UHGV virus genome: UHGV-1541059
DNA length: 47,311 nucleotides
Strand: one strand, 5' to 3'
Source of the DNA: a virus
Part shown: piece after piece, positions 1 to 47,311 of the stretch
How the letters are laid out: every line of letters starts with the position of its first letter
Position numbering within the stretch: position 1 is the stretch's first letter
Position numbers and translations under genes: made by a program
The notes under the pieces: generated by a model
Seen by the model: only the letters and a program-made list of their open reading frames with translations
Told to the model about the DNA's origin: nothing
The model's database searches: none

Positions 1-126
1 CCGTTCTCTCTTAAGACAAACGTGGGTAAATCCCCGGACCTATCGGCAGACCAACAAGATACCACGCCAGCAACATCAGCAGCCATACCACCAAAAAGAT
101 AAGCGGATAACGCCATTTCTATCATT

Positions 127-209
127 TCACATCGTGTCACATCGTCACCGCTTCATCTTGATTTTAAAAGAAATATTTATTCTATCGTGTCATATCGTTT
201 TCTATCGTG
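127..209. repeat. Direct repeats of TCACATCGTG / TCTATCGTG-like 9-10-mers immediately upstream of integrase; candidate integrase arm-type or regulatory sites
   Basis: tcacatcgtg tcacatcgtc at 127-146; tctatcgtg at 181-189 and 201-209; tcatatcgt at 190-198. Confidence 0.3.
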
Positions 210-254
210 ATACTATCCATGCGTAAAATGTGTGTACCAAATAGTGACCAAATT

Positions 255-1454
255 ATGCTTACAGATACCAAATTACGAAACATCCACGGCAAGCCATATG
301 ACGGCCCGGAAGAAGTCCCGGACGCGGGCGGATTGTCTGCCAGGATAAGCCCGCGCGGAGTTATATCTTTCCAGTATCGCTACCGATTCAACGGCAAGCC
401 TCGACGGATGAAGATCGGCACATACGGAGAAATAACACTCAAAGAAGCCCGCGCGGCGGTGGCGGAGCATAAGGAAGTCTTAAACTCAGGACGAGATCCA
501 TCGATCGTAAAAAGAATGAACTTGTCACGCGTTACGACACGGGCAACGATTGAAGATATTGTTAGGGAGTACATGGAATCACCGCAGGCAAGAAACATGG
601 TCAACTATAAGCAAGTCGATGCGATGCTAAGTAAGCACATTGTCAGACCATGCGGTAGCTATATCGTCGATGATATGGACTCCATAATGTGGGAGGGGAT
701 TTTTAGAAAGGTAGCTAATGGTGGCGCGCCCGTTCAGGCCGGGATAGTCTTAAACAGGATGAAGGCGGTGATAAAATATGCCATGCGCCGCCGCCGCGTG
801 GAGCGTGACGACATATCATTACTACGCGTGAAAGACGTAGGCAAAAACCCGGCGCAAAGAAAACGCGTCTTATCAATACAAGAGATTCACCATCTAATCA
901 GCATTATAGACAGTTCAAAAATGGCGCGGCTAAATCAGATATTGATGAAGCTGATTATATTCACCGGATGCAGAACAAGCGAACTAACAAACGCAAGGCG
1001 CGAGCATTTCGATCTTGATAACTGTGTGTGGACCGTGCCGGGCGCATTGAGTAAGAACAGAAACGAGTTTAAACGCGGTTTATCCGACGTTAGCGTAGGT
1101 TTATTGCGTGAAGCTATGGATTTGCACGGCTTTAATTTTATCTTCGTTCCCGTGCTTTCTGGAAGGGATGAAGCGGTAGACAGGAGCGTACCGAAAACAG
1201 CCGCAAGGGATTTGATGCTAAGGATGGGCGGCGAGCCGTGGTCGTGTCACGATCTACGCCGCACTGTAAGGACAAACCTTTCAGCGCTTGGCATTGCGCC
1301 GCACGTAGCCGAAAAGGTCTTAGGTCATAAACTGGCGGGAATGATGGCTATATATGATCAGTATGATTACGTGAAGGAGCAAATCGAGGCGATGAATAAA
1401 CTGGCTGATTACTACATGAAGCCCATAGATTTACAAAATGAAATAACGTCCTGA
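255..1454 (+). CDS. int: Phage tyrosine integrase (P4-like, N-terminal arm-binding domain)
   Basis: N-terminus MLTDTKLRN...GGLSARISPRGVISFQYRYRF typical of P4-type integrases; C-terminal HDLRRT and AIYDQY catalytic region; track ORF 207 (GTG) trimmed to ATG 255. Confidence 0.88.
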   Translation: MLTDTKLRNIHGKPYDGPEEVPDAGGLSARISPRGVISFQYRYRFNGKPRRMKIGTYGEITLKEARAAVAEHKEVLNSGRDPSIVKRMNLSRVTTRATIEDIVREYMESPQARNMVNYKQVDAMLSKHIVRPCGSYIVDDMDSIMWEGIFRKVANGGAPVQAGIVLNRMKAVIKYAMRRRRVERDDISLLRVKDVGKNPAQRKRVLSIQEIHHLISIIDSSKMARLNQILMKLIIFTGCRTSELTNARREHFDLDNCVWTVPGALSKNRNEFKRGLSDVSVGLLREAMDLHGFNFIFVPVLSGRDEAVDRSVPKTAARDLMLRMGGEPWSCHDLRRTVRTNLSALGIAPHVAEKVLGHKLAGMMAIYDQYDYVKEQIEAMNKLADYYMKPIDLQNEITS

Positions 1455-1630
1455 TAACGGTAAAGAGATCCGCCGCGCTTTAATGCTGGCATCCCCTTAA
1501 CAGGTTCAGGGAAAGGAGTTCCCGCATCTTTCCATTTTTTAACGAGCTTAAAAAAGGCGGACTTGCTAAGCCCGCCTAACATTTTTTGCACTTGCTCGCG
1601 ATTAATAAGTATTGTGCCGATCTTATCCAT
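1412..1630 (-). CDS. xis: Excisionase / AlpA-like small DNA-binding protein
   Basis: 72 aa basic protein (REQVQKMLGGLSKSAFFKLVKKWKDAGTPFPEPVK) resembling Xis/AlpA winged-helix proteins; adjacent to int. Confidence 0.5.
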   Translation of the reverse strand: MDKIGTILINREQVQKMLGGLSKSAFFKLVKKWKDAGTPFPEPVKGMPALKRGGSLYRYQDVISFCKSMGFM

Positions 1631-2280
1631 TACTTATCACCATTGTAATTAGTAAAAGGAATATCGCCATTAATAATGGCTTTTGCCATATTGCGATAAT
1701 CACGCGAATAATCGTTTTCAGTTGAAAAATTAATATCGTCGGCGGCATCACTTCCCATCACTTCACCCGCCAGAGCCTTAGCAATTTTCGCAATAGCCTT
1801 ATCGATTGGGTTAACGTGCAAAAAATAATTGTAGATACCCCATCTGATCGTGGACTCGACAGATTCAGAGCCTTTCTCAACATAAACACCGTATTCACTG
1901 CCGATGAATTTAAACATGATTGTTCCGTAGTGATAACCATCAGAAAAATAACAATCAAGCCACACGCCGCATGGCGGCTTTTCTCCTGGCTTCCATTCCG
2001 TTTTTTCTGGTTGCGTTTCGCAGTCGCAGCGTTCATCTTCGATTAATTCATCAATAACTTCACTTTCTTTATTCATACCGTCATCATCCTTTTCAGAGAA
2101 ACGTATAAAGCGCCACGTATTAGCCATCAACGTATAAGATTCGCCGCCAACCTTAGATCCTGCGTAATACTCCGTACCAAAATCGTAATAGCTCGAAAAC
2201 GTTGTCACTTCGAAAGGCGGAATATCAACGCGGAACCTGTGAAGCATTGTGCCTATTGCACGAGGTGTTTTATTTGCCAT
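1630..2280 (-). CDS. Hypothetical phage protein (216 aa)
   Basis: Long ORF in co-directional gene string; no recognisable motif. Confidence 0.5.
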   Translation of the reverse strand: MANKTPRAIGTMLHRFRVDIPPFEVTTFSSYYDFGTEYYAGSKVGGESYTLMANTWRFIRFSEKDDDGMNKESEVIDELIEDERCDCETQPEKTEWKPGEKPPCGVWLDCYFSDGYHYGTIMFKFIGSEYGVYVEKGSESVESTIRWGIYNYFLHVNPIDKAIAKIAKALAGEVMGSDAADDINFSTENDYSRDYRNMAKAIINGDIPFTNYNGDK

Positions 2281-2281
2281 A

Positions 2282-2458
2282 TTACGCCACCGTTACATTG
2301 TCAACTTTGATAAAGTATTCAGGGTGATTTTCTATTTCGTGCTTGAAGTGCGCGTGACACAATCGCCACTCCCGCGCCTGGTTGTGGAAGTAATAAACAT
2401 ATTCGCCATCAACCTTATACAAAATTCCTGTAGGTTTAGCCATGTAATAACGCGCCAT
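2282..2458 (-). CDS. Hypothetical small protein
   Basis: Start moved to internal Met (MARYYMAKP...) preceded by GGGGG RBS, abutting the NinB stop. Confidence 0.4.
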   Translation of the reverse strand: MARYYMAKPTGILYKVDGEYVYYFHNQAREWRLCHAHFKHEIENHPEYFIKVDNVTVA

Positions 2459-2460
2459 TA

Positions 2461-2889
2461 TTACCCCCAGCGTTTTATGAATTCCTCGTTTAATTTCGTA
2501 TCGCCAGACCATTGAACATCATGTTCAGCGCCGAACGAGTAGATCAGCTCGATTAGTTCACTGAATTCTGATTTACTCATCCGGCTGGTTGATGTCCCCA
2601 ATACAACAAAGCCGGATTTATCCAGGTTAGGGACGACGCCATATTTCTTAAGTCCGGCAGTGAATACCGCTTTCCAGTCTTCCGGAGACAGCTTTTTACC
2701 GTACCAATTAACCTGATCGCTAATGTCGGTTAACAGCGCCCAAAGCAACGCGTTTTGACTCAGCGAGCGGGTTTTCTCCTGGATGGTAATTATCAGCGGG
2801 CTTTTGCTATCAGGCTGGATCTCTCTTATCTGCCTGATAGCATTTTCTTTCACGGCGTCGTTTACTATCTCAAATCTAATTTGCCTCAT
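2461..2889 (-). CDS. ninB: NinB (Orf) recombination mediator
   Basis: Sequence pattern ...IQEKTRSLSQNALLWALLTDISDQVNWYGKKLSPEDWKAVFTAGLKK...VVPNL..GFVVLGTSTSRM matches the lambda NinB/Orf family as recalled. Confidence 0.78.
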   Translation of the reverse strand: MRQIRFEIVNDAVKENAIRQIREIQPDSKSPLIITIQEKTRSLSQNALLWALLTDISDQVNWYGKKLSPEDWKAVFTAGLKKYGVVPNLDKSGFVVLGTSTSRMSKSEFSELIELIYSFGAEHDVQWSGDTKLNEEFIKRWG

Positions 2890-3083
2890 AATACACCGTT
2901 GCTATTTTTCCATTGCGCCCGTGCGTACATAATCGCCTGCAAAGAAATTAGCCGCGAGCTTGTCATGAAAGCGCCTTTTAAATATTTCATGTCAACCGTG
3001 ACAGGTTTATCAGGATCATCGCCGCGCATGTATTCAGCAATAGTGCTTAAATCCTCCACGGTTAACTCCAAATCCTTGTTCAT
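2886..3083 (-). CDS. Hypothetical small protein (65 aa)
   Basis: Co-directional ORF, stop/start coupled to neighbours. Confidence 0.4.
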   Translation of the reverse strand: MNKDLELTVEDLSTIAEYMRGDDPDKPVTVDMKYLKGAFMTSSRLISLQAIMYARAQWKNSNGVL

Positions 3084-3092
3084 AATTCCCCC

Positions 3093-3299
3093 TTACACAA
3101 TCCGCATTGTGTTTCGTAATTCCCCACGCAGCGCCCGTAATGCATCGCGCATTGGCACGAAAACACAGTTAAATTTTACGTGTTTATATTTCCGCATTAG
3201 TGGCGGTGTATACACCATTGCGTCGTATACTTCCCACGGATAATAAACACGCGTATCATCAACAAACGTTTCAACTGAATAAAAGATTACTCGTCTCAT
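3093..3299 (-). CDS. Hypothetical small protein (68 aa)
   Basis: Co-directional ORF in early-left operon. Confidence 0.4.
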   Translation of the reverse strand: MRRVIFYSVETFVDDTRVYYPWEVYDAMVYTPPLMRKYKHVKFNCVFVPMRDALRALRGELRNTMRIV

Positions 3300-3853
3300 A
3301 ATTCTAACCCCGTTTCCCCGTTAAGTTTTTCGATCTCAAATACTGGTTTATCCGGTAGCAGTCTGTTATTTTTCCGGTATTCGTTCAGGCGGCTGTCAAA
3401 GTCAAACGCGAGATCATTTGCGTGACCGAAGCGCCCAGGTTTAAACAGTGAGTAAAAATTAAGGCCATGTTTATTGGTATCGATGCAAAGTGTTTCATCC
3501 AGTACCATTAAACGCAGCGTGCGCGAAAGATAATTCCACGGAATACCAGTTTCCGCGCTAATGTCACGCATACGCTTTTTAACGCTGTAGTCACTAAATA
3601 ATGCCGCCACACGATCACGCCGTTGTGCATACAAATATTTAATTCGATACCCCAATAAGCGGCGGCGCGGTCCGAAATATGTATATACACGCTCGACAAT
3701 GCCAGTATCAATCAAGTGTTTAATTGTCTCAGGCAAACATCCGGCTTCGTCATATTCCGCTGATAATCCGGTTTTCTGGCGTAGCTGGTGCATTGTTGCG
3801 ATGCCGTCCAGTTCAAGGATATTGATAACTTTTGTTTCAAGTTCAATGCTCAT
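3296..3853 (-). CDS. Hypothetical protein (about 185 aa)
   Basis: ORF between DnaB and NinB; start set at MSIELETKV (track ORF extends to 3889). Confidence 0.45.
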   Translation of the reverse strand: MSIELETKVINILELDGIATMHQLRQKTGLSAEYDEAGCLPETIKHLIDTGIVERVYTYFGPRRRLLGYRIKYLYAQRRDRVAALFSDYSVKKRMRDISAETGIPWNYLSRTLRLMVLDETLCIDTNKHGLNFYSLFKPGRFGHANDLAFDFDSRLNEYRKNNRLLPDKPVFEIEKLNGETGLEL

Positions 3854-3931
3854 TGTTTTTCGCCTCGTTTTAAGCGCGAAAACAGCCACCAGAAAGCGGT
3901 AACTTTCCGGTAAGCCGTTTGCTCAAGTTAA

Positions 3932-5353
3932 TTAAAAAGATGCGTTATTCTGGTTGTTTCGTGGGGAGAATCGGCTTGTCGCCGGACGTTGTTGCATTGA
4001 CTGGATACAAGCTGACGCCGCGCGTGCCTGGTCGCATGGTAAAATGTTGCCGTTGTCGTCAAACCGCTGGTAAACAGTCCCCGTTTTCCCGTGACGGTTT
4101 TTTGAAACGATGATCTCCATGTATTCGCGGGCAACTGATTGTTCGTTGTAGTAGCCGTCGCGGTAGACCATGATGATCCGGTCTGCGTCTTGTTCAAGAT
4201 TACCGGAATCACGCAGATCGGAATTGTTCGGGCGCTTGTTCGGTCGTTCCTCAACGCGGCGGGATAATTGCGCCAGCGCCGCCACTGGCACGCGCAACTC
4301 TTTCGCCATCATTTTCAATGACCACGACAATTGCCCTACGGCGAGATCATGACGTTCGGCCTTAGCCAGCTTCATTAACCCGATGTAGTCAATCATTACC
4401 ATTCCCAGGTTAGGATGGTCCTGTTTCATCCGTTCGACGGTGGCGCGTATTTCCTCGACCGTTAACTGTGATGCGTCAACAATCCACACATCGAGATCGG
4501 CAAGGGCGCTCATTCCCTGGGCGACGTGCGCCCATCCTTCATCATCAAGTTTTACCGGATTACGTAGGCAATCCGTTGATAAGTTCCCAGCGCCAGCGAT
4601 CGCGCGTTCAGTCATCTGATCGAGTGACATTTCAAGCGTGAACAGTAAAACGCCTACCCGCTGACCTTCTCCGCCAGGGTATGGACGTTCAGCCGCCGCG
4701 CGGGCAATTGCCAGCGCCAATGCCGATTTACCAGACCCAGGGCGTCCGGCGATAAGTACCAGATCAGTAGCGTTAATGCCGCCTAACATTTCGTCGAGTG
4801 GGTCAATCCCTGTTTTGATGTTGTCAGAGTTCACGCCACACTCCATGCGTTTACTTAGCACTTCCGTGTATTCCTGGACCGCATCGCGCAACAGCACCGG
4901 GATAATCTTGTCTTTCGTTACTTTTAATTTTGAATACCGGGAATCAAAATATTTCATCGTCTCCCTGACAACTTCAAGCGTCCCGGTTTCCAGTTTGTAG
5001 CGAATATCTTCCATCAGTTCCAACATTTGCCGACGCTGATATTCCTCCTGTAATAGCGCGGCGTACCCCTTCAGGTTGGCAGCAGATGGACACGATCGCG
5101 CCGTTTGCATTAGCGGGACAAAATTTTCGTTACCGATTTCATCACCGACCATCAGAGCGTCAATAAGGTTTCTGTTTCTTGCTTGCGCCCGGATGATCTC
5201 AAACGCTCGTTTATATAGTGGAATGGTGAAGACTTCAGGATCGAGCGTAGCAAGAACATCTTGCGCGTTAGGAGTAAGCCCGCCCAACAGGAGGCCACCT
5301 ATCACAGCCGCTTCCCGTTCCTGGCGTAATGAGTTTATTTGCTCAGTCACCAT
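3932..5353 (-). CDS. dnaB: DnaB-family replicative DNA helicase
   Basis: Walker A GRPGSGKSALALAIA, DnaB-type N-terminal domain, C-terminal RecA-like core; GGAGG RBS. Confidence 0.9.
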   Translation of the reverse strand: MVTEQINSLRQEREAAVIGGLLLGGLTPNAQDVLATLDPEVFTIPLYKRAFEIIRAQARNRNLIDALMVGDEIGNENFVPLMQTARSCPSAANLKGYAALLQEEYQRRQMLELMEDIRYKLETGTLEVVRETMKYFDSRYSKLKVTKDKIIPVLLRDAVQEYTEVLSKRMECGVNSDNIKTGIDPLDEMLGGINATDLVLIAGRPGSGKSALALAIARAAAERPYPGGEGQRVGVLLFTLEMSLDQMTERAIAGAGNLSTDCLRNPVKLDDEGWAHVAQGMSALADLDVWIVDASQLTVEEIRATVERMKQDHPNLGMVMIDYIGLMKLAKAERHDLAVGQLSWSLKMMAKELRVPVAALAQLSRRVEERPNKRPNNSDLRDSGNLEQDADRIIMVYRDGYYNEQSVAREYMEIIVSKNRHGKTGTVYQRFDDNGNILPCDQARAASACIQSMQQRPATSRFSPRNNQNNASF

Positions 5354-5371
5354 TATGGTATAGCCTCCGGT

Positions 5372-6490
5372 TTACAAAATGGAATATTCAGGGTAATAAA
5401 CAAAGCGCCCGATCTCCCCGTGATCAGGACTGTAAATTATTACCGCCGCCAGCCGCCGCGACCGCCAGCCGCCATTCGTTGAATAAGCGTCTTTGCCAGC
5501 TAACGTGCCGTGGTACTCAACAACGCCCAACGATGATTCAATCAGCCGTTGGTGATGCCAGTGTCCACAATGAGCGTAAACAGACGACGACTTGCCGAAA
5601 TCCTCCCGCCAGTCAGAAACGCAGGCAGAAAGTAAATTTTCTGGCTTTTTGATAGTGTGCCCGTGGTGGTAAGCAAGAAATGTTTTGCCGTACTGTGTGT
5701 GATGGACGATAGCAGGTGACACATCAACCGTCACACGCGGTTCATCTTCGTAAAAAGCCGCCAGCGCAGCACGTAGCCAGATCATACCTGATTGGTCGTG
5801 ATTACCGGATAATACCTGGATCTCGACATCCTTATGATTTAGTAACATCTTCCCGACCGCACGCCGGACCGACCGGATCGCCACATAAACCAGTTTTGCG
5901 TAGCGTGAATCACAATCTAAAACGTGATTACTTGATGGCGTCACTGGTAACAGGCCGTCAGTGTGAAGCACATCACCGCCGAGAAGCAAAACAGCCTTTT
6001 CAGACATTGGCGCAGCGCCTACCGCGTAGTCGAAGAAGTCATTTAGCACGCGTTCAGCGATCCCGGTGTCGTAGCTCTCACCGCATTCAGCTTTATGAGC
6101 AAGCGCCCCGATATGCAGATCGAATACCGGATAAAGGGCCAGGCTTTTTTGAAAATCAATTTCCGGCACTGGCACGGCCTCCGCGCGGGGTATTTCTTCC
6201 GTGAAGGCGTCACAAGCAGATTGCATTAGCATTTCCATTTCATCGCGGTCACGGGCTGTTTTAATCCAGCTCATAATCACATTGCCATCCTTATCGACGA
6301 GCAATGACTCAGCATTGACGCCAAAACCCGGTGCGCGGCGCGTGGATATTAAACCGCGTTTCGCCAACCGTGCGCCCAGGCGTTCGACGTTGCGTTTTGC
6401 CATGCCATATTTTTCTGCGATCTGTTTATACGTCAGACCGTTATTATGTTCAGCGATTAACTGTTCATCGCTGATCTTTCTTTGTGACAT
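5372..6490 (-). CDS. Protein with N-terminal HTH fused to a calcineurin-like metallophosphoesterase domain
   Basis: HTH LTYKQIAEKYGMAKRNVERL; phosphoesterase motifs DLH, GGDVLHTDG, GNHD, HCGHWHH; GGAGG RBS. Confidence 0.6.
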   Translation of the reverse strand: MSQRKISDEQLIAEHNNGLTYKQIAEKYGMAKRNVERLGARLAKRGLISTRRAPGFGVNAESLLVDKDGNVIMSWIKTARDRDEMEMLMQSACDAFTEEIPRAEAVPVPEIDFQKSLALYPVFDLHIGALAHKAECGESYDTGIAERVLNDFFDYAVGAAPMSEKAVLLLGGDVLHTDGLLPVTPSSNHVLDCDSRYAKLVYVAIRSVRRAVGKMLLNHKDVEIQVLSGNHDQSGMIWLRAALAAFYEDEPRVTVDVSPAIVHHTQYGKTFLAYHHGHTIKKPENLLSACVSDWREDFGKSSSVYAHCGHWHHQRLIESSLGVVEYHGTLAGKDAYSTNGGWRSRRLAAVIIYSPDHGEIGRFVYYPEYSIL

Positions 6491-6651
6491 AACGTTAATT
6501 CCTCCGGTTTACAGAATGTATATTTATTTTCCGTAAAACGCGCTACAACGCAAAAACCCACCGCGTAACCCACTTGTAAGGGTGCAGTGTCTTTTTTGCG
6601 CCAGAAGCGCAATCAGGTGGCTAATTTTCGATTTTTAAAGTAGAAGGGTAG

Positions 6652-6753
6652 TTATGGATTAACTTGTAGATACAAGCCGCCGAACAAGGCGACGTTAACA
6701 GCGATAGCCATCGCGATCGCGAAAGCCAGGGCGAACATGCGTTTACCGTTCAT
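6652..6753 (-). CDS. Candidate 33-aa hydrophobic peptide (MNGKRMFALAFAIAMAIAVNVALFGGLYLQVNP)
   Basis: AGAGG RBS about 9 nt upstream of ATG, inside an otherwise non-coding 396-bp gap of the replication operon. Confidence 0.3.
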   Translation of the reverse strand: MNGKRMFALAFAIAMAIAVNVALFGGLYLQVNP

Positions 6754-6886
6754 AGCTAAATCCTCTCTGAAACGCTCCATAACGAGCTAATCGCAAAAAG
6801 GTAAGCAAGTGTAGCACCCCATGCGATTTAGCTCGCTGATGAGGTTGTTTTGTGGGTAATTTGGGATTTTTGCGGATCGTGATTGG

Positions 6887-7939
6887 TCAAAGAACGCCAG
6901 CGCGCGTATCACGTAGCGTTTTTGGTTTAAGCAGAAAATCAAGTGTCGCAGTGAAGCCATTGCCGAAGTAAAAATCTGAAGCCGTGTTTTTGAACGTTTC
7001 GAAGTAGGTGACAAAGCCGTTAATGCTTTTGTCTTTCAGGTAGTCAGTGAACGCATAGATCTTGCGTTCAAGATCCCGATCCAGTTCGGCAGGTGGTAAC
7101 AGGCCGTCAAACGTGCTGTTAAATGCTTCCACCACGTCGGCAGCGTTTACAGTAGCTGATAGCTTGCGCCATTGTTCAGCATCAGCCAAATACCCATCAA
7201 ACTTAGTTACCCGGCAAATGTTGATAGGCTTAGGTACTCCACCACGGCTACGCCATTGGGTTAAAGCCCACTCAATCACTAATGTGATCTCATCCTCCGT
7301 ATACGCTTTACGTGTTTTTGTTTCTGTCAGTAGTTCTACGAATGGCTTAGCATCACGACATTTGCATCCTGCCTTGTCGTTGTAGAAGGCAAGGCAACGC
7401 AATGCCGCTTCGTTTACGCCATCCTGATTGACCATTTTTTGTTCATTTTCGACAATACACGAAGTGTATATATCTTTTTCTCTTTCTTTTTCTACTTCTA
7501 ATTCTAATTCATGACCCTTTCCTGACCCGGTCATGACCCTATCATGACCTTTTTGTGTTGGATTGATTAACTTTTCTAATTTTAATTGCTCCTTCGCTGT
7601 GTTTATGGCGGCCCTGTAAGCGCTTTTAGAAGTCATTGATTGGTCCAGCCTTTTCAATAACTTTAAACAAGTTATGTGGCCTTGAGAACATTCAAACAAA
7701 CCAATTTCGATGAAGTATTTCATCATTTCTTCTATACGTTTTTCAGTAGATCCGACGTTTCGCGCAATTATTCTTGCGTCATGTCGTAGGTCAAAAGTTA
7801 GATTGTGCTGATCTACGTCATAAGTTATTAGTTCTAGGCAATACCAATAAAGCCCGTACCCTTCCAGGCCATAATCTAATAAAACGTTTTGAAGTTTTTC
7901 ATCGCGGTTCGCATCGCTATCATGCTTAAACCACTTCAT
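6887..7939 (-). CDS. Phage replication initiation / replisome organizer protein
   Basis: N-terminus MKWFKHDSDANRDEKLQNVLLDYGLEGYGLYWYCLEL typical of phage replisome-organizer N-terminal domain; GGAGG RBS; upstream of DnaB. Confidence 0.65.
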   Translation of the reverse strand: MKWFKHDSDANRDEKLQNVLLDYGLEGYGLYWYCLELITYDVDQHNLTFDLRHDARIIARNVGSTEKRIEEMMKYFIEIGLFECSQGHITCLKLLKRLDQSMTSKSAYRAAINTAKEQLKLEKLINPTQKGHDRVMTGSGKGHELELEVEKEREKDIYTSCIVENEQKMVNQDGVNEAALRCLAFYNDKAGCKCRDAKPFVELLTETKTRKAYTEDEITLVIEWALTQWRSRGGVPKPINICRVTKFDGYLADAEQWRKLSATVNAADVVEAFNSTFDGLLPPAELDRDLERKIYAFTDYLKDKSINGFVTYFETFKNTASDFYFGNGFTATLDFLLKPKTLRDTRAGVL

Positions 7940-7942
7940 AGA

Positions 7943-8197
7943 TCATTCCTCCGGCAATGCAATATCATAAATGTCGCCGTATTCGTCAGCGCGTTTAATG
8001 AATCCTTTGCGGATCAATGAATTTAATGCGTCAACAGTAGTATGCAGTGGCAGTTCGCACACTTTTGCGATCTCTTCGCGTGAAGCATGTGCGCGGCCTT
8101 TGTTGTCTGCCTTTTCTGCAAACGCAATTAAGACAAGTTTTTGGATCGGGCTGTTAAGTTTTACGTTCCATGCTTCATTCATCATGTGCATACTCAT
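7943..8197 (-). CDS. Small winged-HTH DNA-binding protein, first gene of leftward operon (Cro-like position)
   Basis: LVLIAFAEKADNKG...ASREEIAKVCELPLHTTVDALNSLIRKGFI resembles the HTH_36 fold; AGGAG RBS. Confidence 0.55.
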   Translation of the reverse strand: MSMHMMNEAWNVKLNSPIQKLVLIAFAEKADNKGRAHASREEIAKVCELPLHTTVDALNSLIRKGFIKRADEYGDIYDIALPEE

Positions 8198-8306
8198 CTT
8201 GTTTTTCTCCTATGGTTAGAGTGAACGCGCGGGCGGGCATCCCATTAGCATTAGATAGCAGTGACTGACCGCTCAACAGATCCCGCCGTTGCGTGATATT
8301 TGTTTT

Positions 8307-8339
8307 TCGCTTCGCAGCGACACCGGATTTTTAAAGAGC
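8307..8339 (-). promoter_or_regulatory. nutR-like element (boxA-like GCTCTTTAAAAA plus GNRA-loop hairpin) on the leftward transcript
   Basis: Minus strand reads GCTCTTTAAAAATCCGGTG then hairpin TCGCT-GCGA-AGCGA; lies between divergent promoter region and first leftward gene. Confidence 0.35.
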
Positions 8340-8417
8340 TTAAGGTAAGTGCCTTTTTGTGCCTTCCGTTATCTTTTTCCTTGCGTCTTTGCAAGTATGG
8401 CCTTACCTTGTCTGCAA

Positions 8418-8430
8418 GTTTACAAAATGG
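8418..8430 (+). promoter_or_regulatory. Copy of recurrent motif GTTTACAAAATGG in the divergent cI / leftward-operon control region
   Basis: Exact 13-mer; candidate promoter hexamers on both strands nearby. Confidence 0.4.
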
Positions 8431-8503
8431 AATTTTAAGATCAAGGCTTAAAATACACGTTTTGTGACTTGCATCAAACTTTTTGAGGTTATAGGGTAGC
8501 GAC

Positions 8504-9151
8504 ATGAAAACAAAATGGTATGACTTAGCAAAGCAGCTCATGCGGGCGCAGGGCATGAGTCAGGATTCACTCGCAGATCTCATGGGGATAACTAAAGGCG
8601 GCCTGTCACACTGGCTTAACGGTCGCCGCGAGCCAAATCTTGAAGATATTGCGCGGATTATGCGGGCGCTTGGGCGTCGTCAGTTCACTGTTACACATGA
8701 TGGTATGGTCATTGATGATTCTGTTTCTAATACACTTCAGGCCGCACCGCCGCGTGATTTAGGTAGTTACCCGGTTATTGACTGGAAGGACACAGTAAAC
8801 AATATGGATGACACAAGGCGATCAGCATTACCACACGTTACGACTAGCGTTATTTGTTCAGATGATAGTTACTGGCTGGTTGCCAAAGGTGAATCAATGA
8901 ACGCGCCGCAGGGGTTAAGCATCCCGGCGGGGACGATGATACTTGTTGACCCGCACGCGCCAGCTATTGACGGCAAACTGGTTATAGCCCAGCTTGAGGA
9001 AGGGCAGATACCGACGTTTAAACAGTTGATTATTGATGGAGGTCAAAGGCTTTTACGTTCGCTCAATCCTCTGTATCCGCCAATCCCTATGAATCCAGAA
9101 TCAAAAATTATAGGCGTGGTGGTTGATGCGAAGATCGTAAACCTGCCATAA
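8504..9151 (+). CDS. cI: CI-like repressor (HTH plus S24 LexA-type autopeptidase domain)
   Basis: N-terminal HTH (MSQDSLADLMGITKGGLSHWLNG), C-terminal S24 motifs (GESM ... DGKLVIAQL ... FKQL). Confidence 0.85.
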   Translation: MKTKWYDLAKQLMRAQGMSQDSLADLMGITKGGLSHWLNGRREPNLEDIARIMRALGRRQFTVTHDGMVIDDSVSNTLQAAPPRDLGSYPVIDWKDTVNNMDDTRRSALPHVTTSVICSDDSYWLVAKGESMNAPQGLSIPAGTMILVDPHAPAIDGKLVIAQLEEGQIPTFKQLIIDGGQRLLRSLNPLYPPIPMNPESKIIGVVVDAKIVNLP

Positions 9152-9156
9152 ACATT

Positions 9157-9182
9157 AGCCGCCGGATGGCGGCTTTTCTTTG
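9157..9182 (+). terminator. Intrinsic terminator after cI
   Basis: 7-bp GC stem (agccgcc-ggat-ggcggct) followed by TTTTCTTT. Confidence 0.6.
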
Positions 9183-9260
9183 CCTGGAAAACGCCAAAAC
9201 GTAAACAGAAAACGTTATTTATTGTTTAAATATCAATGACATATAAAATATTTTAAAAAA

Positions 9261-9303
9261 GTATACAAAATGGATTGACTCGATGTTTTACGGGGCGTAT
9301 ATT
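9261..9303 (+). promoter_or_regulatory. Strong sigma70 promoter (pL-like) with the 13-bp motif abutting the -35
   Basis: GTATACAAAATGG-a-TTGACT-17 bp-TATATT. Confidence 0.55.
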
Positions 9304-9557
9304 GCGAGTCAAAGGAAGGGCGCAGGTAACAAAAGCAACTTCCTGGCACTTTAAAAATCAGGCTTAACACCTTGTCAACCGTGGAGTAACTCCCCGATTG
9401 GGGACCGAAAGCGGCACTGATAACAAGGCGCATGGGGTGTTTAAAGCGTTACATCCCCCACGAAACCGCACGCAAGGCGACGAGTCAGCTTGCTTGGAGT
9501 GAGCAAGGTCACGCCGGGAACGGCGATGATTGCGGGATTAGTTGAAAGATGTTAAGC

Positions 9558-9595
9558 CGCTCATTAACAATCTGGTCAGCCGCTGGAAGTGCGGC
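9558..9595 (+). promoter_or_regulatory. nutL-like site (boxA-like CGCTCATTAACAA plus boxB-like hairpin)
   Basis: boxA-like at 9558-9570, 8-nt spacer, hairpin GCCGC-TGGAAGT-GCGGC at 9579-9595, about 55 nt upstream of the N-like gene. Confidence 0.4.
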
Positions 9596-9651
9596 AATTA
9601 ACGAAGATGATTTTTTATTAAGTATCATCAAGGATATACGGAGATCAGATT

Positions 9652-9942
9652 ATGAGCGTTACAATTATATATGGTAAATGTGATAGCAAAATGAATGCCA
9701 GGGAACGCAGAAGGATAAAAAGAGAAAACGAAAGAAAATCATCACCTGCAATCAATAAAACAGACAATGTGGATAAAGCTATTCGATTTGCAAACGAGGA
9801 AAGATGCAAACCAAATAGCATTAAAGAACGTCGCAAAGGATCAGTAAAATGGTATACGGAAAATGAAAGCGGCAGCTACTACCACGCAACGCAACCACGA
9901 CATTTAGGGGAAAAACCCCTGGATAAAGTCCGCTATCATTAA
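9652..9942 (+). CDS. N-like transcription antiterminator (P22 gene 24-like, arginine-rich motif)
   Basis: MSVTIIYGK...NARERRRIKRENERK resembles the P22 gp24 N-terminus and ARM; position after pL/nut. Confidence 0.55.
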   Translation: MSVTIIYGKCDSKMNARERRRIKRENERKSSPAINKTDNVDKAIRFANEERCKPNSIKERRKGSVKWYTENESGSYYHATQPRHLGEKPLDKVRYH

Positions 9943-9972
9943 TACAAAATGTAAACATCCGGAGATGACATT

Positions 9973-10092
9973 ATGGTTATTCAGGCGCTTCAATTCAAAC
10001 TGGCAGTAGCGGAAATGCTTCACGATGCCGAAATGTGGAGCGCCGCGAATAAAGCCTTATACATAGTGTTAACAGCACGGGAGATTAAATAG
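9973..10092 (+). CDS. Hypothetical 39-aa protein
   Basis: GGAG RBS; stop overlaps the erf GTG start. Confidence 0.3.
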   Translation: MVIQALQFKLAVAEMLHDAEMWSAANKALYIVLTAREIK

Positions 10093-10733
10093 TGAAAACA
10101 GAGTTACATAAAAAGCTATGGACGATTCAGCAAACGCTGAACGCGCCGAAAAATCAGCGTAATAATTTTGGTGGATATAATTACAGGTCGGCGGAGGATA
10201 TTTTAGAGGCGGTTAAACCACTGCTTCAAAATATCACGCTGACTGTTAGTGATGAAATTGTCCTGATCGGCAATCGCTATTATGTGAAAGCAACGGCGAC
10301 GCTAAGCGACGGTGAAGACGTAATAGCGGTAACTGCTTATGCCAGGGAGGAAGAGAGCAAGAAGGGTATGGACGCCAGCCAGCTAACAGGAGCAACATCA
10401 AGTTACGCGCGTAAATATGCTTTGAACGGTTTATTCTGTATAGATGATGCTCGCGATCCTGATACTGATGCTTACGCGAAGCAGACAGGCCAGCAGCCGC
10501 GACAACAGAAAAACCCACCAAAACAACAACCGCAGCAGAAGAAAGCGCCGCCAAATCCTGATGAAGTATTAGCACGTTTCTGTGATGCAGCAGCGAAAGC
10601 GCAGGACGCTAACAAGCTGCGTGAAATATTTGGCAAATGCTGGAAATTACTACCGGAAGGATCGGAGCATCGAATCAAGGCAAAAGATGTTTATGACATC
10701 CGGGTAGCAGAGCTTAACGGGGAGATGGGTTAA
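10092..10733 (+). CDS. erf: Erf single-strand annealing recombinase
   Basis: LNAPKNQ...FGGYNYRSAEDILEAVKPLL...IGNRYYVKATATLSDGE...KKGMDASQLTGATSSYARKYALNGLF matches P22 Erf as recalled; GTG start. Confidence 0.85.
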   Translation: MKTELHKKLWTIQQTLNAPKNQRNNFGGYNYRSAEDILEAVKPLLQNITLTVSDEIVLIGNRYYVKATATLSDGEDVIAVTAYAREEESKKGMDASQLTGATSSYARKYALNGLFCIDDARDPDTDAYAKQTGQQPRQQKNPPKQQPQQKKAPPNPDEVLARFCDAAAKAQDANKLREIFGKCWKLLPEGSEHRIKAKDVYDIRVAELNGEMG

Positions 10734-11149
10734 TGAGTTTAAATTCAATCACGCTGGGCGGGAATATCGGTAATGATATGGAGGTTCGCTACACACAAAA
10801 CGGGAAAGCGATTGGTAGTTTTCCGTTAGCTGTAACGAATGGCTACGGCGATAATAAGCGGACAATGTGGGTCACTTGCCTGGTATTTGGTGAGCGTGCG
10901 GAAAAATTAGCGCCACATATCCGCAAGGGTGGAAAAATAGTGGTAAGCGGTCGCCTAGATGTTCGGCAATATGACCGGAACGACGGCACGAAGGGGACGG
11001 CGGTAGAAGTGGCGGTTAACGAATTTGAATTCATGAACGTTAACCAACAAGGCCAGCAGCAAGGCCAGCAGCAGAAAGCGCCACCGCCTCAAAATAATAA
11101 CGTGAATAATCCGCCGCCGATGGACTTCGACGATGATATTCCGTTCTGA
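10733..11149 (+). CDS. ssb: Single-stranded DNA-binding protein
   Basis: OB-fold N-terminus, Gln/Pro-rich linker, acidic C-terminal tail DFDDDIPF. Confidence 0.9.
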   Translation: MSLNSITLGGNIGNDMEVRYTQNGKAIGSFPLAVTNGYGDNKRTMWVTCLVFGERAEKLAPHIRKGGKIVVSGRLDVRQYDRNDGTKGTAVEVAVNEFEFMNVNQQGQQQGQQQKAPPPQNNNVNNPPPMDFDDDIPF

Positions 11150-11158
11150 TTCAATAGG

Positions 11159-11443
11159 TTGGCGATGGGTGATTATTTAAAAGCACCGCCGCCGCCGCGA
11201 ACAAAAGAGCAAGTTTTAAGAGAAGCCCGTGATCAAATCGATCGCGGGCTTTTTTTATGCGGCACGGCAGCGGATCGAATGGCGAAAAGATTTAGTGACC
11301 TGTACGCAAAGCAAATATGGTTCGACAACTGGCAGGCAAGTTTTTACCCACTACAGAAAGCTGATGATATGCATTGGCCTGAATATGTCGATCCACGTAT
11401 GCGCAAATATCGCGGGCGTATGGGTCAGGTTATTAACGATTAA
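11159..11443 (+). CDS. Hypothetical protein (94 aa)
   Basis: Co-directional ORF. Confidence 0.45.
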   Translation: MAMGDYLKAPPPPRTKEQVLREARDQIDRGLFLCGTAADRMAKRFSDLYAKQIWFDNWQASFYPLQKADDMHWPEYVDPRMRKYRGRMGQVIND

Positions 11444-11457
11444 TGAGGTATTAAATC

Positions 11458-11682
11458 ATGATCGAAGATAAAGAAGTTGACGGAGAAATTCCTGACGGCG
11501 CTGATGAGCTTATCACTTTCGGCGGCGGGCTGTACGAATTCGAGACGTCTGCGGGCTGGGTTGATAAATGGCCTTTCCCTACTCGACAGGAATTAAGCGA
11601 ACGTAAATCATTCGGCGAAGATGCCGAACGGCTGGCTAATAACAAATGGCTTGATAAGTTCATTGCGGAGGGTGGCAAATGA
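11458..11682 (+). CDS. Hypothetical acidic protein (74 aa)
   Basis: Co-directional ORF. Confidence 0.45.
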   Translation: MIEDKEVDGEIPDGADELITFGGGLYEFETSAGWVDKWPFPTRQELSERKSFGEDAERLANNKWLDKFIAEGGK

Positions 11683-11786
11683 AAAAGATTGCAATGTTAT
11701 CCGCCGCCGTTGCTGTGGCGGCTGTTTACCTTAGTGCGTCACTCTATATCACTGTGGCGATTGTTAAGCTGATTACTGACATGTGA
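11679..11786 (+). CDS. Small membrane peptide (35 aa, MKKIAMLSAAVAVAAVYLSASLYITVAIVKLITDM)
   Basis: ATGA overlap with upstream stop; single hydrophobic helix. Confidence 0.35.
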   Translation: MKKIAMLSAAVAVAAVYLSASLYITVAIVKLITDM

Positions 11787-11793
11787 GGTTTAT

Positions 11794-11910
11794 ATGCGAG
11801 TCGACAAAAATACTGTCAAGGCTGTTTTCTGTGTGGTCGCTTTCGTCTTCATGGTGGTAATAGCTGGCGCGACTGCGGCAATTATTAGCTATATCGGCGG
11901 GGTGATGTGA
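11794..11910 (+). CDS. Small membrane peptide (38 aa, MRVDKNTVKAVFCVVAFVFMVVIAGATAAIISYIGGVM)
   Basis: Single hydrophobic helix; stop overlaps next gene start. Confidence 0.35.
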   Translation: MRVDKNTVKAVFCVVAFVFMVVIAGATAAIISYIGGVM

Positions 11911-12182
11911 TGCCATTCATGAATATCAAAACGGGTGATCTTGTTGTGCTCCCGGAATACCGTAAAGACCCTGGTCTGGTTGTGCTGAACAAGACATATA
12001 ACGATCTTGAGCGCCCGATCCTGGTTAAATATCTGGACGGAACAATTATAGAGCCGCGTTTCTTCGACAAGATTGAACTGAAGGCCCGCAATGTTCGCGT
12101 TAAGCCGTTCCGGGCTTATGTTGAAAACCACTGGCGGAAATTGTTCGCCGGACTGAATGGGATGTTCGGCGTATGGCTATAA
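11907..12182 (+). CDS. Hypothetical protein (91 aa)
   Basis: Co-directional ORF. Confidence 0.45.
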   Translation: MMPFMNIKTGDLVVLPEYRKDPGLVVLNKTYNDLERPILVKYLDGTIIEPRFFDKIELKARNVRVKPFRAYVENHWRKLFAGLNGMFGVWL

Positions 12183-12364
12183 AAGAAGTAAAGGTTAAAC
12201 ACCTGAAAGGTGGGGAGCGCTTAAAGGCGTGGTGGGGCCGTGAATTTACAGCCACTGCTTTCAGATTCAGGCAAGGCGGAGAGGTCATTATATACGACGA
12301 AAACATGGATGAAGTTGGTAAATGGCATCTTGAGCAATACGTCGAGGTGTTAAATGAAAATTAA
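12173..12364 (+). CDS. Hypothetical protein (63 aa)
   Basis: Co-directional ORF. Confidence 0.4.
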   Translation: MAIKEVKVKHLKGGERLKAWWGREFTATAFRFRQGGEVIIYDENMDEVGKWHLEQYVEVLNEN

Positions 12365-12686
12365 ATTCCATAAAGCATATGATAGCGAAACAAACAAGCT
12401 ATCACTATTTATCGAATTCGAACGCCGGATCGTGGTTGTGCCCTGGGCGCGGCGCTTCAATGACGCTGGCGGTCGGCGGCAATTCGCGGTCGATATGCTG
12501 TTACGCGGTTGCGGCCTTATGCGTCCGCTATCTGATTTAAAACGAATGATGCCAGGATCGTTCGGTCAGATTGATGAAATAGAAATAAGTCCGGAAGAAC
12601 TGAAACGGGAGCGTGATTTATTCCTTTCAAGCGAAGGAAACCCGTTTAATTCAGAAACAGAAATGAAATGGCATTACCCACTATAA
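12354..12686 (+). CDS. Hypothetical protein (110 aa)
   Basis: Co-directional ORF. Confidence 0.45.
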   Translation: MKIKFHKAYDSETNKLSLFIEFERRIVVVPWARRFNDAGGRRQFAVDMLLRGCGLMRPLSDLKRMMPGSFGQIDEIEISPEELKRERDLFLSSEGNPFNSETEMKWHYPL

Positions 12687-12699
12687 AAGGATAAATATC

Positions 12700-13320
12700 A
12701 TGAACGACATCAAAACAGCTTACTCTCTCGGTAATGAAGGCATGTTAATCACTCGCTATACAGATGATGCAAACTTTCACGAAGTGGAAATTAAAGATTA
12801 TCACGAAGTATTGAAAGATATGGAAGCTGGCGCGTATGACGCTGATTTGAATCTGGCGCTACAGGTTGTTGATATTGTGATGGGTGCGTCAATCCGCGAT
12901 TACGTGTCTTTAAGTATGGAAGAAAAAACATCGGTAGCGCGTTATGTATTCTCTCTTACTTTTGTGAAGCGCATGGAGGAAGAATTCGGACGCGTACCAG
13001 TGCCGGAAGAGGTTGATCCGCTCGCGTTCGGAAGTGCTGTTATTCTCCCGTTGAACAAGGATCAGTTTGGTAGTGTTTCACTGCATTCTATGCGCGGCCT
13101 GATGAAAAACATCTTTGAAGTTAAGATGTTGCAGAAATGCATTGAGGAAGGCCACAAAGAAGAAGAAGTAAAAGCGTTTATGCCGCTGTTTTACGGTGAA
13201 ATGGTTGGCAATGATATGCGCGCAAATGATTTCGGTGTGCAGGCGGCTATCGCTGTGCTTAATGATGCACGGAAAAACGCACAGCCGATGCCTGAACAGG
13301 AAAAACGTGTACTGCATTAA
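12700..13320 (+). CDS. Hypothetical protein (206 aa)
   Basis: Largest unknown ORF of the early accessory block. Confidence 0.5.
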   Translation: MNDIKTAYSLGNEGMLITRYTDDANFHEVEIKDYHEVLKDMEAGAYDADLNLALQVVDIVMGASIRDYVSLSMEEKTSVARYVFSLTFVKRMEEEFGRVPVPEEVDPLAFGSAVILPLNKDQFGSVSLHSMRGLMKNIFEVKMLQKCIEEGHKEEEVKAFMPLFYGEMVGNDMRANDFGVQAAIAVLNDARKNAQPMPEQEKRVLH

Positions 13321-13418
13321 CCGAGTGATTCCGATTACATAAATATACATTATGTATTGTGATCGCATATCCGTTTTGTAAGCCAAAATCAAAAGGTTTA
13401 CGGTGCGGAGGAAGCAAA

Positions 13419-13637
13419 ATGGAACGCGAATTGATGCTTTATTGCGTAGAAGGTGGCGTAGGTCACGATGCCTACGTCGCTGGGAAAGGCTATCCAGCCG
13501 ATGAAGTGCTTTCTAATATGCACTTCAGAGAAAATGAAAGCCAGGTGTCTGTGTGGAAACGGTGCATTGATGGTATTGAGGTTGTAAGTATAGAACGGTA
13601 TTTAGGCACGTTTGATTACGGTGTTATTGAGGCTTAA
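13419..13637 (+). CDS. Hypothetical protein (72 aa)
   Basis: Start set at MERELM with GGAGG RBS (track ORF starts 13359). Confidence 0.45.
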   Translation: MERELMLYCVEGGVGHDAYVAGKGYPADEVLSNMHFRENESQVSVWKRCIDGIEVVSIERYLGTFDYGVIEA

Positions 13638-13735
13638 TTATGGACGATACATTGTTTTATATGTGCTGTTGCTGGGGTTTTATTGCCTTATGCCTGTTTA
13701 TCAGGTGGTTTATTGAATACCATATGAGGTGATCT

Positions 13736-13927
13736 ATGAAAAAGGTTGGCGAATACATGATACCGGATAACGCTAAATTAGCCGGAATCGGTCAATTTGG
13801 TTGTTATTACTATAACTGCGTTGGTGATATTTATCAGGTCAGTATTGTTGGTGGTGTACAGCATTTTCGTCTTATGCACTTTGAATTGAGCGCACTTAAA
13901 AAGGCGGTGTTAATGTATGAAGTTTAA
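13736..13927 (+). CDS. Hypothetical protein (63 aa)
   Basis: Co-directional ORF. Confidence 0.4.
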   Translation: MKKVGEYMIPDNAKLAGIGQFGCYYYNCVGDIYQVSIVGGVQHFRLMHFELSALKKAVLMYEV

Positions 13928-14120
13928 ACACTATAGGGAATGGAAGATTCCAGAATCAGCAACAAAGGCAGCGCCCGGAAATGTTTCCGGCGTTTATTTT
14001 TATATGGAAGGTAAATGGTATTTCGGCAGCAGGCCGGATCACTATTATCAGGAAATGTGTGATTCTCATGTACTTGATATAAAATTTCGCGTGCAAGGCG
14101 GTGTGATTGAGGACGTTTAG
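13917..14120 (+). CDS. Hypothetical protein (67 aa)
   Basis: Co-directional ORF. Confidence 0.4.
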   Translation: MKFKHYREWKIPESATKAAPGNVSGVYFYMEGKWYFGSRPDHYYQEMCDSHVLDIKFRVQGGVIEDV

Positions 14121-14121
14121 A

Positions 14122-14349
14122 ATGATGCGTGCACTTATTGACTTCATTATGGGCTGGCTATTTTGTTCTTTTTTTGTATTCTCATGCATAGCTACGGTTC
14201 TTATTGGAATTTTATGCGGTGTGTCTTTTGTTACATGGGAACTACCAGAAATGCCATCACCTGATGATGCGCTTTATATGTTAAGGATCATTATTGCTGT
14301 TAGTGTATTTGTTGGGTTCTTTTTCGCTGATTTTACTGATTATTTATGA
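14122..14349 (+). CDS. Small membrane protein (75 aa, two predicted TM helices)
   Basis: MMRALIDFIMGWLFCSFFVFSCIATVLIGILCGVSFV...; start at ATG 14122. Confidence 0.45.
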   Translation: MMRALIDFIMGWLFCSFFVFSCIATVLIGILCGVSFVTWELPEMPSPDDALYMLRIIIAVSVFVGFFFADFTDYL

Positions 14350-14350
14350 A

Positions 14351-14584
14351 ATGGCTTTATTTAACCTGTCAGAGCCGCAATTTAACGCCGTAAAAGCTGC
14401 CGCCCGCGCAGCGCTTTCTGCCTGCAAAGCGGAGGTGGAGAAAAACGGCTACAGCGATAAAGCTACGCGGCTGATATTAGAAAAGCATTATCGCAAGGTC
14501 GCCCCGCTAATCAGTATTGAGCGTTTTGTGTGGTTGGTGGGGTATCTAAATAACCGCTGGGGGACTGATCAGGATTATTTCTAA
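14351..14584 (+). CDS. Hypothetical protein (77 aa)
   Basis: Start at MALFNLSEPQF immediately after upstream stop. Confidence 0.4.
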   Translation: MALFNLSEPQFNAVKAAARAALSACKAEVEKNGYSDKATRLILEKHYRKVAPLISIERFVWLVGYLNNRWGTDQDYF

Positions 14585-14593
14585 GGGGGCGTA

Positions 14594-15133
14594 ATGAAAA
14601 ATGATTACGGCGGCAGCCATACGCCGAAAGAAATAAAGGATTTATGGCAAACGCCAAAACCCGCTTTTAGAGGAATGGATCGTGAATTCGAATTCGTCGC
14701 TGATGTGGCGGCAAACAAGGCAAACGCATTAGTTCCGCGATATATAACAGAAGAAATGGACACGTTGCATTATCCGTGGGGAGCGGTGGCAATGCCTGGT
14801 GAGTATGTCTGGCTTAATCCACCATATTCTAATCCGGGGCCATTCGTTGATAAAGCGGCGCTTGAACACAGCCGAAACCATATCGGATGCGTAATGTTAT
14901 TGCCCGCTGATATTTCTGTTAACTGGTTTATGAACGGCGTGGAGACGGCAAACGAATGCCGATTAATTACGCGCGGGCGGCTGGCGTTTATCAATGCTGC
15001 GACGGGTAAACCAGCAAGCGGAAACAATAAAGGGAGTTTGTTCTTGATCTGGCATCCACGATGCAGACATGAATGTATTTTCACGCAGATAACACGTAAA
15101 GAGCTATATGCAAGAGGTGCAGAAAATGAGTAA
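14594..15133 (+). CDS. dam: Phage DNA N6-adenine methyltransferase (Dam-like)
   Basis: WQTPKPAF ... DVAANKANALVPRY ... catalytic NPPY (WLNPPYSN) typical of the phage N-6-adenine methyltransferase family. Confidence 0.85.
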   Translation: MKNDYGGSHTPKEIKDLWQTPKPAFRGMDREFEFVADVAANKANALVPRYITEEMDTLHYPWGAVAMPGEYVWLNPPYSNPGPFVDKAALEHSRNHIGCVMLLPADISVNWFMNGVETANECRLITRGRLAFINAATGKPASGNNKGSLFLIWHPRCRHECIFTQITRKELYARGAENE

Positions 15134-15617
15134 AGCGGCTGAATTGCTAAGACTTGCGGCTGAAACTATTGAGGCAAGAGGGGAACAAAACGGATACGAT
15201 CGAAAAGAAGAAAAATCAGCGCCAAAAATAGCCACTATTTACAACGCTAAGAAGGGGACAAATCTAACCCCGCTTGATGTATGGGATCTACTAATTTGTC
15301 TCAAGGAGGGGCGATTAGAGGCCATTTTAAGCAATGGTAGCGACCCGCTCGACACTCTTATAGACCTTATTGCTTATAACGCGCTAAAAGCGGAGCAAAT
15401 ATTAACGGAGCGGGAGGAAGAACAAAGAAAGAAACAGGCTGTTTTTGATATGCCGTTAAATTGCGGCTGCAAGAAAACATCAATACCAGGCGACTTGATC
15501 GCCGCCAGCGGGATAACGCTAAATGGTAGCCTTTCAAATAGGCTTGATGTGAAGTTTGACAACGAATCACTATTACGCGCGGCGGGGTATCATAAGAATG
15601 GAAAGGGTGACAATTGA
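15126..15617 (+). CDS. Hypothetical protein (163 aa)
   Basis: Start at MSKAAELLRL with AGAGGTG RBS, overlapping dam stop. Confidence 0.45.
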   Translation: MSKAAELLRLAAETIEARGEQNGYDRKEEKSAPKIATIYNAKKGTNLTPLDVWDLLICLKEGRLEAILSNGSDPLDTLIDLIAYNALKAEQILTEREEEQRKKQAVFDMPLNCGCKKTSIPGDLIAASGITLNGSLSNRLDVKFDNESLLRAAGYHKNGKGDN

Positions 15618-16101
15618 CAGGTTATTAGCCTGCGTTTATGTCGCCGTTTTCGTGATCATCAATCTTATTGTTAACCATTGCGGCCCGTGGGTAATTCCGA
15701 TCACCACGGTAGCCGCCGTGTGTGTCAATATGATGATCCGTGACTTCCTGTTATATGACGGCGGCTTGAGATGGTCGGCTACAACATGCGCCGCCGCTGG
15801 CGCAATCACTGTACTGATAAATTACGACGCCGGAATGGTGGCGATCGCGTCATTTGTCGCGGTTGTTTCCGGTGCGCTTATTTCTGGCGGCGTTTACCGG
15901 GTTTTGCCTGGTGACTTTGATTCTAAACGTTGGCCTGCAAATATAGCGTCCGCCATAGGTGATGCGTTAATTTTCCCGACGCTATCGTTTATGGCATTTA
16001 TGCCGGAAATATCAGCTATGCAATTCATCTCAAAAATGGCAGCGGTAACGGTGATTACTATCATCATGCGCCGCTATTTCACGTTTGAGGGTAGAAAATG
16101 A
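15598..16101 (+). CDS. Polytopic inner-membrane protein; weak resemblance to VUT/YhhQ-type transporters
   Basis: 4-5 predicted TM helices; start at MERVTIDRLL; sits between the two methyltransferase genes. Confidence 0.45.
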   Translation: MERVTIDRLLACVYVAVFVIINLIVNHCGPWVIPITTVAAVCVNMMIRDFLLYDGGLRWSATTCAAAGAITVLINYDAGMVAIASFVAVVSGALISGGVYRVLPGDFDSKRWPANIASAIGDALIFPTLSFMAFMPEISAMQFISKMAAVTVITIIMRRYFTFEGRK

Positions 16102-16862
16102 GCGGGCTTAGAAATTGGGTGGTGTGGTCGCTGTATGACGGCAGCGGGTACGCTGTTAAAGATTGGGCGGACGCTGGTTATAAATGTTATTGCTTCAACT
16201 ATGACGGCGCTAATCACGGTGATTATGACGGGGTAAAAATAATTCATCCAAATATTGAATATGTTAACGTCTGGATTGATAGCCATTTTCTGGTAATGTT
16301 CTCCCCTGAATTGTCTGTATATCCAGATCCTGACATTATCCTGGGCTTTCCTCCATGCGACAATCTCGCCGTTTCAGGCGCTCGCTGGTTCGCTGATAAA
16401 CGGAAAAAAGACCCTGACTTCCAGGTGAAGGCGGCGCATAACGCAAAACTGGTAGAAAAACTGGCGAATATGCATAACGTGCCGTGGATGGTGGAAAATC
16501 CGGTGGGCGCACTGTCAACGTTATGGCGTAAACCGGATTTTATCTTCAATCCGTGCGCTTACGGTGGCTACCTGCCGGAAGATGATAAGCATCCCGCTTT
16601 CCCGGAATACATTGCCGACCGCGACGCCTACACGAAGAAAACTTGTATTTGGTGCGGGAATGGATTTAAGCAGCCGCTATTCCGTCCTGTGCCGATGCCA
16701 GATGAATGGGAAGACAGTAAGCAGCACGCGAAGTTAGGCGGAAAATCAAAGCGAACAAAGATGATCCGCTCACTAACGCCGCGTGGCTTCGCCCGTGCTG
16801 TATTCCTGGCTAACGACCGGGCCATCAATCGTACTACGCTCAACCGCGTTTTGCCGGACTGA
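16098..16862 (+). CDS. Compact DNA cytosine-5 methyltransferase-like protein
   Basis: Motif IV-like GFPPCDNLAVSG and motif VI-like MVENPVG in canonical order; only 254 aa. Confidence 0.5.
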   Translation: MSGLRNWVVWSLYDGSGYAVKDWADAGYKCYCFNYDGANHGDYDGVKIIHPNIEYVNVWIDSHFLVMFSPELSVYPDPDIILGFPPCDNLAVSGARWFADKRKKDPDFQVKAAHNAKLVEKLANMHNVPWMVENPVGALSTLWRKPDFIFNPCAYGGYLPEDDKHPAFPEYIADRDAYTKKTCIWCGNGFKQPLFRPVPMPDEWEDSKQHAKLGGKSKRTKMIRSLTPRGFARAVFLANDRAINRTTLNRVLPD

Positions 16863-16863
16863 A

Positions 16864-16944
16864 GTTTACAAAATGGCGTCATTGTGTGATGAATGTCACA
16901 TAATGGCGCTTTGCACCTTGTTAGCACGTATCCATTTTGTATAC
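16864..16944. promoter_or_regulatory. Control region upstream of ninF/ninG: inverted pair of the 13-bp motif flanking a CRP-like palindrome
   Basis: GTTTACAAAATGG (16864-16876), TGTGATGAATGTCACA (16885-16900), reverse-complement motif CCATTTTGTATAC (16932-16944). Confidence 0.4.
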
Positions 16945-17021
16945 TTCAAGCAAACAAAATGCTCTTTAAAAATCCGGCAGCGCTGAAATGCGTAGAAATC
17001 ACCTGAAAAGGAGAGAGCATT

Positions 17022-17198
17022 ATGCCTTTTGATAATTACCAATGGCATGACGACTATGAACGAGAAAGCGTTATGCGTGCAATGTGCAATGTATGCAGCA
17101 CGAAGAAAGGAGGCTGTAACGAGTGCAACGAATGCTTAGAACATTGGCTAAGGGCCGGACACGCCGAAAGGCTGAACGAAACAGAGAATCAAAAATAA
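17022..17198 (+). CDS. ninF: NinF-like small Cys-rich protein (58 aa)
   Basis: ERESVMRAMCNVCSTKKGGCNECNEC resembles lambda NinF as recalled; sits directly upstream of ninG; GGAG RBS. Confidence 0.45.
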   Translation: MPFDNYQWHDDYERESVMRAMCNVCSTKKGGCNECNECLEHWLRAGHAERLNETENQK

Positions 17199-17212
17199 TC
17201 GGGGTGGTTTTT

Positions 17213-17818
17213 ATGCAAAACCCTAAAAAACCCATAAGACGCCGTTGCAAGTGCTGCGGCGTTTTTTTTGAGCCTAAATATCATAATCAAACGTGGTGCA
17301 GCGATGAATGTCTGGAAGAACTGAAGTTTGACCAGCTATGCCGCGACCGTGAAAAGGCTATGAAGGCGATGGAACGGAAGAAACGCCGCGATAGCCAGCG
17401 GGAAGAACGCAACCGGAAGCGGAAACAGTTAAATCCGCGCAGCTACTGGATCAAGCAAGTTCAAAACGTATTCAACGCCTATATCCGCGAACGTGACGCG
17501 CGCTTGCCGTGTATATCCTGCGGGACTTACTACGGTGAGCAATGCGGGTGGGATGCGGGCCATTACAGGACGGTTGCCGCCGCAGGACACCTTCGCTTTA
17601 ACGAGGATAATTGCCATAAACAATGCAGGCACTGCAACCAGACATTAGACGGAAACATAGGAGGGTATCGCCCAGCACTGATTCGAAAAATTGGCCTCGC
17701 CAGGGTGGTAGCTCTGGAGAACAACAACGATACGCATAAATGGACGATCGCAGAATGTAAGGAGCTAATAAACATCTATCAGGCTAAATTGGACGCCTTA
17801 AGGAGAAAGGCAGCATGA
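17213..17818 (+). CDS. ninG: NinG (Rap) recombination protein
   Basis: Cys-rich NinG pattern (CKCCGVFF...WCSDEC...CISCG...HYRTVAAAGHLRFNEDNCHKQCRHCN); track ORF 17123 trimmed to ATG 17213. Confidence 0.8.
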   Translation: MQNPKKPIRRRCKCCGVFFEPKYHNQTWCSDECLEELKFDQLCRDREKAMKAMERKKRRDSQREERNRKRKQLNPRSYWIKQVQNVFNAYIRERDARLPCISCGTYYGEQCGWDAGHYRTVAAAGHLRFNEDNCHKQCRHCNQTLDGNIGGYRPALIRKIGLARVVALENNNDTHKWTIAECKELINIYQAKLDALRRKAA

Positions 17819-18222
17819 ATGAATATTCTTTTAGCCTGCCTTACCCGCCATCGAATAATCGCTATTACCGACATTCGCGCGGTTTTCACTATATCAGCAA
17901 AGTGGGGAAGGAATACAGGGAACAGGTAAGAGACATCATCGAGCTATTAAATTTAAATATTAACCTACCTTGCCGACTGGCAATTGCCATTTACGCCGCG
18001 CCGCCGGATAACCGGATCAGAGATCTGGACAATATCCCTAAATGCCTTTTTGACAGCCTTACTTATGCCGGATTCTGGAAGGATGACGGGCAAATCGACT
18101 CAATAAAAATTGTTCGCTGCCGGAAGGTAAAAGGCGGACGCTTGTTTATTAAGATCCGCGAACGCGGCGACCTACTACCGGATATTGACGAATACGCGAC
18201 TAATATGTGGGGTGAGCAATGA
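17815..18222 (+). CDS. rusA: RusA Holliday-junction resolvase
   Basis: FSLPYPPSNNRYYR...IPKCLFDSLTYAGFWKDDGQI matches the RusA family. Confidence 0.85.
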   Translation: MNEYSFSLPYPPSNNRYYRHSRGFHYISKVGKEYREQVRDIIELLNLNINLPCRLAIAIYAAPPDNRIRDLDNIPKCLFDSLTYAGFWKDDGQIDSIKIVRCRKVKGGRLFIKIRERGDLLPDIDEYATNMWGEQ

Positions 18223-18401
18223 AAAACGAAGTTAAAGATCTGCAAATAGATATTCAGCGCGACGAGCGTGATTTAGAGACGGTCCGACAAATCCAGGCTT
18301 TCCACATGCGCGAATTACTTGCGCTGAAAGAGTTCGAAAGAAAGCTGGTGCAATCCATTTCTGATCGTAAACGGCTGGCGGCACGTTATGAGGGCAAATA
18401 A
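18219..18401 (+). CDS. Hypothetical small protein (60 aa)
   Basis: Coupled between rusA and Q. Confidence 0.4.
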   Translation: MKNEVKDLQIDIQRDERDLETVRQIQAFHMRELLALKEFERKLVQSISDRKRLAARYEGK

Positions 18402-19123
18402 TGAATTTAGAATCCATTCTAAAATTCCACTTTCCTAAATCACCGCGATTATCTGACGAAAGCCGGGGCACGTCCCCGGACGCTCTTAATACGACGGATG
18501 CGCTAACCGCTGCGGGTATGGCGCAATCGCGCGTAGAGCTTGGTTATAGCGCTTTTTTAGGGAAGATGGAACTATCACAAGCCGAAAAACACAGGGCCGT
18601 AGTTTTGCTTACAGAGCGTTTAAGGGCTATGGCGAAAGATTACGAATACGTGATGGAGTTAAACGAGGATCAGCGCAATGAACTTATTATTCTTGTTGCC
18701 GTTTTCGCGTTTCGGGATTATTGCCAGAGTGCCGCGACGGAAAAAACTTGCATGGAGTGCGGCGGATATAAATTTACGTTTGATGAATACGGTGAAAAAC
18801 ACCTTTGTAAAAAATGCAAGGGGCATGGGACAGTTCGCAATCATTGTAAACAATGCAAGGGTCGTGGCGAAGTACCGGATAAAACAGCCAGCGAAGCGGC
18901 GGAAATGCCAGTATTCAAAACGTGCCAGCATTGCGGCGGGCGCGGGTACTCGCGTTTCCCGGTAGATCTCGTCCGGCAGGCGGTTAATCAGCTTGTTTTC
19001 CCGGTAAGCCGATCAACATGGTGGAAGAAATACCGGGCTTTCTATGAAGACGCCATTGCTGAATTGTTCAAAGAAGAGGCGCGGGCTGACAACGAAATTA
19101 AACGAGTGACGCGGGGTGAATAA
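18401..19123 (+). CDS. Q: Lambda-type late antiterminator Q
   Basis: N-terminus MNLESILKFHFPKSPRLSDESRGTS resembles lambda Q MRLESVAKFHSPKSPMMSDSPRAT as recalled; zinc-binding Cys pairs; ...GYSRFPV... Confidence 0.8.
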   Translation: MNLESILKFHFPKSPRLSDESRGTSPDALNTTDALTAAGMAQSRVELGYSAFLGKMELSQAEKHRAVVLLTERLRAMAKDYEYVMELNEDQRNELIILVAVFAFRDYCQSAATEKTCMECGGYKFTFDEYGEKHLCKKCKGHGTVRNHCKQCKGRGEVPDKTASEAAEMPVFKTCQHCGGRGYSRFPVDLVRQAVNQLVFPVSRSTWWKKYRAFYEDAIAELFKEEARADNEIKRVTRGE

Positions 19124-19323
19124 TGGATAAGCTGGAAATAAACGATCAGTTTGCCGTTATCTTATTTGAAGATAAAACAGGCGGCGCATGGTGTAAGAAA
19201 GTCACTGGCGCGGAAGCGCGTTTAATATTGGGTATGGCAAGCGCGTTAAATGAAGGCGAATTGCCAGCCATCCCTATTAAGCCTGTAAAAATTTACAAGC
19301 GTGGTGACGATGATGAAGCCTAA
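19123..19323 (+). CDS. Hypothetical protein (66 aa)
   Basis: First gene of small-ORF block downstream of Q. Confidence 0.4.
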   Translation: MDKLEINDQFAVILFEDKTGGAWCKKVTGAEARLILGMASALNEGELPAIPIKPVKIYKRGDDDEA

Positions 19324-19582
19324 ATTAAAAGAACATCTATTTGCAAAGCTGGTTAATGACCTGACATTATCCGCGCGGTTGTGCCGTGATACACAACAAT
19401 TGAGGGCGTGGATAGCAAGGGATTTAAAAAAATATATTGAGCCTGGCGGGCCAGGTGGCGAAATCACGATGGACGAAGCCATCAAGCGCCGTTCGGCTGA
19501 ATGGTCAGTGAGTAACACCGGATTAACCGGATACATTGAAGGCTATAACGACTGTTTACAGGATCATAGCGATGGCAAGTAA
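19310..19582 (+). CDS. Hypothetical protein (about 90 aa)
   Basis: ORF; start uncertain (GTG 19301 or ATG 19310). Confidence 0.4.
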   Translation: MMKPKLKEHLFAKLVNDLTLSARLCRDTQQLRAWIARDLKKYIEPGGPGGEITMDEAIKRRSAEWSVSNTGLTGYIEGYNDCLQDHSDGK

Positions 19583-19883
19583 AGACCTGCATTTGAATCT
19601 GAAAGGGGAATATTTCCACGCCATATGGACTGGAAAGAAGGTGGAGGAATACCGGCTTTATAATGACTATTGGCGTAAACGTCTGGAAGGGCGGGAATAT
19701 GAACGCCTGATTATTAAATGGGGATACCCTGCCAACCACGAAAAACACAGGATTATTAACCTTCCTTATTTTGGGTACGAAGTAAAAACTATCACTCATC
19801 CATTATTCGGCCCTGATCCTGTTAAGGTATTCGCAATTAAATGTGACAGAAATTGGATGTTGAGAGGTAAAAATGAAAAGTAA
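19572..19883 (+). CDS. Hypothetical protein (about 103 aa)
   Basis: ORF; start at ATG 19572 (track uses TTG 19536). Confidence 0.4.
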   Translation: MASKDLHLNLKGEYFHAIWTGKKVEEYRLYNDYWRKRLEGREYERLIIKWGYPANHEKHRIINLPYFGYEVKTITHPLFGPDPVKVFAIKCDRNWMLRGKNEK

Positions 19884-20085
19884 CCGTAAACGCCTGGTAA
19901 GGGCGTATGACAAAGCGTTAAAGGCTTTTGATGATCTGCGACGCAATAAGCGCCAGCGCCGAAAATGGGCGCGATTACTTGTTAGTGAATGGCATGATGA
20001 GGATTTTTTCCTTGAGGCCAGACACATGACTCAGGATGACGCCGACTTATTAGCTGATGATAACGTTTATTATATGATGTGGTGA
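19873..20085 (+). CDS. Hypothetical protein (70 aa)
   Basis: Co-directional ORF. Confidence 0.4.
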   Translation: MKSNRKRLVRAYDKALKAFDDLRRNKRQRRKWARLLVSEWHDEDFFLEARHMTQDDADLLADDNVYYMMW

Positions 20086-20089
20086 CAAT

Positions 20090-20455
20090 ATGCAAATAAT
20101 CATTGATTATCTTTGCCACGCTGTAAATACGCTTTTTGGTTTTTATCAACAACCATTCCTCAAAGAATGGGACGAAATGCTCAATGACATTATTGATAAA
20201 GGGTTAATAGTTGAAGTCTGCGAGCTAACGATAAAATTCAATTACGAAGGCAAAGAATATGAAATATGGGTAGGCAATAGATGGTACTCATACGGGCATA
20301 TTTACTCAATTGGCGGTAAGTACATCAAACGCAGCCAGGAGTTCAGGCCACGATTCCGCACAATGCGCCGCCTGCGTGATCTGCATATAGGGATAGTTGA
20401 AGACCAGGAAGAGCGCGAACTATTCAAGATCTACGGGGATAAATCATGGAATTAA
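20090..20455 (+). CDS. Hypothetical protein (121 aa)
   Basis: Co-directional ORF. Confidence 0.45.
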   Translation: MQIIIDYLCHAVNTLFGFYQQPFLKEWDEMLNDIIDKGLIVEVCELTIKFNYEGKEYEIWVGNRWYSYGHIYSIGGKYIKRSQEFRPRFRTMRRLRDLHIGIVEDQEERELFKIYGDKSWN

Positions 20456-20676
20456 AAATCTGGCAGGCTATCGACGTTGTTGATAATGAATTGTCTATGT
20501 TCGCCACTAACGGGAAACGCGTTGTGATCGCTACATGGACACGTAACCATGATGATATTGCTTTTCGTCGCGCGGCGGCGGAATTGCTTTTCGCTGATGG
20601 CGGCTACACGATGAACATCGCACAGCTTGCCAGAATGAAAGATGAAAAGCTGGTGGATAGCTACATAACTGCTTAA
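20446..20676 (+). CDS. Hypothetical protein (76 aa)
   Basis: Co-directional ORF. Confidence 0.4.
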   Translation: MELKIWQAIDVVDNELSMFATNGKRVVIATWTRNHDDIAFRRAAAELLFADGGYTMNIAQLARMKDEKLVDSYITA

Positions 20677-20680
20677 CGAG

Positions 20681-20920
20681 GTGGATATGCGTATCTATGA
20701 ACACAAGCGGGATAAAACCCGCTTTTTTGTTCGTGCTGGCGTGGCGTACCAGTATCACGAATGCGGATACATTGAGGCACTTGCTTACGACCTGGATTTC
20801 GAACAAGAAAAAGAATGGTTTGATTTCAAGATTTACCGGAAGCGCAAGCCAACGCGCGACGAACGACACGCCATCCGGGACTTTTTAATCAGCATAGACC
20901 GCTGGGAGACAGACGAATGA
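20681..20920 (+). CDS. Hypothetical protein (79 aa)
   Basis: Co-directional ORF. Confidence 0.4.
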   Translation: MDMRIYEHKRDKTRFFVRAGVAYQYHECGYIEALAYDLDFEQEKEWFDFKIYRKRKPTRDERHAIRDFLISIDRWETDE

Positions 20921-21144
20921 AAGTTAAATTCTTGCACGATCACGGATACCCGTCATTAAAACGCGTAGTAGGGGAAACGGTAGACGTTGTTCACTCTGAT
21001 GATGTGACCTGCGTCATTTTGGGTAAAGACCTTATTGCTCACGGTGCTGATGATAATTATATCAATCCGGCGTGGTCGTATACGTTCAGCCTGGGCGGCT
21101 TCGTGGGCGACAAGGGGCGCGGGCTGCAAGTAGTCGAGGGTTAA
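20917..21144 (+). CDS. Hypothetical protein (75 aa)
   Basis: Co-directional ORF. Confidence 0.4.
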   Translation: MKVKFLHDHGYPSLKRVVGETVDVVHSDDVTCVILGKDLIAHGADDNYINPAWSYTFSLGGFVGDKGRGLQVVEG

Positions 21145-21148
21145 TATC

Positions 21149-21397
21149 ATGGACGTTTACGAAGATCTATACCTTCAGACAAATACCCACACTTTTTATT
21201 TTCTGAAAAACGGCGTCGTATATCGCAGTGACGACGGGGTGATAATGAAGGAGTGGTTATTTAAGCGTAAAGACCTACTCGATGATCTGGTTTTTGCCGG
21301 GATATTCCGTAAACGTCCGGCTAACCTGGAAGAAGAAATGCTGATCGAGGTAATTAAAAATGAAAATCAAGGTAAGTTATTTCAGGGCGAAAGATAA
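21149..21397 (+). CDS. Hypothetical protein (82 aa)
   Basis: Co-directional ORF. Confidence 0.4.
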   Translation: MDVYEDLYLQTNTHTFYFLKNGVVYRSDDGVIMKEWLFKRKDLLDDLVFAGIFRKRPANLEEEMLIEVIKNENQGKLFQGER

Positions 21398-21611
21398 GGC
21401 CACTGGAAGACTAATGTCTATCCTGGTTAACGAAGCGAATTACATGTTTTTTCTTCAGCCGTGGTGTATTGCGGATCTTAATGACGATTATCGCCGTCAC
21501 GCTGCGCGGAGTGCTGTAGGGATGAAAGGCTGGCAACCGCGCGACATGGAAAATTATTGTGAATGGAAGCTGATAGCAAAATACACGGTCGATTATAAAG
21601 GGGTTTTCTGA
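21360..21611 (+). CDS. Hypothetical protein (83 aa; start uncertain)
   Basis: Overlaps upstream ORF by 38 nt; true start may be internal Met at 21414. Confidence 0.35.
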   Translation: MKIKVSYFRAKDKATGRLMSILVNEANYMFFLQPWCIADLNDDYRRHAARSAVGMKGWQPRDMENYCEWKLIAKYTVDYKGVF

Positions 21612-21835
21612 TGTTTGTAAAATGTATAAAGTCTCGTTTCCCTGATCTTTTTGTAGTTGATGAGATTTACGACATAGAAACGCTAATAAGCAGAACTAAC
21701 GATATTCAGTACATTTATGATGAAGACGGCGATCCGTGGTTTTTTTATAACGATCTTGATGGTAGCGGATTCGTTGATGGCGCTGGCGGTAATGGTGTGC
21801 CAGTTGCGCTATTTATAAATCCAAATAGGGAATGA
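21611..21835 (+). CDS. Small protein, member 1 of tandem paralog array
   Basis: KCIKSRF...QYIYDEDGDPWFFY. Confidence 0.45.
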   Translation: MFVKCIKSRFPDLFVVDEIYDIETLISRTNDIQYIYDEDGDPWFFYNDLDGSGFVDGAGGNGVPVALFINPNRE

Positions 21836-22047
21836 ATATCATGTATGTCAGATGCACTGAATCAAAAACATCATGCTTTGAGGTTGGTGGAATATATACC
21901 GTAGATCACCTGACTGGTGATGAGCTTAACACTCAATACATTAAAGACGACCACGGCGACGCGTGGCGCTATTGGGATTGCTACGCGCGTGGACACGTTA
22001 CCAGTCAGTTTGGTACGGAACCGATCGCGCGTTTTGTTAAGTGGTGA
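21832..22047 (+). CDS. Small protein, member 2 of tandem paralog array
   Basis: RCTESKTSCF...QYIKDDHGDAWRYW. Confidence 0.45.
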   Translation: MNIMYVRCTESKTSCFEVGGIYTVDHLTGDELNTQYIKDDHGDAWRYWDCYARGHVTSQFGTEPIARFVKW

Positions 22048-22056
22048 GGTAGTGTC

Positions 22057-22296
22057 ATGAGCCGGAATCAGAGATACCAGTGCACATATTCACGATGTAG
22101 CGCGTTTTTTAAGAATGGCAAGATCTACGAAGTCGGCGCGGCATTGGTTGACGCAAAGAATCAGGAATATATTCACGCCATTACTGACGACCAGGGCCAG
22201 TTATGGCGATTTTATAAGATGGGGTGTGGCACGGCGCTTGTTTATGCGCGTGCTGGTGGTGGTGCTTTTGCTGCATTTTCGTATGTAGGGGCGTAG
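22057..22296 (+). CDS. Small protein, member 3 of tandem paralog array
   Basis: QCTYSRCSAFF...EYIHAITDDQGQLWRFY. Confidence 0.45.
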   Translation: MSRNQRYQCTYSRCSAFFKNGKIYEVGAALVDAKNQEYIHAITDDQGQLWRFYKMGCGTALVYARAGGGAFAAFSYVGA

Positions 22297-22299
22297 AAA

Positions 22300-22515
22300 A
22301 TGATTTTAACGTGTCACGGATCTGATCTTGATTGTTTCGAAGACGGTTGCCAGTACGAAGCGGAAAAACCAGGCGGATTACCGAAAAACCCGTTTTTAGT
22401 CGTTACAGACACTTACGGTCACTTATGGTATGCAGCGCCCAGCAAGGCGCGCGGCTGGTGGCTGATTCAGAATGACGATCGCGAGGTTGTAGTTGCCTTC
22501 AGGCATGACGAATAA
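22300..22515 (+). CDS. Small protein, member 4 of tandem paralog array
   Basis: LTCHGSDLDCF...FLVVTDTYGHLWYA. Confidence 0.45.
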   Translation: MILTCHGSDLDCFEDGCQYEAEKPGGLPKNPFLVVTDTYGHLWYAAPSKARGWWLIQNDDREVVVAFRHDE

Positions 22516-22537
22516 AAAGCGTGATCTACTCCGCAAA

Positions 22538-22575
22538 GTATACAAAATGGCATTGTTTTGGCAGTGCCATTTTGT
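22538..22575. promoter_or_regulatory. Inverted repeat built from the 13-bp motif in a 100-bp intergenic gap
   Basis: GTATACAAAATGGCA-ttgttttggcag-TGCCATTTTGT, followed by TTATAAAG. Confidence 0.4.
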
Positions 22576-22616
22576 TATAAAGAAGCTGAAGAGAGAACGA
22601 TGCGGAGGGTAGAAAA

Positions 22617-22889
22617 ATGAAACGCTGGATTAACGAAGAAACAGAGTCCCGCTTCAATGCAATTTGGGATCTGATTGAAAAAGAGGACGGCGTTTCTAGT
22701 CCCTACCTGAACAATCTTGAGTTCCACTATGTAGAAGCGATGAACGCAGAGCATGACCACGAAGGCGGTGCTGATGAATTCGCTAAAAAATACGGCTTCG
22801 ATGATGCAAACCATATGATTAACAACGTGGTGATGCAGGCAGAGGAAGACTACGAATGCAAATCACTTGAATTCGCACGCATGGCATAA
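22617..22889 (+). CDS. Hypothetical acidic protein (90 aa)
   Basis: ORF with GGAGGG RBS. Confidence 0.45.
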   Translation: MKRWINEETESRFNAIWDLIEKEDGVSSPYLNNLEFHYVEAMNAEHDHEGGADEFAKKYGFDDANHMINNVVMQAEEDYECKSLEFARMA

Positions 22890-22899
22890 GGGGGGAAAC

Positions 22900-23040
22900 A
22901 TGAACGCTAACGCTAAATATCCTGCCTGGGTCTTTGAACTATACGCCCGCTATTTTGAAGAACTGGCACCAGGTGAAGAAGCATTAAGCATTGACGAATA
23001 CGCGGAGTGTTTAGGATTCAAGGGGGACGAAGAAGAATAA
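22900..23040 (+). CDS. Hypothetical 46-aa acidic protein
   Basis: GGGGGG RBS then ATG; below the 60-aa cutoff of the ORF track. Confidence 0.35.
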   Translation: MNANAKYPAWVFELYARYFEELAPGEEALSIDEYAECLGFKGDEEE

Positions 23041-23083
23041 AACACGGGGCCGGATGGCCCCATCAAATCAGAAGGGTGTAATT

Positions 23084-23383
23084 ATGAAAAGCGCTAAATT
23101 CATTGCGTGCTGTTTTGTTGAAGTCCCTAACGATGATGTTTTCTGCAATTATGAATTTAAAGACAGCTTAGGCAGATCTCATGTTGTTGTTGGTAAGCGC
23201 GGCGATTGGTTATATATAACCGATGACGATATGATTTTTACCAGAAATCAACTATTTCACATACACTCAGTAAATAATTATGCGCCAGTTGCCGCTATAT
23301 CCACAATGGATATGCATTCTAATATGTGGCTTGAAAAGGACACTGTGCATAAAGCGCGTAGCTTACCTGGTGCGGAGTATTAA
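23084..23383 (+). CDS. Hypothetical protein (about 99 aa)
   Basis: Start at MKSAKF (track ORF 23054). Confidence 0.4.
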   Translation: MKSAKFIACCFVEVPNDDVFCNYEFKDSLGRSHVVVGKRGDWLYITDDDMIFTRNQLFHIHSVNNYAPVAAISTMDMHSNMWLEKDTVHKARSLPGAEY

Positions 23384-23385
23384 TT

Positions 23386-23643
23386 ATGGTTGTATTTAGA
23401 CTATGGCGCGGAGTTAGTAGGCTTGATGGTGAATACAGCCGCGTCATTGAAGATGTTAATCGTGGGCGTTTTTATGAACTGGCATACAATGAGGAATTGG
23501 AAAAAACATACTTGAATGAATCTCTCCCTATGTGGCGAAAAATGGCTGGTGAAATAGCTTTCGCAATGCGCCACGGATTTTATACAGATCATAACACGCT
23601 AATTGATGCCGAACTGGTGACGACTCTTTACGAAGGAGAATAA
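23386..23643 (+). CDS. Hypothetical protein (85 aa)
   Basis: Co-directional ORF. Confidence 0.4.
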   Translation: MVVFRLWRGVSRLDGEYSRVIEDVNRGRFYELAYNEELEKTYLNESLPMWRKMAGEIAFAMRHGFYTDHNTLIDAELVTTLYEGE

Positions 23644-23646
23644 ACA

Positions 23647-23970
23647 ATGAGTAAATTTATCAGCGTTAAAGTTTTCCGTGGAACTATTCCAGAAGGTAAG
23701 AAATACGGTAAATTCAGCGGAATGCCTGGCGCATGTTTCCGTGTAGCAACGGAAGACGACGAGCATGTTAAATGCTTCCACGTATCGGAGCCGCCTTTTA
23801 ATCAAGAACATCTTGAAGACCCTGATAAAGTTAAAATGTTCGCTTTCGCTTCACTGATGCTTAATCCTTACCCTGCTCTTGATGTCGAATTGGTTGGCGC
23901 GGAAATGTTCGCGGAATACAAAATAACGGAAGCAGAAGACGGAGATTCTAAAATTGAGCGCATCAAATAG
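23647..23970 (+). CDS. Hypothetical protein (107 aa)
   Basis: Co-directional ORF. Confidence 0.4.
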   Translation: MSKFISVKVFRGTIPEGKKYGKFSGMPGACFRVATEDDEHVKCFHVSEPPFNQEHLEDPDKVKMFAFASLMLNPYPALDVELVGAEMFAEYKITEAEDGDSKIERIK

Positions 23971-24208
23971 ACCTTACAAAATCCGTTGTAAAGGTGAATA
24001 CCCTGGCTTTACGACTGGTTGCGAATACCTGGGCCACATTGGTTACGGCCCTTTCGGTGAGTTAGGGATGAATACGATTGATGACGATGGCGACAGCAGG
24101 ACGCTTGATCTTGATTCTGATGATTTCGAATACATCCCGCCGATAACTTACAGCGACGTTGATGATTTCATGGCTGAACATGAAGACGATGAGGATGATT
24201 ATGATTGA
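23954..24208 (+). CDS. Hypothetical acidic protein (84 aa)
   Basis: Co-directional ORF. Confidence 0.4.
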   Translation: MSASNRPYKIRCKGEYPGFTTGCEYLGHIGYGPFGELGMNTIDDDGDSRTLDLDSDDFEYIPPITYSDVDDFMAEHEDDEDDYD

Positions 24209-24398
24209 ATGCCTTATTATTGCGGTAGTTATCATTTACCTGGCTGGCGTCATTTTAATGGGCGCTTTTCAGAAAGCTGTTGATAGTGACGGCATTATTT
24301 GGTTCGAGCTAGTCTTCTGGCCTTTCATTACGATATACGCATTCGGTGACGCCATGCGCATTAACATCATGCGAGCCATTAAGGAGCGTAAGAAATGA
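24201..24398 (+). CDS. Small membrane protein (65 aa, two TM helices)
   Basis: MIECLIIAVVIIYLAGVILMGAF...IIWFELVFWPFITIYAFG; GAGGA RBS. Confidence 0.4.
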   Translation: MIECLIIAVVIIYLAGVILMGAFQKAVDSDGIIWFELVFWPFITIYAFGDAMRINIMRAIKERKK

Positions 24399-24577
24399 TT
24401 GAAGATGGCGTGTACGAAGCAACAGTAGTAGACGGGCTGTTTTACCGCGTGGAAGGCGATGATATTCGTATCCGCGTTGGCTGTGGCGAGTGGGTAGCGC
24501 CAATCATTAAGACGACGCGAGAAACAATTAAAATATTTCTTGATGCTGGTGAACTGGTAAAGGTTAGCGACCTATGA
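24395..24577 (+). CDS. Hypothetical protein (60 aa)
   Basis: MIEDGVYEATVVDG...; shares IEDGVY N-terminus with next gene. Confidence 0.4.
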   Translation: MIEDGVYEATVVDGLFYRVEGDDIRIRVGCGEWVAPIIKTTRETIKIFLDAGELVKVSDL

Positions 24578-24750
24578 ACGAGATCGAAGATGGTGTTTAT
24601 TCACATGCTTTGTTCGGTATAGCCTACATGCTAAAAGGCGACAAAGTGATGATTATGACTATTGATGACCCATACTGGAAAGATTCACTAATGAGCCGCG
24701 AGCAAATGCAATTATTACTTGATAATGGTCTGTTAATCAGGAAACTGTAG
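24574..24750 (+). CDS. Hypothetical protein (58 aa)
   Basis: MNEIEDGVYSHALF...; ATGA-coupled to upstream gene. Confidence 0.35.
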   Translation: MNEIEDGVYSHALFGIAYMLKGDKVMIMTIDDPYWKDSLMSREQMQLLLDNGLLIRKL

Positions 24751-24813
24751 ACATAATCGCGCATAAAAAACAAATAGATTAAAATATTTCCTAACAATGC
24801 GAAATTGTAATTA

Positions 24814-24840
24814 CCCGGCACCGCGCCGGGTTTTTGCTTT
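24814..24840 (+). terminator. Strong intrinsic terminator immediately upstream of holin (tR'-like, candidate Q target)
   Basis: 6-bp GC stem CCCGGC-accgc-GCCGGG followed by TTTTTGCTTT. Confidence 0.65.
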
Positions 24841-24855
24841 GTTGGAGGTAAATCT

Positions 24856-25056
24856 ATGTTCGACAGAATACGGGAGGCGTGCGCGTATGTGACTGGGGCC
24901 GTAACTGCTTTTTTCGGCGCGATAACCATCAATGATATTGCCGTCTTTGTGGGTATCTTATCAACCATAGGCACATTTGCCGTTAACTATTACTTCAAAT
25001 CACAGGAGAACAAGCGAGCGCAAGAGGAACACGACGCGCGAATGGGGAATAAGTAA
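24856..25056 (+). CDS. Holin (class II pinholin-like)
   Basis: 66 aa, two TM helices, charged C-terminus [19 protein letters not shown] similar to phage 21 S-type pinholins; GGAGG RBS. Confidence 0.8.
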
Positions 25057-25057
25057 C

Positions 25058-25549
25058 ATGATTAGCCAATCGCTGAAGAATAAGATTATTGCTGCGGCGG
25101 CTGGTGGGGCGATCGCTATTGCGGCGGTGATGGTTAAACCATTAGAGGGCGTGGAGTACGATCCCTATCGTGATGTTATCGGCGTATGGACCGTTTGCTA
25201 TGGTCACACCGGAAAAGACATCATGCTTGGTAAGACTTACACGCAATCAGAATGCGATGCTTTGTTAAACAAGGATCTCCACAAAACCGCAAAAGCGATT
25301 GACCCATATATTAAAGTCGAAATATCAGATTTTACCCGCGCGGCGCTTTATTCATTCGCCTATAACGTAGGCGCTACCAACTTCAAAACATCAACCTTAT
25401 TGAAGCTACTCAATGACGGTAAGAAATCAGAAGCGTGCGCACAGCTTAAACGCTGGATATACGCTGGCGGTAAGAAGTGGCAAGGCCTGGTTAACCGCCG
25501 TGATGTTGAATATGCCGTTTGCGAATGGGGGGAAACGTGGACAAGGTGA
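25058..25549 (+). CDS. SAR endolysin (lysozyme with N-terminal signal-anchor-release domain)
   Basis: N-terminal [26 protein letters not shown] then lysozyme catalytic region ...[16 protein letters not shown]... Confidence 0.8.
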
Positions 25550-26007
25550 AGGCGTTAATCATCGCCGTTGTTGTTTGCATTATTGCCGGACTTACCGCCG
25601 TAACGTGTTATTACCAGGGTGAGGCGGCAAGGTTACAGGAAGAAGTCACGGTGACGCAAGGTGCACTAAAAACAGCAAGTAACACTATTCAGCAGATGAA
25701 GGAGCGAAACGCCGAACTGTCAAAACTTGATAAGAGGTATCACGATGAGATTAAAGCTATCAGATCTGACATTGCTGATCTGCGTGCTGGTATTGATAGC
25801 GGTGCTATCCGGTTGCACGTCAACGCAATACCCGTGCGAGTGTCAGACGCCACCGGAACCGCCAGCAGCATTGATGGAGCCGCCTGTAGACTCACTCCCG
25901 ACGCTGAATCGGCTTATCTATCCCTCAGAGAACAACTAAAAGAGAAAGACGCGAAGATCACCGGATTGCAGGACTACATCAAGACGCAGTGCATACGCAA
26001 AGAATAA
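25537..26007 (+). CDS. Rz: Rz i-spanin
   Basis: N-terminal TM helix, coiled-coil periplasmic domain, C-terminal Cys; GTG start with GGGGGG RBS (start uncertain, track 25519). Confidence 0.7.
25745..25939 (+). CDS. Rz1: Rz1 o-spanin lipoprotein embedded in Rz (+1 frame)
   Basis: [24 protein letters not shown] lipobox then Pro-rich mature peptide; AAGAGG RBS. Confidence 0.7.
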   Translation: MRLKLSDLTLLICVLVLIAVLSGCTSTQYPCECQTPPEPPAALMEPPVDSLPTLNRLIYPSENN

Positions 26008-26285
26008 CAGCGCGTGGACGTGTCGCCGTTTCCGCCAGCCAGCCATAACCGGGCCAATCCTTCCCGCGAGCGACGGCGGAAAAGTCAAAAACACGTAATA
26101 CCGGATCAACAGTCCCATTAACAGGTCGGCGCTACCTGGGTAGAAGAAAGCGCCATTCACCAATTTTATAAAATTCTGGAAACGGTACTGATGAAGCGCC
26201 GTTTTCAGTGTTTTATAGCTGTTTTCACTCCCTGCGGTGTCGAGTTTTGCGGGGGTTATATTTTTCAGAATAGGAGATTATTCTG

Positions 26286-26870
26286 ATGGCTAAGGCTAAA
26301 GGCATTAAATTGCCTCAATTCAAAGTACCGCTCTTTGAGCATACAACCGTTTTCTTTTGCCCGACCCGCGAGATGTTTTATGAATTTTGCGAAAAGGCAG
26401 GAATTCCAATTGAGCCTGATTTCGAACTGGCAGGAGGATTGACGCTTACTTGCACTGGCGAGAAAGGCGGTAACTTCTACGTGATCGCAGTATTCGACAA
26501 TGAGTTAGGAACGCTGGTACATGAATGCGCTCACACCACATTCCACGTTTTAAGTGATGTAGGCGTAGTGGCGACCACTGATCCAACTCACCCGGCGAAT
26601 GAGACTTACGCTTACATGGTGGGGCGCATCTTTGATGCATTTTTCCCTATCCTGGCAGAATCAAACGAAGCACAGGTAGCGGCAATGCAGGCGGCTGAAG
26701 TCGTCGAGCAGGCATTGGAGCAGGCAGAAAAGGCGACTGATGCAGCAGAACAGGCGGTAGAACGGGCAGATGAGCCGAAAGAAGAGAAAAAACCAGCTAA
26801 GAAAGGCAAACGTAAGCCTAAAGCAAAAGAAGCGCTTGTACCGCGTGTAATGAGCTTTAAGCGGGGGTGA
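26286..26870 (+). CDS. HExxH-motif protein with Ala/Glu/Lys-rich low-complexity C-terminal tail
   Basis: LVHECAHTTFHV (HExxH) in a roughly 120-aa N-domain, then an AEQA/EEKKPAKKGKRKPK tail. Confidence 0.5.
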   Translation: MAKAKGIKLPQFKVPLFEHTTVFFCPTREMFYEFCEKAGIPIEPDFELAGGLTLTCTGEKGGNFYVIAVFDNELGTLVHECAHTTFHVLSDVGVVATTDPTHPANETYAYMVGRIFDAFFPILAESNEAQVAAMQAAEVVEQALEQAEKATDAAEQAVERADEPKEEKKPAKKGKRKPKAKEALVPRVMSFKRG

Positions 26871-26872
26871 TT

Positions 26873-26968
26873 ATGGACGCTTATGCAATAGCCGGATTGA
26901 TCGGCGTTTCTGTATTCCTGGTATGTTTTGCTATCGCTGTACTGATAACCGTAAAAAGCAAATCATGA
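26873..26968 (+). CDS. Mini-gene 1 of 12: 31-aa single-TM peptide MDAYAIAGLIGVSVFLVCFAIAVLITVKSKS
   Basis: Begins 3 nt after upstream stop; hydrophobic helix. Confidence 0.4.
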   Translation: MDAYAIAGLIGVSVFLVCFAIAVLITVKSKS

Positions 26969-27039
26969 ATGCCTACGATCTCATTTGGTTATTTGTGCTC
27001 ATCATAGGTATTGGCGTGAACATTTACAGGCTATGGTGA
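26965..27039 (+). CDS. Mini-gene 2 of 12: 24-aa peptide MNAYDLIWLFVLIIGIGVNIYRLW
   Basis: ATGA overlap with mini-gene 1; paralog of mini-genes 4 and 6. Confidence 0.4.
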   Translation: MNAYDLIWLFVLIIGIGVNIYRLW

Positions 27040-27043
27040 AAAT

Positions 27044-27118
27044 ATGATTGACCCGCTCATTATCCTTTCTGCCTGCGTCGCTGTATGGCTGGCGATCATG
27101 ATATTCATTGAAAGCTGA
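27044..27118 (+). CDS. Mini-gene 3 of 12: 24-aa peptide MIDPLIILSACVAVWLAIMIFIES
   Basis: Hydrophobic helix; 4-nt spacer from previous stop. Confidence 0.4.
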   Translation: MIDPLIILSACVAVWLAIMIFIES

Positions 27119-27129
27119 AGGTATTCACC

Positions 27130-27204
27130 ATGAATATTTACGATCTCATCTGGTGGTCGTTGGTCGCCGTCATTATCTATTTCTGGTGGAAAAATGTTGT
27201 ATAG
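27130..27204 (+). CDS. Mini-gene 4 of 12: 24-aa peptide MNIYDLIWWSLVAVIIYFWWKNVV
   Basis: Paralog of mini-gene 2 (MNxYDLIW). Confidence 0.4.
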   Translation: MNIYDLIWWSLVAVIIYFWWKNVV

Positions 27205-27212
27205 GTGACGGC

Positions 27213-27311
27213 ATGGATATATTCGAATTACTGGCGATTATGTGCGGCATGATGTTAGGCATTGTCGCCATAATTATCATCATCGGCCTTGTTATGGGTA
27301 GCATCAAATGA
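27213..27311 (+). CDS. Mini-gene 5 of 12: 32-aa peptide MDIFELLAIMCGMMLGIVAIIIIIGLVMGSIK
   Basis: C-terminal part of track ORF 27108-27311, whose TTG-started N-terminus overlaps mini-genes 3-4. Confidence 0.4.
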   Translation: MDIFELLAIMCGMMLGIVAIIIIIGLVMGSIK

Positions 27312-27388
27312 ACGCATACGAAATGCTATTGCTGGTGGCTGTAGTTGTAGTCATTGCCGTAGATGTTTATCGGGAGTTTAAAAAATGA
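27308..27388 (+). CDS. Mini-gene 6 of 12: 26-aa peptide MNAYEMLLLVAVVVVIAVDVYREFKK
   Basis: ATGA overlap; paralog of mini-gene 2. Confidence 0.4.
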   Translation: MNAYEMLLLVAVVVVIAVDVYREFKK

Positions 27389-27453
27389 AATGGCTTGATT
27401 TCTTTTTCCTGATTGTTGCGATTGTTCTCACCATGACCTCGCTGACTCAATAG
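27385..27453 (+). CDS. Mini-gene 7 of 12: 22-aa peptide MKWLDFFFLIVAIVLTMTSLTQ
   Basis: ATGA overlap; hydrophobic helix. Confidence 0.4.
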   Translation: MKWLDFFFLIVAIVLTMTSLTQ

Positions 27454-27461
27454 GTGAGCGA

Positions 27462-27536
27462 ATGGATGTTATCGAAGCCGTATTATTCGTATGCATCGCC
27501 GCGTTAATTATCGTAGGGGTGATTATCAATGTCTGA
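27462..27536 (+). CDS. Mini-gene 8 of 12: 24-aa peptide MDVIEAVLFVCIAALIIVGVIINV
   Basis: Hydrophobic helix. Confidence 0.4.
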   Translation: MDVIEAVLFVCIAALIIVGVIINV

Positions 27537-27597
27537 CAGTGATTTCTTAATCATGGCTATAAGTTCGCTGTTAGTTGTTATTGTTTTCTTCGCATAA
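27529..27597 (+). CDS. Mini-gene 9 of 12: 22-aa peptide MSDSDFLIMAISSLLVVIVFFA
   Basis: Overlaps mini-gene 8 stop; hydrophobic helix. Confidence 0.4.
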   Translation: MSDSDFLIMAISSLLVVIVFFA

Positions 27598-27611
27598 ACA
27601 AGGTGGACAAT

Positions 27612-27680
27612 ATGAGAGAGTCAGATTTTATCTATATGGTTTTGGCTATCGTCCTTATTACATGGGCGCTCACGCTTTAA
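27612..27680 (+). CDS. Mini-gene 10 of 12: 22-aa peptide MRESDFIYMVLAIVLITWALTL
   Basis: AAGGTGG RBS; hydrophobic helix. Confidence 0.4.
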   Translation: MRESDFIYMVLAIVLITWALTL

Positions 27681-27692
27681 TCAGGGGTAAAT

Positions 27693-27836
27693 ATGTTTGA
27701 ATTTATCGATCTGTTAATGTTCTTAGTTTGCTCAGGCGTGCTTATTATCGCGTTAATGTTATGTGTATATGTGATCGTAATGATTACCGCGCTTATTTAC
27801 AAAGAAGCAAAACAGAGATTTAAGGGTAAACAATGA
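27693..27836 (+). CDS. Mini-gene 11 of 12: 47-aa peptide MFEFIDLLMFLVCSGVLIIALMLCVYVIVMITALIYKEAKQRFKGKQ
   Basis: GGGG RBS; 1-2 TM helices. Confidence 0.4.
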   Translation: MFEFIDLLMFLVCSGVLIIALMLCVYVIVMITALIYKEAKQRFKGKQ

Positions 27837-27916
27837 AAGAGCTATTCGACTGGCTTGAAGTATTAACATACTGCGCAAGTTTTGTTGCTTGCGTATATAT
27901 CATCAATAAATATTGA
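27833..27916 (+). CDS. Mini-gene 12 of 12: 27-aa peptide MKELFDWLEVLTYCASFVACVYIINKY
   Basis: ATGA overlap; ends 10 nt before terS. Confidence 0.4.
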   Translation: MKELFDWLEVLTYCASFVACVYIINKY

Positions 27917-27926
27917 GAGGTGAAAT

Positions 27927-28412
27927 ATGGCCCGCACTAAAAAGGCAAATGCTGACGATAAAAAGCCAGCCGCTAAAAAGGTGGGCCGTCCGCATGGTTA
28001 TACCGAAGAAAAAGCATTAGAAATCTGTGAGCTGGTGGCGGACGGTCAGAGTGTTAACAAAATTTCGAAAATGCCTGGTATGCCTACCCGTTCCACAATC
28101 CTGAAATGGTTTAGAGACGTGCCGGAATTCTCGGACATGTACATGCGCGCGAAGGAAATCGGCTTCGAGGTATTAGCTGATGAGATCCTCGATATAGCTG
28201 ATGATGCTAAGAACGTCGATAAAGACCAACTACGCCGCCACCAACTAATGATTGAAACGCGTAAATGGTTACTGGCAAAACTGCAACCGCGTAAATATGG
28301 CGAACGCGTCACACAGGAGATCGTCGGCAACAAGGAAGAAGCGCCCGTCCAGGTTGAAGTCACGAAAGAAGAGATCGCCCGCATCGTCCAGGAAGTAGAA
28401 GACGAGGTGTGA
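27927..28412 (+). CDS. Terminase small subunit
   Basis: N-terminal HTH (GRPHGYTEEKALEICELVADGQSVNKISKMPGMP), immediately upstream of and overlapping the large terminase gene. Confidence 0.8.
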   Translation: MARTKKANADDKKPAAKKVGRPHGYTEEKALEICELVADGQSVNKISKMPGMPTRSTILKWFRDVPEFSDMYMRAKEIGFEVLADEILDIADDAKNVDKDQLRRHQLMIETRKWLLAKLQPRKYGERVTQEIVGNKEEAPVQVEVTKEEIARIVQEVEDEV

Positions 28413-29893
28413 TTATGTTGTCCATCAAAGAAAGGGTTATTCAGTCAAAATGTGAAAACGATGGCCTGTTTTTCAACCGCTATTTCTACAAGCAAGCAAA
28501 CGGTACGAAGATGTTTGTCTCAGGTCATCACATAGCTATCCGCGATGCACTGCAACGCGTTATCAATGGTGAGATTACCCGACTCATCATTAACATCCCT
28601 CCAGGGTACGGTAAAACCATGATCGCAACCATCAATATGATGGCCCGGTCCCTCGCAATAAATCCCCGCACACGCTTCCTTCACGTTTCATACTCCGACA
28701 ACCTGGCATTACTTAATTCCTCGACAGTCAGAAGCATGGTTTGTTCGCAGGAATACCAAAAGCTATGGCCCATGAAGATCCGCAACGATGCCAACAGTAA
28801 ATCGATGTGGTGGACGGAACAGGGCGGCGGGATATATGCCGCATCGTCACACGGTCAGATTACGGGTTTTCGTGCTGGTTACATGGAGCCAGGTTTTAAC
28901 GGCGCGATGATTATCGACGACCCATTAAAGCCCGCTGACGCTTACTCTGATGTGATGCGGGATAAGGTAAAGAACAACTACAACGATACGCTTGCTTCAC
29001 GTCTGGCAGTGCAAACAACGCCTGTTATCGTCATTATGCAGCGTATCCACTACGATGATTTGTCCGGCTACCTGTTACGCGGTGGCAGTGGTGAGAAGTG
29101 GTATCACCTTAACCTGCCAGTGAAGATCGACAATAGCATCGACTATTGGGATCTGTACCCGGAAAACGAATTCGCTATTCCTATTGCTCATAACCTGCCG
29201 GACGGCTGGCTATGGCCTAAAAAGCACAATGACAGCCATGAAGCCGGACTGAAAGCACACCGCAGGTCATTCGAGGCGCAGTACATGCAGCGCCCGCGTA
29301 AATTCGACGAGGAAGGCGCGTTATGGACTGAAGCGATGATAACCGCAGCGCACCGGATGCAGATAACGCAGGACAAGATCCGCACGGTGATAGCCATCGA
29401 CCCGGCAACAACATCATCTGATGAGTCGGACGAAACCGGGATCGTAGCCTGTTCAGCCTATGGTGGCGGCAAGTACGCACAGTATTCTGTAGACGGTGAC
29501 TACTCAGGCCGCATGTCTCCTAACGACTGGGCGCAAGCATCAATGAACGCTTATAACATCCATGAAGCTGACGCGATAGTTATCGAAACCAACCAGGGCG
29601 GGGAAATGGCAGAGGCCACGCTACGTAACGCCGGATTCAAAGGCCGCATTGTTAAGGTGCACGCAAGCAAGGGTAAATTCGCCCGCGCCGAGCCAATATC
29701 GGCACTGTATGCACAAGGAAGGGTGGCCCACACAGGCAGCCTGTACACGCTGGAAAATCAAATGATGGAATACGTGCCAGCTACCGCTAAAAAATCCCCG
29801 GACCGCCTCGACGCAATGGTGTGGGGTATCACTGAATTAAGCCAACCACAGGCTATGGGCCTCATGTTACCGAAGCGCCTGCGCGGATTTTAA
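28409..29893 (+). CDS. Terminase large subunit
   Basis: 494 aa; Walker A-like PPGYGKT; ATPase N-domain and nuclease C-domain typical of TerL. Confidence 0.85.
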   Translation: MIMLSIKERVIQSKCENDGLFFNRYFYKQANGTKMFVSGHHIAIRDALQRVINGEITRLIINIPPGYGKTMIATINMMARSLAINPRTRFLHVSYSDNLALLNSSTVRSMVCSQEYQKLWPMKIRNDANSKSMWWTEQGGGIYAASSHGQITGFRAGYMEPGFNGAMIIDDPLKPADAYSDVMRDKVKNNYNDTLASRLAVQTTPVIVIMQRIHYDDLSGYLLRGGSGEKWYHLNLPVKIDNSIDYWDLYPENEFAIPIAHNLPDGWLWPKKHNDSHEAGLKAHRRSFEAQYMQRPRKFDEEGALWTEAMITAAHRMQITQDKIRTVIAIDPATTSSDESDETGIVACSAYGGGKYAQYSVDGDYSGRMSPNDWAQASMNAYNIHEADAIVIETNQGGEMAEATLRNAGFKGRIVKVHASKGKFARAEPISALYAQGRVAHTGSLYTLENQMMEYVPATAKKSPDRLDAMVWGITELSQPQAMGLMLPKRLRGF

Positions 29894-29971
29894 AAACCAT
29901 CCCACAATCACCCACAAGTTTTTCTATTTTTCGCGTAGCAACGCGTAAACATGTATTCAGGAGTAAACATT

Positions 29972-31345
29972 ATGCCATCCAATTTAGAATTGGCGGTTAA
30001 TGCTGCCTTGTCACAACGCCAGGCGGCCTTTGCCCGCTATGCAGCCGCTAACCCATTCACTATGGGGATCGATGCTAAACGTAACGCCGCGTGGAGTGAA
30101 TACGGATTCAAAGAAGAGCTTACCTATACTGATCTATATAAGCTGTATCGTCGCGGTGGTATTGCTCACGGGGCCATTGAAAAAATTATCACCACATGCT
30201 GGCGCGATAGCCCGGTGCTGATAGAAGGCACTGAAGACGAGAAAGCGGAAACGGAAACACCCTGGGAAAGAGAAATAAAGAAACAATTCGATAACCGATT
30301 CTGGCGTGTTATTGCTGAATGCGATCGCCGTCGCCTGGTTGGTCGTTATGCCGGACTATTGATTCACGTCAAAGATAACCAGCCGTGGGATCGTCCAGTA
30401 ACAAAAGGGGTAGGCATCGCTAAATTCACTCCTGTATGGGCTGGCGCACTAACACCAAAGGACTTCGATGAAAACCCGGATAGCGATAACTACGGTCTGC
30501 CGACATGGTGGGAATACAAAGAACGCATCAACAGCAAGACCATCGCAAGGAAAATACATCCAGACCGGATATTTATCTTTGGTGACTATTCTGATGATGC
30601 TATCGCTTTCCTTGAGCCATCCTATAACGCTTTCGTTTCGCTGGAGAAAGTGGAAGGTGGTAGCGGTGAGTCATTCCTGAAGAACGCCGCACGCCAGCTT
30701 GCTATCTCATTCGACAAAGAAATTGACTTCCGCTCACTGGCTGCAACGTATGACTGCGACGTCACAGAGTTACGCGAAAAATTCAATGAAGCCGCAGCGG
30801 AAATGAATAAAGGTAATGATGTGATGATGGCGTTACAGGGCGCAACAGTAAGCCCGCTGGTAACTGCCGTATCTGACCCGTCCGCAACCTATGATGTAAA
30901 CCTGCAAACCGCCGCCGCTGGTATCGACATTCCAACGCGTATCCTAGTTGGGAATCAACAGGGTGAACGAGCATCAACTGAAGATCTCCGCTATTTCAAT
31001 AACCGATGCATGACCCGCCGCCAGGAAATCGGAGGCGAGCTTGAAGAACTATTCCGCAAACTGGCAGATCTACGCCTTACCAGTGAGCCACGCGACATAT
31101 CAGTGCTATGGGATGACCTTAACGCTATGACCAAAGCCGAACTACTGGAAGCGGCACACAAGATGGCGCAAATCAATCAGGCATGTCTTGCTACTGGTGA
31201 GCAGGTATTCAGCGGTGATGAGATCCGCGAAGCTGCCGGATATGAAGGGCCAACGCAGGAAGTAGAAGTGGAAGACGAGGAAAACGATGATGAAGGTGAA
31301 GAAAATAATCAGGCGAATACCTCCAGCCGCGATAATGCCATCTAA
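29972..31345 (+). CDS. Portal protein
   Basis: About 457 aa following TerL; acidic C-terminus; AGGAG RBS before ATG 29972 (track start 29951). Confidence 0.7.
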   Translation: MPSNLELAVNAALSQRQAAFARYAAANPFTMGIDAKRNAAWSEYGFKEELTYTDLYKLYRRGGIAHGAIEKIITTCWRDSPVLIEGTEDEKAETETPWEREIKKQFDNRFWRVIAECDRRRLVGRYAGLLIHVKDNQPWDRPVTKGVGIAKFTPVWAGALTPKDFDENPDSDNYGLPTWWEYKERINSKTIARKIHPDRIFIFGDYSDDAIAFLEPSYNAFVSLEKVEGGSGESFLKNAARQLAISFDKEIDFRSLAATYDCDVTELREKFNEAAAEMNKGNDVMMALQGATVSPLVTAVSDPSATYDVNLQTAAAGIDIPTRILVGNQQGERASTEDLRYFNNRCMTRRQEIGGELEELFRKLADLRLTSEPRDISVLWDDLNAMTKAELLEAAHKMAQINQACLATGEQVFSGDEIREAAGYEGPTQEVEVEDEENDDEGEENNQANTSSRDNAI

Positions 31346-32231
31346 CACCGAAGACCCGACCATGACAGGTAGGTTGCGGTCGGGAGCTATTAAGCGTTTT
31401 AAGTCCTGCCTGAAGAAAATAGCCGATCCATATATCGCCATACTGGACAGAATACAATATAGCCTGGCTGTTAATAAAAAATACACCTTCCAGATTTACA
31501 TGGATGAATTGCACGACATGCTGGAGGACGCCAGCGACATGATTGATGAGATATTCGAGCTAACCGACCCGGAAAGTTTTTGGTTTTGGCAGGAATACGT
31601 GAAGGTGGCATATCAGCGCGGCACGGCACAGGAATACGCCAACCTTGCCAACCAGTCTGTTACTTACTCAAGCGCTTATCCTGATGTATCCGCCGTGCTA
31701 TCAAGTACGACTTACCGCACGCGCCTTGCCCTTGTTCGTACCCGTGTATTTGAGGAAATGCGCGGGCTAACAGCACAGATCAAGAAGGATATGGCCCGAC
31801 GATTAACCGAAGGGATGGCCCGTGGTTTAAATCCACTGGAAATAGCGCGCACATTGCAGCAGGAAACGCAATTGCCGCTATACAGGTGCAAACGTATTGC
31901 CCGAACTGAAATATGCACAGCGTTACGCACAGCGCGTATGGATGAGGCAGAAGCGGCGACAGAAGAGCTTAATCTGCGCACCATGCAAATGCACATTTCG
32001 GCATTGTCACCGACTACCAGGCTATCGCACGCGCAGCGGCACGGGAAAACATACACCATAGATGAGCAGCGCGAATGGTGGAGCAGATCCCCAAATTCAA
32101 TTAACTGCAAATGTAGCACGATTACCGTATTGGTTGACGAAGACGGTAACATATTAAACAAACGAATATTAGATCGGGCGCAAGAAAACTATAAGGTTGC
32201 GCACGCTAAATATGGCGAAGATTGGGAGTAA
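31335..32231 (+). CDS. Head morphogenesis protein (Mu F-like / SPP1 gp7 family)
   Basis: About 298 aa following portal; assigned by position and family resemblance; start overlaps portal stop. Confidence 0.6.
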   Translation: MPSNTEDPTMTGRLRSGAIKRFKSCLKKIADPYIAILDRIQYSLAVNKKYTFQIYMDELHDMLEDASDMIDEIFELTDPESFWFWQEYVKVAYQRGTAQEYANLANQSVTYSSAYPDVSAVLSSTTYRTRLALVRTRVFEEMRGLTAQIKKDMARRLTEGMARGLNPLEIARTLQQETQLPLYRCKRIARTEICTALRTARMDEAEAATEELNLRTMQMHISALSPTTRLSHAQRHGKTYTIDEQREWWSRSPNSINCKCSTITVLVDEDGNILNKRILDRAQENYKVAHAKYGEDWE

Positions 32232-32235
32232 AACC

Positions 32236-33507
32236 GTGAGTAAAGAACTGATTCAGGTTAATACCAAATTAACCGCTAATACAATCCGCCGGGAAACGTA
32301 TAACGGGCGTGAACATATTGTCGTCCCGTCCTACACGTTACCATTCAATATCGTTATGAATCGGGAATATTACCCGGAAGCTGAAATTATCGCTAATTAC
32401 CAGTCGCTGGAGGGAACACTCGCCCCGTTAGGTCATCCTACCGTGGACGGTAAATTTGTTTCCGCATTTAGCCCGGAAGGATTAAACACGGGTTTTTGTG
32501 GAGCGTGGAACAGAAACGTTGAATTACGCGGCAACCGTGTTTATGTGGAAAAATGGGTGGATGTGGAAACCGCCAGCCATTCAGAGCAAGGCCGCGAATT
32601 ATTAAGCCGACTGGAAGCACTGGAGAAAGGAGAAAGCAAAGATCCGATCTGGTCATCCGTCGCTGTATATCGTCAACGTATGCCAGCTACTGAAGAGATG
32701 AAAGCCCAGGGGGCCGACCATGTGGTGAAAATCATGTCTATCGACCATGACGCTATTTTGCTGCATGAGCCGCCAGCCGCTTCACCAGAGCAAGGCGTTG
32801 GCCTGATGGTTAATACAGACCAGGCGAAACCGTTAATGTCGGTGGCAATGAAAGAAAACAGCTACCGCACACTTGAGAAACAATTAACCGACGCCGCGCG
32901 GGAATTATTCCCTGATGCCGATTATGTGTATGTGGTGGACTTCACTGATAAAGAAGTGACGATCGCCACTAATACTGAAAGTGCTCAAGTTTGCGCATAT
33001 GAAAAACAGGCTGATAAAATTATTCTCAATAATGGCGAGCTTGCAACCAACGAGGAAAGTAAATCCTGGTTTACTCAGTTCGCTGAACACCTTTCTAATC
33101 TTTTCTCCCTGAATGAAAAAATTAAGGCCAATAAATCGGAGGACGATCCCATGCCTTTGACCAAAGAAGAACGCGCCGAACTGGTAAAAGAAATTAACGA
33201 AGGCTTAGCCGCTAATATCGCTAATGCAGTAGCAGAGGCATTAAAACCAGTACAGGCAAGCGTTGAAGAATTACAGACCAATCAGAAAGCGATCAAAGAA
33301 GAGATCGCAGCAAACGCAAATAAAGAAGAAGCAGAAAAACGCGCCGCAGTTGCGAAAGTACACGGCGAAATTGTTGCTAACGCATTAAGCGGTGAAGCGT
33401 TAGAAGCAATGTTTAAATCCCTGGGTAAAGCAGCACCAATGGCAGCAAACTCAGCCGCTGGTGGAAATAAACCTGCTACCCCTGACATTAACAACTATTT
33501 CGCATAA
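32236..33507 (+). CDS. Putative prohead protease / scaffolding protein
   Basis: Globular N-domain plus C-terminal Ala/Glu/Lys-rich coiled coil; GTG start after GGGAG; upstream of decoration-like gene and capsid. Confidence 0.5.
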   Translation: MSKELIQVNTKLTANTIRRETYNGREHIVVPSYTLPFNIVMNREYYPEAEIIANYQSLEGTLAPLGHPTVDGKFVSAFSPEGLNTGFCGAWNRNVELRGNRVYVEKWVDVETASHSEQGRELLSRLEALEKGESKDPIWSSVAVYRQRMPATEEMKAQGADHVVKIMSIDHDAILLHEPPAASPEQGVGLMVNTDQAKPLMSVAMKENSYRTLEKQLTDAARELFPDADYVYVVDFTDKEVTIATNTESAQVCAYEKQADKIILNNGELATNEESKSWFTQFAEHLSNLFSLNEKIKANKSEDDPMPLTKEERAELVKEINEGLAANIANAVAEALKPVQASVEELQTNQKAIKEEIAANANKEEAEKRAAVAKVHGEIVANALSGEALEAMFKSLGKAAPMAANSAAGGNKPATPDINNYFA

Positions 33508-33517
33508 GAGGTGAATT

Positions 33518-33919
33518 ATGGCCCGTTTTCGTCGTGTGAATATTGACGGTAAATCTATTACCGAAACCGCAGTATCTGCCGCAGAGCTTAAACCAGGCAC
33601 CCCGGTAAAAATGACGGCTGGTAAATTCGTTGCCGCCACCGATACCGTAGGCCGTATTTATGTTGTTAATCCAGCATACCATGAAGGCCTGGGTATTGAA
33701 GATGCAATTCCGGCTGGTCATTCCGTGGTCGCTGACTACGCAGAAGAAGCCCGCGAATTCGCAATCCTGCTTCCTGAAGGTGCTTACACCAAAGATGCTG
33801 CCATCACCATCGGTGAAGGTGGATTTAAATTGGTAGCATCTGATGAACCAGTTTTTGCTTTCTGCCAGGAAGCTGTAACCCTTGAAGCGGCTGATTTTGT
33901 ACGTGTCCGCGTTGCATAA
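33518..33919 (+). CDS. Putative head decoration / capsid accessory protein
   Basis: 133 aa directly upstream of major capsid gene (synteny with lambda D). Confidence 0.45.
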   Translation: MARFRRVNIDGKSITETAVSAAELKPGTPVKMTAGKFVAATDTVGRIYVVNPAYHEGLGIEDAIPAGHSVVADYAEEAREFAILLPEGAYTKDAAITIGEGGFKLVASDEPVFAFCQEAVTLEAADFVRVRVA

Positions 33920-33938
33920 TAATAAGAGGTGAAAAACT

Positions 33939-34991
33939 ATGTTGTTTAATAAACACAACCTTGCTACCAACAGCCGCATTCGTGCTCAGTGGGATCACCT
34001 GTGGGCGCAGCGCAACATGTTCAATGATCGTGACGGCGCTCTTATTGCCGCAAATATGGCAAACATGACCGCTGACATCCTGGCATGTAATGCCGTTGGC
34101 GGCTTCGATCAGGAATTTTGGAAAGCTGTCGATAACCAGATTATCGAAATGAGCACCGAAGAGACTGGTATTGAAATTGTAAACGATCTAATGGCTGTAC
34201 AAACCGTATTACCGATCGGTAAAACAGAGAAAATGTACAGCGTATCCGGTGATATTAACGATGAAGTCGTCGTTAGTATTGATGGTCAAGCCCCGCATGG
34301 CTTTGATCACACTGAATATGGCAGCGATGGCGACCCGATCCCGATGTTCGCAGCGGGTTACGGTGTTAACTGGCGTCATTCCGAAGGTCTGAAAACTGTA
34401 GGCATCGACCTCGCCCTGGACAGCCAGCGCCTGAAACTGCAAAAATTCAACAAGGCCCGCGTTGATTATTACCTTAACGGTAACGCAAAAATCAACGTCA
34501 ACGGTAAACCTGGCCAGGGTATTAAAAATCACCGCAATACCCAGCAACTAGTCATGACCTCCGAAGATCTCACCACTGACGGATTCGACGCTCTCATCAA
34601 ATTCTTCACCACTGGTGCATTCGGTGTTATGGCCCGCAACAACCGCGTTGACCAGTATGATCTCATGTGGGTGTCACCTGAAATTATGGCTAACCTGGCA
34701 GCGCCGCACATTGCTAACGGTACTGTCGTAGGCAGTGTTCTGAATATCGTTAAACCGTTTATTCCGGTTAAAGAAATCCGTCAGACCTATGCACTGAAAG
34801 GCAACGAGTTCATTGCTTATCAACGCCGCCGCAATGTCATCACCCCACTGGTTGGTATGACCACTGGTGTAGTACCCCTGCCGCGCTTTATGCCGACTGA
34901 TAACTACAACTTCAAAATCATGTCTGCCGAAGGTTTACAAATCACCTGCGACATGCTGGGCCGTTCCGGTGTCGTTTACGGTCACAAATAA
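33939..34991 (+). CDS. Major capsid protein
   Basis: 350 aa, strong RBS, followed by a strong terminator; position between scaffold/decoration and head-tail joining genes. Confidence 0.7.
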   Translation: MLFNKHNLATNSRIRAQWDHLWAQRNMFNDRDGALIAANMANMTADILACNAVGGFDQEFWKAVDNQIIEMSTEETGIEIVNDLMAVQTVLPIGKTEKMYSVSGDINDEVVVSIDGQAPHGFDHTEYGSDGDPIPMFAAGYGVNWRHSEGLKTVGIDLALDSQRLKLQKFNKARVDYYLNGNAKINVNGKPGQGIKNHRNTQQLVMTSEDLTTDGFDALIKFFTTGAFGVMARNNRVDQYDLMWVSPEIMANLAAPHIANGTVVGSVLNIVKPFIPVKEIRQTYALKGNEFIAYQRRRNVITPLVGMTTGVVPLPRFMPTDNYNFKIMSAEGLQITCDMLGRSGVVYGHK

Positions 34992-35010
34992 TTTTGTATT
35001 TCCTGTAACT

Positions 35011-35038
35011 CCCCGGCGCGATGCCGGGGATTTTTTTT
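35011..35038 (+). terminator. Intrinsic terminator after major capsid gene
   Basis: CCCCGGC-gcgat-GCCGGGG followed by TTTTTTTT. Confidence 0.7.
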
Positions 35039-35056
35039 GTATGTGGAGCAAACAAA

Positions 35057-35443
35057 ATGGTCACTACAGAACAGGCGCGGGAATATCTTGAAAGCCAGGG
35101 TATTGACCTGCCAGACATTATCTTATCTTTGCTGGTGGAACAGGCAAATAGCGTTAATGAATGCCTTGATGCTAACTATCCGGCCTCCACCGCAACATTG
35201 ATTCAGCTTTATCTGATCGGGCTGTTAGGACTCACACAGGCGAATAAATACGTTTCATCACACACAGGTCCGAACGGTGCAAGCCAGTCCTACCGCTATG
35301 TTGATTTCAATAAAAAATGGAAGGCGGCTTGTTCGTTGCTCCGCTCGATTGATAAACATAATTGCACAGCAGAACTGATTCCCGCAGATCCTGAAGCCAC
35401 CGCACATGCCGGACTATGGATCGGTAAGAGTGGGAGGATGTAA
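35057..35443 (+). CDS. Putative head-tail connector / head completion protein
   Basis: Start at MVTTEQAREY (track ORF 35021 begins inside the terminator); position. Confidence 0.45.
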   Translation: MVTTEQAREYLESQGIDLPDIILSLLVEQANSVNECLDANYPASTATLIQLYLIGLLGLTQANKYVSSHTGPNGASQSYRYVDFNKKWKAACSLLRSIDKHNCTAELIPADPEATAHAGLWIGKSGRM

Positions 35444-35445
35444 CC

Positions 35446-35631
35446 ATGTGGAACGACCTAACGTTACCGGACCCGGTATTACCTAAGCTATTCACCCGCG
35501 TATGGGTGAAGACTGACACCGGGCGACAGGTTGCCGCCTATCTCAATGATGCTGGCGAATGGGTAATTCTTTGCCCGCGCGTGGCGAAAACCCATCCGAA
35601 AATTGTTAAATGGAGCTATGGCTATGAGTAA
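35446..35631 (+). CDS. Hypothetical small protein (61 aa)
   Basis: Coupled ORF in head-tail joining region. Confidence 0.4.
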   Translation: MWNDLTLPDPVLPKLFTRVWVKTDTGRQVAAYLNDAGEWVILCPRVAKTHPKIVKWSYGYE

Positions 35632-35992
35632 GATTGCGCGATTCAGCTACAAGGCATTAGCCACCATTTACCCCGTAACGCGTGACGACTGGACAAACTC
35701 CGATGTATACGGTGCACCATACCTGATTGATTGCTCATGGGAGCGCACAGACGGCACTGCAACAGACACAAACGGCAATGAGGTTAGCAATACAATAACT
35801 GTATTTACCGAACTGCTTCACAATATGCAGCCAGTGCAGCGCCCGGAAAAAGGCTGGATGATTGCCACTGGCGACACCACTGATATTTCCGACCCGCTGG
35901 CGGCAGGTGCGAACGTTATAACCGGAATCGTTGAATGGGATATGAGCATGTTTAACGACACGCCGGATTATAAGATCGTGACAGGGGGTTAA
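35618..35992 (+). CDS. Putative head-tail joining protein
   Basis: Start at MAMSKIARF after GGAG (track TTG 35603); position. Confidence 0.45.
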   Translation: MAMSKIARFSYKALATIYPVTRDDWTNSDVYGAPYLIDCSWERTDGTATDTNGNEVSNTITVFTELLHNMQPVQRPEKGWMIATGDTTDISDPLAAGANVITGIVEWDMSMFNDTPDYKIVTGG

Positions 35993-35994
35993 TC

Positions 35995-36435
35995 ATGCCT
36001 ATCAAGGGTGTTAAACGTGTCAGGGAGCGATTAAAGCAGGAGCTAAAGGAAATCACAGATAAGAAAACTCATGAGGTGTTATGGCGAGTAGGGATGCTGG
36101 CTGGTGGCTTCGCGGCGAACATGACCCCCGTTGATACGGGTTTTTTAATTAACAGCCAATTTCAGTATATAGGTAGCACGGCGGAGGGTATGCAGTTACG
36201 GCTGGGATATACGGCCCGGTATGCTGAATGGGTGCACAATATGCCAGGTAAATTAAAAGGACAGCCGCGCGAACATTTCGGCAAGACTAGCGAAGGGGTT
36301 GAATTCGGCGGCGGTACTGGAAAAGGTAAATATTGGGACCCAAACGCGGAGCCGGAATTTTTGCGCAAGGCATTCGAAGATCCAAACAACGCTGACGATA
36401 TTTATAAAGAGATTGTAGAAGGTTACAAAACATGA
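35995..36435 (+). CDS. Putative tail-connector / neck protein
   Basis: 146 aa; assigned by position upstream of tail genes. Confidence 0.45.
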   Translation: MPIKGVKRVRERLKQELKEITDKKTHEVLWRVGMLAGGFAANMTPVDTGFLINSQFQYIGSTAEGMQLRLGYTARYAEWVHNMPGKLKGQPREHFGKTSEGVEFGGGTGKGKYWDPNAEPEFLRKAFEDPNNADDIYKEIVEGYKT

Positions 36436-36818
36436 AACGCAGCGAAGTATACGACGAAATAAGGGATTGGATTAAATCCCACGGGTACGATGAAGGCTAT
36501 ATTTTGCAGGCCCGTTTCTGGAATGAGCGATCCAATTCAAATAACGACAGATACATTGTCATCCAGCAAAACGGCGGCGCGGCTGGTGAGGAAGCAATAA
36601 CCCGTGATTATTTCCGCATCCTGGTTATTTCGGCGCGGAATGACGCAAATATTAGTGAAGTGGAAGACCTCGCCGACGCAATACGTCAAAGTATGTTAAC
36701 AGAATATAAAACTGATAAAATTACACACATGAAGCCAGTTGGCGCTATTCCTGCGATGCAGACAAGAGAAGGGCGCTTTATTTTTACCGTAGCTTTTCAA
36801 ACCATCATATCTAGATAA
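36432..36818 (+). CDS. Putative tail completion / terminator protein
   Basis: 128 aa directly upstream of major tail gene. Confidence 0.45.
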   Translation: MKRSEVYDEIRDWIKSHGYDEGYILQARFWNERSNSNNDRYIVIQQNGGAAGEEAITRDYFRILVISARNDANISEVEDLADAIRQSMLTEYKTDKITHMKPVGAIPAMQTREGRFIFTVAFQTIISR

Positions 36819-36830
36819 GAGGTAATAAAC

Positions 36831-37307
36831 ATGTCTCAGACTTGCGAAAAAGGCGCGTTTTTGGGCCGCGACGTGGCTGTATTCTTCGCTATCGCTTGTC
36901 CTAACGCGAAGCCGTTAGATGACGACTACAAAGCGTTAGGAATGATGCGCGGCAAAACGCTCTCAGTCGAATGGGAAACCGCAGACGCCACCGCTGATAA
37001 ATCAGCAGACTACACGAAAGAATCAATGGTTACTTACAAATCTGTTTCTTTCTCCGGCGATGGTGTATCGCGTACTGAAGCAATCCATAATCAGAAAGAA
37101 CTGAAGCGTCACGTTATTAACCCTGGTGAAACAACCGGATCTCAGCCTTATGTGTGGCTTAAACTTGTTTCTCCGGTTGATGTAACTGAAGGTCCATTCC
37201 TTTGCACTTCCTTTAAAGAGGAAGACCCGAACGATGATGTCTCCACCTGGTCTATTGAGTGCTCAAGCGCTGGTAAGGTGACGGTTGGCGACATCCCAGC
37301 AGCATAA
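36831..37307 (+). CDS. Major tail (tube) protein
   Basis: 158 aa followed by strong terminator, upstream of chaperone and tape measure (lambda V position). Confidence 0.65.
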   Translation: MSQTCEKGAFLGRDVAVFFAIACPNAKPLDDDYKALGMMRGKTLSVEWETADATADKSADYTKESMVTYKSVSFSGDGVSRTEAIHNQKELKRHVINPGETTGSQPYVWLKLVSPVDVTEGPFLCTSFKEEDPNDDVSTWSIECSSAGKVTVGDIPAA

Positions 37308-37325
37308 TAATCAATATTAATAATC

Positions 37326-37348
37326 GGGGCCGTTGGCCCCTTTCTTTT
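37326..37348 (+). terminator. Intrinsic terminator after major tail gene
   Basis: GGGGCC-gtt-GGCCCC followed by TTTCTTTT. Confidence 0.65.
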
Positions 37349-37360
37349 AGGGTGAAAACT

Positions 37361-38038
37361 ATGATTCATGTTCGAACAGGACAATTTGCGGCGGTGGTAG
37401 ACGGCAGGCGGTATGTGTTTAATCCCTGTTTCGCTGCAATGGCTAAGATCGGCAGTGACAGAGAACTGGTCGAATACTTCGCAACCATCCACGGTGGCAA
37501 ATATCCATCACGATTGCCAGCAGATCCAGACCTACGCAATCGCATTCTGGCGCGGTGTTATGGTGAGATAGTGCAAACGTCAATACACATCCTGAAATGT
37601 TGCTCAGAAGACGAAATAGGCCCGTTATTGGGTGAATGTAGGTTTACTCCTTCCGGCAAATTGCGACTAAAACCCGGACTGATGCCGACCAGTGACGTTA
37701 TCACGCTGGCGCAACATTGCATGTACCACGGGTTAATCGGTGACGGGCCAGAAGAAGACGCCGGAGAGATCCGGGAAGGGGAATATAAGCCGACTTTTAA
37801 CGTGCTGGAATTCGTTTATTCTGCCGTAGCTCACCTGGGATTATCTGAATCAGAAGCGTGGAATATGACAATGACCGGATATAGGGCCGCTGTACGCGCT
37901 AAAACGCCGCCAGACGAAAGAAACGAGAGAAGCAAGCCAAACGTTCACATAAATAAACGTGCTTATGACGAGCAAATGGAGGCCGCTAAAAAGGCACTAG
38001 AAAGAATGAAAAATAGCAAGCAAGAAAAAGCCCGGTAG
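37361..38038 (+). CDS. Putative tail assembly chaperone (G/T position)
   Basis: Single 226-aa ORF between major tail and tape measure; no frameshift partner seen. Confidence 0.35.
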   Translation: MIHVRTGQFAAVVDGRRYVFNPCFAAMAKIGSDRELVEYFATIHGGKYPSRLPADPDLRNRILARCYGEIVQTSIHILKCCSEDEIGPLLGECRFTPSGKLRLKPGLMPTSDVITLAQHCMYHGLIGDGPEEDAGEIREGEYKPTFNVLEFVYSAVAHLGLSESEAWNMTMTGYRAAVRAKTPPDERNERSKPNVHINKRAYDEQMEAAKKALERMKNSKQEKAR

Positions 38039-38046
38039 ATCCGGGC
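38030..38046. terminator. Bidirectional hairpin between convergent genes
   Basis: GCCCGG-tagat-CCGGGC; A-run on one side gives a U-run for the minus-strand transcript. Confidence 0.4.
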
Positions 38047-38053
38047 GTTCATC

Positions 38054-38473
38054 TTATTTGATTCTAACAATATCAATAAAACCGTTACCCAAATCTACAA
38101 TTGCGTGATTTTTTGCACCCGCGCCGCCTTCATTAAAAATTCTTTCCGCGAAAGCAACTTTATTTGCCTTACACTCGTTTGCTATCCTGTTTTTTATTTC
38201 GCTATTATTTTCAAAGACTGCGCCTACAGCGGCCTCGTTTACAAGGCCATAATTAAACCAACGAGCATAAACTGGTTTACCTTCAAATTTTTTATCAATT
38301 GCCTTAAAAAGAATTGCTGGCGCGGCAGGTTCTTTTTTGATCATGTCGTGATATGCGGCTACATGGTTTGCCACTTCTTCACAGTTAATGCTTATGGCCT
38401 CGTTAGCGTTCGCGTTAAATGCGAGTGCGGCAATCACAGTAAGTGCCATTTTTGCTAACCGTTTCATAATCAA
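38054..38473 (-). CDS. Secreted protein, reverse-oriented moron in tail module
   Basis: N-terminal signal peptide MKRLAKMALTVIAALAFNANA; two Cys in mature part; opposite strand to flanking tail genes. Confidence 0.6.
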   Translation of the reverse strand: MIMKRLAKMALTVIAALAFNANANEAISINCEEVANHVAAYHDMIKKEPAAPAILFKAIDKKFEGKPVYARWFNYGLVNEAAVGAVFENNSEIKNRIANECKANKVAFAERIFNEGGAGAKNHAIVDLGNGFIDIVRIK

Positions 38474-38535
38474 CTCCTACCGCTTATTCTAATTTGCTAA
38501 ATGCTTCATTTAACTTAGTTATACACGCATATTGT

Positions 38536-38619
38536 TTATTTTTTAAGTGCTTTTAACATTTCTTCGATGAAGTCCGCATAGCGTTCATGTTCATTGGGGC
38601 GGTAGTTTACGTTTTTCAT
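38536..38619 (-). CDS. 27-aa peptide (MKNVNYRPNEHERYADFIEEMLKALKK) upstream of the secreted-protein gene
   Basis: Strong GGAGG RBS 7-8 nt upstream of ATG on minus strand. Confidence 0.35.
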   Translation of the reverse strand: MKNVNYRPNEHERYADFIEEMLKALKK

Positions 38620-38696
38620 TTTCTTATCCTCCTTCTCTCCCCCCCGGTTAATCCGGCCTTTTAAATCCCTTTGCTCTATCCCTTTCCTTTAGCCTC

Positions 38697-38740
38697 TTTA
38701 TACAAAATGGAGTCGTTACAGTAAAGCCATTTTGTATAAA
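38697..38740. promoter_or_regulatory. Perfect inverted repeat of the recurrent motif; candidate divergent promoters for tape measure (+) and the moron (-)
   Basis: TTTATACAAAATGG-16 nt-CCATTTTGTATAAA; on each strand motif, 1 nt, hexamer, 17 nt, TATAAA. Confidence 0.45.
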
Positions 38741-38777
38741 ATAGAGGCATAGATCACATTTTGTATGAGGTTAAATC

Positions 38778-41120
38778 ATGGCTACCAGTGTAGGTACAAT
38801 TTATTACGAAGTTGATGCAAAAACTGGTCAACTTCTCGTTGCACAACGACAGGCAGACCAGGCCTTTGACCGTATAGAGCGCGGCGCAAAACAGGCTGAC
38901 CGCCAGGTAAACACCCTGAAAACATCCATCAAGGCACTGACCAGGGTTATCCATTTGCTAATTGCTGCGGAGGCTGTGCGCCAATTCATGGATATGGCGG
39001 AGCAAGCAAAAATGCTTCGCGTAAAAATCAAAATGCTTACGGGCGATGCGGAGTCCGCCGGACGGGTTTTTGATGGCCTGAAAGCAATATCAAAAGAAAC
39101 AGGCCAAAGCATGAAGGATACCGGGGATCTGTGGCAAGGCTTAGCTATCTCACTGAAGAACACGTCCGCCACTGAAGGGCAATTGCTTAACCTGGTAGGT
39201 ACGATTCAGAAAATGGGGGCGTTGGGCGGCGCGTCAGCGGAGCAGATGTCAAACTCAATGCGTCAATTCCGTCAGTCTATCGACGGTGGCGTGTTGCGTG
39301 CTGAAGAATTCAACAGCCTGTTAGAAAACACCCCGACCATCGTACAGACAATGGCACGCCAGATGGGGTTATCAATGGGCCAATTCCGCGCCGAAATGCT
39401 GGACGGTAAGATCACGGCAGAAAGGATGGTTAACGCAATCCAGGCGGCTACGCAGGAAACAAACGAGAAGTTTGCGCAGTTGCCGCGCACATCCGGCATG
39501 GCCCTGAATGAGCTTAAAGTCGAGGTTATGGGACTTGTTGAGCAATTGGATGATCTTTTCGGTGTATCCGATACGGTTGTTGCTGGTATCGATCTTGTAA
39601 CGAAAGGTGTTAAGGCTTTAGGTGAAGGCGCTGATTTCGCTAAAACCTGCTTTAACACCCTGAAGACGGCTGGTGGCGAATTCATCGACATGTTTGAAGA
39701 TGTCAGAATCAAGGCTGGCGAGGTAGCCGAGAAGATCATCGCAATGGTGACGCCAATCAAGGCACTAATGGATGCCTACAAATGGATGAAGGAGGTCGTA
39801 GGAGAGAAAACCGACGAATATAACAGCAACTACGAGAAGAAATACGGTAAGACTGTTGGCAAGGTCATGCAACTACAGGATGATCTGACCGCAGCAATCC
39901 AGGCTACAGAAGAAGCAAGGAAAAATGAACAGAATGCCGCCAATGACGGAGCGATTACCGGATTCGACAAGCCAGTAGACAAACCGAAAAAACAGAAAAA
40001 AGAGAAGAAATCTGAAGCTGATCGTCTTGGCGATAAAGGTATAAGCGTTTCTGACCAGTACAACAAAGACGCCGCCGCTATGCGCAAAGCGTTAGAGAAC
40101 GGCAAGGCCATTGATGCTGCATTCGCCCAGGGTAAAATCACTCTCCTTGAGTACCGCGCCGCGCAAAAAGGGATAGGTAAGGAACTGAAGGAAGAATTAG
40201 CGCAAATTCCGGTAGATGAATTGCGTGATAAATGGGCGCAAATAGTAAGCCCGATGGATCAGCTTAAAGGCGAGGTTGACCCTATTCAGCAGGCACAAAA
40301 TGAATGGGCCGTTCGTAAGCAAATGCTTATCGACCTGGGAGCTACCGAAGCGCAACAGAAACAGGAATTGTTAGCCTATGAGCAACAGATCCGCGATCTG
40401 AAGTGGGAGCAGTGGCAAGCGCAAAGCGACACTAACGGCCTGATCGGTGATTGCGTTAATGGCCTTAAAGGTGGTATGAGCAATGCACTTGTTGGCCTGT
40501 TAAACGGTACTCAATCATTAAGCGATGTTTTTGCTAACTTAGGTAGCAATATCCTCGGCAATATTGGTAGCAGACTTTCAGATATAGCCGCTGACTGGAT
40601 AGCAGATCAAATCATGATGGAGACACAAAGCAAGGCCACGCAAGCAAGTACAACGGCGGGCGCGGTAGCGGCGCAAGGCCAGATTGCTGCGGCGGCGGCC
40701 CCGGCGGCGGCGGCAACAGCGGCGTCAACTGGCGGCGCATGGGCTGCGGCTGGTTCTGCGGCACTCACTGCGATCATGTCGCTGGCTACGTCAATTTTCG
40801 GCGGTGGTCGCTTTAATGGTGGTAGCGTTATTGGTGGCAATATGTACCGCGTAGGGGAACACAACAGGCCGGAGCTATTCCAGACATCTAACGGAAATCA
40901 ATATATGATCCCAGGCGAGAATGGCAGGGTTATTCCTGGGCGTGATATTGGCGGTGGCGGCGGCATTAGTATGCCTGTCAATATCAACATTCAGACCACA
41001 AACGGATTTAGCGACGAAGACAGTCGCAGACTTGAGCAAACAATGGAACGTGTAGCAATGAAGATGATAACAAGGGAATCACAAAGACCTGGAGGAATAT
41101 TGCAACCGCGCCGCAAATAA
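38778..41120 (+). CDS. Tail tape measure protein
   Basis: 780 aa, coiled-coil rich, Ala/Gly-rich hydrophobic segment near C-terminus; position. Confidence 0.85.
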   Translation: MATSVGTIYYEVDAKTGQLLVAQRQADQAFDRIERGAKQADRQVNTLKTSIKALTRVIHLLIAAEAVRQFMDMAEQAKMLRVKIKMLTGDAESAGRVFDGLKAISKETGQSMKDTGDLWQGLAISLKNTSATEGQLLNLVGTIQKMGALGGASAEQMSNSMRQFRQSIDGGVLRAEEFNSLLENTPTIVQTMARQMGLSMGQFRAEMLDGKITAERMVNAIQAATQETNEKFAQLPRTSGMALNELKVEVMGLVEQLDDLFGVSDTVVAGIDLVTKGVKALGEGADFAKTCFNTLKTAGGEFIDMFEDVRIKAGEVAEKIIAMVTPIKALMDAYKWMKEVVGEKTDEYNSNYEKKYGKTVGKVMQLQDDLTAAIQATEEARKNEQNAANDGAITGFDKPVDKPKKQKKEKKSEADRLGDKGISVSDQYNKDAAAMRKALENGKAIDAAFAQGKITLLEYRAAQKGIGKELKEELAQIPVDELRDKWAQIVSPMDQLKGEVDPIQQAQNEWAVRKQMLIDLGATEAQQKQELLAYEQQIRDLKWEQWQAQSDTNGLIGDCVNGLKGGMSNALVGLLNGTQSLSDVFANLGSNILGNIGSRLSDIAADWIADQIMMETQSKATQASTTAGAVAAQGQIAAAAAPAAAATAASTGGAWAAAGSAALTAIMSLATSIFGGGRFNGGSVIGGNMYRVGEHNRPELFQTSNGNQYMIPGENGRVIPGRDIGGGGGISMPVNINIQTTNGFSDEDSRRLEQTMERVAMKMITRESQRPGGILQPRRK

Positions 41121-41126
41121 ACGAAA

Positions 41127-41156
41127 CCCCGGTACAATGCCGGGGTTATCTTTTAG
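41127..41156. terminator. Bidirectional intrinsic terminator after tape measure gene
   Basis: CCCCGG-tacaatg-CCGGGG followed by TTATCTTTTAGTT; also downstream of minus-strand gene 41153-41329. Confidence 0.6.
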
Positions 41157-41329
41157 TTATTCTCAAAACTTGTATATCCTCTTTCAATTTTCCCGCCTCT
41201 TACACTTCTTGCAAATACTGCATCATTATGTTTGAAAAATGGTTCAGTATATGTGTCTCCTTTACTATCCATCCATTTCACGATCCAGGCTATACGTTTT
41301 ACATTGCTTTTATTTGCCGGGTTTTTCAT
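41153..41329 (-). CDS. Hypothetical 58-aa protein (reverse-oriented cassette gene 3)
   Basis: GGAGGAAAATAAA-ATG on minus strand; MKNPANKSNVKRIAWIVKWMDSKGDTYTEPFF... Confidence 0.4.
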   Translation of the reverse strand: MKNPANKSNVKRIAWIVKWMDSKGDTYTEPFFKHNDAVFARSVRGGKIERGYTSFENN

Positions 41330-41447
41330 TTTATTTTCCTCCGCAAATTACAATCTTCCGTTTCTGGCTATATAGCTGCGAGAAAACATTACCAACCAAA
41401 TATTCCAGATCTCCCTCCAGGTGAATTTATCGTCCTCCATACCCACC

Positions 41448-41702
41448 TCACTTATGGCAACCGCGAACGCCAGACAATTCATTGAATTTATGGTGTTCAA
41501 CAATCACCCACTCTTTCAGATCCTGGCTATAGACTCGCCAGTCTAAATTGGCGCGGAAGGCGTAGCCGTAACCGTCTTTCAATTTTTTGGGTGACGCATT
41601 CTTGTTTAAAAACGCGTTCAAAAGTTCCTTTGCTTTTTTGACTACATGTCCCGGCGCGTTTTTCTGTGCTTTCAGATTTTTGTCAATCGCTACCAGTTTC
41701 AT
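41448..41702 (-). CDS. Hypothetical 84-aa basic protein (reverse-oriented cassette gene 2)
   Basis: GGGGTGAG RBS; ...GYGYAFRANLDWRVYSQDLKEWVIVEHHKFN... Confidence 0.5.
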   Translation of the reverse strand: MKLVAIDKNLKAQKNAPGHVVKKAKELLNAFLNKNASPKKLKDGYGYAFRANLDWRVYSQDLKEWVIVEHHKFNELSGVRGCHK

Positions 41703-41719
41703 AACTCACCCCATCATCC

Positions 41720-41875
41720 TTAGTTAAGTGCCTTCAGGAAGAAGTCCCGGTATTCATCTTCTTTTGCATTCATCATGAATTGACCGTATTTGAATGCGTC
41801 GTCGAAACCCTTAACGATTGCTATTTCCACTTGTTCGAATGCGTTGTTTAGCATTACCACTACATAGCGTTTCAT
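41720..41875 (-). CDS. Hypothetical 51-aa protein (reverse-oriented cassette gene 1)
   Basis: GGAGG RBS then ATG; MKRYVVVMLNNAFEQVEIAIVKGFDDAFKYGQ... Confidence 0.45.
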   Translation of the reverse strand: MKRYVVVMLNNAFEQVEIAIVKGFDDAFKYGQFMMNAKEDEYRDFFLKALN

Positions 41876-41946
41876 TTTGGGCCTCCTTCGTTGGTACTGC
41901 TTTTCTTCTTGCTTTCTGTATACATCTTGTTGCGAACTATGTGAAG

Positions 41947-41969
41947 CCATTTTGTAAACTAGCTATAAT
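41947..41969 (-). promoter_or_regulatory. Motif copy plus candidate promoter for the 41875-41153 minus-strand cassette
   Basis: Minus strand: GTTTACAAAATGG-c-TTCACA-17 nt-TATACA. Confidence 0.4.
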
Positions 41970-42043
41970 CATTGTGATGAAGATCTCATTTTTCGCGTAG
42001 AAGCGCGTAAATATATATACAAAATGTAACTTATGGGGGTTTT

Positions 42044-42397
42044 ATGCCGGAAGTTTTCAGATGGACGCCGCAAAGAAGCTACAGCGTGACCAGGGAGCCA
42101 AACGTATCTGTCATTAAACTTGGTGATGGGTATGAACAACGCCAGGCGAAAGGGATTAACACATTACTTGATAGTTACACCCTGGTTTTTAAAGGCAGTA
42201 GTGCAGGATGCGGCGATGGTGGGAATGTAGCGATCCAGGCGGAAGCATTCTTGAGGGCGCGCGGCGCTGTCGAGGCTTTTTACTGGTCGCCGTCGATGGA
42301 TAACGTGCAAAGGCTTTTTGTTTGCCGCCGATGGAGCATGACTAAAGACGGGTCTTTGTACACGCTAAACGCAACGTTTGAGCAGGTCGTCAGATGA
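42044..42397 (+). CDS. M: Minor tail protein M
   Basis: FRW...GDGYEQR...FEQVV matches lambda gpM as recalled; 117 aa. Confidence 0.75.
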   Translation: MPEVFRWTPQRSYSVTREPNVSVIKLGDGYEQRQAKGINTLLDSYTLVFKGSSAGCGDGGNVAIQAEAFLRARGAVEAFYWSPSMDNVQRLFVCRRWSMTKDGSLYTLNATFEQVVR

Positions 42398-42594
42398 TGG
42401 AGGTTAATATGTATGGTATTTGTGTAGTGGACCGCACTGGCGCTTTTACATTGTTTGACGACTATGAAATCAACGATCTTACTGTAAAGGCTGATAATGG
42501 CGAGATCTGGTATCTTCATGATGTTGGTGACGGGTATGTCGGATGCAGATCGAGAGAGGGTAGGGAAGTTTTATTTTTACTTGATGGCGTATAA
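42394..42594 (+). CDS. Hypothetical 66-aa protein coupled to M
   Basis: ATGA overlap with M stop; followed by terminator. Confidence 0.4.
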   Translation: MMEVNMYGICVVDRTGAFTLFDDYEINDLTVKADNGEIWYLHDVGDGYVGCRSREGREVLFLLDGV

Positions 42595-42600
42595 ACACGA

Positions 42601-42628
42601 CCCCGCGCGAAGCGGGGTTATTATTATT
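42601..42628. terminator. Intrinsic terminator (bidirectional) between the M operon and the reverse cassette
   Basis: CCCCGCG-cgaa-GCGGGG followed by TTATTATTATT. Confidence 0.6.
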
Positions 42629-42740
42629 CCATTTCCATTAATGCTATATTTTCCGCTATCGTTTTCCAGTCCAGATTTACAGCATGAACACCAAATACTA
42701 TCAATCCCATTGCGATTAGTGCTAAAACTTCGATTTTCAT
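42624..42740 (-). CDS. 38-aa membrane peptide (MKIEVLALIAMGLIVFGVHAVNLDWKTIAENIALMEME)
   Basis: GAGG RBS on minus strand; hydrophobic helix; last gene of reverse cassette. Confidence 0.35.
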   Translation of the reverse strand: MKIEVLALIAMGLIVFGVHAVNLDWKTIAENIALMEME

Positions 42741-42831
42741 AATCAACCTCACTTAATTAAGAAAGGCATAAACGATGGCAATCGCGCCAGCCACTACCAA
42801 AACATTTCGATCACTTCGTCTACTTTATTGA

Positions 42832-43035
42832 TTAAGGTAACTCCACTTCGTTAAATGTAACAAGCACCCCTTGATTTTCTTTATTTATAATTATGAAGGC
42901 ATTAATTGAAGGCAGACATCTTTCCACGCGGTAAACGTCACCAATATCTAAACTGTAATATTCTGTTAATTCTCTATTGTTCCCTTTAGCAAAACCCGTA
43001 AACCTAACCATTTTTTGACCGTCGTACTTTAACAT
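42832..43035 (-). CDS. Hypothetical 67-aa protein (reverse cassette)
   Basis: Minus-strand ORF coupled to upstream gene. Confidence 0.45.
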   Translation of the reverse strand: MLKYDGQKMVRFTGFAKGNNRELTEYYSLDIGDVYRVERCLPSINAFIIINKENQGVLVTFNEVELP

Positions 43036-43043
43036 ATACAGTC

Positions 43044-43292
43044 CTATAGGTTATCACGCAGATAATTAACGCCTTTGTCAGTGACGAATGAGTGATTAAC
43101 CTGGTTTTCATCCGTCATGATGATGAATAACTTTTCCTGTAGGTATTTCGCTTTTGGGTACAGCGTTAAACAGACCTGGTACAGTATCCCGCGCTCAATC
43201 AGCAAATCAATAAATTCGTGCTCATGATAACCGACGAGGCGGGCGGCTTGTTTCAACGTGTACACATAATCGCCGTGATTGCGCCGCCCCAT
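43044..43292 (-). CDS. Hypothetical 82-aa protein, possible HTH (reverse cassette)
   Basis: YTLKQAARLVGYHEHEFIDLLIERGIL resembles a DNA-binding helix-turn-helix. Confidence 0.45.
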   Translation of the reverse strand: MGRRNHGDYVYTLKQAARLVGYHEHEFIDLLIERGILYQVCLTLYPKAKYLQEKLFIIMTDENQVNHSFVTDKGVNYLRDNL

Positions 43293-43301
43293 GTTGCCGC
43301 C

Positions 43302-43652
43302 TTATTTATCGAATGCGCCCAGGTTATCTATGCAGAAGTCTTTCGCAGCTTTTTCGTATTCGCGTTTTGCTTGCGGATCGTCTGCCGGGAAACCTTTTGC
43401 GTGTATTTCACCAGGGCAAGACTGATCCATAGAGTCTGCAAATTCAACATTGACGTTAAAGTTAATATCTTTCGGGTTCATCTCTTCCACCTTATCCGGC
43501 ACTTGCACCGGAGTAATATCAAAATCACGAGCGTTAGACCAACAGCGAAGTAACTCACGACCTTCATCACGCGCTGCGACGTATGTGTCGAACAGGCCCA
43601 TGCGCTCCCATTCACATTTATCAGTCCATATTTCTAAACTATATTTTTGCAT
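43302..43652 (-). CDS. Hypothetical 116-aa acidic protein (reverse cassette)
   Basis: Minus-strand ORF; no recognisable motif. Confidence 0.5.
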   Translation of the reverse strand: MQKYSLEIWTDKCEWERMGLFDTYVAARDEGRELLRCWSNARDFDITPVQVPDKVEEMNPKDINFNVNVEFADSMDQSCPGEIHAKGFPADDPQAKREYEKAAKDFCIDNLGAFDK

Positions 43653-43664
43653 TTTGTTAAACCA

Positions 43665-43820
43665 TCATTTGACAGGTTCGAGTCTGTATCCCAAAACTCT
43701 TTCGTCTTCAGCGAGTAAGAGCGCGTCAGTAAGTGCATCGCCTTCATCTTTATACAGGGCAACAGTCATTTCCCTGCCGTCTGTCAGAAATACCTTCAAC
43801 CTCCACACCTTATCAGCCAT
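43665..43820 (-). CDS. Hypothetical 51-aa protein, first gene of reverse cassette
   Basis: GGAGGTGTGAG-ATG on minus strand; motif copy GTTAACAAAATGG immediately upstream (43835-43847); track ORF extends to 43895. Confidence 0.45.
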   Translation of the reverse strand: MADKVWRLKVFLTDGREMTVALYKDEGDALTDALLLAEDERVLGYRLEPVK

Positions 43821-43949
43821 CTCACACCTCCGCGCCATTTTGTTAACTGTGCTTCCGTTTGAGTAAAATATACATATTGTATAAACCGTGATCAATCCAT
43901 TATGGTATGATTTAGCGTGACGCAGATCACAAAATCAGAAGGTGAGAAA

Positions 43950-44654
43950 ATGCGCAATATACCTACAGAGATGATTATTGATTCCGTGGACGCTGGTGTG
44001 GGCGCGGTGATTGACTTGTTCGAACTGGACTTGTCGCCCCTGGGTGGCGAGGTTATCCGCTTCCATTCCGGAGCGAATGGCTATTACGGCCCGGTTATCT
44101 GGAAGGGCTTAACTTACAACAGCTACCCGATCGAGGCTACTGGCTTCGAAATGAAAAACGAGGGCGTTTATTCGCGGCCTCAAATGGTTGTAGCCAATAT
44201 CGGCGGGCTAATCACAGGGATGAATAACGACTTCAACGACCTGCGAGGAATGAAGGTTACGCGCCGCCAGGTGGAAGTAAAATACCTGGACGCCGTTAAC
44301 TTCCCAAACGGCAATCCAGATGCAGATCCATCTATTGAGGCTGTATCTTTTTACGTCGTGGAGGCCATGAGCGAGGAAACAGCGGATCAGGTGCAATATG
44401 AACTGTCAACACCAATTGATGCTGACAAGGCCGTTATCCCTGGGCGCACCATCCTTGCTGACGTTTGTCAGTGGCAATACAGAGGCGACGGATGTATGTA
44501 CTCTGGCGGACCAGTGGCAAACGATAAAGACGAGCCGACAAGCGATCCTAAAGCCGACAGATGCAGCCACCGTCTAAGCGGTTGTCGTTTGCGTTTCCCG
44601 CGTCCAAATCCGTTACCGATTTCCTGTTTCCCTGGTTCCAGCAAGGTAGGTTAA
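43950..44654 (+). CDS. L: Minor tail protein L
   Basis: ...RRQVEVKYLDAVNFPNGNPDADP... and C-terminal Cys cluster (CQWQYRGDGCMYSG...CSHRLSGC) match lambda gpL; AGGTGAG RBS (track GTG 43917). Confidence 0.8.
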   Translation: MRNIPTEMIIDSVDAGVGAVIDLFELDLSPLGGEVIRFHSGANGYYGPVIWKGLTYNSYPIEATGFEMKNEGVYSRPQMVVANIGGLITGMNNDFNDLRGMKVTRRQVEVKYLDAVNFPNGNPDADPSIEAVSFYVVEAMSEETADQVQYELSTPIDADKAVIPGRTILADVCQWQYRGDGCMYSGGPVANDKDEPTSDPKADRCSHRLSGCRLRFPRPNPLPISCFPGSSKVG

Positions 44655-44656
44655 TC

Positions 44657-45388
44657 ATGGTAATGGAAGACAAAATGTTGCGTTATGCCGCCGCGCATCC
44701 GTTTGAAGAAGTTTGCGGACTGGTAATAGATAACGAATATTTTTACCCGTGCGCTAACGCGTCTGAAACACCCTACAACAGCTTCAAAATTTCGCCGGAC
44801 GATTACATCAAAGCTGACGAATTGGGCGTTATAACCGCCGTTTTCCACTCTCACGTTGATGATATTCCGGTATTGTCGGCACGGGATCGACAACAGCAAG
44901 TTATTTCAGGGCTACCCTGGCTTTTGTATTCAGGCGGTAGGATCAGGAAATTCCGTCCGGTAGCGCACCTGTTAGGCCGTAAATTCGTACACGGAACGAC
45001 AGATTGTTACGCGCTTTTCCGCGACGCATATCACCTTTGCGGCGTGGATCTTCCTGACTTCGAGCGTCTTGATGGGTGGTGGTTGCGTGGTGAAAACCTG
45101 TATTTAAAAAACTTGCCTCTAAACGGGTTTTTCCAGGTTGACGCTAAAAGCATACAGCCTGGAGATGTAATTATCCGGCAGCCGTTTAAAGGCGCGGACC
45201 CATGCCACGCGATGATTTACCTGGGCGATAACACTGTTTTGCATCATGACAATGCCGGACTGCTAAGCCGCCGCGAGCAAATGCGGCCCGCTTATGTTCG
45301 ACAAACGCATTCAATATGGAGATCTGATAAATGCTCAAATTTAGATTTACGGGCAATCTTCGAAGATATTACAGCAAAGTGTGTTTAA
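44657..45388 (+). CDS. K: Tail assembly protein K (MPN/JAB plus NlpC/P60-like)
   Basis: HSHVDD JAMM-like motif, then Cys/His region TDCYALFRDAYH...HAMIY; lambda K position. Confidence 0.75.
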   Translation: MVMEDKMLRYAAAHPFEEVCGLVIDNEYFYPCANASETPYNSFKISPDDYIKADELGVITAVFHSHVDDIPVLSARDRQQQVISGLPWLLYSGGRIRKFRPVAHLLGRKFVHGTTDCYALFRDAYHLCGVDLPDFERLDGWWLRGENLYLKNLPLNGFFQVDAKSIQPGDVIIRQPFKGADPCHAMIYLGDNTVLHHDNAGLLSRREQMRPAYVRQTHSIWRSDKCSNLDLRAIFEDITAKCV

Positions 45389-45861
45389 ACGTTGAAACGC
45401 CAGCGCAAGGACTTCGCTTGTTGACCGCGCAGAATCAGGAATTCAAGAAGGCGTTTTTAAATACACCTTTGCGTTTACGAATTTCCGGGAAAGATTACGA
45501 CGAAAAGACCGCGCCCGCTGCGGTTAATAGCAAATATCCAGATGGGACTACGGTAATTATTGCGCCAATAGTGGAAGGTGGTATTGCAGGGATCGGTGTG
45601 GTCGGTTGGATTATGATCGGAATATCAGTTGTTAGTGTCGCATTTTCTATTTTCATGTCTCGCAACATGAAGGTGAAAACATCATCAGAAAGCGCACAGG
45701 ATAACACCATAACAAACAACAGTTACACCAGCATAGAAAACAGGGTGGGCCAGGGTAGACCAGTGCCAATTTTATTGGGTGAAATGAAAGTAGGTTCAAA
45801 CGTCGGATCGTTAGGCATAGACACAACCAACAATAAAGACGCCTTAGACGTTGTAAGTTAA
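45331..45861 (+). CDS. I: Tail assembly protein I
   Basis: Central hydrophobic Gly-rich segment; C-terminal PVPILLGEMKVGSNV resembles lambda gpI VLPVLYGEMRVGSRV. Confidence 0.7.
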   Translation: MLKFRFTGNLRRYYSKVCLNVETPAQGLRLLTAQNQEFKKAFLNTPLRLRISGKDYDEKTAPAAVNSKYPDGTTVIIAPIVEGGIAGIGVVGWIMIGISVVSVAFSIFMSRNMKVKTSSESAQDNTITNNSYTSIENRVGQGRPVPILLGEMKVGSNVGSLGIDTTNNKDALDVVS

Positions 45862-45875
45862 CAGGAGAAAAAGCC

Positions 45876-47311
45876 ATGAGTAGCGGCGGCGGCAAAGCAA
45901 AAACACCAACATTGATAAATGATAACCTGTATCACAAACAATTTTATCGTGTACTGGATATTATTTCTGAAGGTCCGATTTATGGCCCTGTCAATACAAA
46001 AGCGCCATTAAACAGCGTAATGCTTAATGACACCCCTGTAACTGACGCGAACGGCAATACCAGCATCCCCGGTATTAGCGTAGCGTGGCGCAATGGTACG
46101 ATAGATCAATCACCGATTAACGGTTTTAACGCCATTGAATCAACCGTTATTGTTAACGCACAGGTTAAACACGATACACCAATAATCAGGACCGTTTCCG
46201 ATCCTAACGTAAACCGCGTTCGCCTGAATATCGGCGTCGATTCACTTGTACAATCTGACGAGCAAAGCAATCAACATAACACATCGGTTATGATGATGAT
46301 TGACGTGAAGCCTTCGTCTTCTTCTACGTGGACGCTTGTTAAAGACGTCACTATAGGCCCAGGTAAGATCAGCGGAGAATATCTTGAAGCGCATATTATC
46401 AACGCGCCGGATGAAAAACCGTTTGATATTCGCGTTCGCCGCGTAACGGCTGATAGCACAAGCGATCTGTTGCAGAATGATACGCGATGGAGTAGCTACA
46501 GCGAAATAATCGACGATAATTTGTCTTATCCTCACACCGCTGTAGCTGGCGCGGTAATTGACCATGATCAGTACGCTGACACGCCTACCCGCACCTATCA
46601 CCTGCGCGGGCTGATCGTTGATGTTCCTGATAACTACGACCCGGAAAAGCGGACTTATTCCGGTTTGTGGCTTGGTGGTTTCAAGCAGGCGTACACCAAT
46701 AACCCAGCATGGATCTTTCGCTATCTTGTTAAAAACGAGCGTTTCGGCCTTGCTCGTCACGCTGGCTATATTGACGTTGACGACGGCGCATTATATACGC
46801 TTTCTCAATACTGCGACCAGTTGGTTGATGATGGCTACGGCGGCCTTGAGCCTCGCATGACGCTTAACGCTTACATCACAGAGCAAATGAGCGCCCGCGA
46901 CTTACTGGACAATATCGCCGGGATGTTCAGGGGTATCGCGTTATGGGACGGGCAACGCCTTACCGTGATGATTGATGCACCACAAGACCCGATCGCCACC
47001 ATTACAAATGCAAACGTCGTTGATGGCGCGTTTACTCGTTCAAGTATCGCCCGCGCAGAATGCTACAACGCCGTGATCGTATCATGGACTGACCCGGAAA
47101 ACGGATGGGAGCAATCAAAAGAGTATGTAGCAGACGATGAACTGATCGCCCGTGATGGTTACAACGAAACCACGTTAGAGGCGTTCGGGTGCACATCACG
47201 CGGGCAAGCATACCGCGCGGGCAAGTGGCTGATAGAAACAGCAAAACGCGAGCCGTCAAAATTCACGTTTAAAATGGCGCGTGACGCGATTCACTTTACG
47301 CCAGGGGATAT
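45876..47311 (+). CDS. J: Host specificity protein J (central tail fibre), 5' partial; runs off window end
   Basis: AGGAG RBS; ISEGPIYGPV, HDTPIIRTV, TYHLRGLIVDVPDNYDP, LEAFGCTSRGQAYRAGKWLIET match lambda gpJ N-terminal region as recalled. Confidence 0.85.
   Translation, partial: MSSGGGKAKTPTLINDNLYHKQFYRVLDIISEGPIYGPVNTKAPLNSVMLNDTPVTDANGNTSIPGISVAWRNGTIDQSPINGFNAIESTVIVNAQVKHDTPIIRTVSDPNVNRVRLNIGVDSLVQSDEQSNQHNTSVMMMIDVKPSSSSTWTLVKDVTIGPGKISGEYLEAHIINAPDEKPFDIRVRRVTADSTSDLLQNDTRWSSYSEIIDDNLSYPHTAVAGAVIDHDQYADTPTRTYHLRGLIVDVPDNYDPEKRTYSGLWLGGFKQAYTNNPAWIFRYLVKNERFGLARHAGYIDVDDGALYTLSQYCDQLVDDGYGGLEPRMTLNAYITEQMSARDLLDNIAGMFRGIALWDGQRLTVMIDAPQDPIATITNANVVDGAFTRSSIARAECYNAVIVSWTDPENGWEQSKEYVADDELIARDGYNETTLEAFGCTSRGQAYRAGKWLIETAKREPSKFTFKMARDAIHFTPGD

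Follow-up and report, generated by a model that had tools for sequence, protein, structure and literature searches.

In lambda and P22, as the original prediction for this locus noted, Q is closely followed by its late promoter unit; the distance is 78 nt. In Stx phages PR' and tR' lie directly after Q, and the cargo genes are therefore part of the late, Q-dependent transcript. The lambda pause element, AACGAT at +1 to +6, has been defined (PMC4005639), and PF03589 has been assigned to the Q-lambda family (PMC9388147). A group of phages named mEpimmI has also been described (PMC11893012; GenBank MH706966, PP180001-5 and PP925836).

We analysed the 47,311-nt virus genome UHGV-1541059, hereafter the window. 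It is an E. coli temperate phage of the published mEpimmI (mEp021-like) group, with high nucleotide identity to and synteny with mEp021-type genomes: 95% identity to MagusPhagus and 88-91% to the mEp phages over 17000-26200. It shares with the group a CI-like repressor, an N-like Gp17 with three nut sites, Q and the lysis module.

A lambda-family Q gene

The Q gene (18401-19123, + strand) encodes a protein of 240 aa that matches PF03589 (E = 3.8e-30) and phrog_127 (1.3e-78), is 34% identical to lambda Q at 99% coverage, and matches PDB entry 7UBM (Q-lambda; E = 1.4e-38) over residues 1-113 and 148-238. Its N-terminal 44 residues, G39 included, align well, and the protein has the conserved N-terminal torus segment and the body plus zinc-arm architecture. 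A 34-aa insertion at residues 114-147 adds an extra CxxC pair to the zinc 'arm'. Outside the group, the nearest Q proteins are those of Salmonella phage SEN22 and Erwinia phage Eho59 (~37-42% identity). The Pfam match, the identity to lambda Q and the structural match bear out the original assignment of this gene as lambda-type and, judged by homology, its product is a lambda-family late-gene antiterminator.

A group-wide island of small genes between Q and the lysis cassette

Downstream of Q, 23 ORFs of 57-121 aa (g01-g23), all on the + strand in the ORF listing, fill ~5.6 kb at 19123-24750. The Q stop overlaps the g01 start, all junctions from ninG to g14 overlap or are at most 9 nt, and those of the block overlap or are at most 13 nt, save for one 101-nt gap at 22516-22616. 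The block is followed by a 105-nt spacer (24751-24855) that holds a terminator and by the lysis cassette, the first late genes (24856-26007, + strand), with genes for a holin (24856-25056; PF16080), an endolysin (25058-25549; PF00959) and an Rz-like spanin (25519-26007; PF03245). The ORF listing and junctions thus confirm that about 23 small genes over 5.6 kb separate a lambda-type Q from the terminator and lysis cassette. Because 20 of the 23 ORFs match PHROG families, every one of unknown function, and tblastn finds counterparts of all 23 in the corresponding interval of related phages, the block ORFs are real genes.

This separation is common to the group. The synteny comparison that had been proposed as a check placed the same conserved spacer behind 1.9-6.7 kb of genes past Q in 51 of 51 related phages and prophages (35 distinct site sequences), with at least 8 genes between Q and the site in every one. 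Seven reference phages that also have a lambda-type Q (lambda, P22, phi80, HK225, SfV, SEN22 and Eho59) show a spacing of 60-79 nt.

The core of the block, g06-g10 (20446-21611), occurs in all 50 other loci at 70-99% identity. It is flanked by a flexible left part, g01-g05 (19123-20455), found in 36-48 of 50 relatives, and by a mosaic right part, g11-g23 (21611-24750), found in 12-45 of 50; all three are on the + strand. In the right part there are two paralogue sets (g11/g12/g13 and g22/g23), the products of g15 and g20 are very acidic, and g21 encodes a membrane protein. By the PGAP names of its homologues g03 is an ASCH-domain ('RNA-binding') protein; Stx and P22-like phages carry such homologues in their ea-type regions. 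The core gene g09 (21149-21397, + strand), 95% identical to L001 5827-6072, is a homologue of mEp021_41, which is annotated 'virion structural protein' and was detected by MS in purified mEp021 virions (PMC11893012). Across the group, the island combines a core of five genes with mosaic flanks, and it shares a pool of small accessory genes with the early regions of other phages. With five universal genes and a mosaic remainder, the comparison indicates that it is not a simple insertion. It had been called a large accessory insertion in the early transcript; the early placement is supported by comparative sequence, whereas 'accessory insertion' is too simple because all 51 relatives have at least 8 genes here, g06-g10 are universal and a g09 homologue is found in the virion.

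A candidate late promoter directly before the terminator

PR'/qut most likely sits in the conserved spacer, directly before the terminator. Here a proposed -10 hexamer, TAAAAT (24780-24785, + strand), is followed at a distance of 7 nt by AACAAT (24793-24798, + strand), which qualifies at the sequence level as a sigma70-dependent pause element. Both hexamers are invariant in the 51 loci. The late transcript is predicted to start at 24792/24793. The promoter spacer and candidate Q-binding element (QBE; 24763-24779, + strand) is unlike the lambda QBE in sequence; it contains an invariant AAACAAA (24768-24774) at about -25 to -19, overlapping the position annotated as the Q-binding site of phi80 PR' (-29 to -23).

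The tR'-like intrinsic terminator (ACCCGGC-ACCGC-GCCGGGT plus TTTTT; 24813-24836, + strand, hairpin 24813-24831) begins at ~+21, giving a predicted terminated RNA of ~44 nt. The leader has a folding energy of -21.4 kcal/mol (z = -3.35), and among relatives the terminator stem is conserved and the loop variable. A very short leader has a precedent in P22, where transcription is annotated to begin with the first A of AACGAT and the terminator runs from +31. The terminator corresponds to TERM_5/t5 of mEp021, which lies before the holin gene and for which experimental demonstration is reported (PMC11893012). From the end of the U-tract to the holin GGAGG is ~7 nt, not the 15 bp first given.

TAAAAT-N7-AACAAT with the terminator occurs once in the window and exactly once in each of the 51 related phages and prophages, 1.9-6.7 kb past Q. 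Variable among the relatives are the 7 nt between the hexamers, the -35 region and the flanking genes; mean pairwise identity is 52% at the g23 3' end and 87% at the holin 5' end. Across 2.9 million IMG/VR contigs the site was found in 46; 43 of them are the contigs carrying this Q, and the other three have 1.3-3.8 kb of DNA before the site, not enough to tell if Q is there. All seven reference phages have the layout -10, 5-7 nt, AACNNT at 60-79 nt past Q, and the window site comes nearest to those of the phages whose Q proteins are closest (SEN22 AACAGTAGAAAT versus window AACAATGCGAAAT). Conservation of the site and its lambda-like layout are direct observations, from which we infer promoter activity, the start site, pausing and dependence on Q.

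The proposed -35 position (24757-24762, + strand) reads TCGCGC, a degenerate hexamer shared by the window and 12 relatives (13 of 51 genomes, a set that includes the window itself and the plaque-forming MagusPhagus), and all 13 lack an extended -10. In the other 38 of the 51 the -35 is TTGTGG, TTGTAG or TTGTAT at 17-bp spacing to the -10. A consensus promoter scan of the window did not report the proposed PR', and with a rough PWM its site scored 6.2, compared with 10.2 for the majority haplotype, and ranked 174 of 47,275 + strand positions. The weak -35, the missing extended -10 and this rank count against the proposed PR'. The original prediction saw no convincing -35/-10 pair in 24740-24813 and considered that the late promoter/qut remained to be located. 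We propose TAAAAT/AACAAT, inside that interval, as the candidate; the failure to recognise a promoter is understandable because TCGCGC matches the consensus at 2/6 positions.

Probable placement of the block in the early operon

Since the best PR'/qut candidate lies in the spacer, the block would be upstream of the late promoter, most likely in an early operon dependent on the N-like (Gp17) protein and nut sites. An N-like (Gp17-like) gene (9652-9942) and three nut-like sites lie upstream of the block on the same strand, and there is a strong pR-like promoter at ~9277-9303. The nutR2-like site (16961-16997, + strand; boxA-like GCTCTTTAAAAA at 16961-16972) matches the nutL-like site (8303-8339) in inverted orientation over 37 nt, and a further boxA-like copy stands at 9346-9362. 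The methyltransferase gene of the window is at 16098-16862; in mEp021, nutR2 was placed downstream of the methyltransferase gene and Gp17 is reported to mediate early antitermination (PMC11893012). Downstream of the nutR2-like site, on the same strand, come ninF, ninG, rusA and Q, and then the block.

Taking the model as a whole, we consider it probable that the Q cassette is physically split, with an early, N-dependent block and Q acting at a distant PR'/qut. Rightward early transcription would begin at the pR-like promoter, and the N-like protein, acting at nutR1 and nutR2, would make the early polymerase termination-resistant. The transcript would pass the nin-like genes and Q and then 23 translationally coupled genes with no intergenic break; from such uninterrupted N-resistant transcription we infer that the block genes are delayed-early and N-dependent, not Q-dependent. 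Q would act in trans at PR'/qut, 5.67 kb downstream of its own gene. There, RNA polymerase would start at ~24793 from the -10 TAAAAT and pause via sigma70 on AACAAT (+1 to +6), where it would take on Q bound in the A-rich spacer at and around AAACAAA. The Q-loaded polymerase would then pass the terminator (+21 to +44) into the holin gene, the other lysis genes, terminase and the structural genes. The presence of the g09 homologue in mEp021 virions is unexpected for a purely early gene and counts against this model.

The terminator before the holin gene, originally described as the only strong one, is accompanied by two terminator-like hairpins inside the block. The first (AAGCGGG-ATAAAA-CCCGCTT plus T6; 20705-20734, + strand) lies inside the 5' end of g07, has a 7-bp GC-rich stem and folds at -19 kcal/mol (z = -5.2); it is kept in 53 of 53 loci, one variant preserving the stem via two-sided synonymous changes. 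The second, at ~22541-22575, belongs to an element (22536-22583, + strand) in the sole internal non-coding gap of the block. Its 15-bp stem has the 15-mer AAGTATACAAAATGG as 5' arm, and the gap folds at -33.4 kcal/mol (z = -5.0). The hairpins show only that a polymerase crossing the block must resist termination, and leave undecided whether N or Q is the source of that resistance.

It is unlikely that the block, or its right half, is instead transcribed as separate units from internal promoters of its own, for example in the 22516-22616 gap. The 15-mer, which has 5 exact copies with 0.26 expected, also abuts the pR -35 (9259) and recurs near nutL and nutR2, and in the gap it is followed by TTGTTT-17-TATAAA; but this TATAAA lacks the conserved final T, relatives show TATATA, and the gap element is found in 40 of 53 loci and absent from 13. 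An upstream unit could end at the gap hairpin, and in mEp554, mEp044 and mEp010 the corresponding place carries ARNold terminator annotations. Against new initiation, the consensus scan and PWM gave no + strand promoter-like sites above chance in 19123-24750, and internal promoters would in any case supplement early readthrough, not replace it.

We regard as quite improbable a second alternative, in which the spacer is inactive as a promoter and early polymerases pass the terminator to reach the late genes, being N-modified or, once sigma70 has rebound, having taken up Q at the two -10-like hexamers. In its favour, 13 of 51 genomes, MagusPhagus included, have no usable -35, the two invariant -10-like hexamers are 7 nt apart, and no barrier to early transcription precedes the spacer. 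However, N-modified complexes would have no need of Q, the complexes for which Q-lambda-type loading is established are promoter-proximal and contain sigma (PMC9388147, PMC4005639), and the layout agrees with true PR' promoters, a TTG-containing -35 standing at 17-bp spacing in 38 of 51 genomes. Because early transcription would run uninterrupted into the two invariant hexamers and 13 of 51 genomes lack a recognisable -35, Q might load, at least in part, on polymerases coming in from the early operon once sigma70 has rebound at TAAAAT/AACAAT, which we consider very doubtful. If so, the transcript that makes Q would become the late transcript without fresh initiation, and Q would load on promoter-distal elongation complexes.

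It is highly improbable that a Q-dependent late promoter lies right after Q and puts the block in the late operon, like stx and its neighbours in Stx phages: the block does encode a virion-associated protein, and a relaxed pattern, GTGACG-16-TAAGCT-7-AACGAT, 5 nt past the Q stop (19106-19146), has a hexamer identical to the lambda pause element, but this look-alike is entirely coding (Q Val-Thr codons and g01 codons 3-8), its -10-like part differs from relative to relative (TAAGTT, TAAGAT, TAAACT, CAAGTT), it is missing from 11 of 54 loci, those with a different first gene, no terminator comes after it, the pattern is common by chance (6 matches in the window, 11 expected in shuffles), and there is no leader after Q because Q and g01 overlap. 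The promoter directly after Q that the original prediction had set against its own reading thus comes down to this coding, variable and often absent look-alike.

Comparison with known systems

With the split model as the preferred reading, one of the closest systems is mEp021 with its mEpimmI relatives: gene order is the same, as are Q, the lysis genes, terminator t5 and the N-like/nut system. The mEp021 block comprises 8 genes in 1.9 kb, that of the window 23 genes in 5.6 kb. We saw neither the late promoter nor its separation from Q discussed in the searched parts of PMC11893012.

The block resembles the lambda nin region in its small, tightly packed, translationally coupled and mosaic ORFs of mostly unknown function and, probably, in belonging to an N-dependent rightward early transcript. 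Packing and strand agree, but the position does not: the nin ORFs lie between the replication genes (P) and Q, whereas the window island is downstream of Q and includes a five-gene core universal in the group. Genes of the ninF, ninG and rusA types do occur in the window, just upstream of Q.

Stx phages (933W-type) also carry several kb of cargo genes between Q and holin. In the window, by contrast, the only lambda-like PR'/terminator unit sits after the cargo. No conserved promoter/terminator unit was found directly after Q, and the arrangement does not fit the Stx type of late cargo.

Like the window, SEN22 and Eho59 have a long-arm Q with additional CxxC motifs, and their PR' sites are the most similar (SEN22 TAATAT-CATTTCT-AACAGT-AGAAAT, Eho59 TATAGT-CCTAT-AACACT-AGAAAT, window TAAAAT-ATTTCCT-AACAAT-GCGAAAT), but their sites lie 72-78 nt past Q with a good -35 (TTTACA).

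With the lambda/P22 cassette the window shares the Q family (33-34% identity to lambda Q and P22 gp23), a -10, 6-7 nt and an AAC..T -10-like pause element at +1 to +6, an intrinsic terminator located after the pause site and ahead of the first late gene, the lysis genes and, with P22, a short leader (terminator from ~+21 in the window, +31 in P22). It differs in its weak or absent -35, an unrelated candidate QBE spacer sequence, the lack of a TTGACT -35-like element between -10 and pause element, and the 34-aa insertion with extra cysteines in the zinc arm of Q. Direct adjacency of Q and PR' is replaced, in the window as in the 51 relatives, by a split, the distance from Q to the site being 5,670 nt in the window and 78 nt in lambda and P22. 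The split Q switch is an unusual arrangement of a well-known system, not a new type of system.

The Q gene and the block of small genes

Positions 17000-26200 of the window share 95% identity with Escherichia phage MagusPhagus and 88-91% with mEp010, mEp554, mEp044, mEp013, mEp515, and mEp021. PMC11893012 describes these phages as the 'mEpimmI' group. The group is Nus-dependent, with three nut sites, Gp17 as its N-like protein and a protein called 'Q-lambda-like'; among isolates from human fecal samples it reportedly matched lambdoid phages in prevalence. We found the group in 35 of 5,426 complete E. coli genomes. The original prediction that the 240-aa ORF at 18401-19123 (+) encodes a lambda-type Q was borne out: the protein shares 34% identity with lambda Q across 99% of its length (tblastn), matches the Q-lambda chains of PDB 7UBM/7UBN (E 1.4e-38) and belongs to PF03589, stated in PMC9388147 to be the Q-lambda family. 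The same three lines of evidence rule out PF03589 as the family of phage 82 Q. A search of a genome-contig database with Q returned no match.

Where the zinc 'arm' begins, Q carries 34 inserted residues (114-147; 18740-18841) that include an additional pair of CxxC motifs; this Q also gives a DnaJ CXXCXGXG-type match (E 6e-6). Lambda and P22 Q lack this insertion, whereas the Q proteins of phi80, SEN22, HK225, SfV, and Eho59 share the feature in longer versions. Because the arm of Q-lambda touches QBE positions 11-13 and sigma region 4, the geometry of the site used by this Q may differ from that of Q-lambda.

The Q stop overlaps the start of the next gene, g01, the first of 23 plus-strand ORFs (g01-g23) of 57-121 aa each, the last of which ends at 24750. 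From ninG (17123) to g14 (22515) all junctions overlap or are at most 9 nt, and there are just two non-coding gaps, of 101 nt (22516-22616) and 105 nt (24751-24855; hereafter the spacer). Pfam identifies a holin (PF16080), an endolysin (PF00959), and an Rz-type spanin (PF03245) 3' of the spacer. The ORF list and junction table thus agree with the earlier description of Q followed by a large block of about 23 small genes before the terminator and lysis cassette. An ORF at 25727-25939, nested in the +1 frame of the Rz-like gene and carrying a lipoprotein-type signal (…LSGC), is probably an Rz1-type outer-membrane spanin.

Since 20 of the 23 block ORFs match PHROG families, every one of unknown function, and homologs of all 23 sit in the same interval of related phages, the comparison argues that they are genes, not noise. 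Pfam gave no credible match for the 20 block proteins searched. An IMG/VR scan with Q yielded 45 loci with Q proteins 85-98% identical, and these together with GenBank phages make up a comparison set of 51 loci. Each of the 50 other loci carries g06-g10 (20446-21611), 70-99% identical. The remaining genes come in many combinations, with g01-g05 found in 36-48 of these loci and g11-g23 in 12-45; mEp021 retains just g06-g10, g17, g18, and g23. The block had been interpreted as a large accessory insertion in the early transcript. Its place in the early transcript is still the simplest reading, but the universal five-gene core argues that it is not a simple insertion.

The product of g09 (21149-21397) is 95% identical to mEp021_41. 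According to PMC11893012, mass spectrometry of CsCl-purified virions revealed the latter protein, which also resembled the RB69 RegA translational repressor in the authors' protein-language-model search. It is odd that a gene outside the late operon, located 5' of the proposed late promoter, has a homolog detected in virions. Seventeen of the 23 block proteins are acidic (net charge -18 for g20 and -13 for g15), and g21 is a membrane protein. Tandem paralogs occur at g11/g12/g13 (phrog_31142, 21611-22296) and g22/g23 (phrog_15318, 24395-24750), and by eye g14 and g20 have a common C...G.Y...DD.G..W pattern. The ASCH-domain protein g03 (PGAP name) has homologs in ea-type regions of Stx/P22-like phages and in unrelated phages, and g08 has homologs in rV5-like virulent phages. 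This profile is like that of early accessory regions in other phages, nin and ea among them; a role in host takeover or anti-defense would be a guess.

A candidate late promoter in the spacer before the holin gene

In an alignment of seven phages, 24768-24870 is nearly invariant, compared with ~75% identity in the flanking coding DNA. The invariant part of the spacer reads AAACAAAyAGAT-TAAAAT-ATTwCCT-AACAAT-GCGAAAyTGTAAyT, followed by the terminator. The PR' sequence of lambda is TTGACT-17-TAAATT-TGACTC-AACGAT, in which AACGAT at +1 to +6 is the sigma70-dependent pause element required by Q-lambda (PMC4005639). The same layout of a -10 hexamer, 5-7 nt and AAC..T is also found 3' of Q in P22, phi80, HK225, SfV, SEN22, and Eho59. 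The window site (TAAAAT-ATTTCCT-AACAAT-GCGAAAT) is most like those of SEN22 (TAATAT-CATTTCT-AACAGT-AGAAAT) and Eho59 (TATAGT-CCTAT-AACACT-AGAAAT), the two phages with Q proteins closest to that of the window. By this comparison the late promoter/qut lies most probably at 24757-24798. The original prediction had left it to be located; its position upstream of the terminator and after the block fits that account, and it can now be placed.

The late RNA would start at ~24793, with the terminator stem from +21 and a terminated RNA of ~44 nt. Because the late RNA in the annotated P22 record begins with the first A of AACGAT, and a terminator follows from +31, the proposed leader would be a tighter version of a known arrangement. 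The mEp021 record places TERM_5 immediately 5' of the holin gene, and t5 is listed as an experimentally demonstrated terminator in PMC11893012; the consulted passages of this 2025 paper on the mEpimmI group discuss neither the late promoter nor the separation of Q from it. A search of 16500-27500 against Rfam (E <= 1) returned no family, so the spacer is not a known RNA element, and a tRNA scan of the same interval found none, so there is no tRNA cargo of the Stx-phage type.

The synteny comparison with relatives, suggested earlier as a check, showed Q and the site apart throughout. Each of the 51 loci has a single copy of the site, which lies 1,924-6,722 nt (median 5,359) past the Q stop and in no case next to it. 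In the window, +1 is 5,670 nt from the Q stop, compared with 60-79 nt in seven reference phages with a lambda-type Q. TAAAAT and AACAAT do not vary across 35 distinct sequences, the 7 nt that separate them come in four versions, and the terminator keeps its stem while its loop varies; the 3' end of the upstream gene has just 52% mean pairwise identity. With ~68% of columns invariant in 24763-24855, invariance of all 12 pre-specified columns has, on a crude basis, P of roughly 0.01. In a reverse search of all IMG/VR contigs with the site, 46 contigs matched. Of these, 43 are the contigs with this Q, so the site is found together with this Q type, as a Q/qut pair should be; the other three have just 1.3-3.8 kb upstream, too short to tell. 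Separation of Q from the site is constant throughout the mEpimmI group.

The -35 region is the weak part of the proposal. It reads TTGTGG, TTGTAG, or TTGTAT in 38 loci and TCGCGC in 13, including the window and MagusPhagus, and the proposed PR' is without an extended -10. A rough PWM, its ranks indicative only, placed the early promoter pR of the window first on the strand, the majority-haplotype PR' site ~8th, and the window's own site 174th of 47,275 positions. This weakness accounts for the earlier failure to find a convincing -35/-10 pair: the observation holds for the window taken by itself, but comparison does bring out a candidate. Taken as a whole, the explanation that the Q cassette is physically split, with the block in an N-dependent early operon and Q acting at the spacer, is in our judgment probable; mainly the weak -35 and promoter score of the window keep us from putting it more strongly.

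Other placements of the promoter and of a nut site

We reject a reading in which TAAAAT serves as pause element for a promoter situated farther 5' (CATAAT, 24752-57). CATAAT is present only in a minority haplotype, and the expected Q-binding position would fall in a variable two-haplotype segment, which does not follow the two Q clades.

A promoter directly after Q would have undermined the original prediction. A relaxed pattern search found a PR' look-alike, GTGACG-16-TAAGCT-7-AACGAT, at 19106-19146, just past the Q stop (hexamer pair 19128-19146). It is wholly coding, relatives differ in its -10-like part at third codon positions, it is missing in 11 of 54 loci, those with a different first gene, and no terminator follows; the relaxed pattern has 6 hits in the window compared with 11 expected in shuffles. 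We judge from these comparisons that the look-alike is a coincidence or at most a relic.

The boxB-like leader hairpin ACAAU-GCGAA-AUUGU (24794-24808) is rejected as a nut site, as an uncompensated T-to-C change breaks its stem in roughly half of the relatives and no boxA lies ahead of it. Its GCGAA string recurs in the nutL-like site.

Transcription of the block

Upstream of the block lie a CI-like repressor gene (phrog_4, 8504-9151, +), an early promoter pR with the near-consensus sequence TTGACT-17-TATATT (9277-9303, +) and an N-like gene with an arginine-rich motif (phrog_271, 9652-9942, +). Nut-like sites with boxA are found at 8303-8339 (-), at ~9346 (+), and, just 5' of ninF/ninG/rusA/Q, at 16961-16997 (+). 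The repressor gene sits directly 5' of the early rightward promoter and shares its strand; in lambda the two are divergent. A consensus promoter scan and the rough, only indicative PWM found no plus-strand promoter of note inside the block. Because of the upstream N/nut system, the lack of a gap after Q and the absence of above-chance promoter-like sites inside the block, the simplest reading is that the block would be the distal part of an N-dependent early operon.

The original prediction held that the only strong terminator lay at 24814-24840. Terminator-like structures within the block counter this. In g07, codons 7-15 hold a canonical intrinsic-terminator-like hairpin followed by T6 (20705-20734, +), which is shared by 53 of 53 loci; in one variant (GCGCG...CGCGC) synonymous changes on both sides preserve the stem, which suggests selection on RNA structure inside the coding region. 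A 15-bp hairpin in the 22516-22616 gap is present in 40 of 53 loci. Both fit passage by an antiterminated polymerase and give no pointer to which factor confers resistance. A further GC-rich hairpin, GGGGCC-GGAT-GGCCCC (23044-23063), lies in the 13-nt g16/g17 junction; a T-run follows it on the minus strand only, and it overlaps the likely ribosome-binding region of g17.

Two near-consensus promoter-like sites on the minus strand are antisense to the block and face Q, and bring to mind the antisense promoter within Q of lambda and P22. TTTGCA-16-TATAAT (20096-20069) is present in 50 of 53 loci and overlaps the g04/g05 junction, so coding constraint may account for its conservation. TTTACA-18-TATAAT (21621-21592) matches 11 of 12 consensus positions, yet is found in only 4 loci.

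The 15-mer AAGTWTACAAAATGG has five exact copies compared with 0.26 expected, at 8416-8430 (+), 9259-9273 (+), 16862-16876 (+), 16932-16946 (-), and 22536-22550 (+), and near-matches at 5368, 41947 (-), and 43835 (-); none of 100 shuffles reached eight matches. One copy is beside the repressor gene, one borders the -35 of pR, two form an inverted pair flanking a t4-like hairpin just 5' of nutR2, and one is in the sole gap within the block. The 15-mer could serve to bind a regulator, act as an RNA element, or mark a module boundary. The consulted passages of the mEpimmI group's paper contain no description of it.

Comparison with the lambda Q switch

Collectively, these data indicate that the original interpretation was largely right and open to sharpening. 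If the proposed site is right, the mEpimmI group gains a concrete, testable late promoter, and the genes between Q and the spacer are a defined set that is expressed during lytic growth ahead of Q and without need of it. So expressed, they would be a reasonable place to seek host-takeover or anti-defense functions. The Q switch has been described as one adjacent cassette of the Q gene and PR'/qut/terminator (PMC9388147). In the mEpimmI group, 2-7 kb of small, fast-changing genes lie between the halves of this cassette, and, again if the site is right, a Q gene need not adjoin its site of action. The layout is unusual; the proposed mechanism is that of lambda and not new.

Follow-up and report, generated by a model that had tools for sequence, protein, structure and literature searches.

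A backwards-facing cassette beside the tape-measure gene of an mEpimmI-group coliphage carries an exchangeable gene for a predicted periplasmic protein

Introduction

Gene 15 of the phage HK97, the first moron to be described, is located between the tail-chaperone and tape-measure genes, and its product excludes phages at the inner membrane (PMC3594210). The term moron is used here in the sense of Juhala et al. 2000, as far as that definition is summarised in PMC3594210. [quoted passage not shown] The same study mapped the virion proteins of the group by mass spectrometry and is the source of the plasmid pRep021 for the repressor Rep021 (PMC11893012). A regulatory parallel is offered by the stoperators of mycobacteriophage L5 and Cluster A, short and largely asymmetric sites of which the genome has about a dozen copies, one of them at an early promoter and most in short gaps between genes (PMC9283540). 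In the literature searched, we found no description of mEpimmI operators and accessory genes.

Here, we describe a reverse-oriented cassette in the window, that is, the whole 47,311-nucleotide stretch of viral DNA analysed. Judged by its sequence, the phage is a temperate E. coli phage of the mEpimmI group. The cassette occupies a slot equivalent to that of HK97 gene 15 and resembles it in being autonomous, with a promoter and a terminator of its own (both predicted here) and a small envelope-targeted product (PMC3594210). HK97 gp15, however, is an inner-membrane protein related to the host YebO, whereas the protein encoded here (the cargo) carries a cleavable Sec signal peptide and is expected to be soluble in the periplasm, and in the databases searched its homologues were confined to the mEpimmI group. 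The cassette further departs from HK97 gene 15 in its backward orientation, in the small conserved gene ahead of the cargo and in the operator-like sites that overlie its promoter. With Lpp021 and Lpp010 it shares the phage group and an exported envelope product (export being predicted here), but those proteins are lipoproteins encoded in a different island and have no sequence relation to the cargo protein. The likeness to the lambda morons bor and lom lies in the extra DNA relative to sister genomes, the deviating G+C content, the own promoter and terminator (again predicted here) and the envelope product. The lambda genes are expressed from the repressed prophage, whereas the promoter of the cassette carries a site common to early promoters, so that expression in the lysogen is uncertain.

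Results

The features of the locus are collected in Table 1. The cassette lies antisense to the tail operon and next to the tape-measure gene, as the first-pass annotation had placed it, and the neighbour in the tail-assembly-chaperone position is a DUF6246 gene whose matches to chaperone families are weak. The tape-measure gene has the ribosome-binding site GAGG at 38767-38770 and starts with the ATG at 38778. The G+C content is 37-41% across 37950-38850 against 48-52% in both flanks, and the skew is reversed. With its low G+C, terminator hairpin and predicted promoter, and with a content that differs among related phages, the locus agrees with the earlier view that it is a moron: it is a reverse-oriented, self-contained accessory unit set between the DUF6246 and tape-measure genes. 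On the minus strand the hairpin is followed by TTTTTCTT, on the plus strand by the poor T-run GTTCATCTTA; it would terminate the cassette on the minus strand and appears to be a structure common to the upstream tail gene. Terminators are annotated at the matching place in mEp021 and mEp010.

Table 1. Features of the cassette and its flanks (positions in the window).
Feature	Coordinates	Strand	Basis
Left flank: DUF6246 protein (PF19759, phrog_791)	37352..38038	+	Family matches
Terminator hairpin GCCCGGTAGATCCGGGC, overlapping the DUF6246 stop codon	38030..38046	.	Terminator scan, both strands
Cargo gene: 137-aa precursor, 116-aa mature predicted periplasmic protein, pI 7.0	38054..38467	-	Homologues, structure model
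Signal-peptide coding segment MKRLAKMALTVIAALAFNANA	38405..38467	-	Part of the conserved platform common to unrelated mature domains
Cargo ribosome-binding site TAGGAG, 6 nt ahead of the ATG	38474..38479	-	Upstream context ggtaggagttgattATG
Small gene: hydrophilic 27-aa peptide MKNVNYRPNEHERYADFIEEMLKALKK, first in the leftward unit	38536..38619	-	Comparative loci
Small-gene ribosome-binding site GGAGG, 8 nt before the ATG	38628..38632	-	Sequence
Conserved purine-rich 5' UTR with a short CCGG-TTAAT-CCGG hairpin (38644-38656)	38633..38696	-	Conservation across four phages
Left repeat arm TTTATACAAAATGG, a copy of the site T[AT]TACAAAATGG that recurs phage-wide	38697..38710	+	Repeat and motif scans
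Predicted leftward sigma-70 promoter: -35 TTTACT (38725-38720), 17-nt spacer, -10 TATAAA (38702-38697)	38697..38725	-	Consensus-level reading
Predicted rightward sigma-70-like promoter GTTACA-16-TAAAAT, upstream of the tape-measure gene	38715..38742	+	Promoter scan
Right repeat arm CCATTTTGTATAAA, second copy of the phage-wide site, overlapping the rightward -10	38727..38740	-	Repeat and motif scans
Right flank: tape-measure protein, 780 aa	38778..41120	+	ORF list; annotations of relatives

When a 2-kb query around the locus was compared with related phages, the identity was 95.7% for MagusPhagus and 80.8-84.8% for the mEp phages. The cassette was found at the matching position in three isolated phages (MagusPhagus, mEp021 and mEp010), and the same arrangement was present in 33 complete E. 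coli genomes. In mEp021, the counterpart of the cargo gene is gp63 (mEp021_63), adjoined by an annotated terminator. This recurrence bears on the question of whether the ORFs are genuine genes at all, or whether the region arose by misassembly or by capture of a host gene, the latter two being outcomes that the first-pass annotation itself had named as fatal to its reading. Spurious antisense ORFs in the region (38105-38458 and 38587-38664, both on the plus strand) and an inconsistent annotation of the small ORF among public records might be held to favour such an origin. Nevertheless, apart from the recurring layout, 65 alignment columns including two cysteines are invariant across 15 cargo homologues (identity down to 69%), the structure model of the cargo is confident, the small ORF has a coding substitution pattern, and our searches for homologues and related loci found no cargo homologue beyond an mEpimmI-type prophage context. 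An artefact or captured host gene is thus refuted for practical purposes by the comparative data, and we regard it as exceedingly improbable. A 24-aa ORF at 38676-38750 (minus strand) and the plus-strand ORFs were discarded, as they are not kept as ORFs in the relatives.

The ORF as delimited mechanically (38054-38473, minus strand) would start with TTG and encode the 139-aa secreted protein of the first-pass annotation. Because all the homologues begin with MKRL and TAGGAG lies 6 nt before the ATG at 38467, we assign the cargo gene to 38054-38467; the ORF and its signal peptide thus stand, and the length becomes 137 aa. The proposed Sec signal peptide has a positive n-region (charge +3 from K2, R3 and K6), a hydrophobic core of 11 residues (MALTVIAALAF; the maximum Kyte-Doolittle value of an 11-residue window is 2.5, at residues 7-17) and a predicted cleavage site A-N-A↓N after residue 21. 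It is the sole hydrophobic segment of the protein, and its n, h and c regions and AXA motif are conserved in 15 homologues. The two cysteines noted previously, C29 and C99, are invariant in the same number of homologues. By these features, the cargo product would be a Sec-exported protein that is cut after ANA and then probably disulfide-bonded in the periplasm.

The predicted structure of the cargo protein is mainly helical, with five helices and a C-terminal beta-hairpin, and its homologues form two subtypes with ~70% identity to each other. Searches against Pfam, PHROG, NCBIfam and PADLOC gave nothing above noise, the comparison of the model with the PDB gave no significant fold match, and a sequence-profile search of the PDB gave only chance matches (E 0.5 or worse). 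On these comparisons, the cargo is an orphan family homologous to mEp021 gp63. It should be noted that several neighbours of gp63 are annotated as 'virion structural protein' in the mEp021 record, whereas gp63 itself is only a 'hypothetical protein'; from this annotation and the virion mapping of the group (PMC11893012), we count the cargo as not structural.

It had also been suggested that the protein might resemble a lysozyme inhibitor. There was no Pfam match of the cargo to Ivy, MliC/PliC or PliG at E up to 1, and structures of lysozyme inhibitors were absent from the PDB matches of the model. Periplasmic lysozyme inhibitors of these families have a beta-rich fold. Since there is no family match and the predicted fold is mainly helical, the suggestion is unsupported. 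Likewise, the cargo had no match to the YebO-like family (HK97 gp15) at the Pfam-A, PHROG and NCBIfam thresholds, and apart from the cleavable signal peptide no hydrophobic stretch is available as the N-terminal membrane anchor expected of that family. The full HMM search matched eukaryotic EF-hand repeat proteins with an E-value of 1e-18, which is a sum over 14 repeats. As an EF-hand we would have accepted a loop of 12 residues carrying acidic ligands in positions 1, 3, 5 and 12, together with significant profile similarity; a single repeat reached a hhalign probability of 7%, and the loop DKKFEGKPVYAR, with K in position 3 and R in position 12, is without calcium ligands, so the match was rejected.

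The 27-aa ORF upstream of the cargo was found with its GGAGG ribosome-binding site, as reported before. It is present in 32 of 46 related loci in 23 distinct DNA versions, its variable columns fall on codon positions 1, 2 and 3 as 11, 5 and 18, and the codon differences summed over pairs are 1372 synonymous versus 819 non-synonymous. The C-terminal half of the peptide is held constant despite many synonymous changes. Matches of the peptide to phages by tblastn were confined to the mEpimmI group, and searches against Pfam, PHROG, NCBIfam and PADLOC gave nothing above noise.

The first-pass annotation had raised the idea of a regulatory leader peptide, that is, a cis-acting ORF whose translation controls the expression of the cargo. 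The small ORF is indeed directly upstream of the cargo, on the same predicted transcript and with a strong ribosome-binding site; moreover, mEp021-type cassettes leave only 13 nt between its stop codon and the ATG of the cargo, which would permit translational coupling there. In the window, however, a 68-nt spacer and an independent TAGGAG precede the cargo. For a leader-peptide attenuator, one would expect alternative terminator and anti-terminator structures downstream of a short ORF that has control codons instead of a conserved peptide. Scanning both strands, we found no terminator between the small ORF and the cargo; there is neither a terminator/anti-terminator structure in this interval nor a run of regulatory codons in the ORF. 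Because the ORF is conserved as a coding gene, precedes unrelated cargos and is deleted in some cassettes (10 TagO-type IMG/VR cassettes and the MS 21-1 prophage), it does not fit a classical leader peptide, and we consider that role improbable. By its substitution pattern, the small ORF is a conserved gene.

To survey the slot, about 46 related loci were compared, 38 of them from IMG/VR. The slot holds four unrelated and interchangeable types of cargo, and combinations occur too. The family of the window (type A) was found in 9 of the 38 IMG/VR loci and another secreted family of 116-119 aa (type B) in 6; type C, a 35-aa transmembrane peptide with a 100-aa two-transmembrane protein, accounted for 7, and type D, a VasI/TagO lipoprotein (PF11319, 58 bits) with a second lipoprotein or a 106-aa protein, for 13. 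The remaining 3 loci had too little upstream sequence to be assigned. Each first cargo gene encodes transmembrane helices, a lipobox or a signal peptide, none of which is seen in the 106-aa second gene that some type D cassettes have. The PHROG matches of the alternative cargos were to families without known function only, and type B was as much an orphan in the family searches as type A. The slot content of mEp044 and mEp515 differs from that of mEp021 and mEp010. As a separate observation, VasI/TagO is a type VI secretion-associated family, which points away from exclusion.

Between type A and type B cassettes, DNA identity is 80-100% from the promoter across the small ORF and up to the end of the signal peptide, after which it falls to about 50% or lower. 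Homology between the two cargos was considered and rejected: only residues 1-43 align by hhalign, which is limited to the signal peptide and the first helix, and the type B model is all-helical without the C-terminal hairpin. Across the compared loci, the slot is a recombination hot spot of mEpimmI-group phages, in which the promoter, the UTR, the small gene and the signal peptide appear to form a conserved platform for expression and export, and the mature part appears to be exchanged between phages.

The leftward -10 hexamer falls within the left repeat arm, and the relatives keep this promoter as TTCACT-17-TATAAA. The rightward promoter overlaps the right arm, and its spacer and -35 are variable between relatives. 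Promoter-like consensus matches in the 2-kb region are at background frequency (3 found against 3.2 expected from shuffles). All the Rfam matches of the UTR and the repeat were far below the gathering scores, and no RNA family was found. The perfect 14-bp inverted pair described earlier was reproduced: the arms are 14/14 complementary and 16 nt apart, and they are the only perfect inverted repeat of at least 12 bp with a gap of at most 40 nt in the window (mean of 100 shuffles, 0.08). Both arms were intact in prophages retrieved via DUF6246 alone. A third copy of the repeat (38757-38766) is real in the window and decayed or not kept in the relatives. The pair had been read as forming the tape-measure promoter; a predicted promoter does overlap the right arm, but the arms are copies of a phage-wide site and not a private promoter.

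This 15-bp operator-like site, of which the arms are two of about 12 copies, has the pseudo-dyad form TWTAC-N5-G(T/G)nWn. Allowing up to one mismatch, 12 sites were counted against 0.5 in shuffles, 11 of the 12 being intergenic, and their positions are kept in MagusPhagus and mEp021. The site recurs at putative early promoters and at every reverse-strand island, and it is the only element of at least 12 nt common to the regions assigned here to PL and PR. Most copies carry a non-consensus GG half, and this common form is only half symmetric; dyad forms occur at 6508, 9941 and 43872, versions with the dyad TATAC-N5-GTATA exist, and dyad-symmetric versions are also seen in a divergent relative. 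Within the genome of this relative (L058, logan:SRR23253275_1304), the site covaries across the islands. The dyad variant TATACAAAACGTATA was too unspecific as an IMG/VR query, and a literature search with the motif string returned unrelated primers only. The forward motif was also tried as a -35 hexamer and rejected, since most copies have no -10 hexamer at the right distance.

The repeat could simply be a compact pair of back-to-back sigma-70 promoters, with the motif as their common -10 region (CCATTTTG-TAWACT) and no dedicated regulator. In the reverse reading, TAWACT or TATAAA forms the end of most copies, and an acceptable -35 lies 16-17 nt upstream (8419, 16932, 38699); the scan itself gives the rightward promoter. 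Several observations speak against this reading, which we hold to be rather unlikely. The copy at 9262 directly precedes the -35 of a near-consensus promoter (TTGACT-17-TATATT), and its orientation is wrong for it to be the -10 of that promoter; those at 43835 and 42016 adjoin ribosome-binding sites. The eight bases that stay invariant ahead of the -10 hexamer (the CCATTTTG part) are no sigma-70 feature, the dyad versions exist, and in the divergent relative a shifted variant (AAAAC-GT) appears at several islands at once. Since the arms are copies of a site present at early promoters and islands, the cassette and the facing tape-measure promoter are probably under the control of a dimeric DNA-binding protein of the phage, for which the immunity repressor or its Cro-like counterpart would be the most plausible candidate.

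Like the L5/Cluster A stoperators, the site is largely asymmetric, has about a dozen copies and is mostly intergenic. Stoperators are bound by a monomeric repressor and oriented with transcription, whereas the site here follows no orientation rule and has dyad versions; the resident repressor, a CI-type HTH plus S24 protein, likewise differs from the monomeric stoperator repressor, and its binding to the site is hypothetical.

Should the arms act as repressor operators, they would cover both -10 hexamers and keep the cassette off in lysogens, in contrast to HK97 gp15. The cassette could then serve the lytic cycle, being switched on after infection or induction, and the exported protein might aid the timing of lysis, shield the progeny from receptor-bearing debris or condition the periplasm, without benefit to the lysogen. 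The location of both predicted -10 hexamers within the arms suits this possibility, as do the overlap of the site with the -10 of the promoter assigned here as PL (TTGATC-16-TAAACT, 8417-8444) and the 'putative antirepressor' of another mEp021 island, which should not run freely in a lysogen. The regulator at the arms would nevertheless be a hypothetical one, and the cargo, being dispensable and exchanged for others in sister phages, does not qualify as a core lytic function; on balance, a purely lytic role seems unlikely. Exclusion proteins that are expressed early, T5 Llp and T4 Imm/Sp among them, would be compatible with both a lytic and an exclusion role.

Discussion

We propose, with a probability of about 45%, that the locus is a leftward accessory cassette in a recombination hot spot, consisting of a constant platform and a swappable cargo, with a role in envelope exclusion or protection and with regulation linked to the phage-wide site. 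The sigma-70-type promoter TTTACT-17-TATAAA, with its -10 within the operator-like site, would drive leftward transcription through the conserved 5' UTR, the gene for a cytoplasmic peptide of 27-29 aa, the cargo gene and the hairpin terminator. The phages would exchange whatever follows the signal peptide, here a mainly helical mature protein of 116 aa with two invariant cysteines. This protein would act in the cell envelope and exclude superinfecting phages or otherwise protect the envelope.

Superinfection exclusion or protection at the level of the envelope is, by analogy, the most likely role of the cargo, because HK97 gp15 excludes phages from the equivalent slot and the Lpp lipoproteins do so from another reverse-strand island of mEpimmI phages. 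In the family, PADLOC and PDB comparisons, the cargo resembled no known exclusion, immunity or defence protein in sequence or fold, so the argument is one of position and analogy.

Alternatively, the cargo may be a factor of host fitness or lysogenic conversion apart from phage exclusion, made constitutively from the prophage, for example a host-interaction factor or a periplasmic protein that shields the cell from toxins acting on the envelope (type VI effectors, colicins, lysozyme). A predicted periplasmic protein in an autonomous unit of low G+C would suit such a function, and so would the frequent VasI/TagO lipoprotein, associated with type VI secretion, as an alternative cargo, and the narrow, fast-diverging families, with ~70% identity between the two type A subtypes. 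The cargo, however, has no likeness to Ivy, MliC, PliC, or the families and folds of type VI or colicin immunity; the early-promoter site in the cassette promoter argues against simple constitutive expression; and in the sole mEpimmI case tested, the envelope cargo excludes phages (PMC11893012). We therefore regard a host-fitness role as unlikely and prefer envelope exclusion or protection.

A bolder and rather doubtful extension of the preferred proposal is that the site defines a regulon. Each reverse-strand island and the tail restart promoter following it would be gated by the PL/PR operator, and the immunity switch would time the production of swappable envelope proteins. The island described here would serve as a dedicated export platform made up of the promoter, the conserved 27-aa protein and the shared signal peptide, and recombination at the boundary of the signal peptide would place unrelated mature domains behind it.

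As a moron, the cassette is of an ordinary kind, and it is notable mainly for the exchange of envelope cargos behind a common promoter, mini-gene and signal peptide. A new family of predicted periplasmic proteins in the slot of HK97 gene 15 would be a direct candidate for exclusion at the tape-measure stage or the envelope stage. Exchange with the signal peptide as the recombination boundary could explain how phages sample new envelope effectors. The site is a candidate operator for the shared immunity of the group and would also explain the restart and silencing of tail genes behind backwards islands. Should none of this hold, the locus would be an ordinary moron without an assigned function. 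As regards the other mEpimmI island mentioned above, MagusPhagus has a gene annotated as 'lipoprotein' on the opposite strand between J and the tail-fibre genes, which we take as the counterpart of the Lpp genes.

A Predicted Exported Protein in the Chaperone-Tape-Measure Slot

A 2-kb region around the cassette matched Escherichia phage MagusPhagus at 95.7% identity and mEp010, mEp021, mEp044, mEp554, mEp515, and mEp013 at 80.8-84.8%. All of these belong to the mEpimmI phages, described as a new group in 2025; they are temperate coliphages, Nus-dependent but non-lambdoid, and have one repressor in common (PMC11893012). The counterpart of the cargo gene is mEp021_63 (gp63), which is recorded as hypothetical and does not carry the label "virion structural protein" given to several genes near it. 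The virion proteins of the group were mapped by mass spectrometry (PMC11893012); that paper mentions neither gp63 nor the small ORF nor the inverted repeat.

The 139-aa minus-strand ORF of the first-pass annotation was found as a mechanical ORF from a TTG start (38054-38473). Since every homologue starts with MKRL and TAGGAG sits 6 nt ahead of the ATG at 38467, we assigned 137 aa to the gene. The signal peptide proposed for its product was evident as an N-terminus carrying three positively charged residues and a hydrophobic core of 11 residues (top Kyte-Doolittle window 2.5), closing with A-N-A|N, a classical signal peptidase I site. The two cysteines, C29 and C99, are invariant among the homologues. 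We infer that the protein is exported by Sec, cleaved after residue 21, and has a disulfide in the periplasm. The NANA cleavage region (38405-38422, minus strand; signal-peptide c-region) is encoded by the 6-nt repeat AACGCN, the copy number of which varies among the homologues (NANA, NANANA, NANANANA) in what looks like in-frame slippage within the signal peptide.

No family match was found in Pfam, PHROG, NCBIfam, or PADLOC, which leaves the suggested lysozyme-inhibitor-like role unsupported. A word-indexed search of 5.8 billion proteins returned 17 clusters, and those with a named source were all from E. coli or its phages. The exhaustive HMM search (1.8 billion representatives) added only eukaryotic EF-hand repeat proteins. 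This match was rejected, as its score sums up to 14 weak repeats, a single repeat has an hhalign probability of 7%, and the loop lacks calcium ligands. The AlphaFold2 model is confident (pLDDT 84.6, pTM 0.82) and shows five helices besides that of the signal peptide, with a beta-hairpin at the C-terminus.

Features of the cassette and of the phage-wide site in the window
Feature	Position	Description
DUF6246 / phrog_791 gene	37352-38038	left neighbour, in the place expected for the tail assembly chaperone
Hairpin	38030-38046	G+C-rich; followed on the minus strand by TTTTTCTT, on the plus strand by a poor T-run
Cargo gene	38054-38467 (-)	137 aa
Small ORF	38536-38619 (-)	27 aa; GGAGG at 38628-38632
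Inverted repeat	38697-38710 / 38727-38740	TTTATACAAAATGG / CCATTTTGTATAAA; 16 nt between arms
Predicted leftward promoter	38725-38697	TTTACT-17-TATAAA, read leftward from the repeat; consensus-level prediction
Tape-measure gene		right neighbour, 780 aa
Site copies	5371, 6508, 8419, 9262, 9941, 16865, 16932(-), 22539, 41947(-), 42016, 43835(-), 43872(-)	15-bp pseudo-dyad
Assigned PL	8417-8444	TTGATC-16-TAAACT, good leftward promoter adjoining the repressor gene; site over the -10
Assigned PR	9275-9303	TTGACT-17-TATATT, near-consensus rightward promoter preceding the N-like gene; site just upstream of the -35
Site pair	16865 and 16932	flanks a hairpin just ahead of a nutR2-like boxA
Second palindrome	22539	16-nt-spaced
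Island sites	38699/38727, 41947/42016, 43835	each reverse-strand island in the tail operon has them at its promoter end

The Slot Is a Hot Spot with Exchangeable Cargos

The cassette is a moron in a hot spot. Its G+C content is 37-41%, versus 48-52% in the flanks, and its skews are reversed. The hairpin at its left end should, from its sequence, stop the leftward unit and let late rightward transcription through. Another hairpin, GGGGCCGTTGGCCCC followed by a T-run (37326-37340), separates the major tail gene from the DUF6246 gene and resembles an internal attenuator of the late operon; the mEp phages annotate a terminator there. The same slot between the tail chaperone and tape-measure genes holds HK97 gene 15, the first moron ever named, which encodes an inner-membrane superinfection exclusion protein (PMC3594210).

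The slot contains an unrelated 119-aa secreted protein in mEp515, a 35-aa transmembrane peptide with a 100-aa two-transmembrane protein in mEp044, and a VasI/TagO-family lipoprotein (PF11319, 58 bits) with a second lipoprotein in many E. coli prophages. The locus was found in 33 of 5,426 complete E. coli genomes, only 6 of which cover most of the length of the window's cargo. Scanning IMG/VR for the repeat returned 43 loci, 38 of them orientable: nine carried cargo type A (the window's own family), six B, seven C, and thirteen D, while three were too short to call; combined cargos were also seen. The first cargo gene always encodes a signal peptide, lipobox, or transmembrane helices, none of which is present in the 106-aa product of the second gene of some D cassettes. 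Family B is likewise an orphan, predicted to be all-helical with no C-terminal hairpin.

In L056, a metagenome contig from a distant relative with a 43% identical DUF6246 protein, the slot holds two forward genes (122 and 198 aa), and the motif does not occur in the 20 kb examined. Both the motif and the reverse-oriented cassette may thus be specific to the mEpimmI lineage.

A Conserved Small Gene and a Common Signal Peptide Precede the Cargos

The 27-aa ORF upstream of the cargo gene, also reported in the first-pass annotation, was present in 32 of 46 loci, ahead of cargos A, B, C, and some D, and tblastn matched it in this phage group only. Its 23 distinct DNA versions have 11, 5, and 18 variable columns at the three codon positions; summed over pairs, 1372 codon differences are synonymous and 819 non-synonymous. 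Because the C-terminal half, YADFIEEMLKALK, is kept through many synonymous changes, the ORF is, on this codon evidence, a real coding gene. A classical leader-peptide role is unlikely, since the ORF is missing from ten TagO-type IMG/VR cassettes and from the MS 21-1 prophage, and no terminator was found between it and the cargo.

Public records place a plus-strand ORF (38587-38664 in the window) on this gene, as MagusPhagus CDS0038, mEp010_98, mEp044_93, and mEp515_85; in mEp021 the small gene is left unannotated. Of the two readings, the one on the minus strand is supported by the codon-position pattern. Four relatives (L009, L016, L041, and L051) have an insertion of ~93 nt in the 5' untranslated leader with a very basic 30-32-aa ORF that ends in NRRKQKRIRK and whose stop overlaps the small-ORF start.

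Cargos A, B, and D have signal peptides that all start with MKRLAK, and those of some A and B cargos are nearly identical. Between an A-type and a B-type cassette, DNA identity is 80-100% from the promoter across the untranslated region and the small ORF to the end of the signal peptide, and it collapses directly past the cleavage site; hhalign aligned only residues 1-43 of the two cargos. Judged from these alignments, the boundary of cargo exchange is the end of the signal peptide.

The Inverted Repeat Belongs to a Phage-Wide Set of Sites

The inverted pair is perfect, and the window contains no other perfect inverted repeat of at least 12 bp whose arms are up to 40 nt apart (mean of 0.08 in 100 shuffles). 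The first-pass annotation saw in it the apparent tape-measure promoter; a predicted rightward promoter does overlap the right arm, but the pair belongs to a phage-wide signal and is not private to that promoter. In its commonest form, T[AT]TACAAAATGG, the site occurs in 12 copies at up to one mismatch, against 0.5 in shuffles; 11 of the 12 are intergenic, and their positions are kept in MagusPhagus and the more divergent mEp021. The extended form AAGTWTACAAAATGGAWT is the only element of at least 12 nt common to the regions assigned as PL and PR. A boxA-like sequence lies downstream of the former, where nutL has been placed (PMC11893012).

A weight-matrix scan revealed dyad-symmetric versions at 6508 (TTTACAGAATGTATA), 9941 (AATACAAAATGTAAA), and 43872 (TATACAATATGTATA). 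A relative with only 59% identity in DUF6246 has the same island architecture, and several of its divergent regions carry a shifted, more symmetric TATAC-AAAAC-GTATA. The arms are intact in prophages found via DUF6246 alone, even in those with a different tape-measure gene.

The sites resemble an operator of 15 bp with pseudo-dyad symmetry (TWTAC-N5-G(T/G)nWn), to which a dimeric DNA-binding protein of the phage would bind, the most plausible candidate being the CI-type repressor or a Cro-like early protein. The copies may also be purely promoter elements, since most of them, read in reverse, contain a -10-like hexamer. The motif was absent from the searchable literature.

Proposed Working and Related Islands

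Read directly from the sequence, the leftward unit runs from a predicted promoter through the small gene and the gene for the exported protein to a terminator hairpin, with cargos swapped in the slot behind a constant platform. By analogy only, the cargo may act in envelope-level exclusion or protection, as do HK97 gp15 from the same slot (PMC3594210) and the Lpp lipoproteins of the same phage group from another reverse-strand island (PMC11893012). Should the arms be repressor operators, lysogens would keep both the cassette promoter and the tape-measure promoter facing it closed, and infection or induction would open them; this would imply an early exclusion function and not the lysogenic-conversion gene first suggested. 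To the most novel interpretation, in which the repressor gates a whole regulon of swappable envelope genes set backwards into the tail operon, we give a probability of about one in four. A moron in this slot is a well-known kind of element. What has not been described before is the family of the protein, the conserved mini-gene, the exchange boundary at the signal peptide, and the site found across the phage; none of these is categorically new.

The tail operon is also broken up by other backwards islands of small genes, at ~41153-41875 and ~42624-43822 (both minus strand), and a fourth, past the window end, corresponds to MagusPhagus 12727-13137. Each has low G+C and reversed skew. One island of mEp021 contains a "putative antirepressor" and a zinc-ribbon protein. 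The fourth island of MagusPhagus contains a gene annotated "lipoprotein", which we regard as equivalent to the exclusion lipoproteins (Lpp) that were tested in PMC11893012.

A perfect CRP core, TGTGA-N6-TCACA (16885-16900), lies within a longer imperfect hairpin between site copies 16865 and 16932, just upstream of the boxA-like TGCTCTTTAAAAA at ~16955; the equivalent place in mEp021 is annotated as terminator TERM_4. The CI-like repressor gene (8504-9151, plus strand) has a -10-like TATAGG ending ~9 nt before the ATG (8489-8506) and no obvious ribosome-binding site, which suggests a leaderless transcript like that of lambda cI from PRM. The would-be -35 of this promoter is overlapped by a degenerate motif copy in inverted orientation (8456-8474). 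Read in reverse, the PR-proximal site (9262-9273) gives CCATTTTGTATACT with a good -10 facing back to the repressor terminator (hairpin 9158-9180); this could be the source of a short RNA, antisense or oop-like, but the -35 is poor.

Follow-up and report, generated by a model that had tools for sequence, protein, structure and literature searches.

Gene content and setting of the cassette

A minus-strand operon of four conserved genes, p51, p84, p30, and p58, is located among the tail genes of the window, by which we mean the whole stretch of 47,311 nt that was analysed. The first gene, p51 (41720..41875, minus strand), was annotated as an ORF with a ribosome-binding site and encodes a mildly acidic protein of 51 aa. 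Its ribosome-binding site AGGAGG (41882-41887) is located 6 nt 5′ of the ATG. The p84 gene (41448..41702, minus strand) starts 17 nt after the p51 stop codon, and its ATG is preceded by the ribosome-binding site GGGGTGAG. It encodes a strongly basic protein of 84 aa, which was annotated from its ORF, its family (Pfam PF24732, ParE_like), and its fold. The ATG of p30 (41348..41440, minus strand) lies 7 nt past the p84 stop codon; this gene encodes a Trp-rich protein of 30 aa (MEDDKFTWREIWNIWLVMFSRSYIARNGRL) and is annotated in MagusPhagus and mEp010. The last gene, p58 (41153..41329, minus strand), is an ORF for a basic orphan protein of 58 aa, with the ribosome-binding site GGAGG (41338-41342) 8 nt 5′ of its ATG. 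The original prediction for this DNA had described three minus-strand genes of 51, 84, and 58 aa, each with a strong ribosome-binding site. All three genes and their ribosome-binding sites were recovered, and the fourth gene, p30, had been missed.

Pairwise Nei-Gojobori comparison of the distinct alleles showed purifying selection on all four ORFs, with dN/dS values of 0.04–0.13. The values were 0.075 for p51 (27 alleles), 0.085 for p84 (36 alleles), 0.037 for p30 (23 alleles), and 0.13 for p58 (20 alleles). Gene callers often lengthen p51 to 68 or 76 aa because an ATG sits inside the 13-bp element of the promoter described below. The 76-aa version is an artefact, as its start codon is this ATG within the promoter. 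Paralogy of p51 with the 51-aa first gene of the neighbouring reverse cassette (43668-43820) was also considered and rejected, since BLASTP gave no alignment and hhalign gave a probability of 0.2%.

The flanking genes belong to the late operon and are transcribed from the plus strand. On the left is the tape-measure protein gene (38778..41120, plus strand, 780 aa), an ORF annotated in MagusPhagus and in RefSeq prophages. On the right is the gene of a gpM-like minor tail protein (42044..42397, plus strand, 117 aa), an ORF annotated as a minor tail protein. A terminator-like hairpin called on both strands at 41125..41147 forms a bidirectional intrinsic terminator common to the tape-measure gene and the cassette. 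The cassette had been placed between the tape-measure terminator and gene M, and this was confirmed: the tape-measure stop is at 41120, the terminator at 41125-41147, and gpM begins at 42044. The GC content was approximately 0.40 in the cassette versus 0.47–0.57 in the adjoining tail genes, and the GC skew reverses over the cassette, becoming negative. Rfam returned nothing in the cassette region, its sole match being a sub-threshold archaeal snoRNA. No cassette protein was matched in NCBIfam, and none in PADLOC-DB v2.0.0 (2023; 5027 models), a library that may predate some defence systems.

The source phage is a temperate siphovirus and belongs to the mEp021 group ("mEpimmI"). This group comprises Nus-dependent non-lambdoid coliphages of human gut origin (PMC11893012). 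A CI-like repressor gene with HTH_3 and Peptidase_S24 domains (8504-9151) and a Q-type antiterminator gene (18401-19123) were annotated in the window. The locus region had 99.1% identity to Escherichia phage MagusPhagus and 79–87% identity to mEp010, mEp013, mEp044, mEp554, mEp515, and mEp021. It was also found in 35 of 5,426 complete E. coli genomes, in each as a single chromosomal copy. In nearly all of these 35 copies, the annotated neighbours are a tape-measure gene on one side and a phage tail gene on the other.

Promoter and distribution of the cassette

The 13-bp element GTTTACAAAATGG (41947..41959, minus strand, exact match) is located 1 nt 5′ of the −35-like hexamer TTCACA (41940..41945, minus strand), which agrees with the consensus at 5 of 6 positions. 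The −10-like hexamer TATACA (41917..41922, minus strand), read from the sequence, follows 17 nt past the −35 hexamer. The complete string GTTTACAAAATGG-c-TTCACA-17-TATACA spans 41959..41917 on the minus strand. A consensus promoter scan made no call at this site because TATACA does not end in T as a −10 hexamer usually does; in many relatives this hexamer reads TATATA. Both hexamers and the 13-mer are kept across 34 distinct upstream regions, and the 17-nt spacer between the hexamers is free to vary, as expected of a working promoter. At the level of conservation, the cassette was thus shown to have one conserved sigma-70-like promoter.

The 13-mer is over-represented in the window, with 15 sites at no more than 2 mismatches versus 1.6 expected, and none of 100 shuffles reached 15. 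The geometry of 13-mer, 1–2 nt, −35 hexamer, 16–17 nt, and −10 hexamer was good at only about 5 of 19 motif sites (9261, 22538, 38698, 38727, and 41947). The site at 9261 is a strong promoter (TTGACT-17-TATATT) 5′ of the N-like antiterminator gene. A further copy, with an imperfect inverted partner, is located in the cI/cro-like intergenic region. The 13-mer was not established as a CI operator: it is non-palindromic, and other repeats (TGCAAGT, TTGACTCG/CGAGTCAA) also occur in the immunity promoters. The motif-promoter arrangement of the original prediction is therefore present with conserved hexamers, but its −10 hexamer is atypical, the scan was silent, and the geometry recurs at only part of the motif sites. 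The sharing of the 13-mer by the promoters of the cassette and the N-like gene is compatible with an early lytic rather than a lysogenic unit.

The distribution of the cassette was determined in 50 loci, namely the window and 49 relatives (5 annotated records and 44 IMG/VR contigs). All four genes were found in 17 loci, p51 and p84 only in 17, p51, p84, and p30 in 9, and p51, p84, and p58 in 4. The remaining 3 loci have p84, p30, and p58 without an intact p51. An intact p51 adjoins p84 in 47 of the 50 loci. All 43 contigs retrieved with p51 carry p51 followed by p84, and p51 was found nowhere else. All 31 IMG/VR contigs with a gpM of 83% identity or more have p84 between the tape-measure gene and gpM. 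The gap between the two tail genes was 681–1393 bp in the window and in all measurable contigs of the same group. p84 was found at this junction in none of 49 contigs with a gpM of 64–68% identity. In these contigs the two tail genes either directly adjoin each other (−1 to 8 bp; 18 of 48 related contigs) or enclose other short inserts. This gpM-anchored split between abutting genes and various inserts indicates that the junction is a moron hot spot. Taken together, the p51-p84 pair was shown to be fixed in the mEp021-group lineage sampled, and the genes past p84 to be exchangeable.

p30 is intact in 29 of the 50 loci and p58 is present in 24. The 58-aa gene, which had been counted among the three cassette genes, is thus variable cargo outside the conserved pair, and no link of it to toxicity was found. 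Homologues of p58 are restricted to E. coli prophages, and its family matches were all sub-threshold (Phage_ORF5, 17 bits with a threshold of 27; phrog_1670 'DNA binding protein', E = 0.007). The cargo past p84 differs elsewhere: mEp021 encodes a zinc-ribbon protein there, mEp515 and E. coli E21845/O/A encode an HNH endonuclease, and the locus L060 encodes a 61-aa plus a 95-aa membrane protein.

The cassette shows the features of a moron in the Hendrix/Juhala sense: extra DNA between genes that abut in relatives, its own promoter and terminator, and a deviant GC content. One atypical feature for a moron is that the p51-p84 core is not sporadic but fixed in all 31 contigs.

Going by location in the tail cluster alone, the cassette ORFs might encode accessory proteins of tail assembly or structure, or might have arisen by chance on the non-coding strand of a late-operon spacer. 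We regard this explanation as extremely improbable. It conflicts with the strong purifying selection in all four minus-strand frames, with the opposite orientation and the separate promoter and terminator, and with the related phages in which the tape-measure gene and gpM abut without such genes. In addition, the accessible part of the text on mEp021 virion mass spectrometry reports 16 structural proteins and does not mention the cassette proteins (PMC11893012).

The p84 and p51 proteins

p84 matched PF24732 over residues 19-74 with 32.1 bits (E = 1.2e-7), above the curated gathering threshold of 24.4 bits, and RefSeq labels its homologues 'ParE family toxin-like protein'. The family of p84 is already named in Pfam and RefSeq, and the earlier statement that the 84-aa protein belongs to no recognised family was incorrect. 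All 17 aligned family members match PF24732 alone, and none matches any classical ParE, RelE, or YoeB Pfam model. A literature search found no papers on PF24732 or 'ParE family toxin-like'.

The AlphaFold2 model of p84, built from the 17-sequence alignment, had a mean pLDDT of 85.7. The model comprises an N-terminal β-hairpin, a long helix (residues 18-32), three strands, and a short helix, and the predicted fold matches the RelE/YoeB/HigB/ParE toxins. The features of the RelE/ParE superfamily fold, which is a compact α/β fold of about 80–100 aa with a helical segment on a 3–4-stranded antiparallel sheet, were all found in p84. As a predicted structure, the assignment of p84 to the RelE/ParE toxin superfamily is sound. 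Searches of the PDB with the single sequence and with the profile gave no significant relative of p84, the best match being YoeB with E = 0.12. The family profile aligned PkKL...wRL to KPEKL...HRLVY of YoeB. Lys40 and Arg56 are invariant family-wide, and Arg56 aligns with the Arg of 'HRLVY' in YoeB. These invariant residues may slightly favour a nuclease over a gyrase poison. The general base of YoeB is a Glu, whereas its position is occupied by Lys in p84.

An exhaustive search of 1.84 billion representative proteins with the PF24732-family profile gave 12 matches only. Judged from these matches, the family is small and phage-bound, and no p84 relative encoded on plasmids was found.

p51 matches phrog_29810, a PHROG of unknown function. 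AlphaFold2 predicted a β-β-α-β fold for p51 with a best-model pLDDT of 90.6, while the five models spanned 50.8–90.6. By this prediction p51 is a compact and not a disordered protein, and the only folds it resembles are generic α/β folds. No antitoxin or DNA-binding family or fold was found for p51 in Pfam, NCBIfam, PADLOC, PHROG, the fold comparison, or the PDB profile search. It has no ribbon-helix-helix, Phd/YefM, helix-turn-helix, or AbrB domain. The p51 profile found nothing relevant among PDB sequences, with a single spurious match to CagT. Remote homology searching, which had been proposed for these proteins, led to PF24732 and the predicted RelE/ParE fold for p84 and to no antitoxin relative for p51.

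A small first gene followed by a larger basic gene had been compared to a toxin-antitoxin pair. The two genes are indeed small, adjacent, and co-directional, one of them belongs to a toxin family, and they have a common promoter and terminator. In a classical type II addiction module, p51 would act as an essential but labile antitoxin, both binding p84 and autoregulating the promoter. Losing the prophage or the module would then be lethal to the cell, and the prophage would be stabilised in this way. The gene order, the sizes, the charges (acidic p51 and basic p84), and the stronger ribosome-binding site of the first gene fit such a module, as does the toxin-superfamily fold of p84. Addiction could also account for the near-universal co-occurrence of the pair and for its fixation in the lineage. 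We nevertheless consider a classical addiction module unlikely. A recognisable antitoxin was not found in p51 by domain, fold, or PDB profile comparison, and its predicted compactness also argues against this role. The 13-mer at the promoter is a genome-wide element and not a module-specific operator. The pair is immobile, being absent from plasmids and from any second locus, unlike typical mobile toxin-antitoxin cassettes.

The partners also showed no sign of co-evolution. The Mantel test gave no co-variation of p51 and p84 (r = 0.116, p = 0.12), and one and the same p51 protein can be paired with p84 proteins that are up to 40% different. By these comparisons, the p51 and p84 alleles are shuffled freely. 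Moreover, p84 was found without p51. Two loci (L028 and L035) have a common clean deletion of p51, and p84 lies directly behind the same promoter. The two loci are 7.5% diverged from each other; of the codon changes between their p84 genes, 7 are synonymous and 2 are non-synonymous. The deletion together with this mostly synonymous divergence indicates that p84 is tolerated and constrained without p51, contrary to an addiction module. In the third locus (L004, a complete E. coli genome), a 1-nt deletion ends p51 after five codons, and re-initiation at Met8 is conceivable. The prophages without an intact p51 include IMG/VR 2561511241_000005 and that of E. coli MFDS1019527. None of the 50 loci lacks both p51 and p30, a count that is not statistically meaningful with two independent loss events. 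Overall, the toxin-antitoxin reading of the original prediction is supported in part. Its toxin-like half stands, and its antitoxin half is in doubt, as p51 has neither an antitoxin signature nor co-variation with p84.

Ten distant PF24732 contexts were inspected (Sortsne, OS31, phiKp_21, and the contigs with P0071, P0074, P0075, P0076, P0077, P0078, and P0080), and no recognisable antitoxin adjoined the gene in any of them. The distant PF24732 genes sit in co-directional arrays of small early genes in lytic or T7-like phages. Their neighbours include genes for a T7-type RNA polymerase, T7 gp0.4-like, and ParB-like proteins. The early regions of lytic phages as the home of PF24732 relatives, which also occur in jumbo phages, suggest another explanation. 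p84 may be an antitoxin-independent early lytic effector for host take-over or anti-defence, and p51, p30, and p58 may be unrelated accessory genes. The 13-mer geometry shared with the N-like gene promoter (9261), the copy in the cI/cro-like intergenic region, and the persistence of p84 without p51 are in line with this. We hold it to be a possible explanation, though a rather unlikely one. p51 occurs only 5′ of p84, and their junction is kept in 47 of 50 loci despite the shuffling of alleles and cargo. Reverse orientation, a separate terminator, and low GC content are, in turn, the usual marks of morons expressed in the lysogen.

Candidate function and related systems

We propose that the insert at the tape-measure/gpM junction is a moron-type accessory operon, autonomous and reverse in orientation, with a non-canonical toxin-partner module as its core, and we give this reading a probability of about 45%. 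p84 would be a growth-arresting effector, and its modelled fold suggests either a ribosome-dependent mRNA nuclease of the YoeB/RelE type or a ParE-type gyrase poison. p51 would be made first, from the stronger ribosome-binding site, as the cognate partner of p84, and most likely it would temper p84 through a predicted direct binding. We infer that the two proteins do not have a canonical type II antitoxin relationship, because p51 lacks a DNA-binding domain, has a compact predicted fold, shows no co-variation with p84, and is missing from some loci. Since the cassette runs antisense to the Q-dependent late operon, read-through of the terminator at 41125-41147 by late transcription should silence it. 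Late transcription may thus oppose the cassette during virion production, by analogy with the non-contiguous tai/ati operon of phi80. The phi80 taiEcA gene is oriented against the Q-dependent late transcript, which was shown experimentally to lower taiEcA expression (PMC11364771). The role of the proposed toxin-partner module would likely be in phage-host or phage-phage conflict, such as abortive infection, exclusion, or host shut-off.

It is also conceivable, but in our view doubtful, that PF24732 is a phage-specific branch of RelE/ParE proteins without a dedicated antitoxin. Such proteins would serve early host shut-off in lytic phages, and in the temperate mEp021 lineage the transcription architecture would keep the protein safe. 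The prophage repressor or another phage regulator might gate p84 through the 13-mer that its promoter shares with the immunity-region promoters, and the antisense placement relative to the Q-dependent late operon might switch p84 off late in the lytic cycle. A new type of modulator, and not an antitoxin, would then be encoded by p51 or by the translationally coupled p30.

The position of the cassette next to the tape-measure gene within the late operon resembles that of known superinfection-exclusion and virion-assembly defence systems (PMC10884400, PMC11364771). HK97 gp15, JBD26 Tab/anti-Tab, and phi80 TaiEcA/AtiEcA, likened here by their descriptions, are likewise independent transcription units among virion genes. 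The cassette proteins are small, as is Tab with 83 residues, which has no similarity to any known domain according to its authors (PMC10884400). A defence with self-immunity aimed at the tape-measure or tail proteins of incoming phages is nonetheless very unlikely. TaiEcA, at 26 kDa, is far above any cassette protein, and PADLOC-DB v2.0.0 (2023), which may predate some such systems, gave no match. The predicted fold of p84 points to an enzymatic or poisoning mechanism of a toxin and not to interference with assembly as in these late-operon morons.

If p84 is an active toxin, the proposed toxin-partner module would be of the RelE/ParE type with an undescribed partner family, represented by p51 as a compact, dispensable protein that lacks a DNA-binding domain. 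The p51-p84 pair is also confined to one fixed site in a coliphage group prevalent in the human gut and does not hop between replicons. No description of the partner p51, the fixed location, or the architecture was found in the searchable literature, and the cassette is unmentioned in the mEpimmI paper and its supplements. If p84 is non-toxic, the cassette would be an ordinary moron with a mis-suggestive family name. The system suits the question of how temperate phages carry toxin-fold genes safely, and that of the role of PF24732 proteins in many lytic enterobacterial phages. It also suits the question of whether a cassette inserted in reverse into a late operon is switched off by convergent late transcription. 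Lysogens of mEp021 and a repressor plasmid are available (PMC11893012).

We compared the pair with described toxin systems. Like the toxins of YoeB-YefM, RelBE, HigBA, YafQ-DinJ, and ParDE, p84 is small and basic, with a predicted fold of a long helix on a three-stranded antiparallel sheet, and a small partner gene lies upstream in the same operon. Unlike these RelE/ParE-superfamily systems, p84 falls into a separate sequence family, PF24732 alone, and its partner has none of their antitoxin domains and was lost in one lineage. A PDB match, 5czf, belongs to the PaaR2-PaaA2-ParE2 system of E. coli O157:H7 prophages. In that system, PaaA2 is an intrinsically disordered protein, and a separate gene encodes a regulator. 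In contrast, a compact β-β-α-β domain is predicted for p51, a regulator gene is absent from the cassette, and the sequences share no similarity.

The PF24732 proteins of Sortsne, Kc237, vB_KpnS_IME279, vB_SspS_OS31 ('HigB-like protein'), and jumbo phages are 27–37% identical to p84 over approximately 60–70 residues. In other phages, the PF24732 gene often overlaps the gene upstream of it, ParB-like or other, and no p51-like gene adjoins it. Their proteins do not have the C-terminal GVxGxHK tail of p84, except that P0071 keeps it.

Copies of the 13-bp element and the p51 promoter

The 13-bp element GT(T/A)TACAAAATGG occurs in about 15–19 copies in the window, against 1.6 expected, and the copies are intergenic for the most part. 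Copies were located at 1429, 5370, 6507, 8418, 9261, 13371, 16864/16932, 22538, 38698/38727, 41947, 42015, and 43835. Copies are present within the cI/cro-like intergenic region, as well as at the promoter preceding the N-like gene, and at 5370, 6507, 42015, and 43835 a ribosome-binding site immediately adjoins the element. Some copies form inverted pairs with a spacing of about 16–17 bp (22538; 38698/38727). Within such a pair, each copy contributes the −10 region (TGTATAA) for the promoter that faces the other way.

The copy at 41947 lies at the promoter of p51, the 51-aa first gene of the p51-p84 cassette, and public annotations of this region likely include artefacts. The 68- or 76-aa calls for p51, among them the homologues P0015 and P0016, are likely N-terminally extended, and their start codon is an ATG within the 13-mer. 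A 40-aa plus-strand ORF spanning the cassette promoter (41877–41999), annotated in the close relative MagusPhagus, is likely an artefact as well.

Other reverse-oriented genes

A second cassette on the minus strand (42624–43847) lies between the gpM-adjacent ORF and gpL. It comprises a 51-aa first gene (43668–43820), genes of 116 and 67 aa, a gene for an 82-aa protein with a KilAC antirepressor domain (43044–43292), and a 42-aa hydrophobic ORF, all on the minus strand. The GC content dips over this cassette as it does over the p51-p84 cassette, and the 13-mer immediately precedes the ribosome-binding site of the first gene. The 51-aa leader is equal in length to p51, with no detectable homology between the two.

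A lone 139-aa gene on the minus strand (within 38054–38739) is situated just upstream of the tape-measure gene; searches of Pfam and PHROG assigned it to no family. It is preceded by two overlapping divergent promoter-like sites, composed of the two inverted 13-mer copies at 38698 (+) and 38727 (−). The predicted plus-strand site at 38698 would re-initiate transcription into the tape-measure gene.

Cargo exchange and insertions near gpM

The region downstream of p84, the RelE/ParE-fold gene, is a cargo-exchange site. In some relatives (locus L005 and phage mEp515), an HNH-endonuclease gene replaces p30 and p58 directly behind p84, and in L005 a p30 homologue is still present further downstream. 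The endonuclease gene overlaps the p84 3′-end by 13 nt in L005 (3176–3430 and 2706–3188) and mEp515 (H44). In mEp021, the same slot is occupied by a zinc-ribbon protein and a 157-aa ORF.

In the contigs L138–L186 from related phage groups, whose gpM is 64–68% identical, the tape-measure-gpM gap falls into discrete size classes of −1 to 8 bp, about 292–348 bp, and 491 bp, plus two single gaps (165 bp and 1620 bp). These classes suggest that other small morons were repeatedly inserted at this junction in related groups.

Distant relatives of p84

In two unrelated contexts, namely Serratia phage OS31 (L051) and the contigs carrying the PF24732 protein P0078 (L104–L106), the PF24732 gene and the ParB-like or HTH_ParB gene upstream of it overlap at the 3′-end of the latter. 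This arrangement hints that ParB-like and ParE_like proteins are recurrently associated in phages. A 425-aa protein, P0079, contains four separate stretches matching the beta-sheet segment of p84 (profile positions 50–74); judging from these matches, it may be a repeat protein made of this motif.

Follow-up and report, generated by a model that had tools for sequence, protein, structure and literature searches.

A family-wide antisense gene cassette in the tail operon of mEpimmI-group coliphages and predicted prophage-repressor operators at its promoter

The reverse genes and their products

The window analysed here in silico, the whole 47,311-nt stretch UHGV-1541059, is the DNA of a mEpimmI-group phage, a temperate E. 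coli phage related to mEp021. Within 42624-43820 lie five minus-strand open reading frames (ORFs) encoding 51, 116, 82, 67 and 38 aa, which a sequence-only reading had described as a reverse cassette inserted between tail genes M and L. The five genes are real and are where they were said to be: four of them match PHROG families, and dN/dS values of 0.11-0.25 across all five indicate purifying selection. Profile matches also confirm M (42044-42397, PF05939) and L (43950-44654, PF05100), although a plus-strand 66-aa gene (42394-42594, phrog_3249) directly follows M, so that the cassette is bounded by this gene and L. The G+C content of the cassette is 0.36-0.47 as against about 0.50 in the flanking tail genes, and GC skew is negative in the cassette interval and positive in its flanks. 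Scans for Rfam families and tRNAs gave no matches. Ipe, the haemolysis-inducing protein of mEp021, was suspected in the cassette, but it is gp29 of the early-right region.

The cassette ends at a two-way intrinsic terminator (42599-42629, both strands), the GACCCCGCGCGAAGCGGGGTT hairpin of which is detected on either strand. The hairpin at 42599-42619 has a folding energy of -16.1 kcal/mol on the plus strand (z -3.7; none of 200 shuffles folds equally well) and of -17.8 kcal/mol on the minus strand, and the annotation of mEp021 places a two-way terminator at the corresponding site. The terminator claimed at 42601-42628 is thus genuine, and by its predicted activity on both strands it is common to the rightward M and 66-aa genes and the leftward cassette. 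The claim of an autonomous reverse transcription unit likewise holds, with a predicted promoter and terminator of its own and a deviant base composition, and this moron-like architecture of a reverse accessory unit is supported.

Presence and identity were counted in 46 related loci, and promoters were compared among 38 distinct sequences. The first gene, p51 (43665-43820, minus strand; gp74 of mEp021; phrog_29559, E 7e-24), is the ATG-start version of a 76-aa ORF; it has the ribosome-binding site GGAGGTG, and the PHROG match spans residues 26-76 of the long ORF. It is present in 45 of the 46 loci at 43-100% identity, in several alleles, with dN/dS of 0.22-0.25. The second, p116 (43302-43652, minus strand; gp73; phrog_38567, E 2e-43), is found in all 46 at 61-100% identity and encodes an acidic protein with 25 acidic and 15 basic residues. 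Its residues 1-57 form a variable, well-folded beta-beta-alpha-beta N-domain, and residues 58-116 a conserved C-module (DSMDQSCPGEIHAKGFPADDP..EYEKAAKDFCIDNLGAFDK); in the AlphaFold2 model pLDDT is about 95 at residues 1-50 and below 60 in the C-terminal half. Alignment of p51 with the p116 N-domain by hhalign gave a probability of 49.8% (E 1.7e-4, 45 columns), with every other pair below 10%, which suggests that p51 is probably a paralogue of this domain. The 51-aa protein of a nearby antisense island (island A, see below) was also considered as a p51 paralogue, and the comparison gave no support. Distance matrices of p51 and p116 N-domain alleles showed no co-evolution (r 0.32, not above r with L), as expected of free recombination.

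The p116 C-module may also be made separately. A probable internal ribosome-binding site, AGGTGGA, precedes the in-frame Met58 (43479-43493, minus strand), and GGTGGAA occurs 5 nt ahead of the Met58 ATG in 44 of the 46 loci, even though the residues encoded there and adjacent third positions are variable. Stand-alone homologues of the C-module, 56-60 aa long, begin precisely at Met58, and a start there would probably yield a separate 59-aa product. A profile search of 1.84 billion representative proteins found only 15 relatives of p116. Among these, P0111 and P0114, which have repeats and an OmpA-like GHAKGxPADDN motif, were dismissed as spurious sums over many repeats, and P0110, a repeat protein unrelated to them, was also treated as spurious.

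The third gene, p82 (43044-43292, minus strand; gp71), present in all 46 loci, encodes a lone KilAC/ANT domain (PF03374). The match covers residues 10-82 and profile positions 23-105 of 108, with E 1.3e-6 and 29.1 bits, just above the cutoff of 25.3. RefSeq homologues are named "phage antirepressor KilAC domain-containing protein", and the model of p82 resembles a winged helix-turn-helix of the MerR/excisionase (Xis) type, which bears out an HTH-like stretch noticed earlier in this product. No second domain was found by Pfam profile search, and the AntA/B, Bro-N, KilA-N or pRha N-terminal domain of Ant-type antirepressors is missing. Searches of PDB sequences with p82, p116, p51 and the p82 profile returned chance-level matches only, and a scan of species-representative genomes with p82 gave one weak partial match. 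Homologue searches confine the p51, p116 and p82 families to E. coli mEpimmI prophages; they provided no informative relative of p116 or p51, and p82 matches the KilAC part alone of known antirepressors. p82 could be either a DNA-binding regulator or, as the example of Listeria AriS suggests, a modulator of SOS/RecA, and p51 and p116 are probably inhibitors or adaptors for a host or competitor target; these functions are guesses.

Variable cargo occupies the 3' end of the cassette. p67 (42832-43035, minus strand; phrog_14327, E 1e-5; dN/dS 0.17) is found in 9 of the 46 loci and matches no family in Pfam, NCBIfam or PADLOC. p38 (42624-42740, minus strand; MKIEVLALIAMGLIVFGVHAV...), an ORF with the ribosome-binding site GTGAGG, is found in 32 of the 46, with two C-terminal types and dN/dS of 0.17. 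Its product consists of one hydrophobic helix and is a single-pass membrane peptide, as had been noticed, and on an unrelated 121-kb viral contig a peptide with 61% identity to it comes after a free-standing p116 C-module. None of the five proteins matches a PADLOC-DB 2.0 family at E <= 0.1, a defence or toxin family in NCBIfam or Pfam, or a toxin or antitoxin family in Pfam, PHROG or NCBIfam, which counts against the suggestion of a defence module. An anti-defence or host-modulating role is possible and would fit early expression.

The view of the cassette as an insertion is not supported. The p51/p116/p82 core occupies the same position in 45-46 of the 46 related loci. The annotations of mEp021, mEp013, MagusPhagus and E. 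coli prophages contain homologous sets of genes, and a published list of mEpimmI core genes includes the KilAC gene (PMC11893012). The cassette is therefore best explained as an ancestral, family-wide feature of these temperate coliphages. Of the features of a moron, the promoter and terminator (as predictions) and the deviant G+C and skew are present, and sporadic occurrence applies to p67, p38 and a few other inserts but not to the core. No tail-family match was found for the five proteins in Pfam or PHROG, and gp71-74 of mEp021 are not marked among the 16 virion proteins mapped by mass spectrometry, in agreement with the initial view that these are not tail genes.

A dispersed operator-like motif and the promoter P_B

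The sequence-only reading also mentioned a motif-bearing region upstream of the cassette. This motif is real and over-represented: it is a dispersed 13-18-bp element with 11 strong copies in the window, a number reached in none of 100 shuffles. It is the sole sequence common to the PL and PR regions besides the nut boxA elements, and at PL and at a promoter that precedes nutR2 it overlaps the -10, whilst at PR it abuts the -35. Its usual form, ATACAAAATGG[AC], is half-palindromic only, which is atypical for a CI-type dimer. A conventional palindromic operator common to PL and PR was sought without success; the palindrome ATTTTAAG-N7-CTTAAAAT occurs at PL only, and mEp021 does not retain the inverted repeat of PR. 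Interpretation of the motif as a promoter hexamer, sigma-54 site, IHF site or LexA box was rejected by eye.

Repressor homologues in Klebsiella phage KPP5665-2 and Enterobacter phage ENT1 are 45-52% identical, with a nearly identical helix-3 region, and clusters of the same 13-mer family flank their genes. ENT1 has four perfect ATAC-N5-GTAT sites in 5.6 kb where 0.1 are expected. In KPP5665-2, three sites occupy the 97-bp spacer between cI and cro, and another two lie downstream of cI. A matrix built from nine KPP5665-2/ENT1 sites, and from none of the window phage, gave 17 matches in the window, where 3.8 are expected and none of 100 shuffles yielded more than 9. These lie at PR, PL, the nutR2 promoter, upstream of the other two reverse islands and at a palindrome on the -10 of the cassette promoter. 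Pairs of sites are spaced by 24-26 bp at PR, P_B, P_C, 22540/22565 and 13345/13369, a lambda-type cooperative spacing. Rep021 has been shown experimentally to be the immunity repressor (PMC11893012). The dispersed motif is thus predicted to represent the operators of a CI-like prophage repressor, the binding of which we infer from these matches.

The cassette promoter, P_B (43867-43895, minus strand), was found by promoter scan, with the -35 TTGATC at 43895-43890, a 17-bp spacer and the -10 TATATT at 43872-43867, and its predicted transcription start is at about 43860. In the 38 distinct related sequences, TTGAT of the -35 and the entire -10 are identical, and the sixth -35 base is mostly C and in several A; next to these conserved elements the p51 coding sequence exists as several alleles. 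Three operator-like sites accompany the promoter on the minus strand. O1 (43895-43907), a degenerate copy, TACCATAATGGAT here and ACCAAAATGGAT in most relatives, abuts the -35 with its centre at about -41, as at PR, where the matching geometry is a site at 9263-9275 followed by TTGACT. O2 (43870-43882), ATACAATATGTAT here and TTACAATATGTAT in most relatives, overlaps the -10 hexamer and is perfectly palindromic over its 13 bp. With the matrix made solely from sites beside the homologous repressor genes of the two other phages, its scores are 16.0 and 15.1 bits; it is one of two exact ATAC-N5-GTAT matches in the window and is conserved among relatives. O3 (43833-43845), TAACAAAATGGCG, lies in the 5' leader, centred at about +22 and immediately before the p51 ribosome-binding site, and reaches 22.8 bits with an 18-bp window matrix. 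Its core AACAAAA(T/C)GGC is retained in the 38 sequences, with C for T in one; just upstream of the core GTC replaces GTT in two, and mosaic breakpoints begin immediately after O3. When the foreign-site matrix is applied to P_B, O2 alone passes, and O1 and O3 are below threshold. Further upstream is a CRP-like palindrome (43916-43931, minus strand; TGTGATCTGCGTCACG) centred at about -63, the arms of which, GTGAT and TCAC, are invariant in the 38 sequences around a variable centre; by our own arithmetic it is 2 bp from the canonical class I distance. Homology of PR and P_B beyond the motif was not supported by blastn-short. At the level of sequence, P_B has what is expected of a CI-controlled early promoter, namely an operator-type site over the core promoter and a PR-like layout.

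The tail operon contains two further antisense islands: island C precedes the tape-measure gene, and island A lies between that gene and M. Island A, 1.7 kb from the cassette, consists of a 51-aa gene followed by a gene for an 84-aa ParE-like protein (PF24732, E 1.2e-7, 32.1 bits against a cutoff of 24.4), and its promoter bears the same upstream element as P_B. A ParE-type toxin-antitoxin pair is expected to be on in lysogens and yet carries the element, so that the element need not signal silence in the lysogen everywhere.

A putative early operon and its alternatives

Since P_B carries predicted repressor sites, the cassette is probably on at infection or induction and not in the dormant prophage, and since the foreign matrix recovers these elements, including the -10 palindrome of P_B, it is most likely an early operon under repressor control that runs antisense within the late operon, a reading we hold with middling confidence. 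In this scheme, leftward transcription would start at P_B, a sigma-70 promoter that lies shortly before L and is directed away from it, pass through the p51, p116 and p82 core and then the 3' cargo slot, here p67 and p38, and end at the shared hairpin. P_B would be built like PR, with O1 at the -35, O2 over the -10, O3 in the leader and the CRP-like site upstream. The operon would be silent in the repressed prophage and would fire at once on infection or induction, alongside PL and PR. In the late phase, head-on transcription of the Q-antiterminated tail operon would turn it off; its antisense nesting, as in a "noncontiguous operon", suggests such silencing. The products are presumably regulatory or host-directed rather than structural, and this timing of expression, like the protein functions, is what we infer. 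The sequence-only reading had supposed expression from the repressed prophage, against which the PR-like layout, the three predicted CI-like operators and the perfect palindrome on the -10 argue; a PR layout with an operator palindrome over the -10 favours an operon that is silent in the lysogen and fires when the phage infects or is induced.

The opposite timing, in which P_B is on in the repressed prophage, perhaps with a boost from CRP or from repressor at -41, and its products serve superinfection exclusion, defence or lysogenic conversion until late antisense transcription ends their expression after induction, is doubtful but deserves a hearing. Such a lysogeny-expressed moron would account for the own promoter and terminator, the reverse orientation, the low G+C, and a variable 3' slot with membrane peptides as typical for exclusion genes. 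The CRP-like site with its conserved arms, the neighbouring ParE-type pair with the same upstream element, and an operator centre at about -41, the position of activation by lambda CI at PRM, point the same way. It also counts against the early-operon model that a repressor centred at -41/-42 could activate and not repress, as lambda CI does at PRM, and that the CRP-like site fits best with long-term expression in a living host. This moron reading has against it the operator-type palindrome on the -10 in a layout like that of PR, which is necessarily off in lysogens, the three core genes that are family-fixed and not sporadic, and the absence of a PADLOC match for any product. A secondary immunity or antirepressor region like that of P22 or P1 immI, with p82 acting against the repressor of the phage itself or of a prophage in the same cell and p51/p116 tuning it, is improbable. 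It draws on the domain of p82, ANT/KilAC, which Ant-type antirepressors carry at their C-terminus, on a late-region site with a regulated promoter that recalls P22 immI, and on the p51/p116 N-domain paralogy, which suggests a regulator and counter-regulator pair. However, p82 is devoid of the N-terminal domains that accompany KilAC in characterised antirepressors, and the phage-regulating activity of AriS maps to its N-terminal domain, not to KilAC (PMC9043618); genes for Arc/Mnt-like ribbon-helix-helix proteins are also absent.

It is quite improbable that the cassette is a toxin-antitoxin or abortive-infection module in which p51 would be the antitoxin and either p116 or p38 the toxin. Adjacent small genes with the shorter one leading, the arrangement of island A 1.7 kb away (a 51-aa gene, then a ParE-like toxin) and the size and hydrophobicity of p38, like those of small membrane toxins, recall such modules, but the five proteins match no toxin or antitoxin family in Pfam, PHROG, NCBIfam or PADLOC, p116 is strongly acidic, which is unlike RNase-type toxins, p51 resembles part of p116 and not a DNA-binding antitoxin fold, and alleles of p51 and the p116 N-domain recombine freely, at an r no higher than with L. 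That these are inverted tail assembly or virion genes, as their surroundings of tail genes and their family conservation might suggest, is very improbable indeed, given the opposite strand with its own promoter and terminator, the mEp021 homologues unmarked among the mass-spectrometry virion proteins, the regulatory KilAC domain, and the fact that late transcription would be antisense to the cassette.

The repressor-controlled early operon can tentatively be extended to a wider scheme. The CI-type repressor might be used as P1 uses C1, so that dispersed operators gate at least three antisense islands of the tail operon: island C, the ParE-type toxin-antitoxin island and the KilAC island. The island between M and L would then possibly be a second decision or host-takeover module, which integrates repressor occupancy and cAMP-CRP, acts via the KilAC protein (e.g. 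on RecA/SOS) and the acidic paralogues, and is erased by late transcription.

Significance and comparison with known systems

According to their description, the mEpimmI phages form a common group of coliphages in the gut that was recognised only recently. To our knowledge, neither the operators of their repressor nor the reverse islands of their tail module have been analysed before. If the dispersed operators are real, the immunity repressor of a lambda-like phage governs accessory operons remote from the immunity region, and the reading of late-operon "morons" changes, because some of them may be early and not lysogenic genes. The cassette also offers three small conserved uncharacterised proteins, one of them a minimal KilAC domain, a domain for which we know of only one functional study, on inhibition of the SOS response.

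Lambdoid morons, such as HK97 gp15 and lambda lom and bor, are classically expressed in the lysogen. The cassette resembles them as an extra unit between late genes with its own promoter and terminator, a deviant composition and a 3' hot spot for variable small genes, while its core is family-fixed, multi-gene and antisense to the late operon, and its promoter has predicted prophage-repressor operators. The P22 pid locus is another example of a moron in a late region (PMC3573128). In S. aureus phage 80alpha, tha/ith form a noncontiguous operon (PMC11087260), in which, as in the cassette, genes with their own promoter are nested opposite in a long operon; polymerase collision tends to make the two transcription states mutually exclusive there and would do so here. 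In 80alpha, a single inhibitor gene is nested in the lysogenic cI operon, whereas here a late tail operon holds three antisense islands.

P22 immI is the mnt-arc-ant secondary immunity region. Both it and the cassette have a regulated antirepressor-family gene in the late region of a temperate phage, whereas the cassette has no Arc/Mnt homologues, lacks the N-terminal part of Ant in p82, is antisense to late transcription and is predicted to be under control of the primary repressor. On its own, the ANT/KilAC domain of Listeria AriS is enough to inhibit the SOS response (PMC9043618). It belongs to the same Pfam domain, PF03374, as p82, although p82 is the domain alone (82 aa), comes from a phage of a Gram-negative host and exceeds the cutoff only slightly (29.1 against 25.3 bits).

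The operators of P1 C1 control scattered operons including kilA, and the sites of mycobacteriophage L5 gp71 are likewise dispersed. In these phages, as predicted here, one immunity repressor serves many genome-wide operators, single or in inverted pairs, and scattered accessory operons outside the immunity region. In contrast to P1 and L5, the repressor of the present phage is of the lambda/P22 CI type with an S24 cleavage domain, and the circuitry is lambda-like with PL/PR, N-nut and Q; its binding is a prediction. The arrangement also resembles lambda OR/OL, with 13-17-bp operators about 24-25 bp apart over the -35 and -10, a spacing fit for cooperative pairs, and differs from it in that most copies are half-palindromic and that the set at P_B includes a leader site 37 bp from O2.

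Gene content and distribution of the cassette

The window was assigned to the mEpimmI temperate siphophages (mEp021, mEp010, mEp013, mEp044, mEp515, mEp554 and MagusPhagus), a prevalent set of gut coliphages first described in 2025, which have Q, a CI-like repressor and an N-like antiterminator acting with three nut sites (PMC11893012). In its tail module, the tape-measure gene (38778-41120, plus strand) precedes M (42044-42397, plus strand; PF05939), the stop of which is overlapped by a 66-aa gene (42394-42594, plus strand; phrog_3249), and L (43950-44654, plus strand; PF05100) lies 1.35 kb beyond the latter. The interval carries p51 (43665-43820), p116 (43302-43652), p82 (43044-43292), p67 (42832-43035) and p38 (42624-42740), all minus-strand ORFs with a plausible ribosome-binding site, and a G+C-rich hairpin (42599-42619) that scores as a terminator on either strand, its folding energy being -16 to -18 kcal/mol. 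The G+C content here (0.36-0.47) is below that of the tail genes, and the GC skew is opposite in sign. PHROG families are matched by four of the five ORFs, and dN/dS values of 0.11-0.25 across all five indicate purifying selection. These ORFs are real genes, and the sequence-only reading described them accurately. Between p67 and p38 (42753-42800, minus strand) lie a weak hairpin, TGGCGCGATTGCCA, and the remnant of a 23-aa hydrophobic ORF, MDKVIENVLVVAGAIAIVYAFMN, which is intact in 13 related loci; the copy in the window has lost its start by a one-base deletion (GAAATG versus GAAAATG).

Counterparts of the cassette are annotated in mEp021 (gp71-74), mEp013 (gp96-99), MagusPhagus and E. coli prophages as hypothetical proteins and one "putative antirepressor", and matches occur in 35 of 5426 complete E. 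coli genomes. The cassette had been regarded as inserted between M and L. A comparison of this junction in 46 related loci, 43 of them from IMG/VR, shows that it is no recent insertion: p116 and p82 are present in all 46 and p51 in 45, while p67 (9/46) and a p38-type peptide (32/46) are variable, so that a core of three genes is fixed and the 3' end serves as a slot for variable cargo. An extra 75-81-aa gene is found between p116 and p82 in five of the loci. At the same place, a single locus (L025, ~4650-5140) carries what looks like a homing-endonuclease-type insertion, a split HNH endonuclease (PF13392, E 1.6e-15) together with another small ORF. Distance matrices of neighbouring segments correlate at only 0.03-0.5, and the segments recombine freely. 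One relative (L037, ~4140-4300) has an unrelated 52-aa ORF in place of p51; the sequence switch starts directly after the operator-like copy in the leader, AACAAAATGGC, and such copies thus seem to mark mosaic boundaries.

A dispersed operator-like motif and the cassette promoter

The region upstream of p51, correctly recognized in the sequence-only reading as motif-bearing, is better conserved than p51 itself. It contains the promoter P_B (TTGATC-17-TATATT, minus strand), a CRP-like palindrome whose arms are invariant and whose centre varies, and three copies of a motif (consensus AAGT[AT]TACAAAATGG[AC]) of which the window has 11 strong copies. Operator-like elements of the form ATAC-N5-GTAT or ATACAAAATGG[AC] are located at or beside promoters across the whole phage (5372, 6509, 8420, 9263, 9942, 13345/13369, 16862/16930 and 22540/22565; in the tail module, 38700/38725/38754, 41946, 42017 and 43833/43870/43895), often paired 24-26 bp apart, and the motif copies hold their position in mEp021 and MagusPhagus. 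Apart from nut boxA, no element but this motif is common to the two regions on either side of the repressor gene. All three nut boxA sequences (~8325-8345 on the minus strand, 9343-9357 and 16960-16975) are located directly downstream of an element-bearing promoter. At the leftward promoter preceding nutL and at the promoter preceding nutR2, the motif overlaps the -10; at the rightward promoter preceding nutR1, it lies directly against the -35. Five promoters, PR, P_B, P_A of island A (~41945-41917), P_C of island C (~38725-38697) and that at 22540, have a common layout, in which the motif ends exactly at the -35 and a second, partly palindromic copy 24-26 bp away covers the -10.

PMC11893012 does not define the operators of the mEpimmI repressor. 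Klebsiella phage KPP5665-2 and Enterobacter phage ENT1 were chosen for comparison by their homologous repressors (52% identity by alignment and 50.5% by tblastn for the former, 45% for the latter), in which the helix-3 region is almost the same. Clusters of the 13-mer family surround both repressor genes: ENT1 has four perfect ATAC-N5-GTAT palindromes, and in KPP5665-2 the spacer between cI and cro holds three sites and two more lie beyond the opposite end of cI. An independent matrix built solely from these nine foreign sites gives 17 matches in the window versus 3.8 expected, and recovers ATACAATATGTAT (43870-43882), which sits on the -10 of P_B. From these sequence comparisons, the CI-like repressor most probably uses the dispersed motif as its operator, and the predicted promoter P_B is built like PR.

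An ATG lies within the motif in the cassette (43841-43839, minus strand) and in island A (41950-41948, minus strand), in both cases in frame with the downstream 51-aa ORF, which explains the longer database gene calls (57-76 aa); neither has a ribosome-binding site. A perfect CRP consensus core, TGTGATGAATGTCACA, is found just upstream of nutR2 (16884-16899), with inverted operator-like copies on its two sides, and CRP-like half-sites, GTGATCTA, precede the promoters at 22540 and 38725. A 23-bp palindrome, ATTTTAAG-N7-CTTAAAAT (8432-8454), has its centre at the predicted -35 of PL. It occurs once in the window, is only partly kept in mEp021, and resembles the P22 c2 operator half-sites in sequence but not in spacing; a second regulator, such as the Cro-like HTH_36 protein encoded at 7943-8197, could bind here.

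Cassette products and the other reverse islands

The acidic p116 protein has two modules. Its N-domain (residues 1-50) has a confidently predicted beta-beta-alpha-beta fold and differs between alleles, and its C-half is strongly conserved with a low-confidence structure prediction. The p116 N-domain aligns with p51 over the full length of the latter (hhalign, 50% probability, E 1.7e-4), all other pairs giving noise. The name "transporter" given to p51 homologues by NCBI (RefSeq, e.g. WP_097446393.1; L003, 4760-4927) is unsupported: this 51-aa protein looks soluble and matches neither an NCBIfam nor a Pfam family. Among 1.84 billion representative proteins, the tiny p116 family has 15 matches. 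Several of these are 56-60-aa proteins of the C-module only, and they start exactly at the residue equivalent to Met58. Stand-alone C-modules of this size occur within small-gene clusters of two unrelated phage contigs, L047 (121 kb; 3962-4292), where a homologue of the p38 membrane peptide follows directly, and L049 (58 kb; 5840-6478), where short hydrophobic peptides flank the module. In 44 of the 46 loci, AGGTGGA (43479-43493, minus strand) precedes the in-frame Met58 codon of p116 by 5 nt, and its synonymous positions are frozen while the surrounding codons vary, which makes it likely that an internal start produces the conserved C-module as a separate 59-aa protein. For p82, a stand-alone KilAC domain, the only functional precedent is the C-domain of AriS, which inhibits the SOS response in Listeria (PMC9043618); the fold would suit a small DNA-binding regulator just as well.

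Two other minus-strand islands are present in the tail module. Island A (41153-41950), between the tape-measure gene and M, encodes 51-aa, 84-aa and 58-aa proteins and has a terminator at 41125-41147. Its 84-aa protein matches the ParE_like toxin family PF24732 (32.1 bits, cutoff 24.4), and the island, conserved in 45-46 of the 46 loci, probably forms a toxin-antitoxin module. In its promoter, the -35 and -10 are conserved, the spacer varies, and an operator-like motif abuts the -35. Island C (38054-38620), just before the tape-measure gene, comprises a 27-aa ORF and a 139-aa protein that has a signal-peptide-like N-terminus and no Pfam or PHROG match; it ends at a hairpin near 38030-38050, and its upstream region (38621-38777) has three operator-like copies (38700, 38725 and 38754), two of which form an inverted pair.

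Predicted expression and relation to known systems

In the lysogen, repressor bound to the predicted operators O1 (abutting the -35), O2 (over the -10) and O3 (in the 5' leader) would most likely keep P_B shut. Upon infection or RecA-mediated repressor cleavage, P_B would become active at the same time as PL and PR, and its products would then be early, host-directed or regulatory proteins. P_B transcripts are expected to end at the two-way terminator, through which Q-modified polymerases would later read the tail operon, head-on into P_B, following the "noncontiguous operon" logic of S. aureus phage 80alpha (PMC11087260).

The main rival is the view of the sequence-only reading that the cassette is a moron expressed in the lysogen. 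It is kept, as a rather unlikely but serious reading, because a repressor whose site has its centre near -41 can act as an activator, like lambda CI at PRM, because the neighbouring island A has a ParE-like toxin gene behind the same upstream element, expression of toxin-antitoxin pairs in lysogens being normal, and because the CRP-like site would also suit long-term expression. That reading had proposed a defence, anti-defence or lysogenic-conversion module; profile searches gave no defence, toxin or tail family match for any of the five products, and structure searches with p116 gave no informative match. That the cassette itself is a toxin-antitoxin module is quite improbable, and that it consists of inverted tail genes very improbable. 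An immI-like antirepressor region, a minor rival too, is improbable, if slightly less so than a toxin-antitoxin module.

The genomes and gene calls of the group are already published. PMC11893012 discusses neither the operators nor the organisation in three islands, nor the paralogy of p51 and p116 or the internal start. Collectively, the cassette combines the architecture of a moron-like unit with that of a noncontiguous operon, its content is a minimal KilAC protein with two uncharacterised families, and its predicted control resembles the dispersed C1 regulon of P1 and the multipartite operators of lambda.
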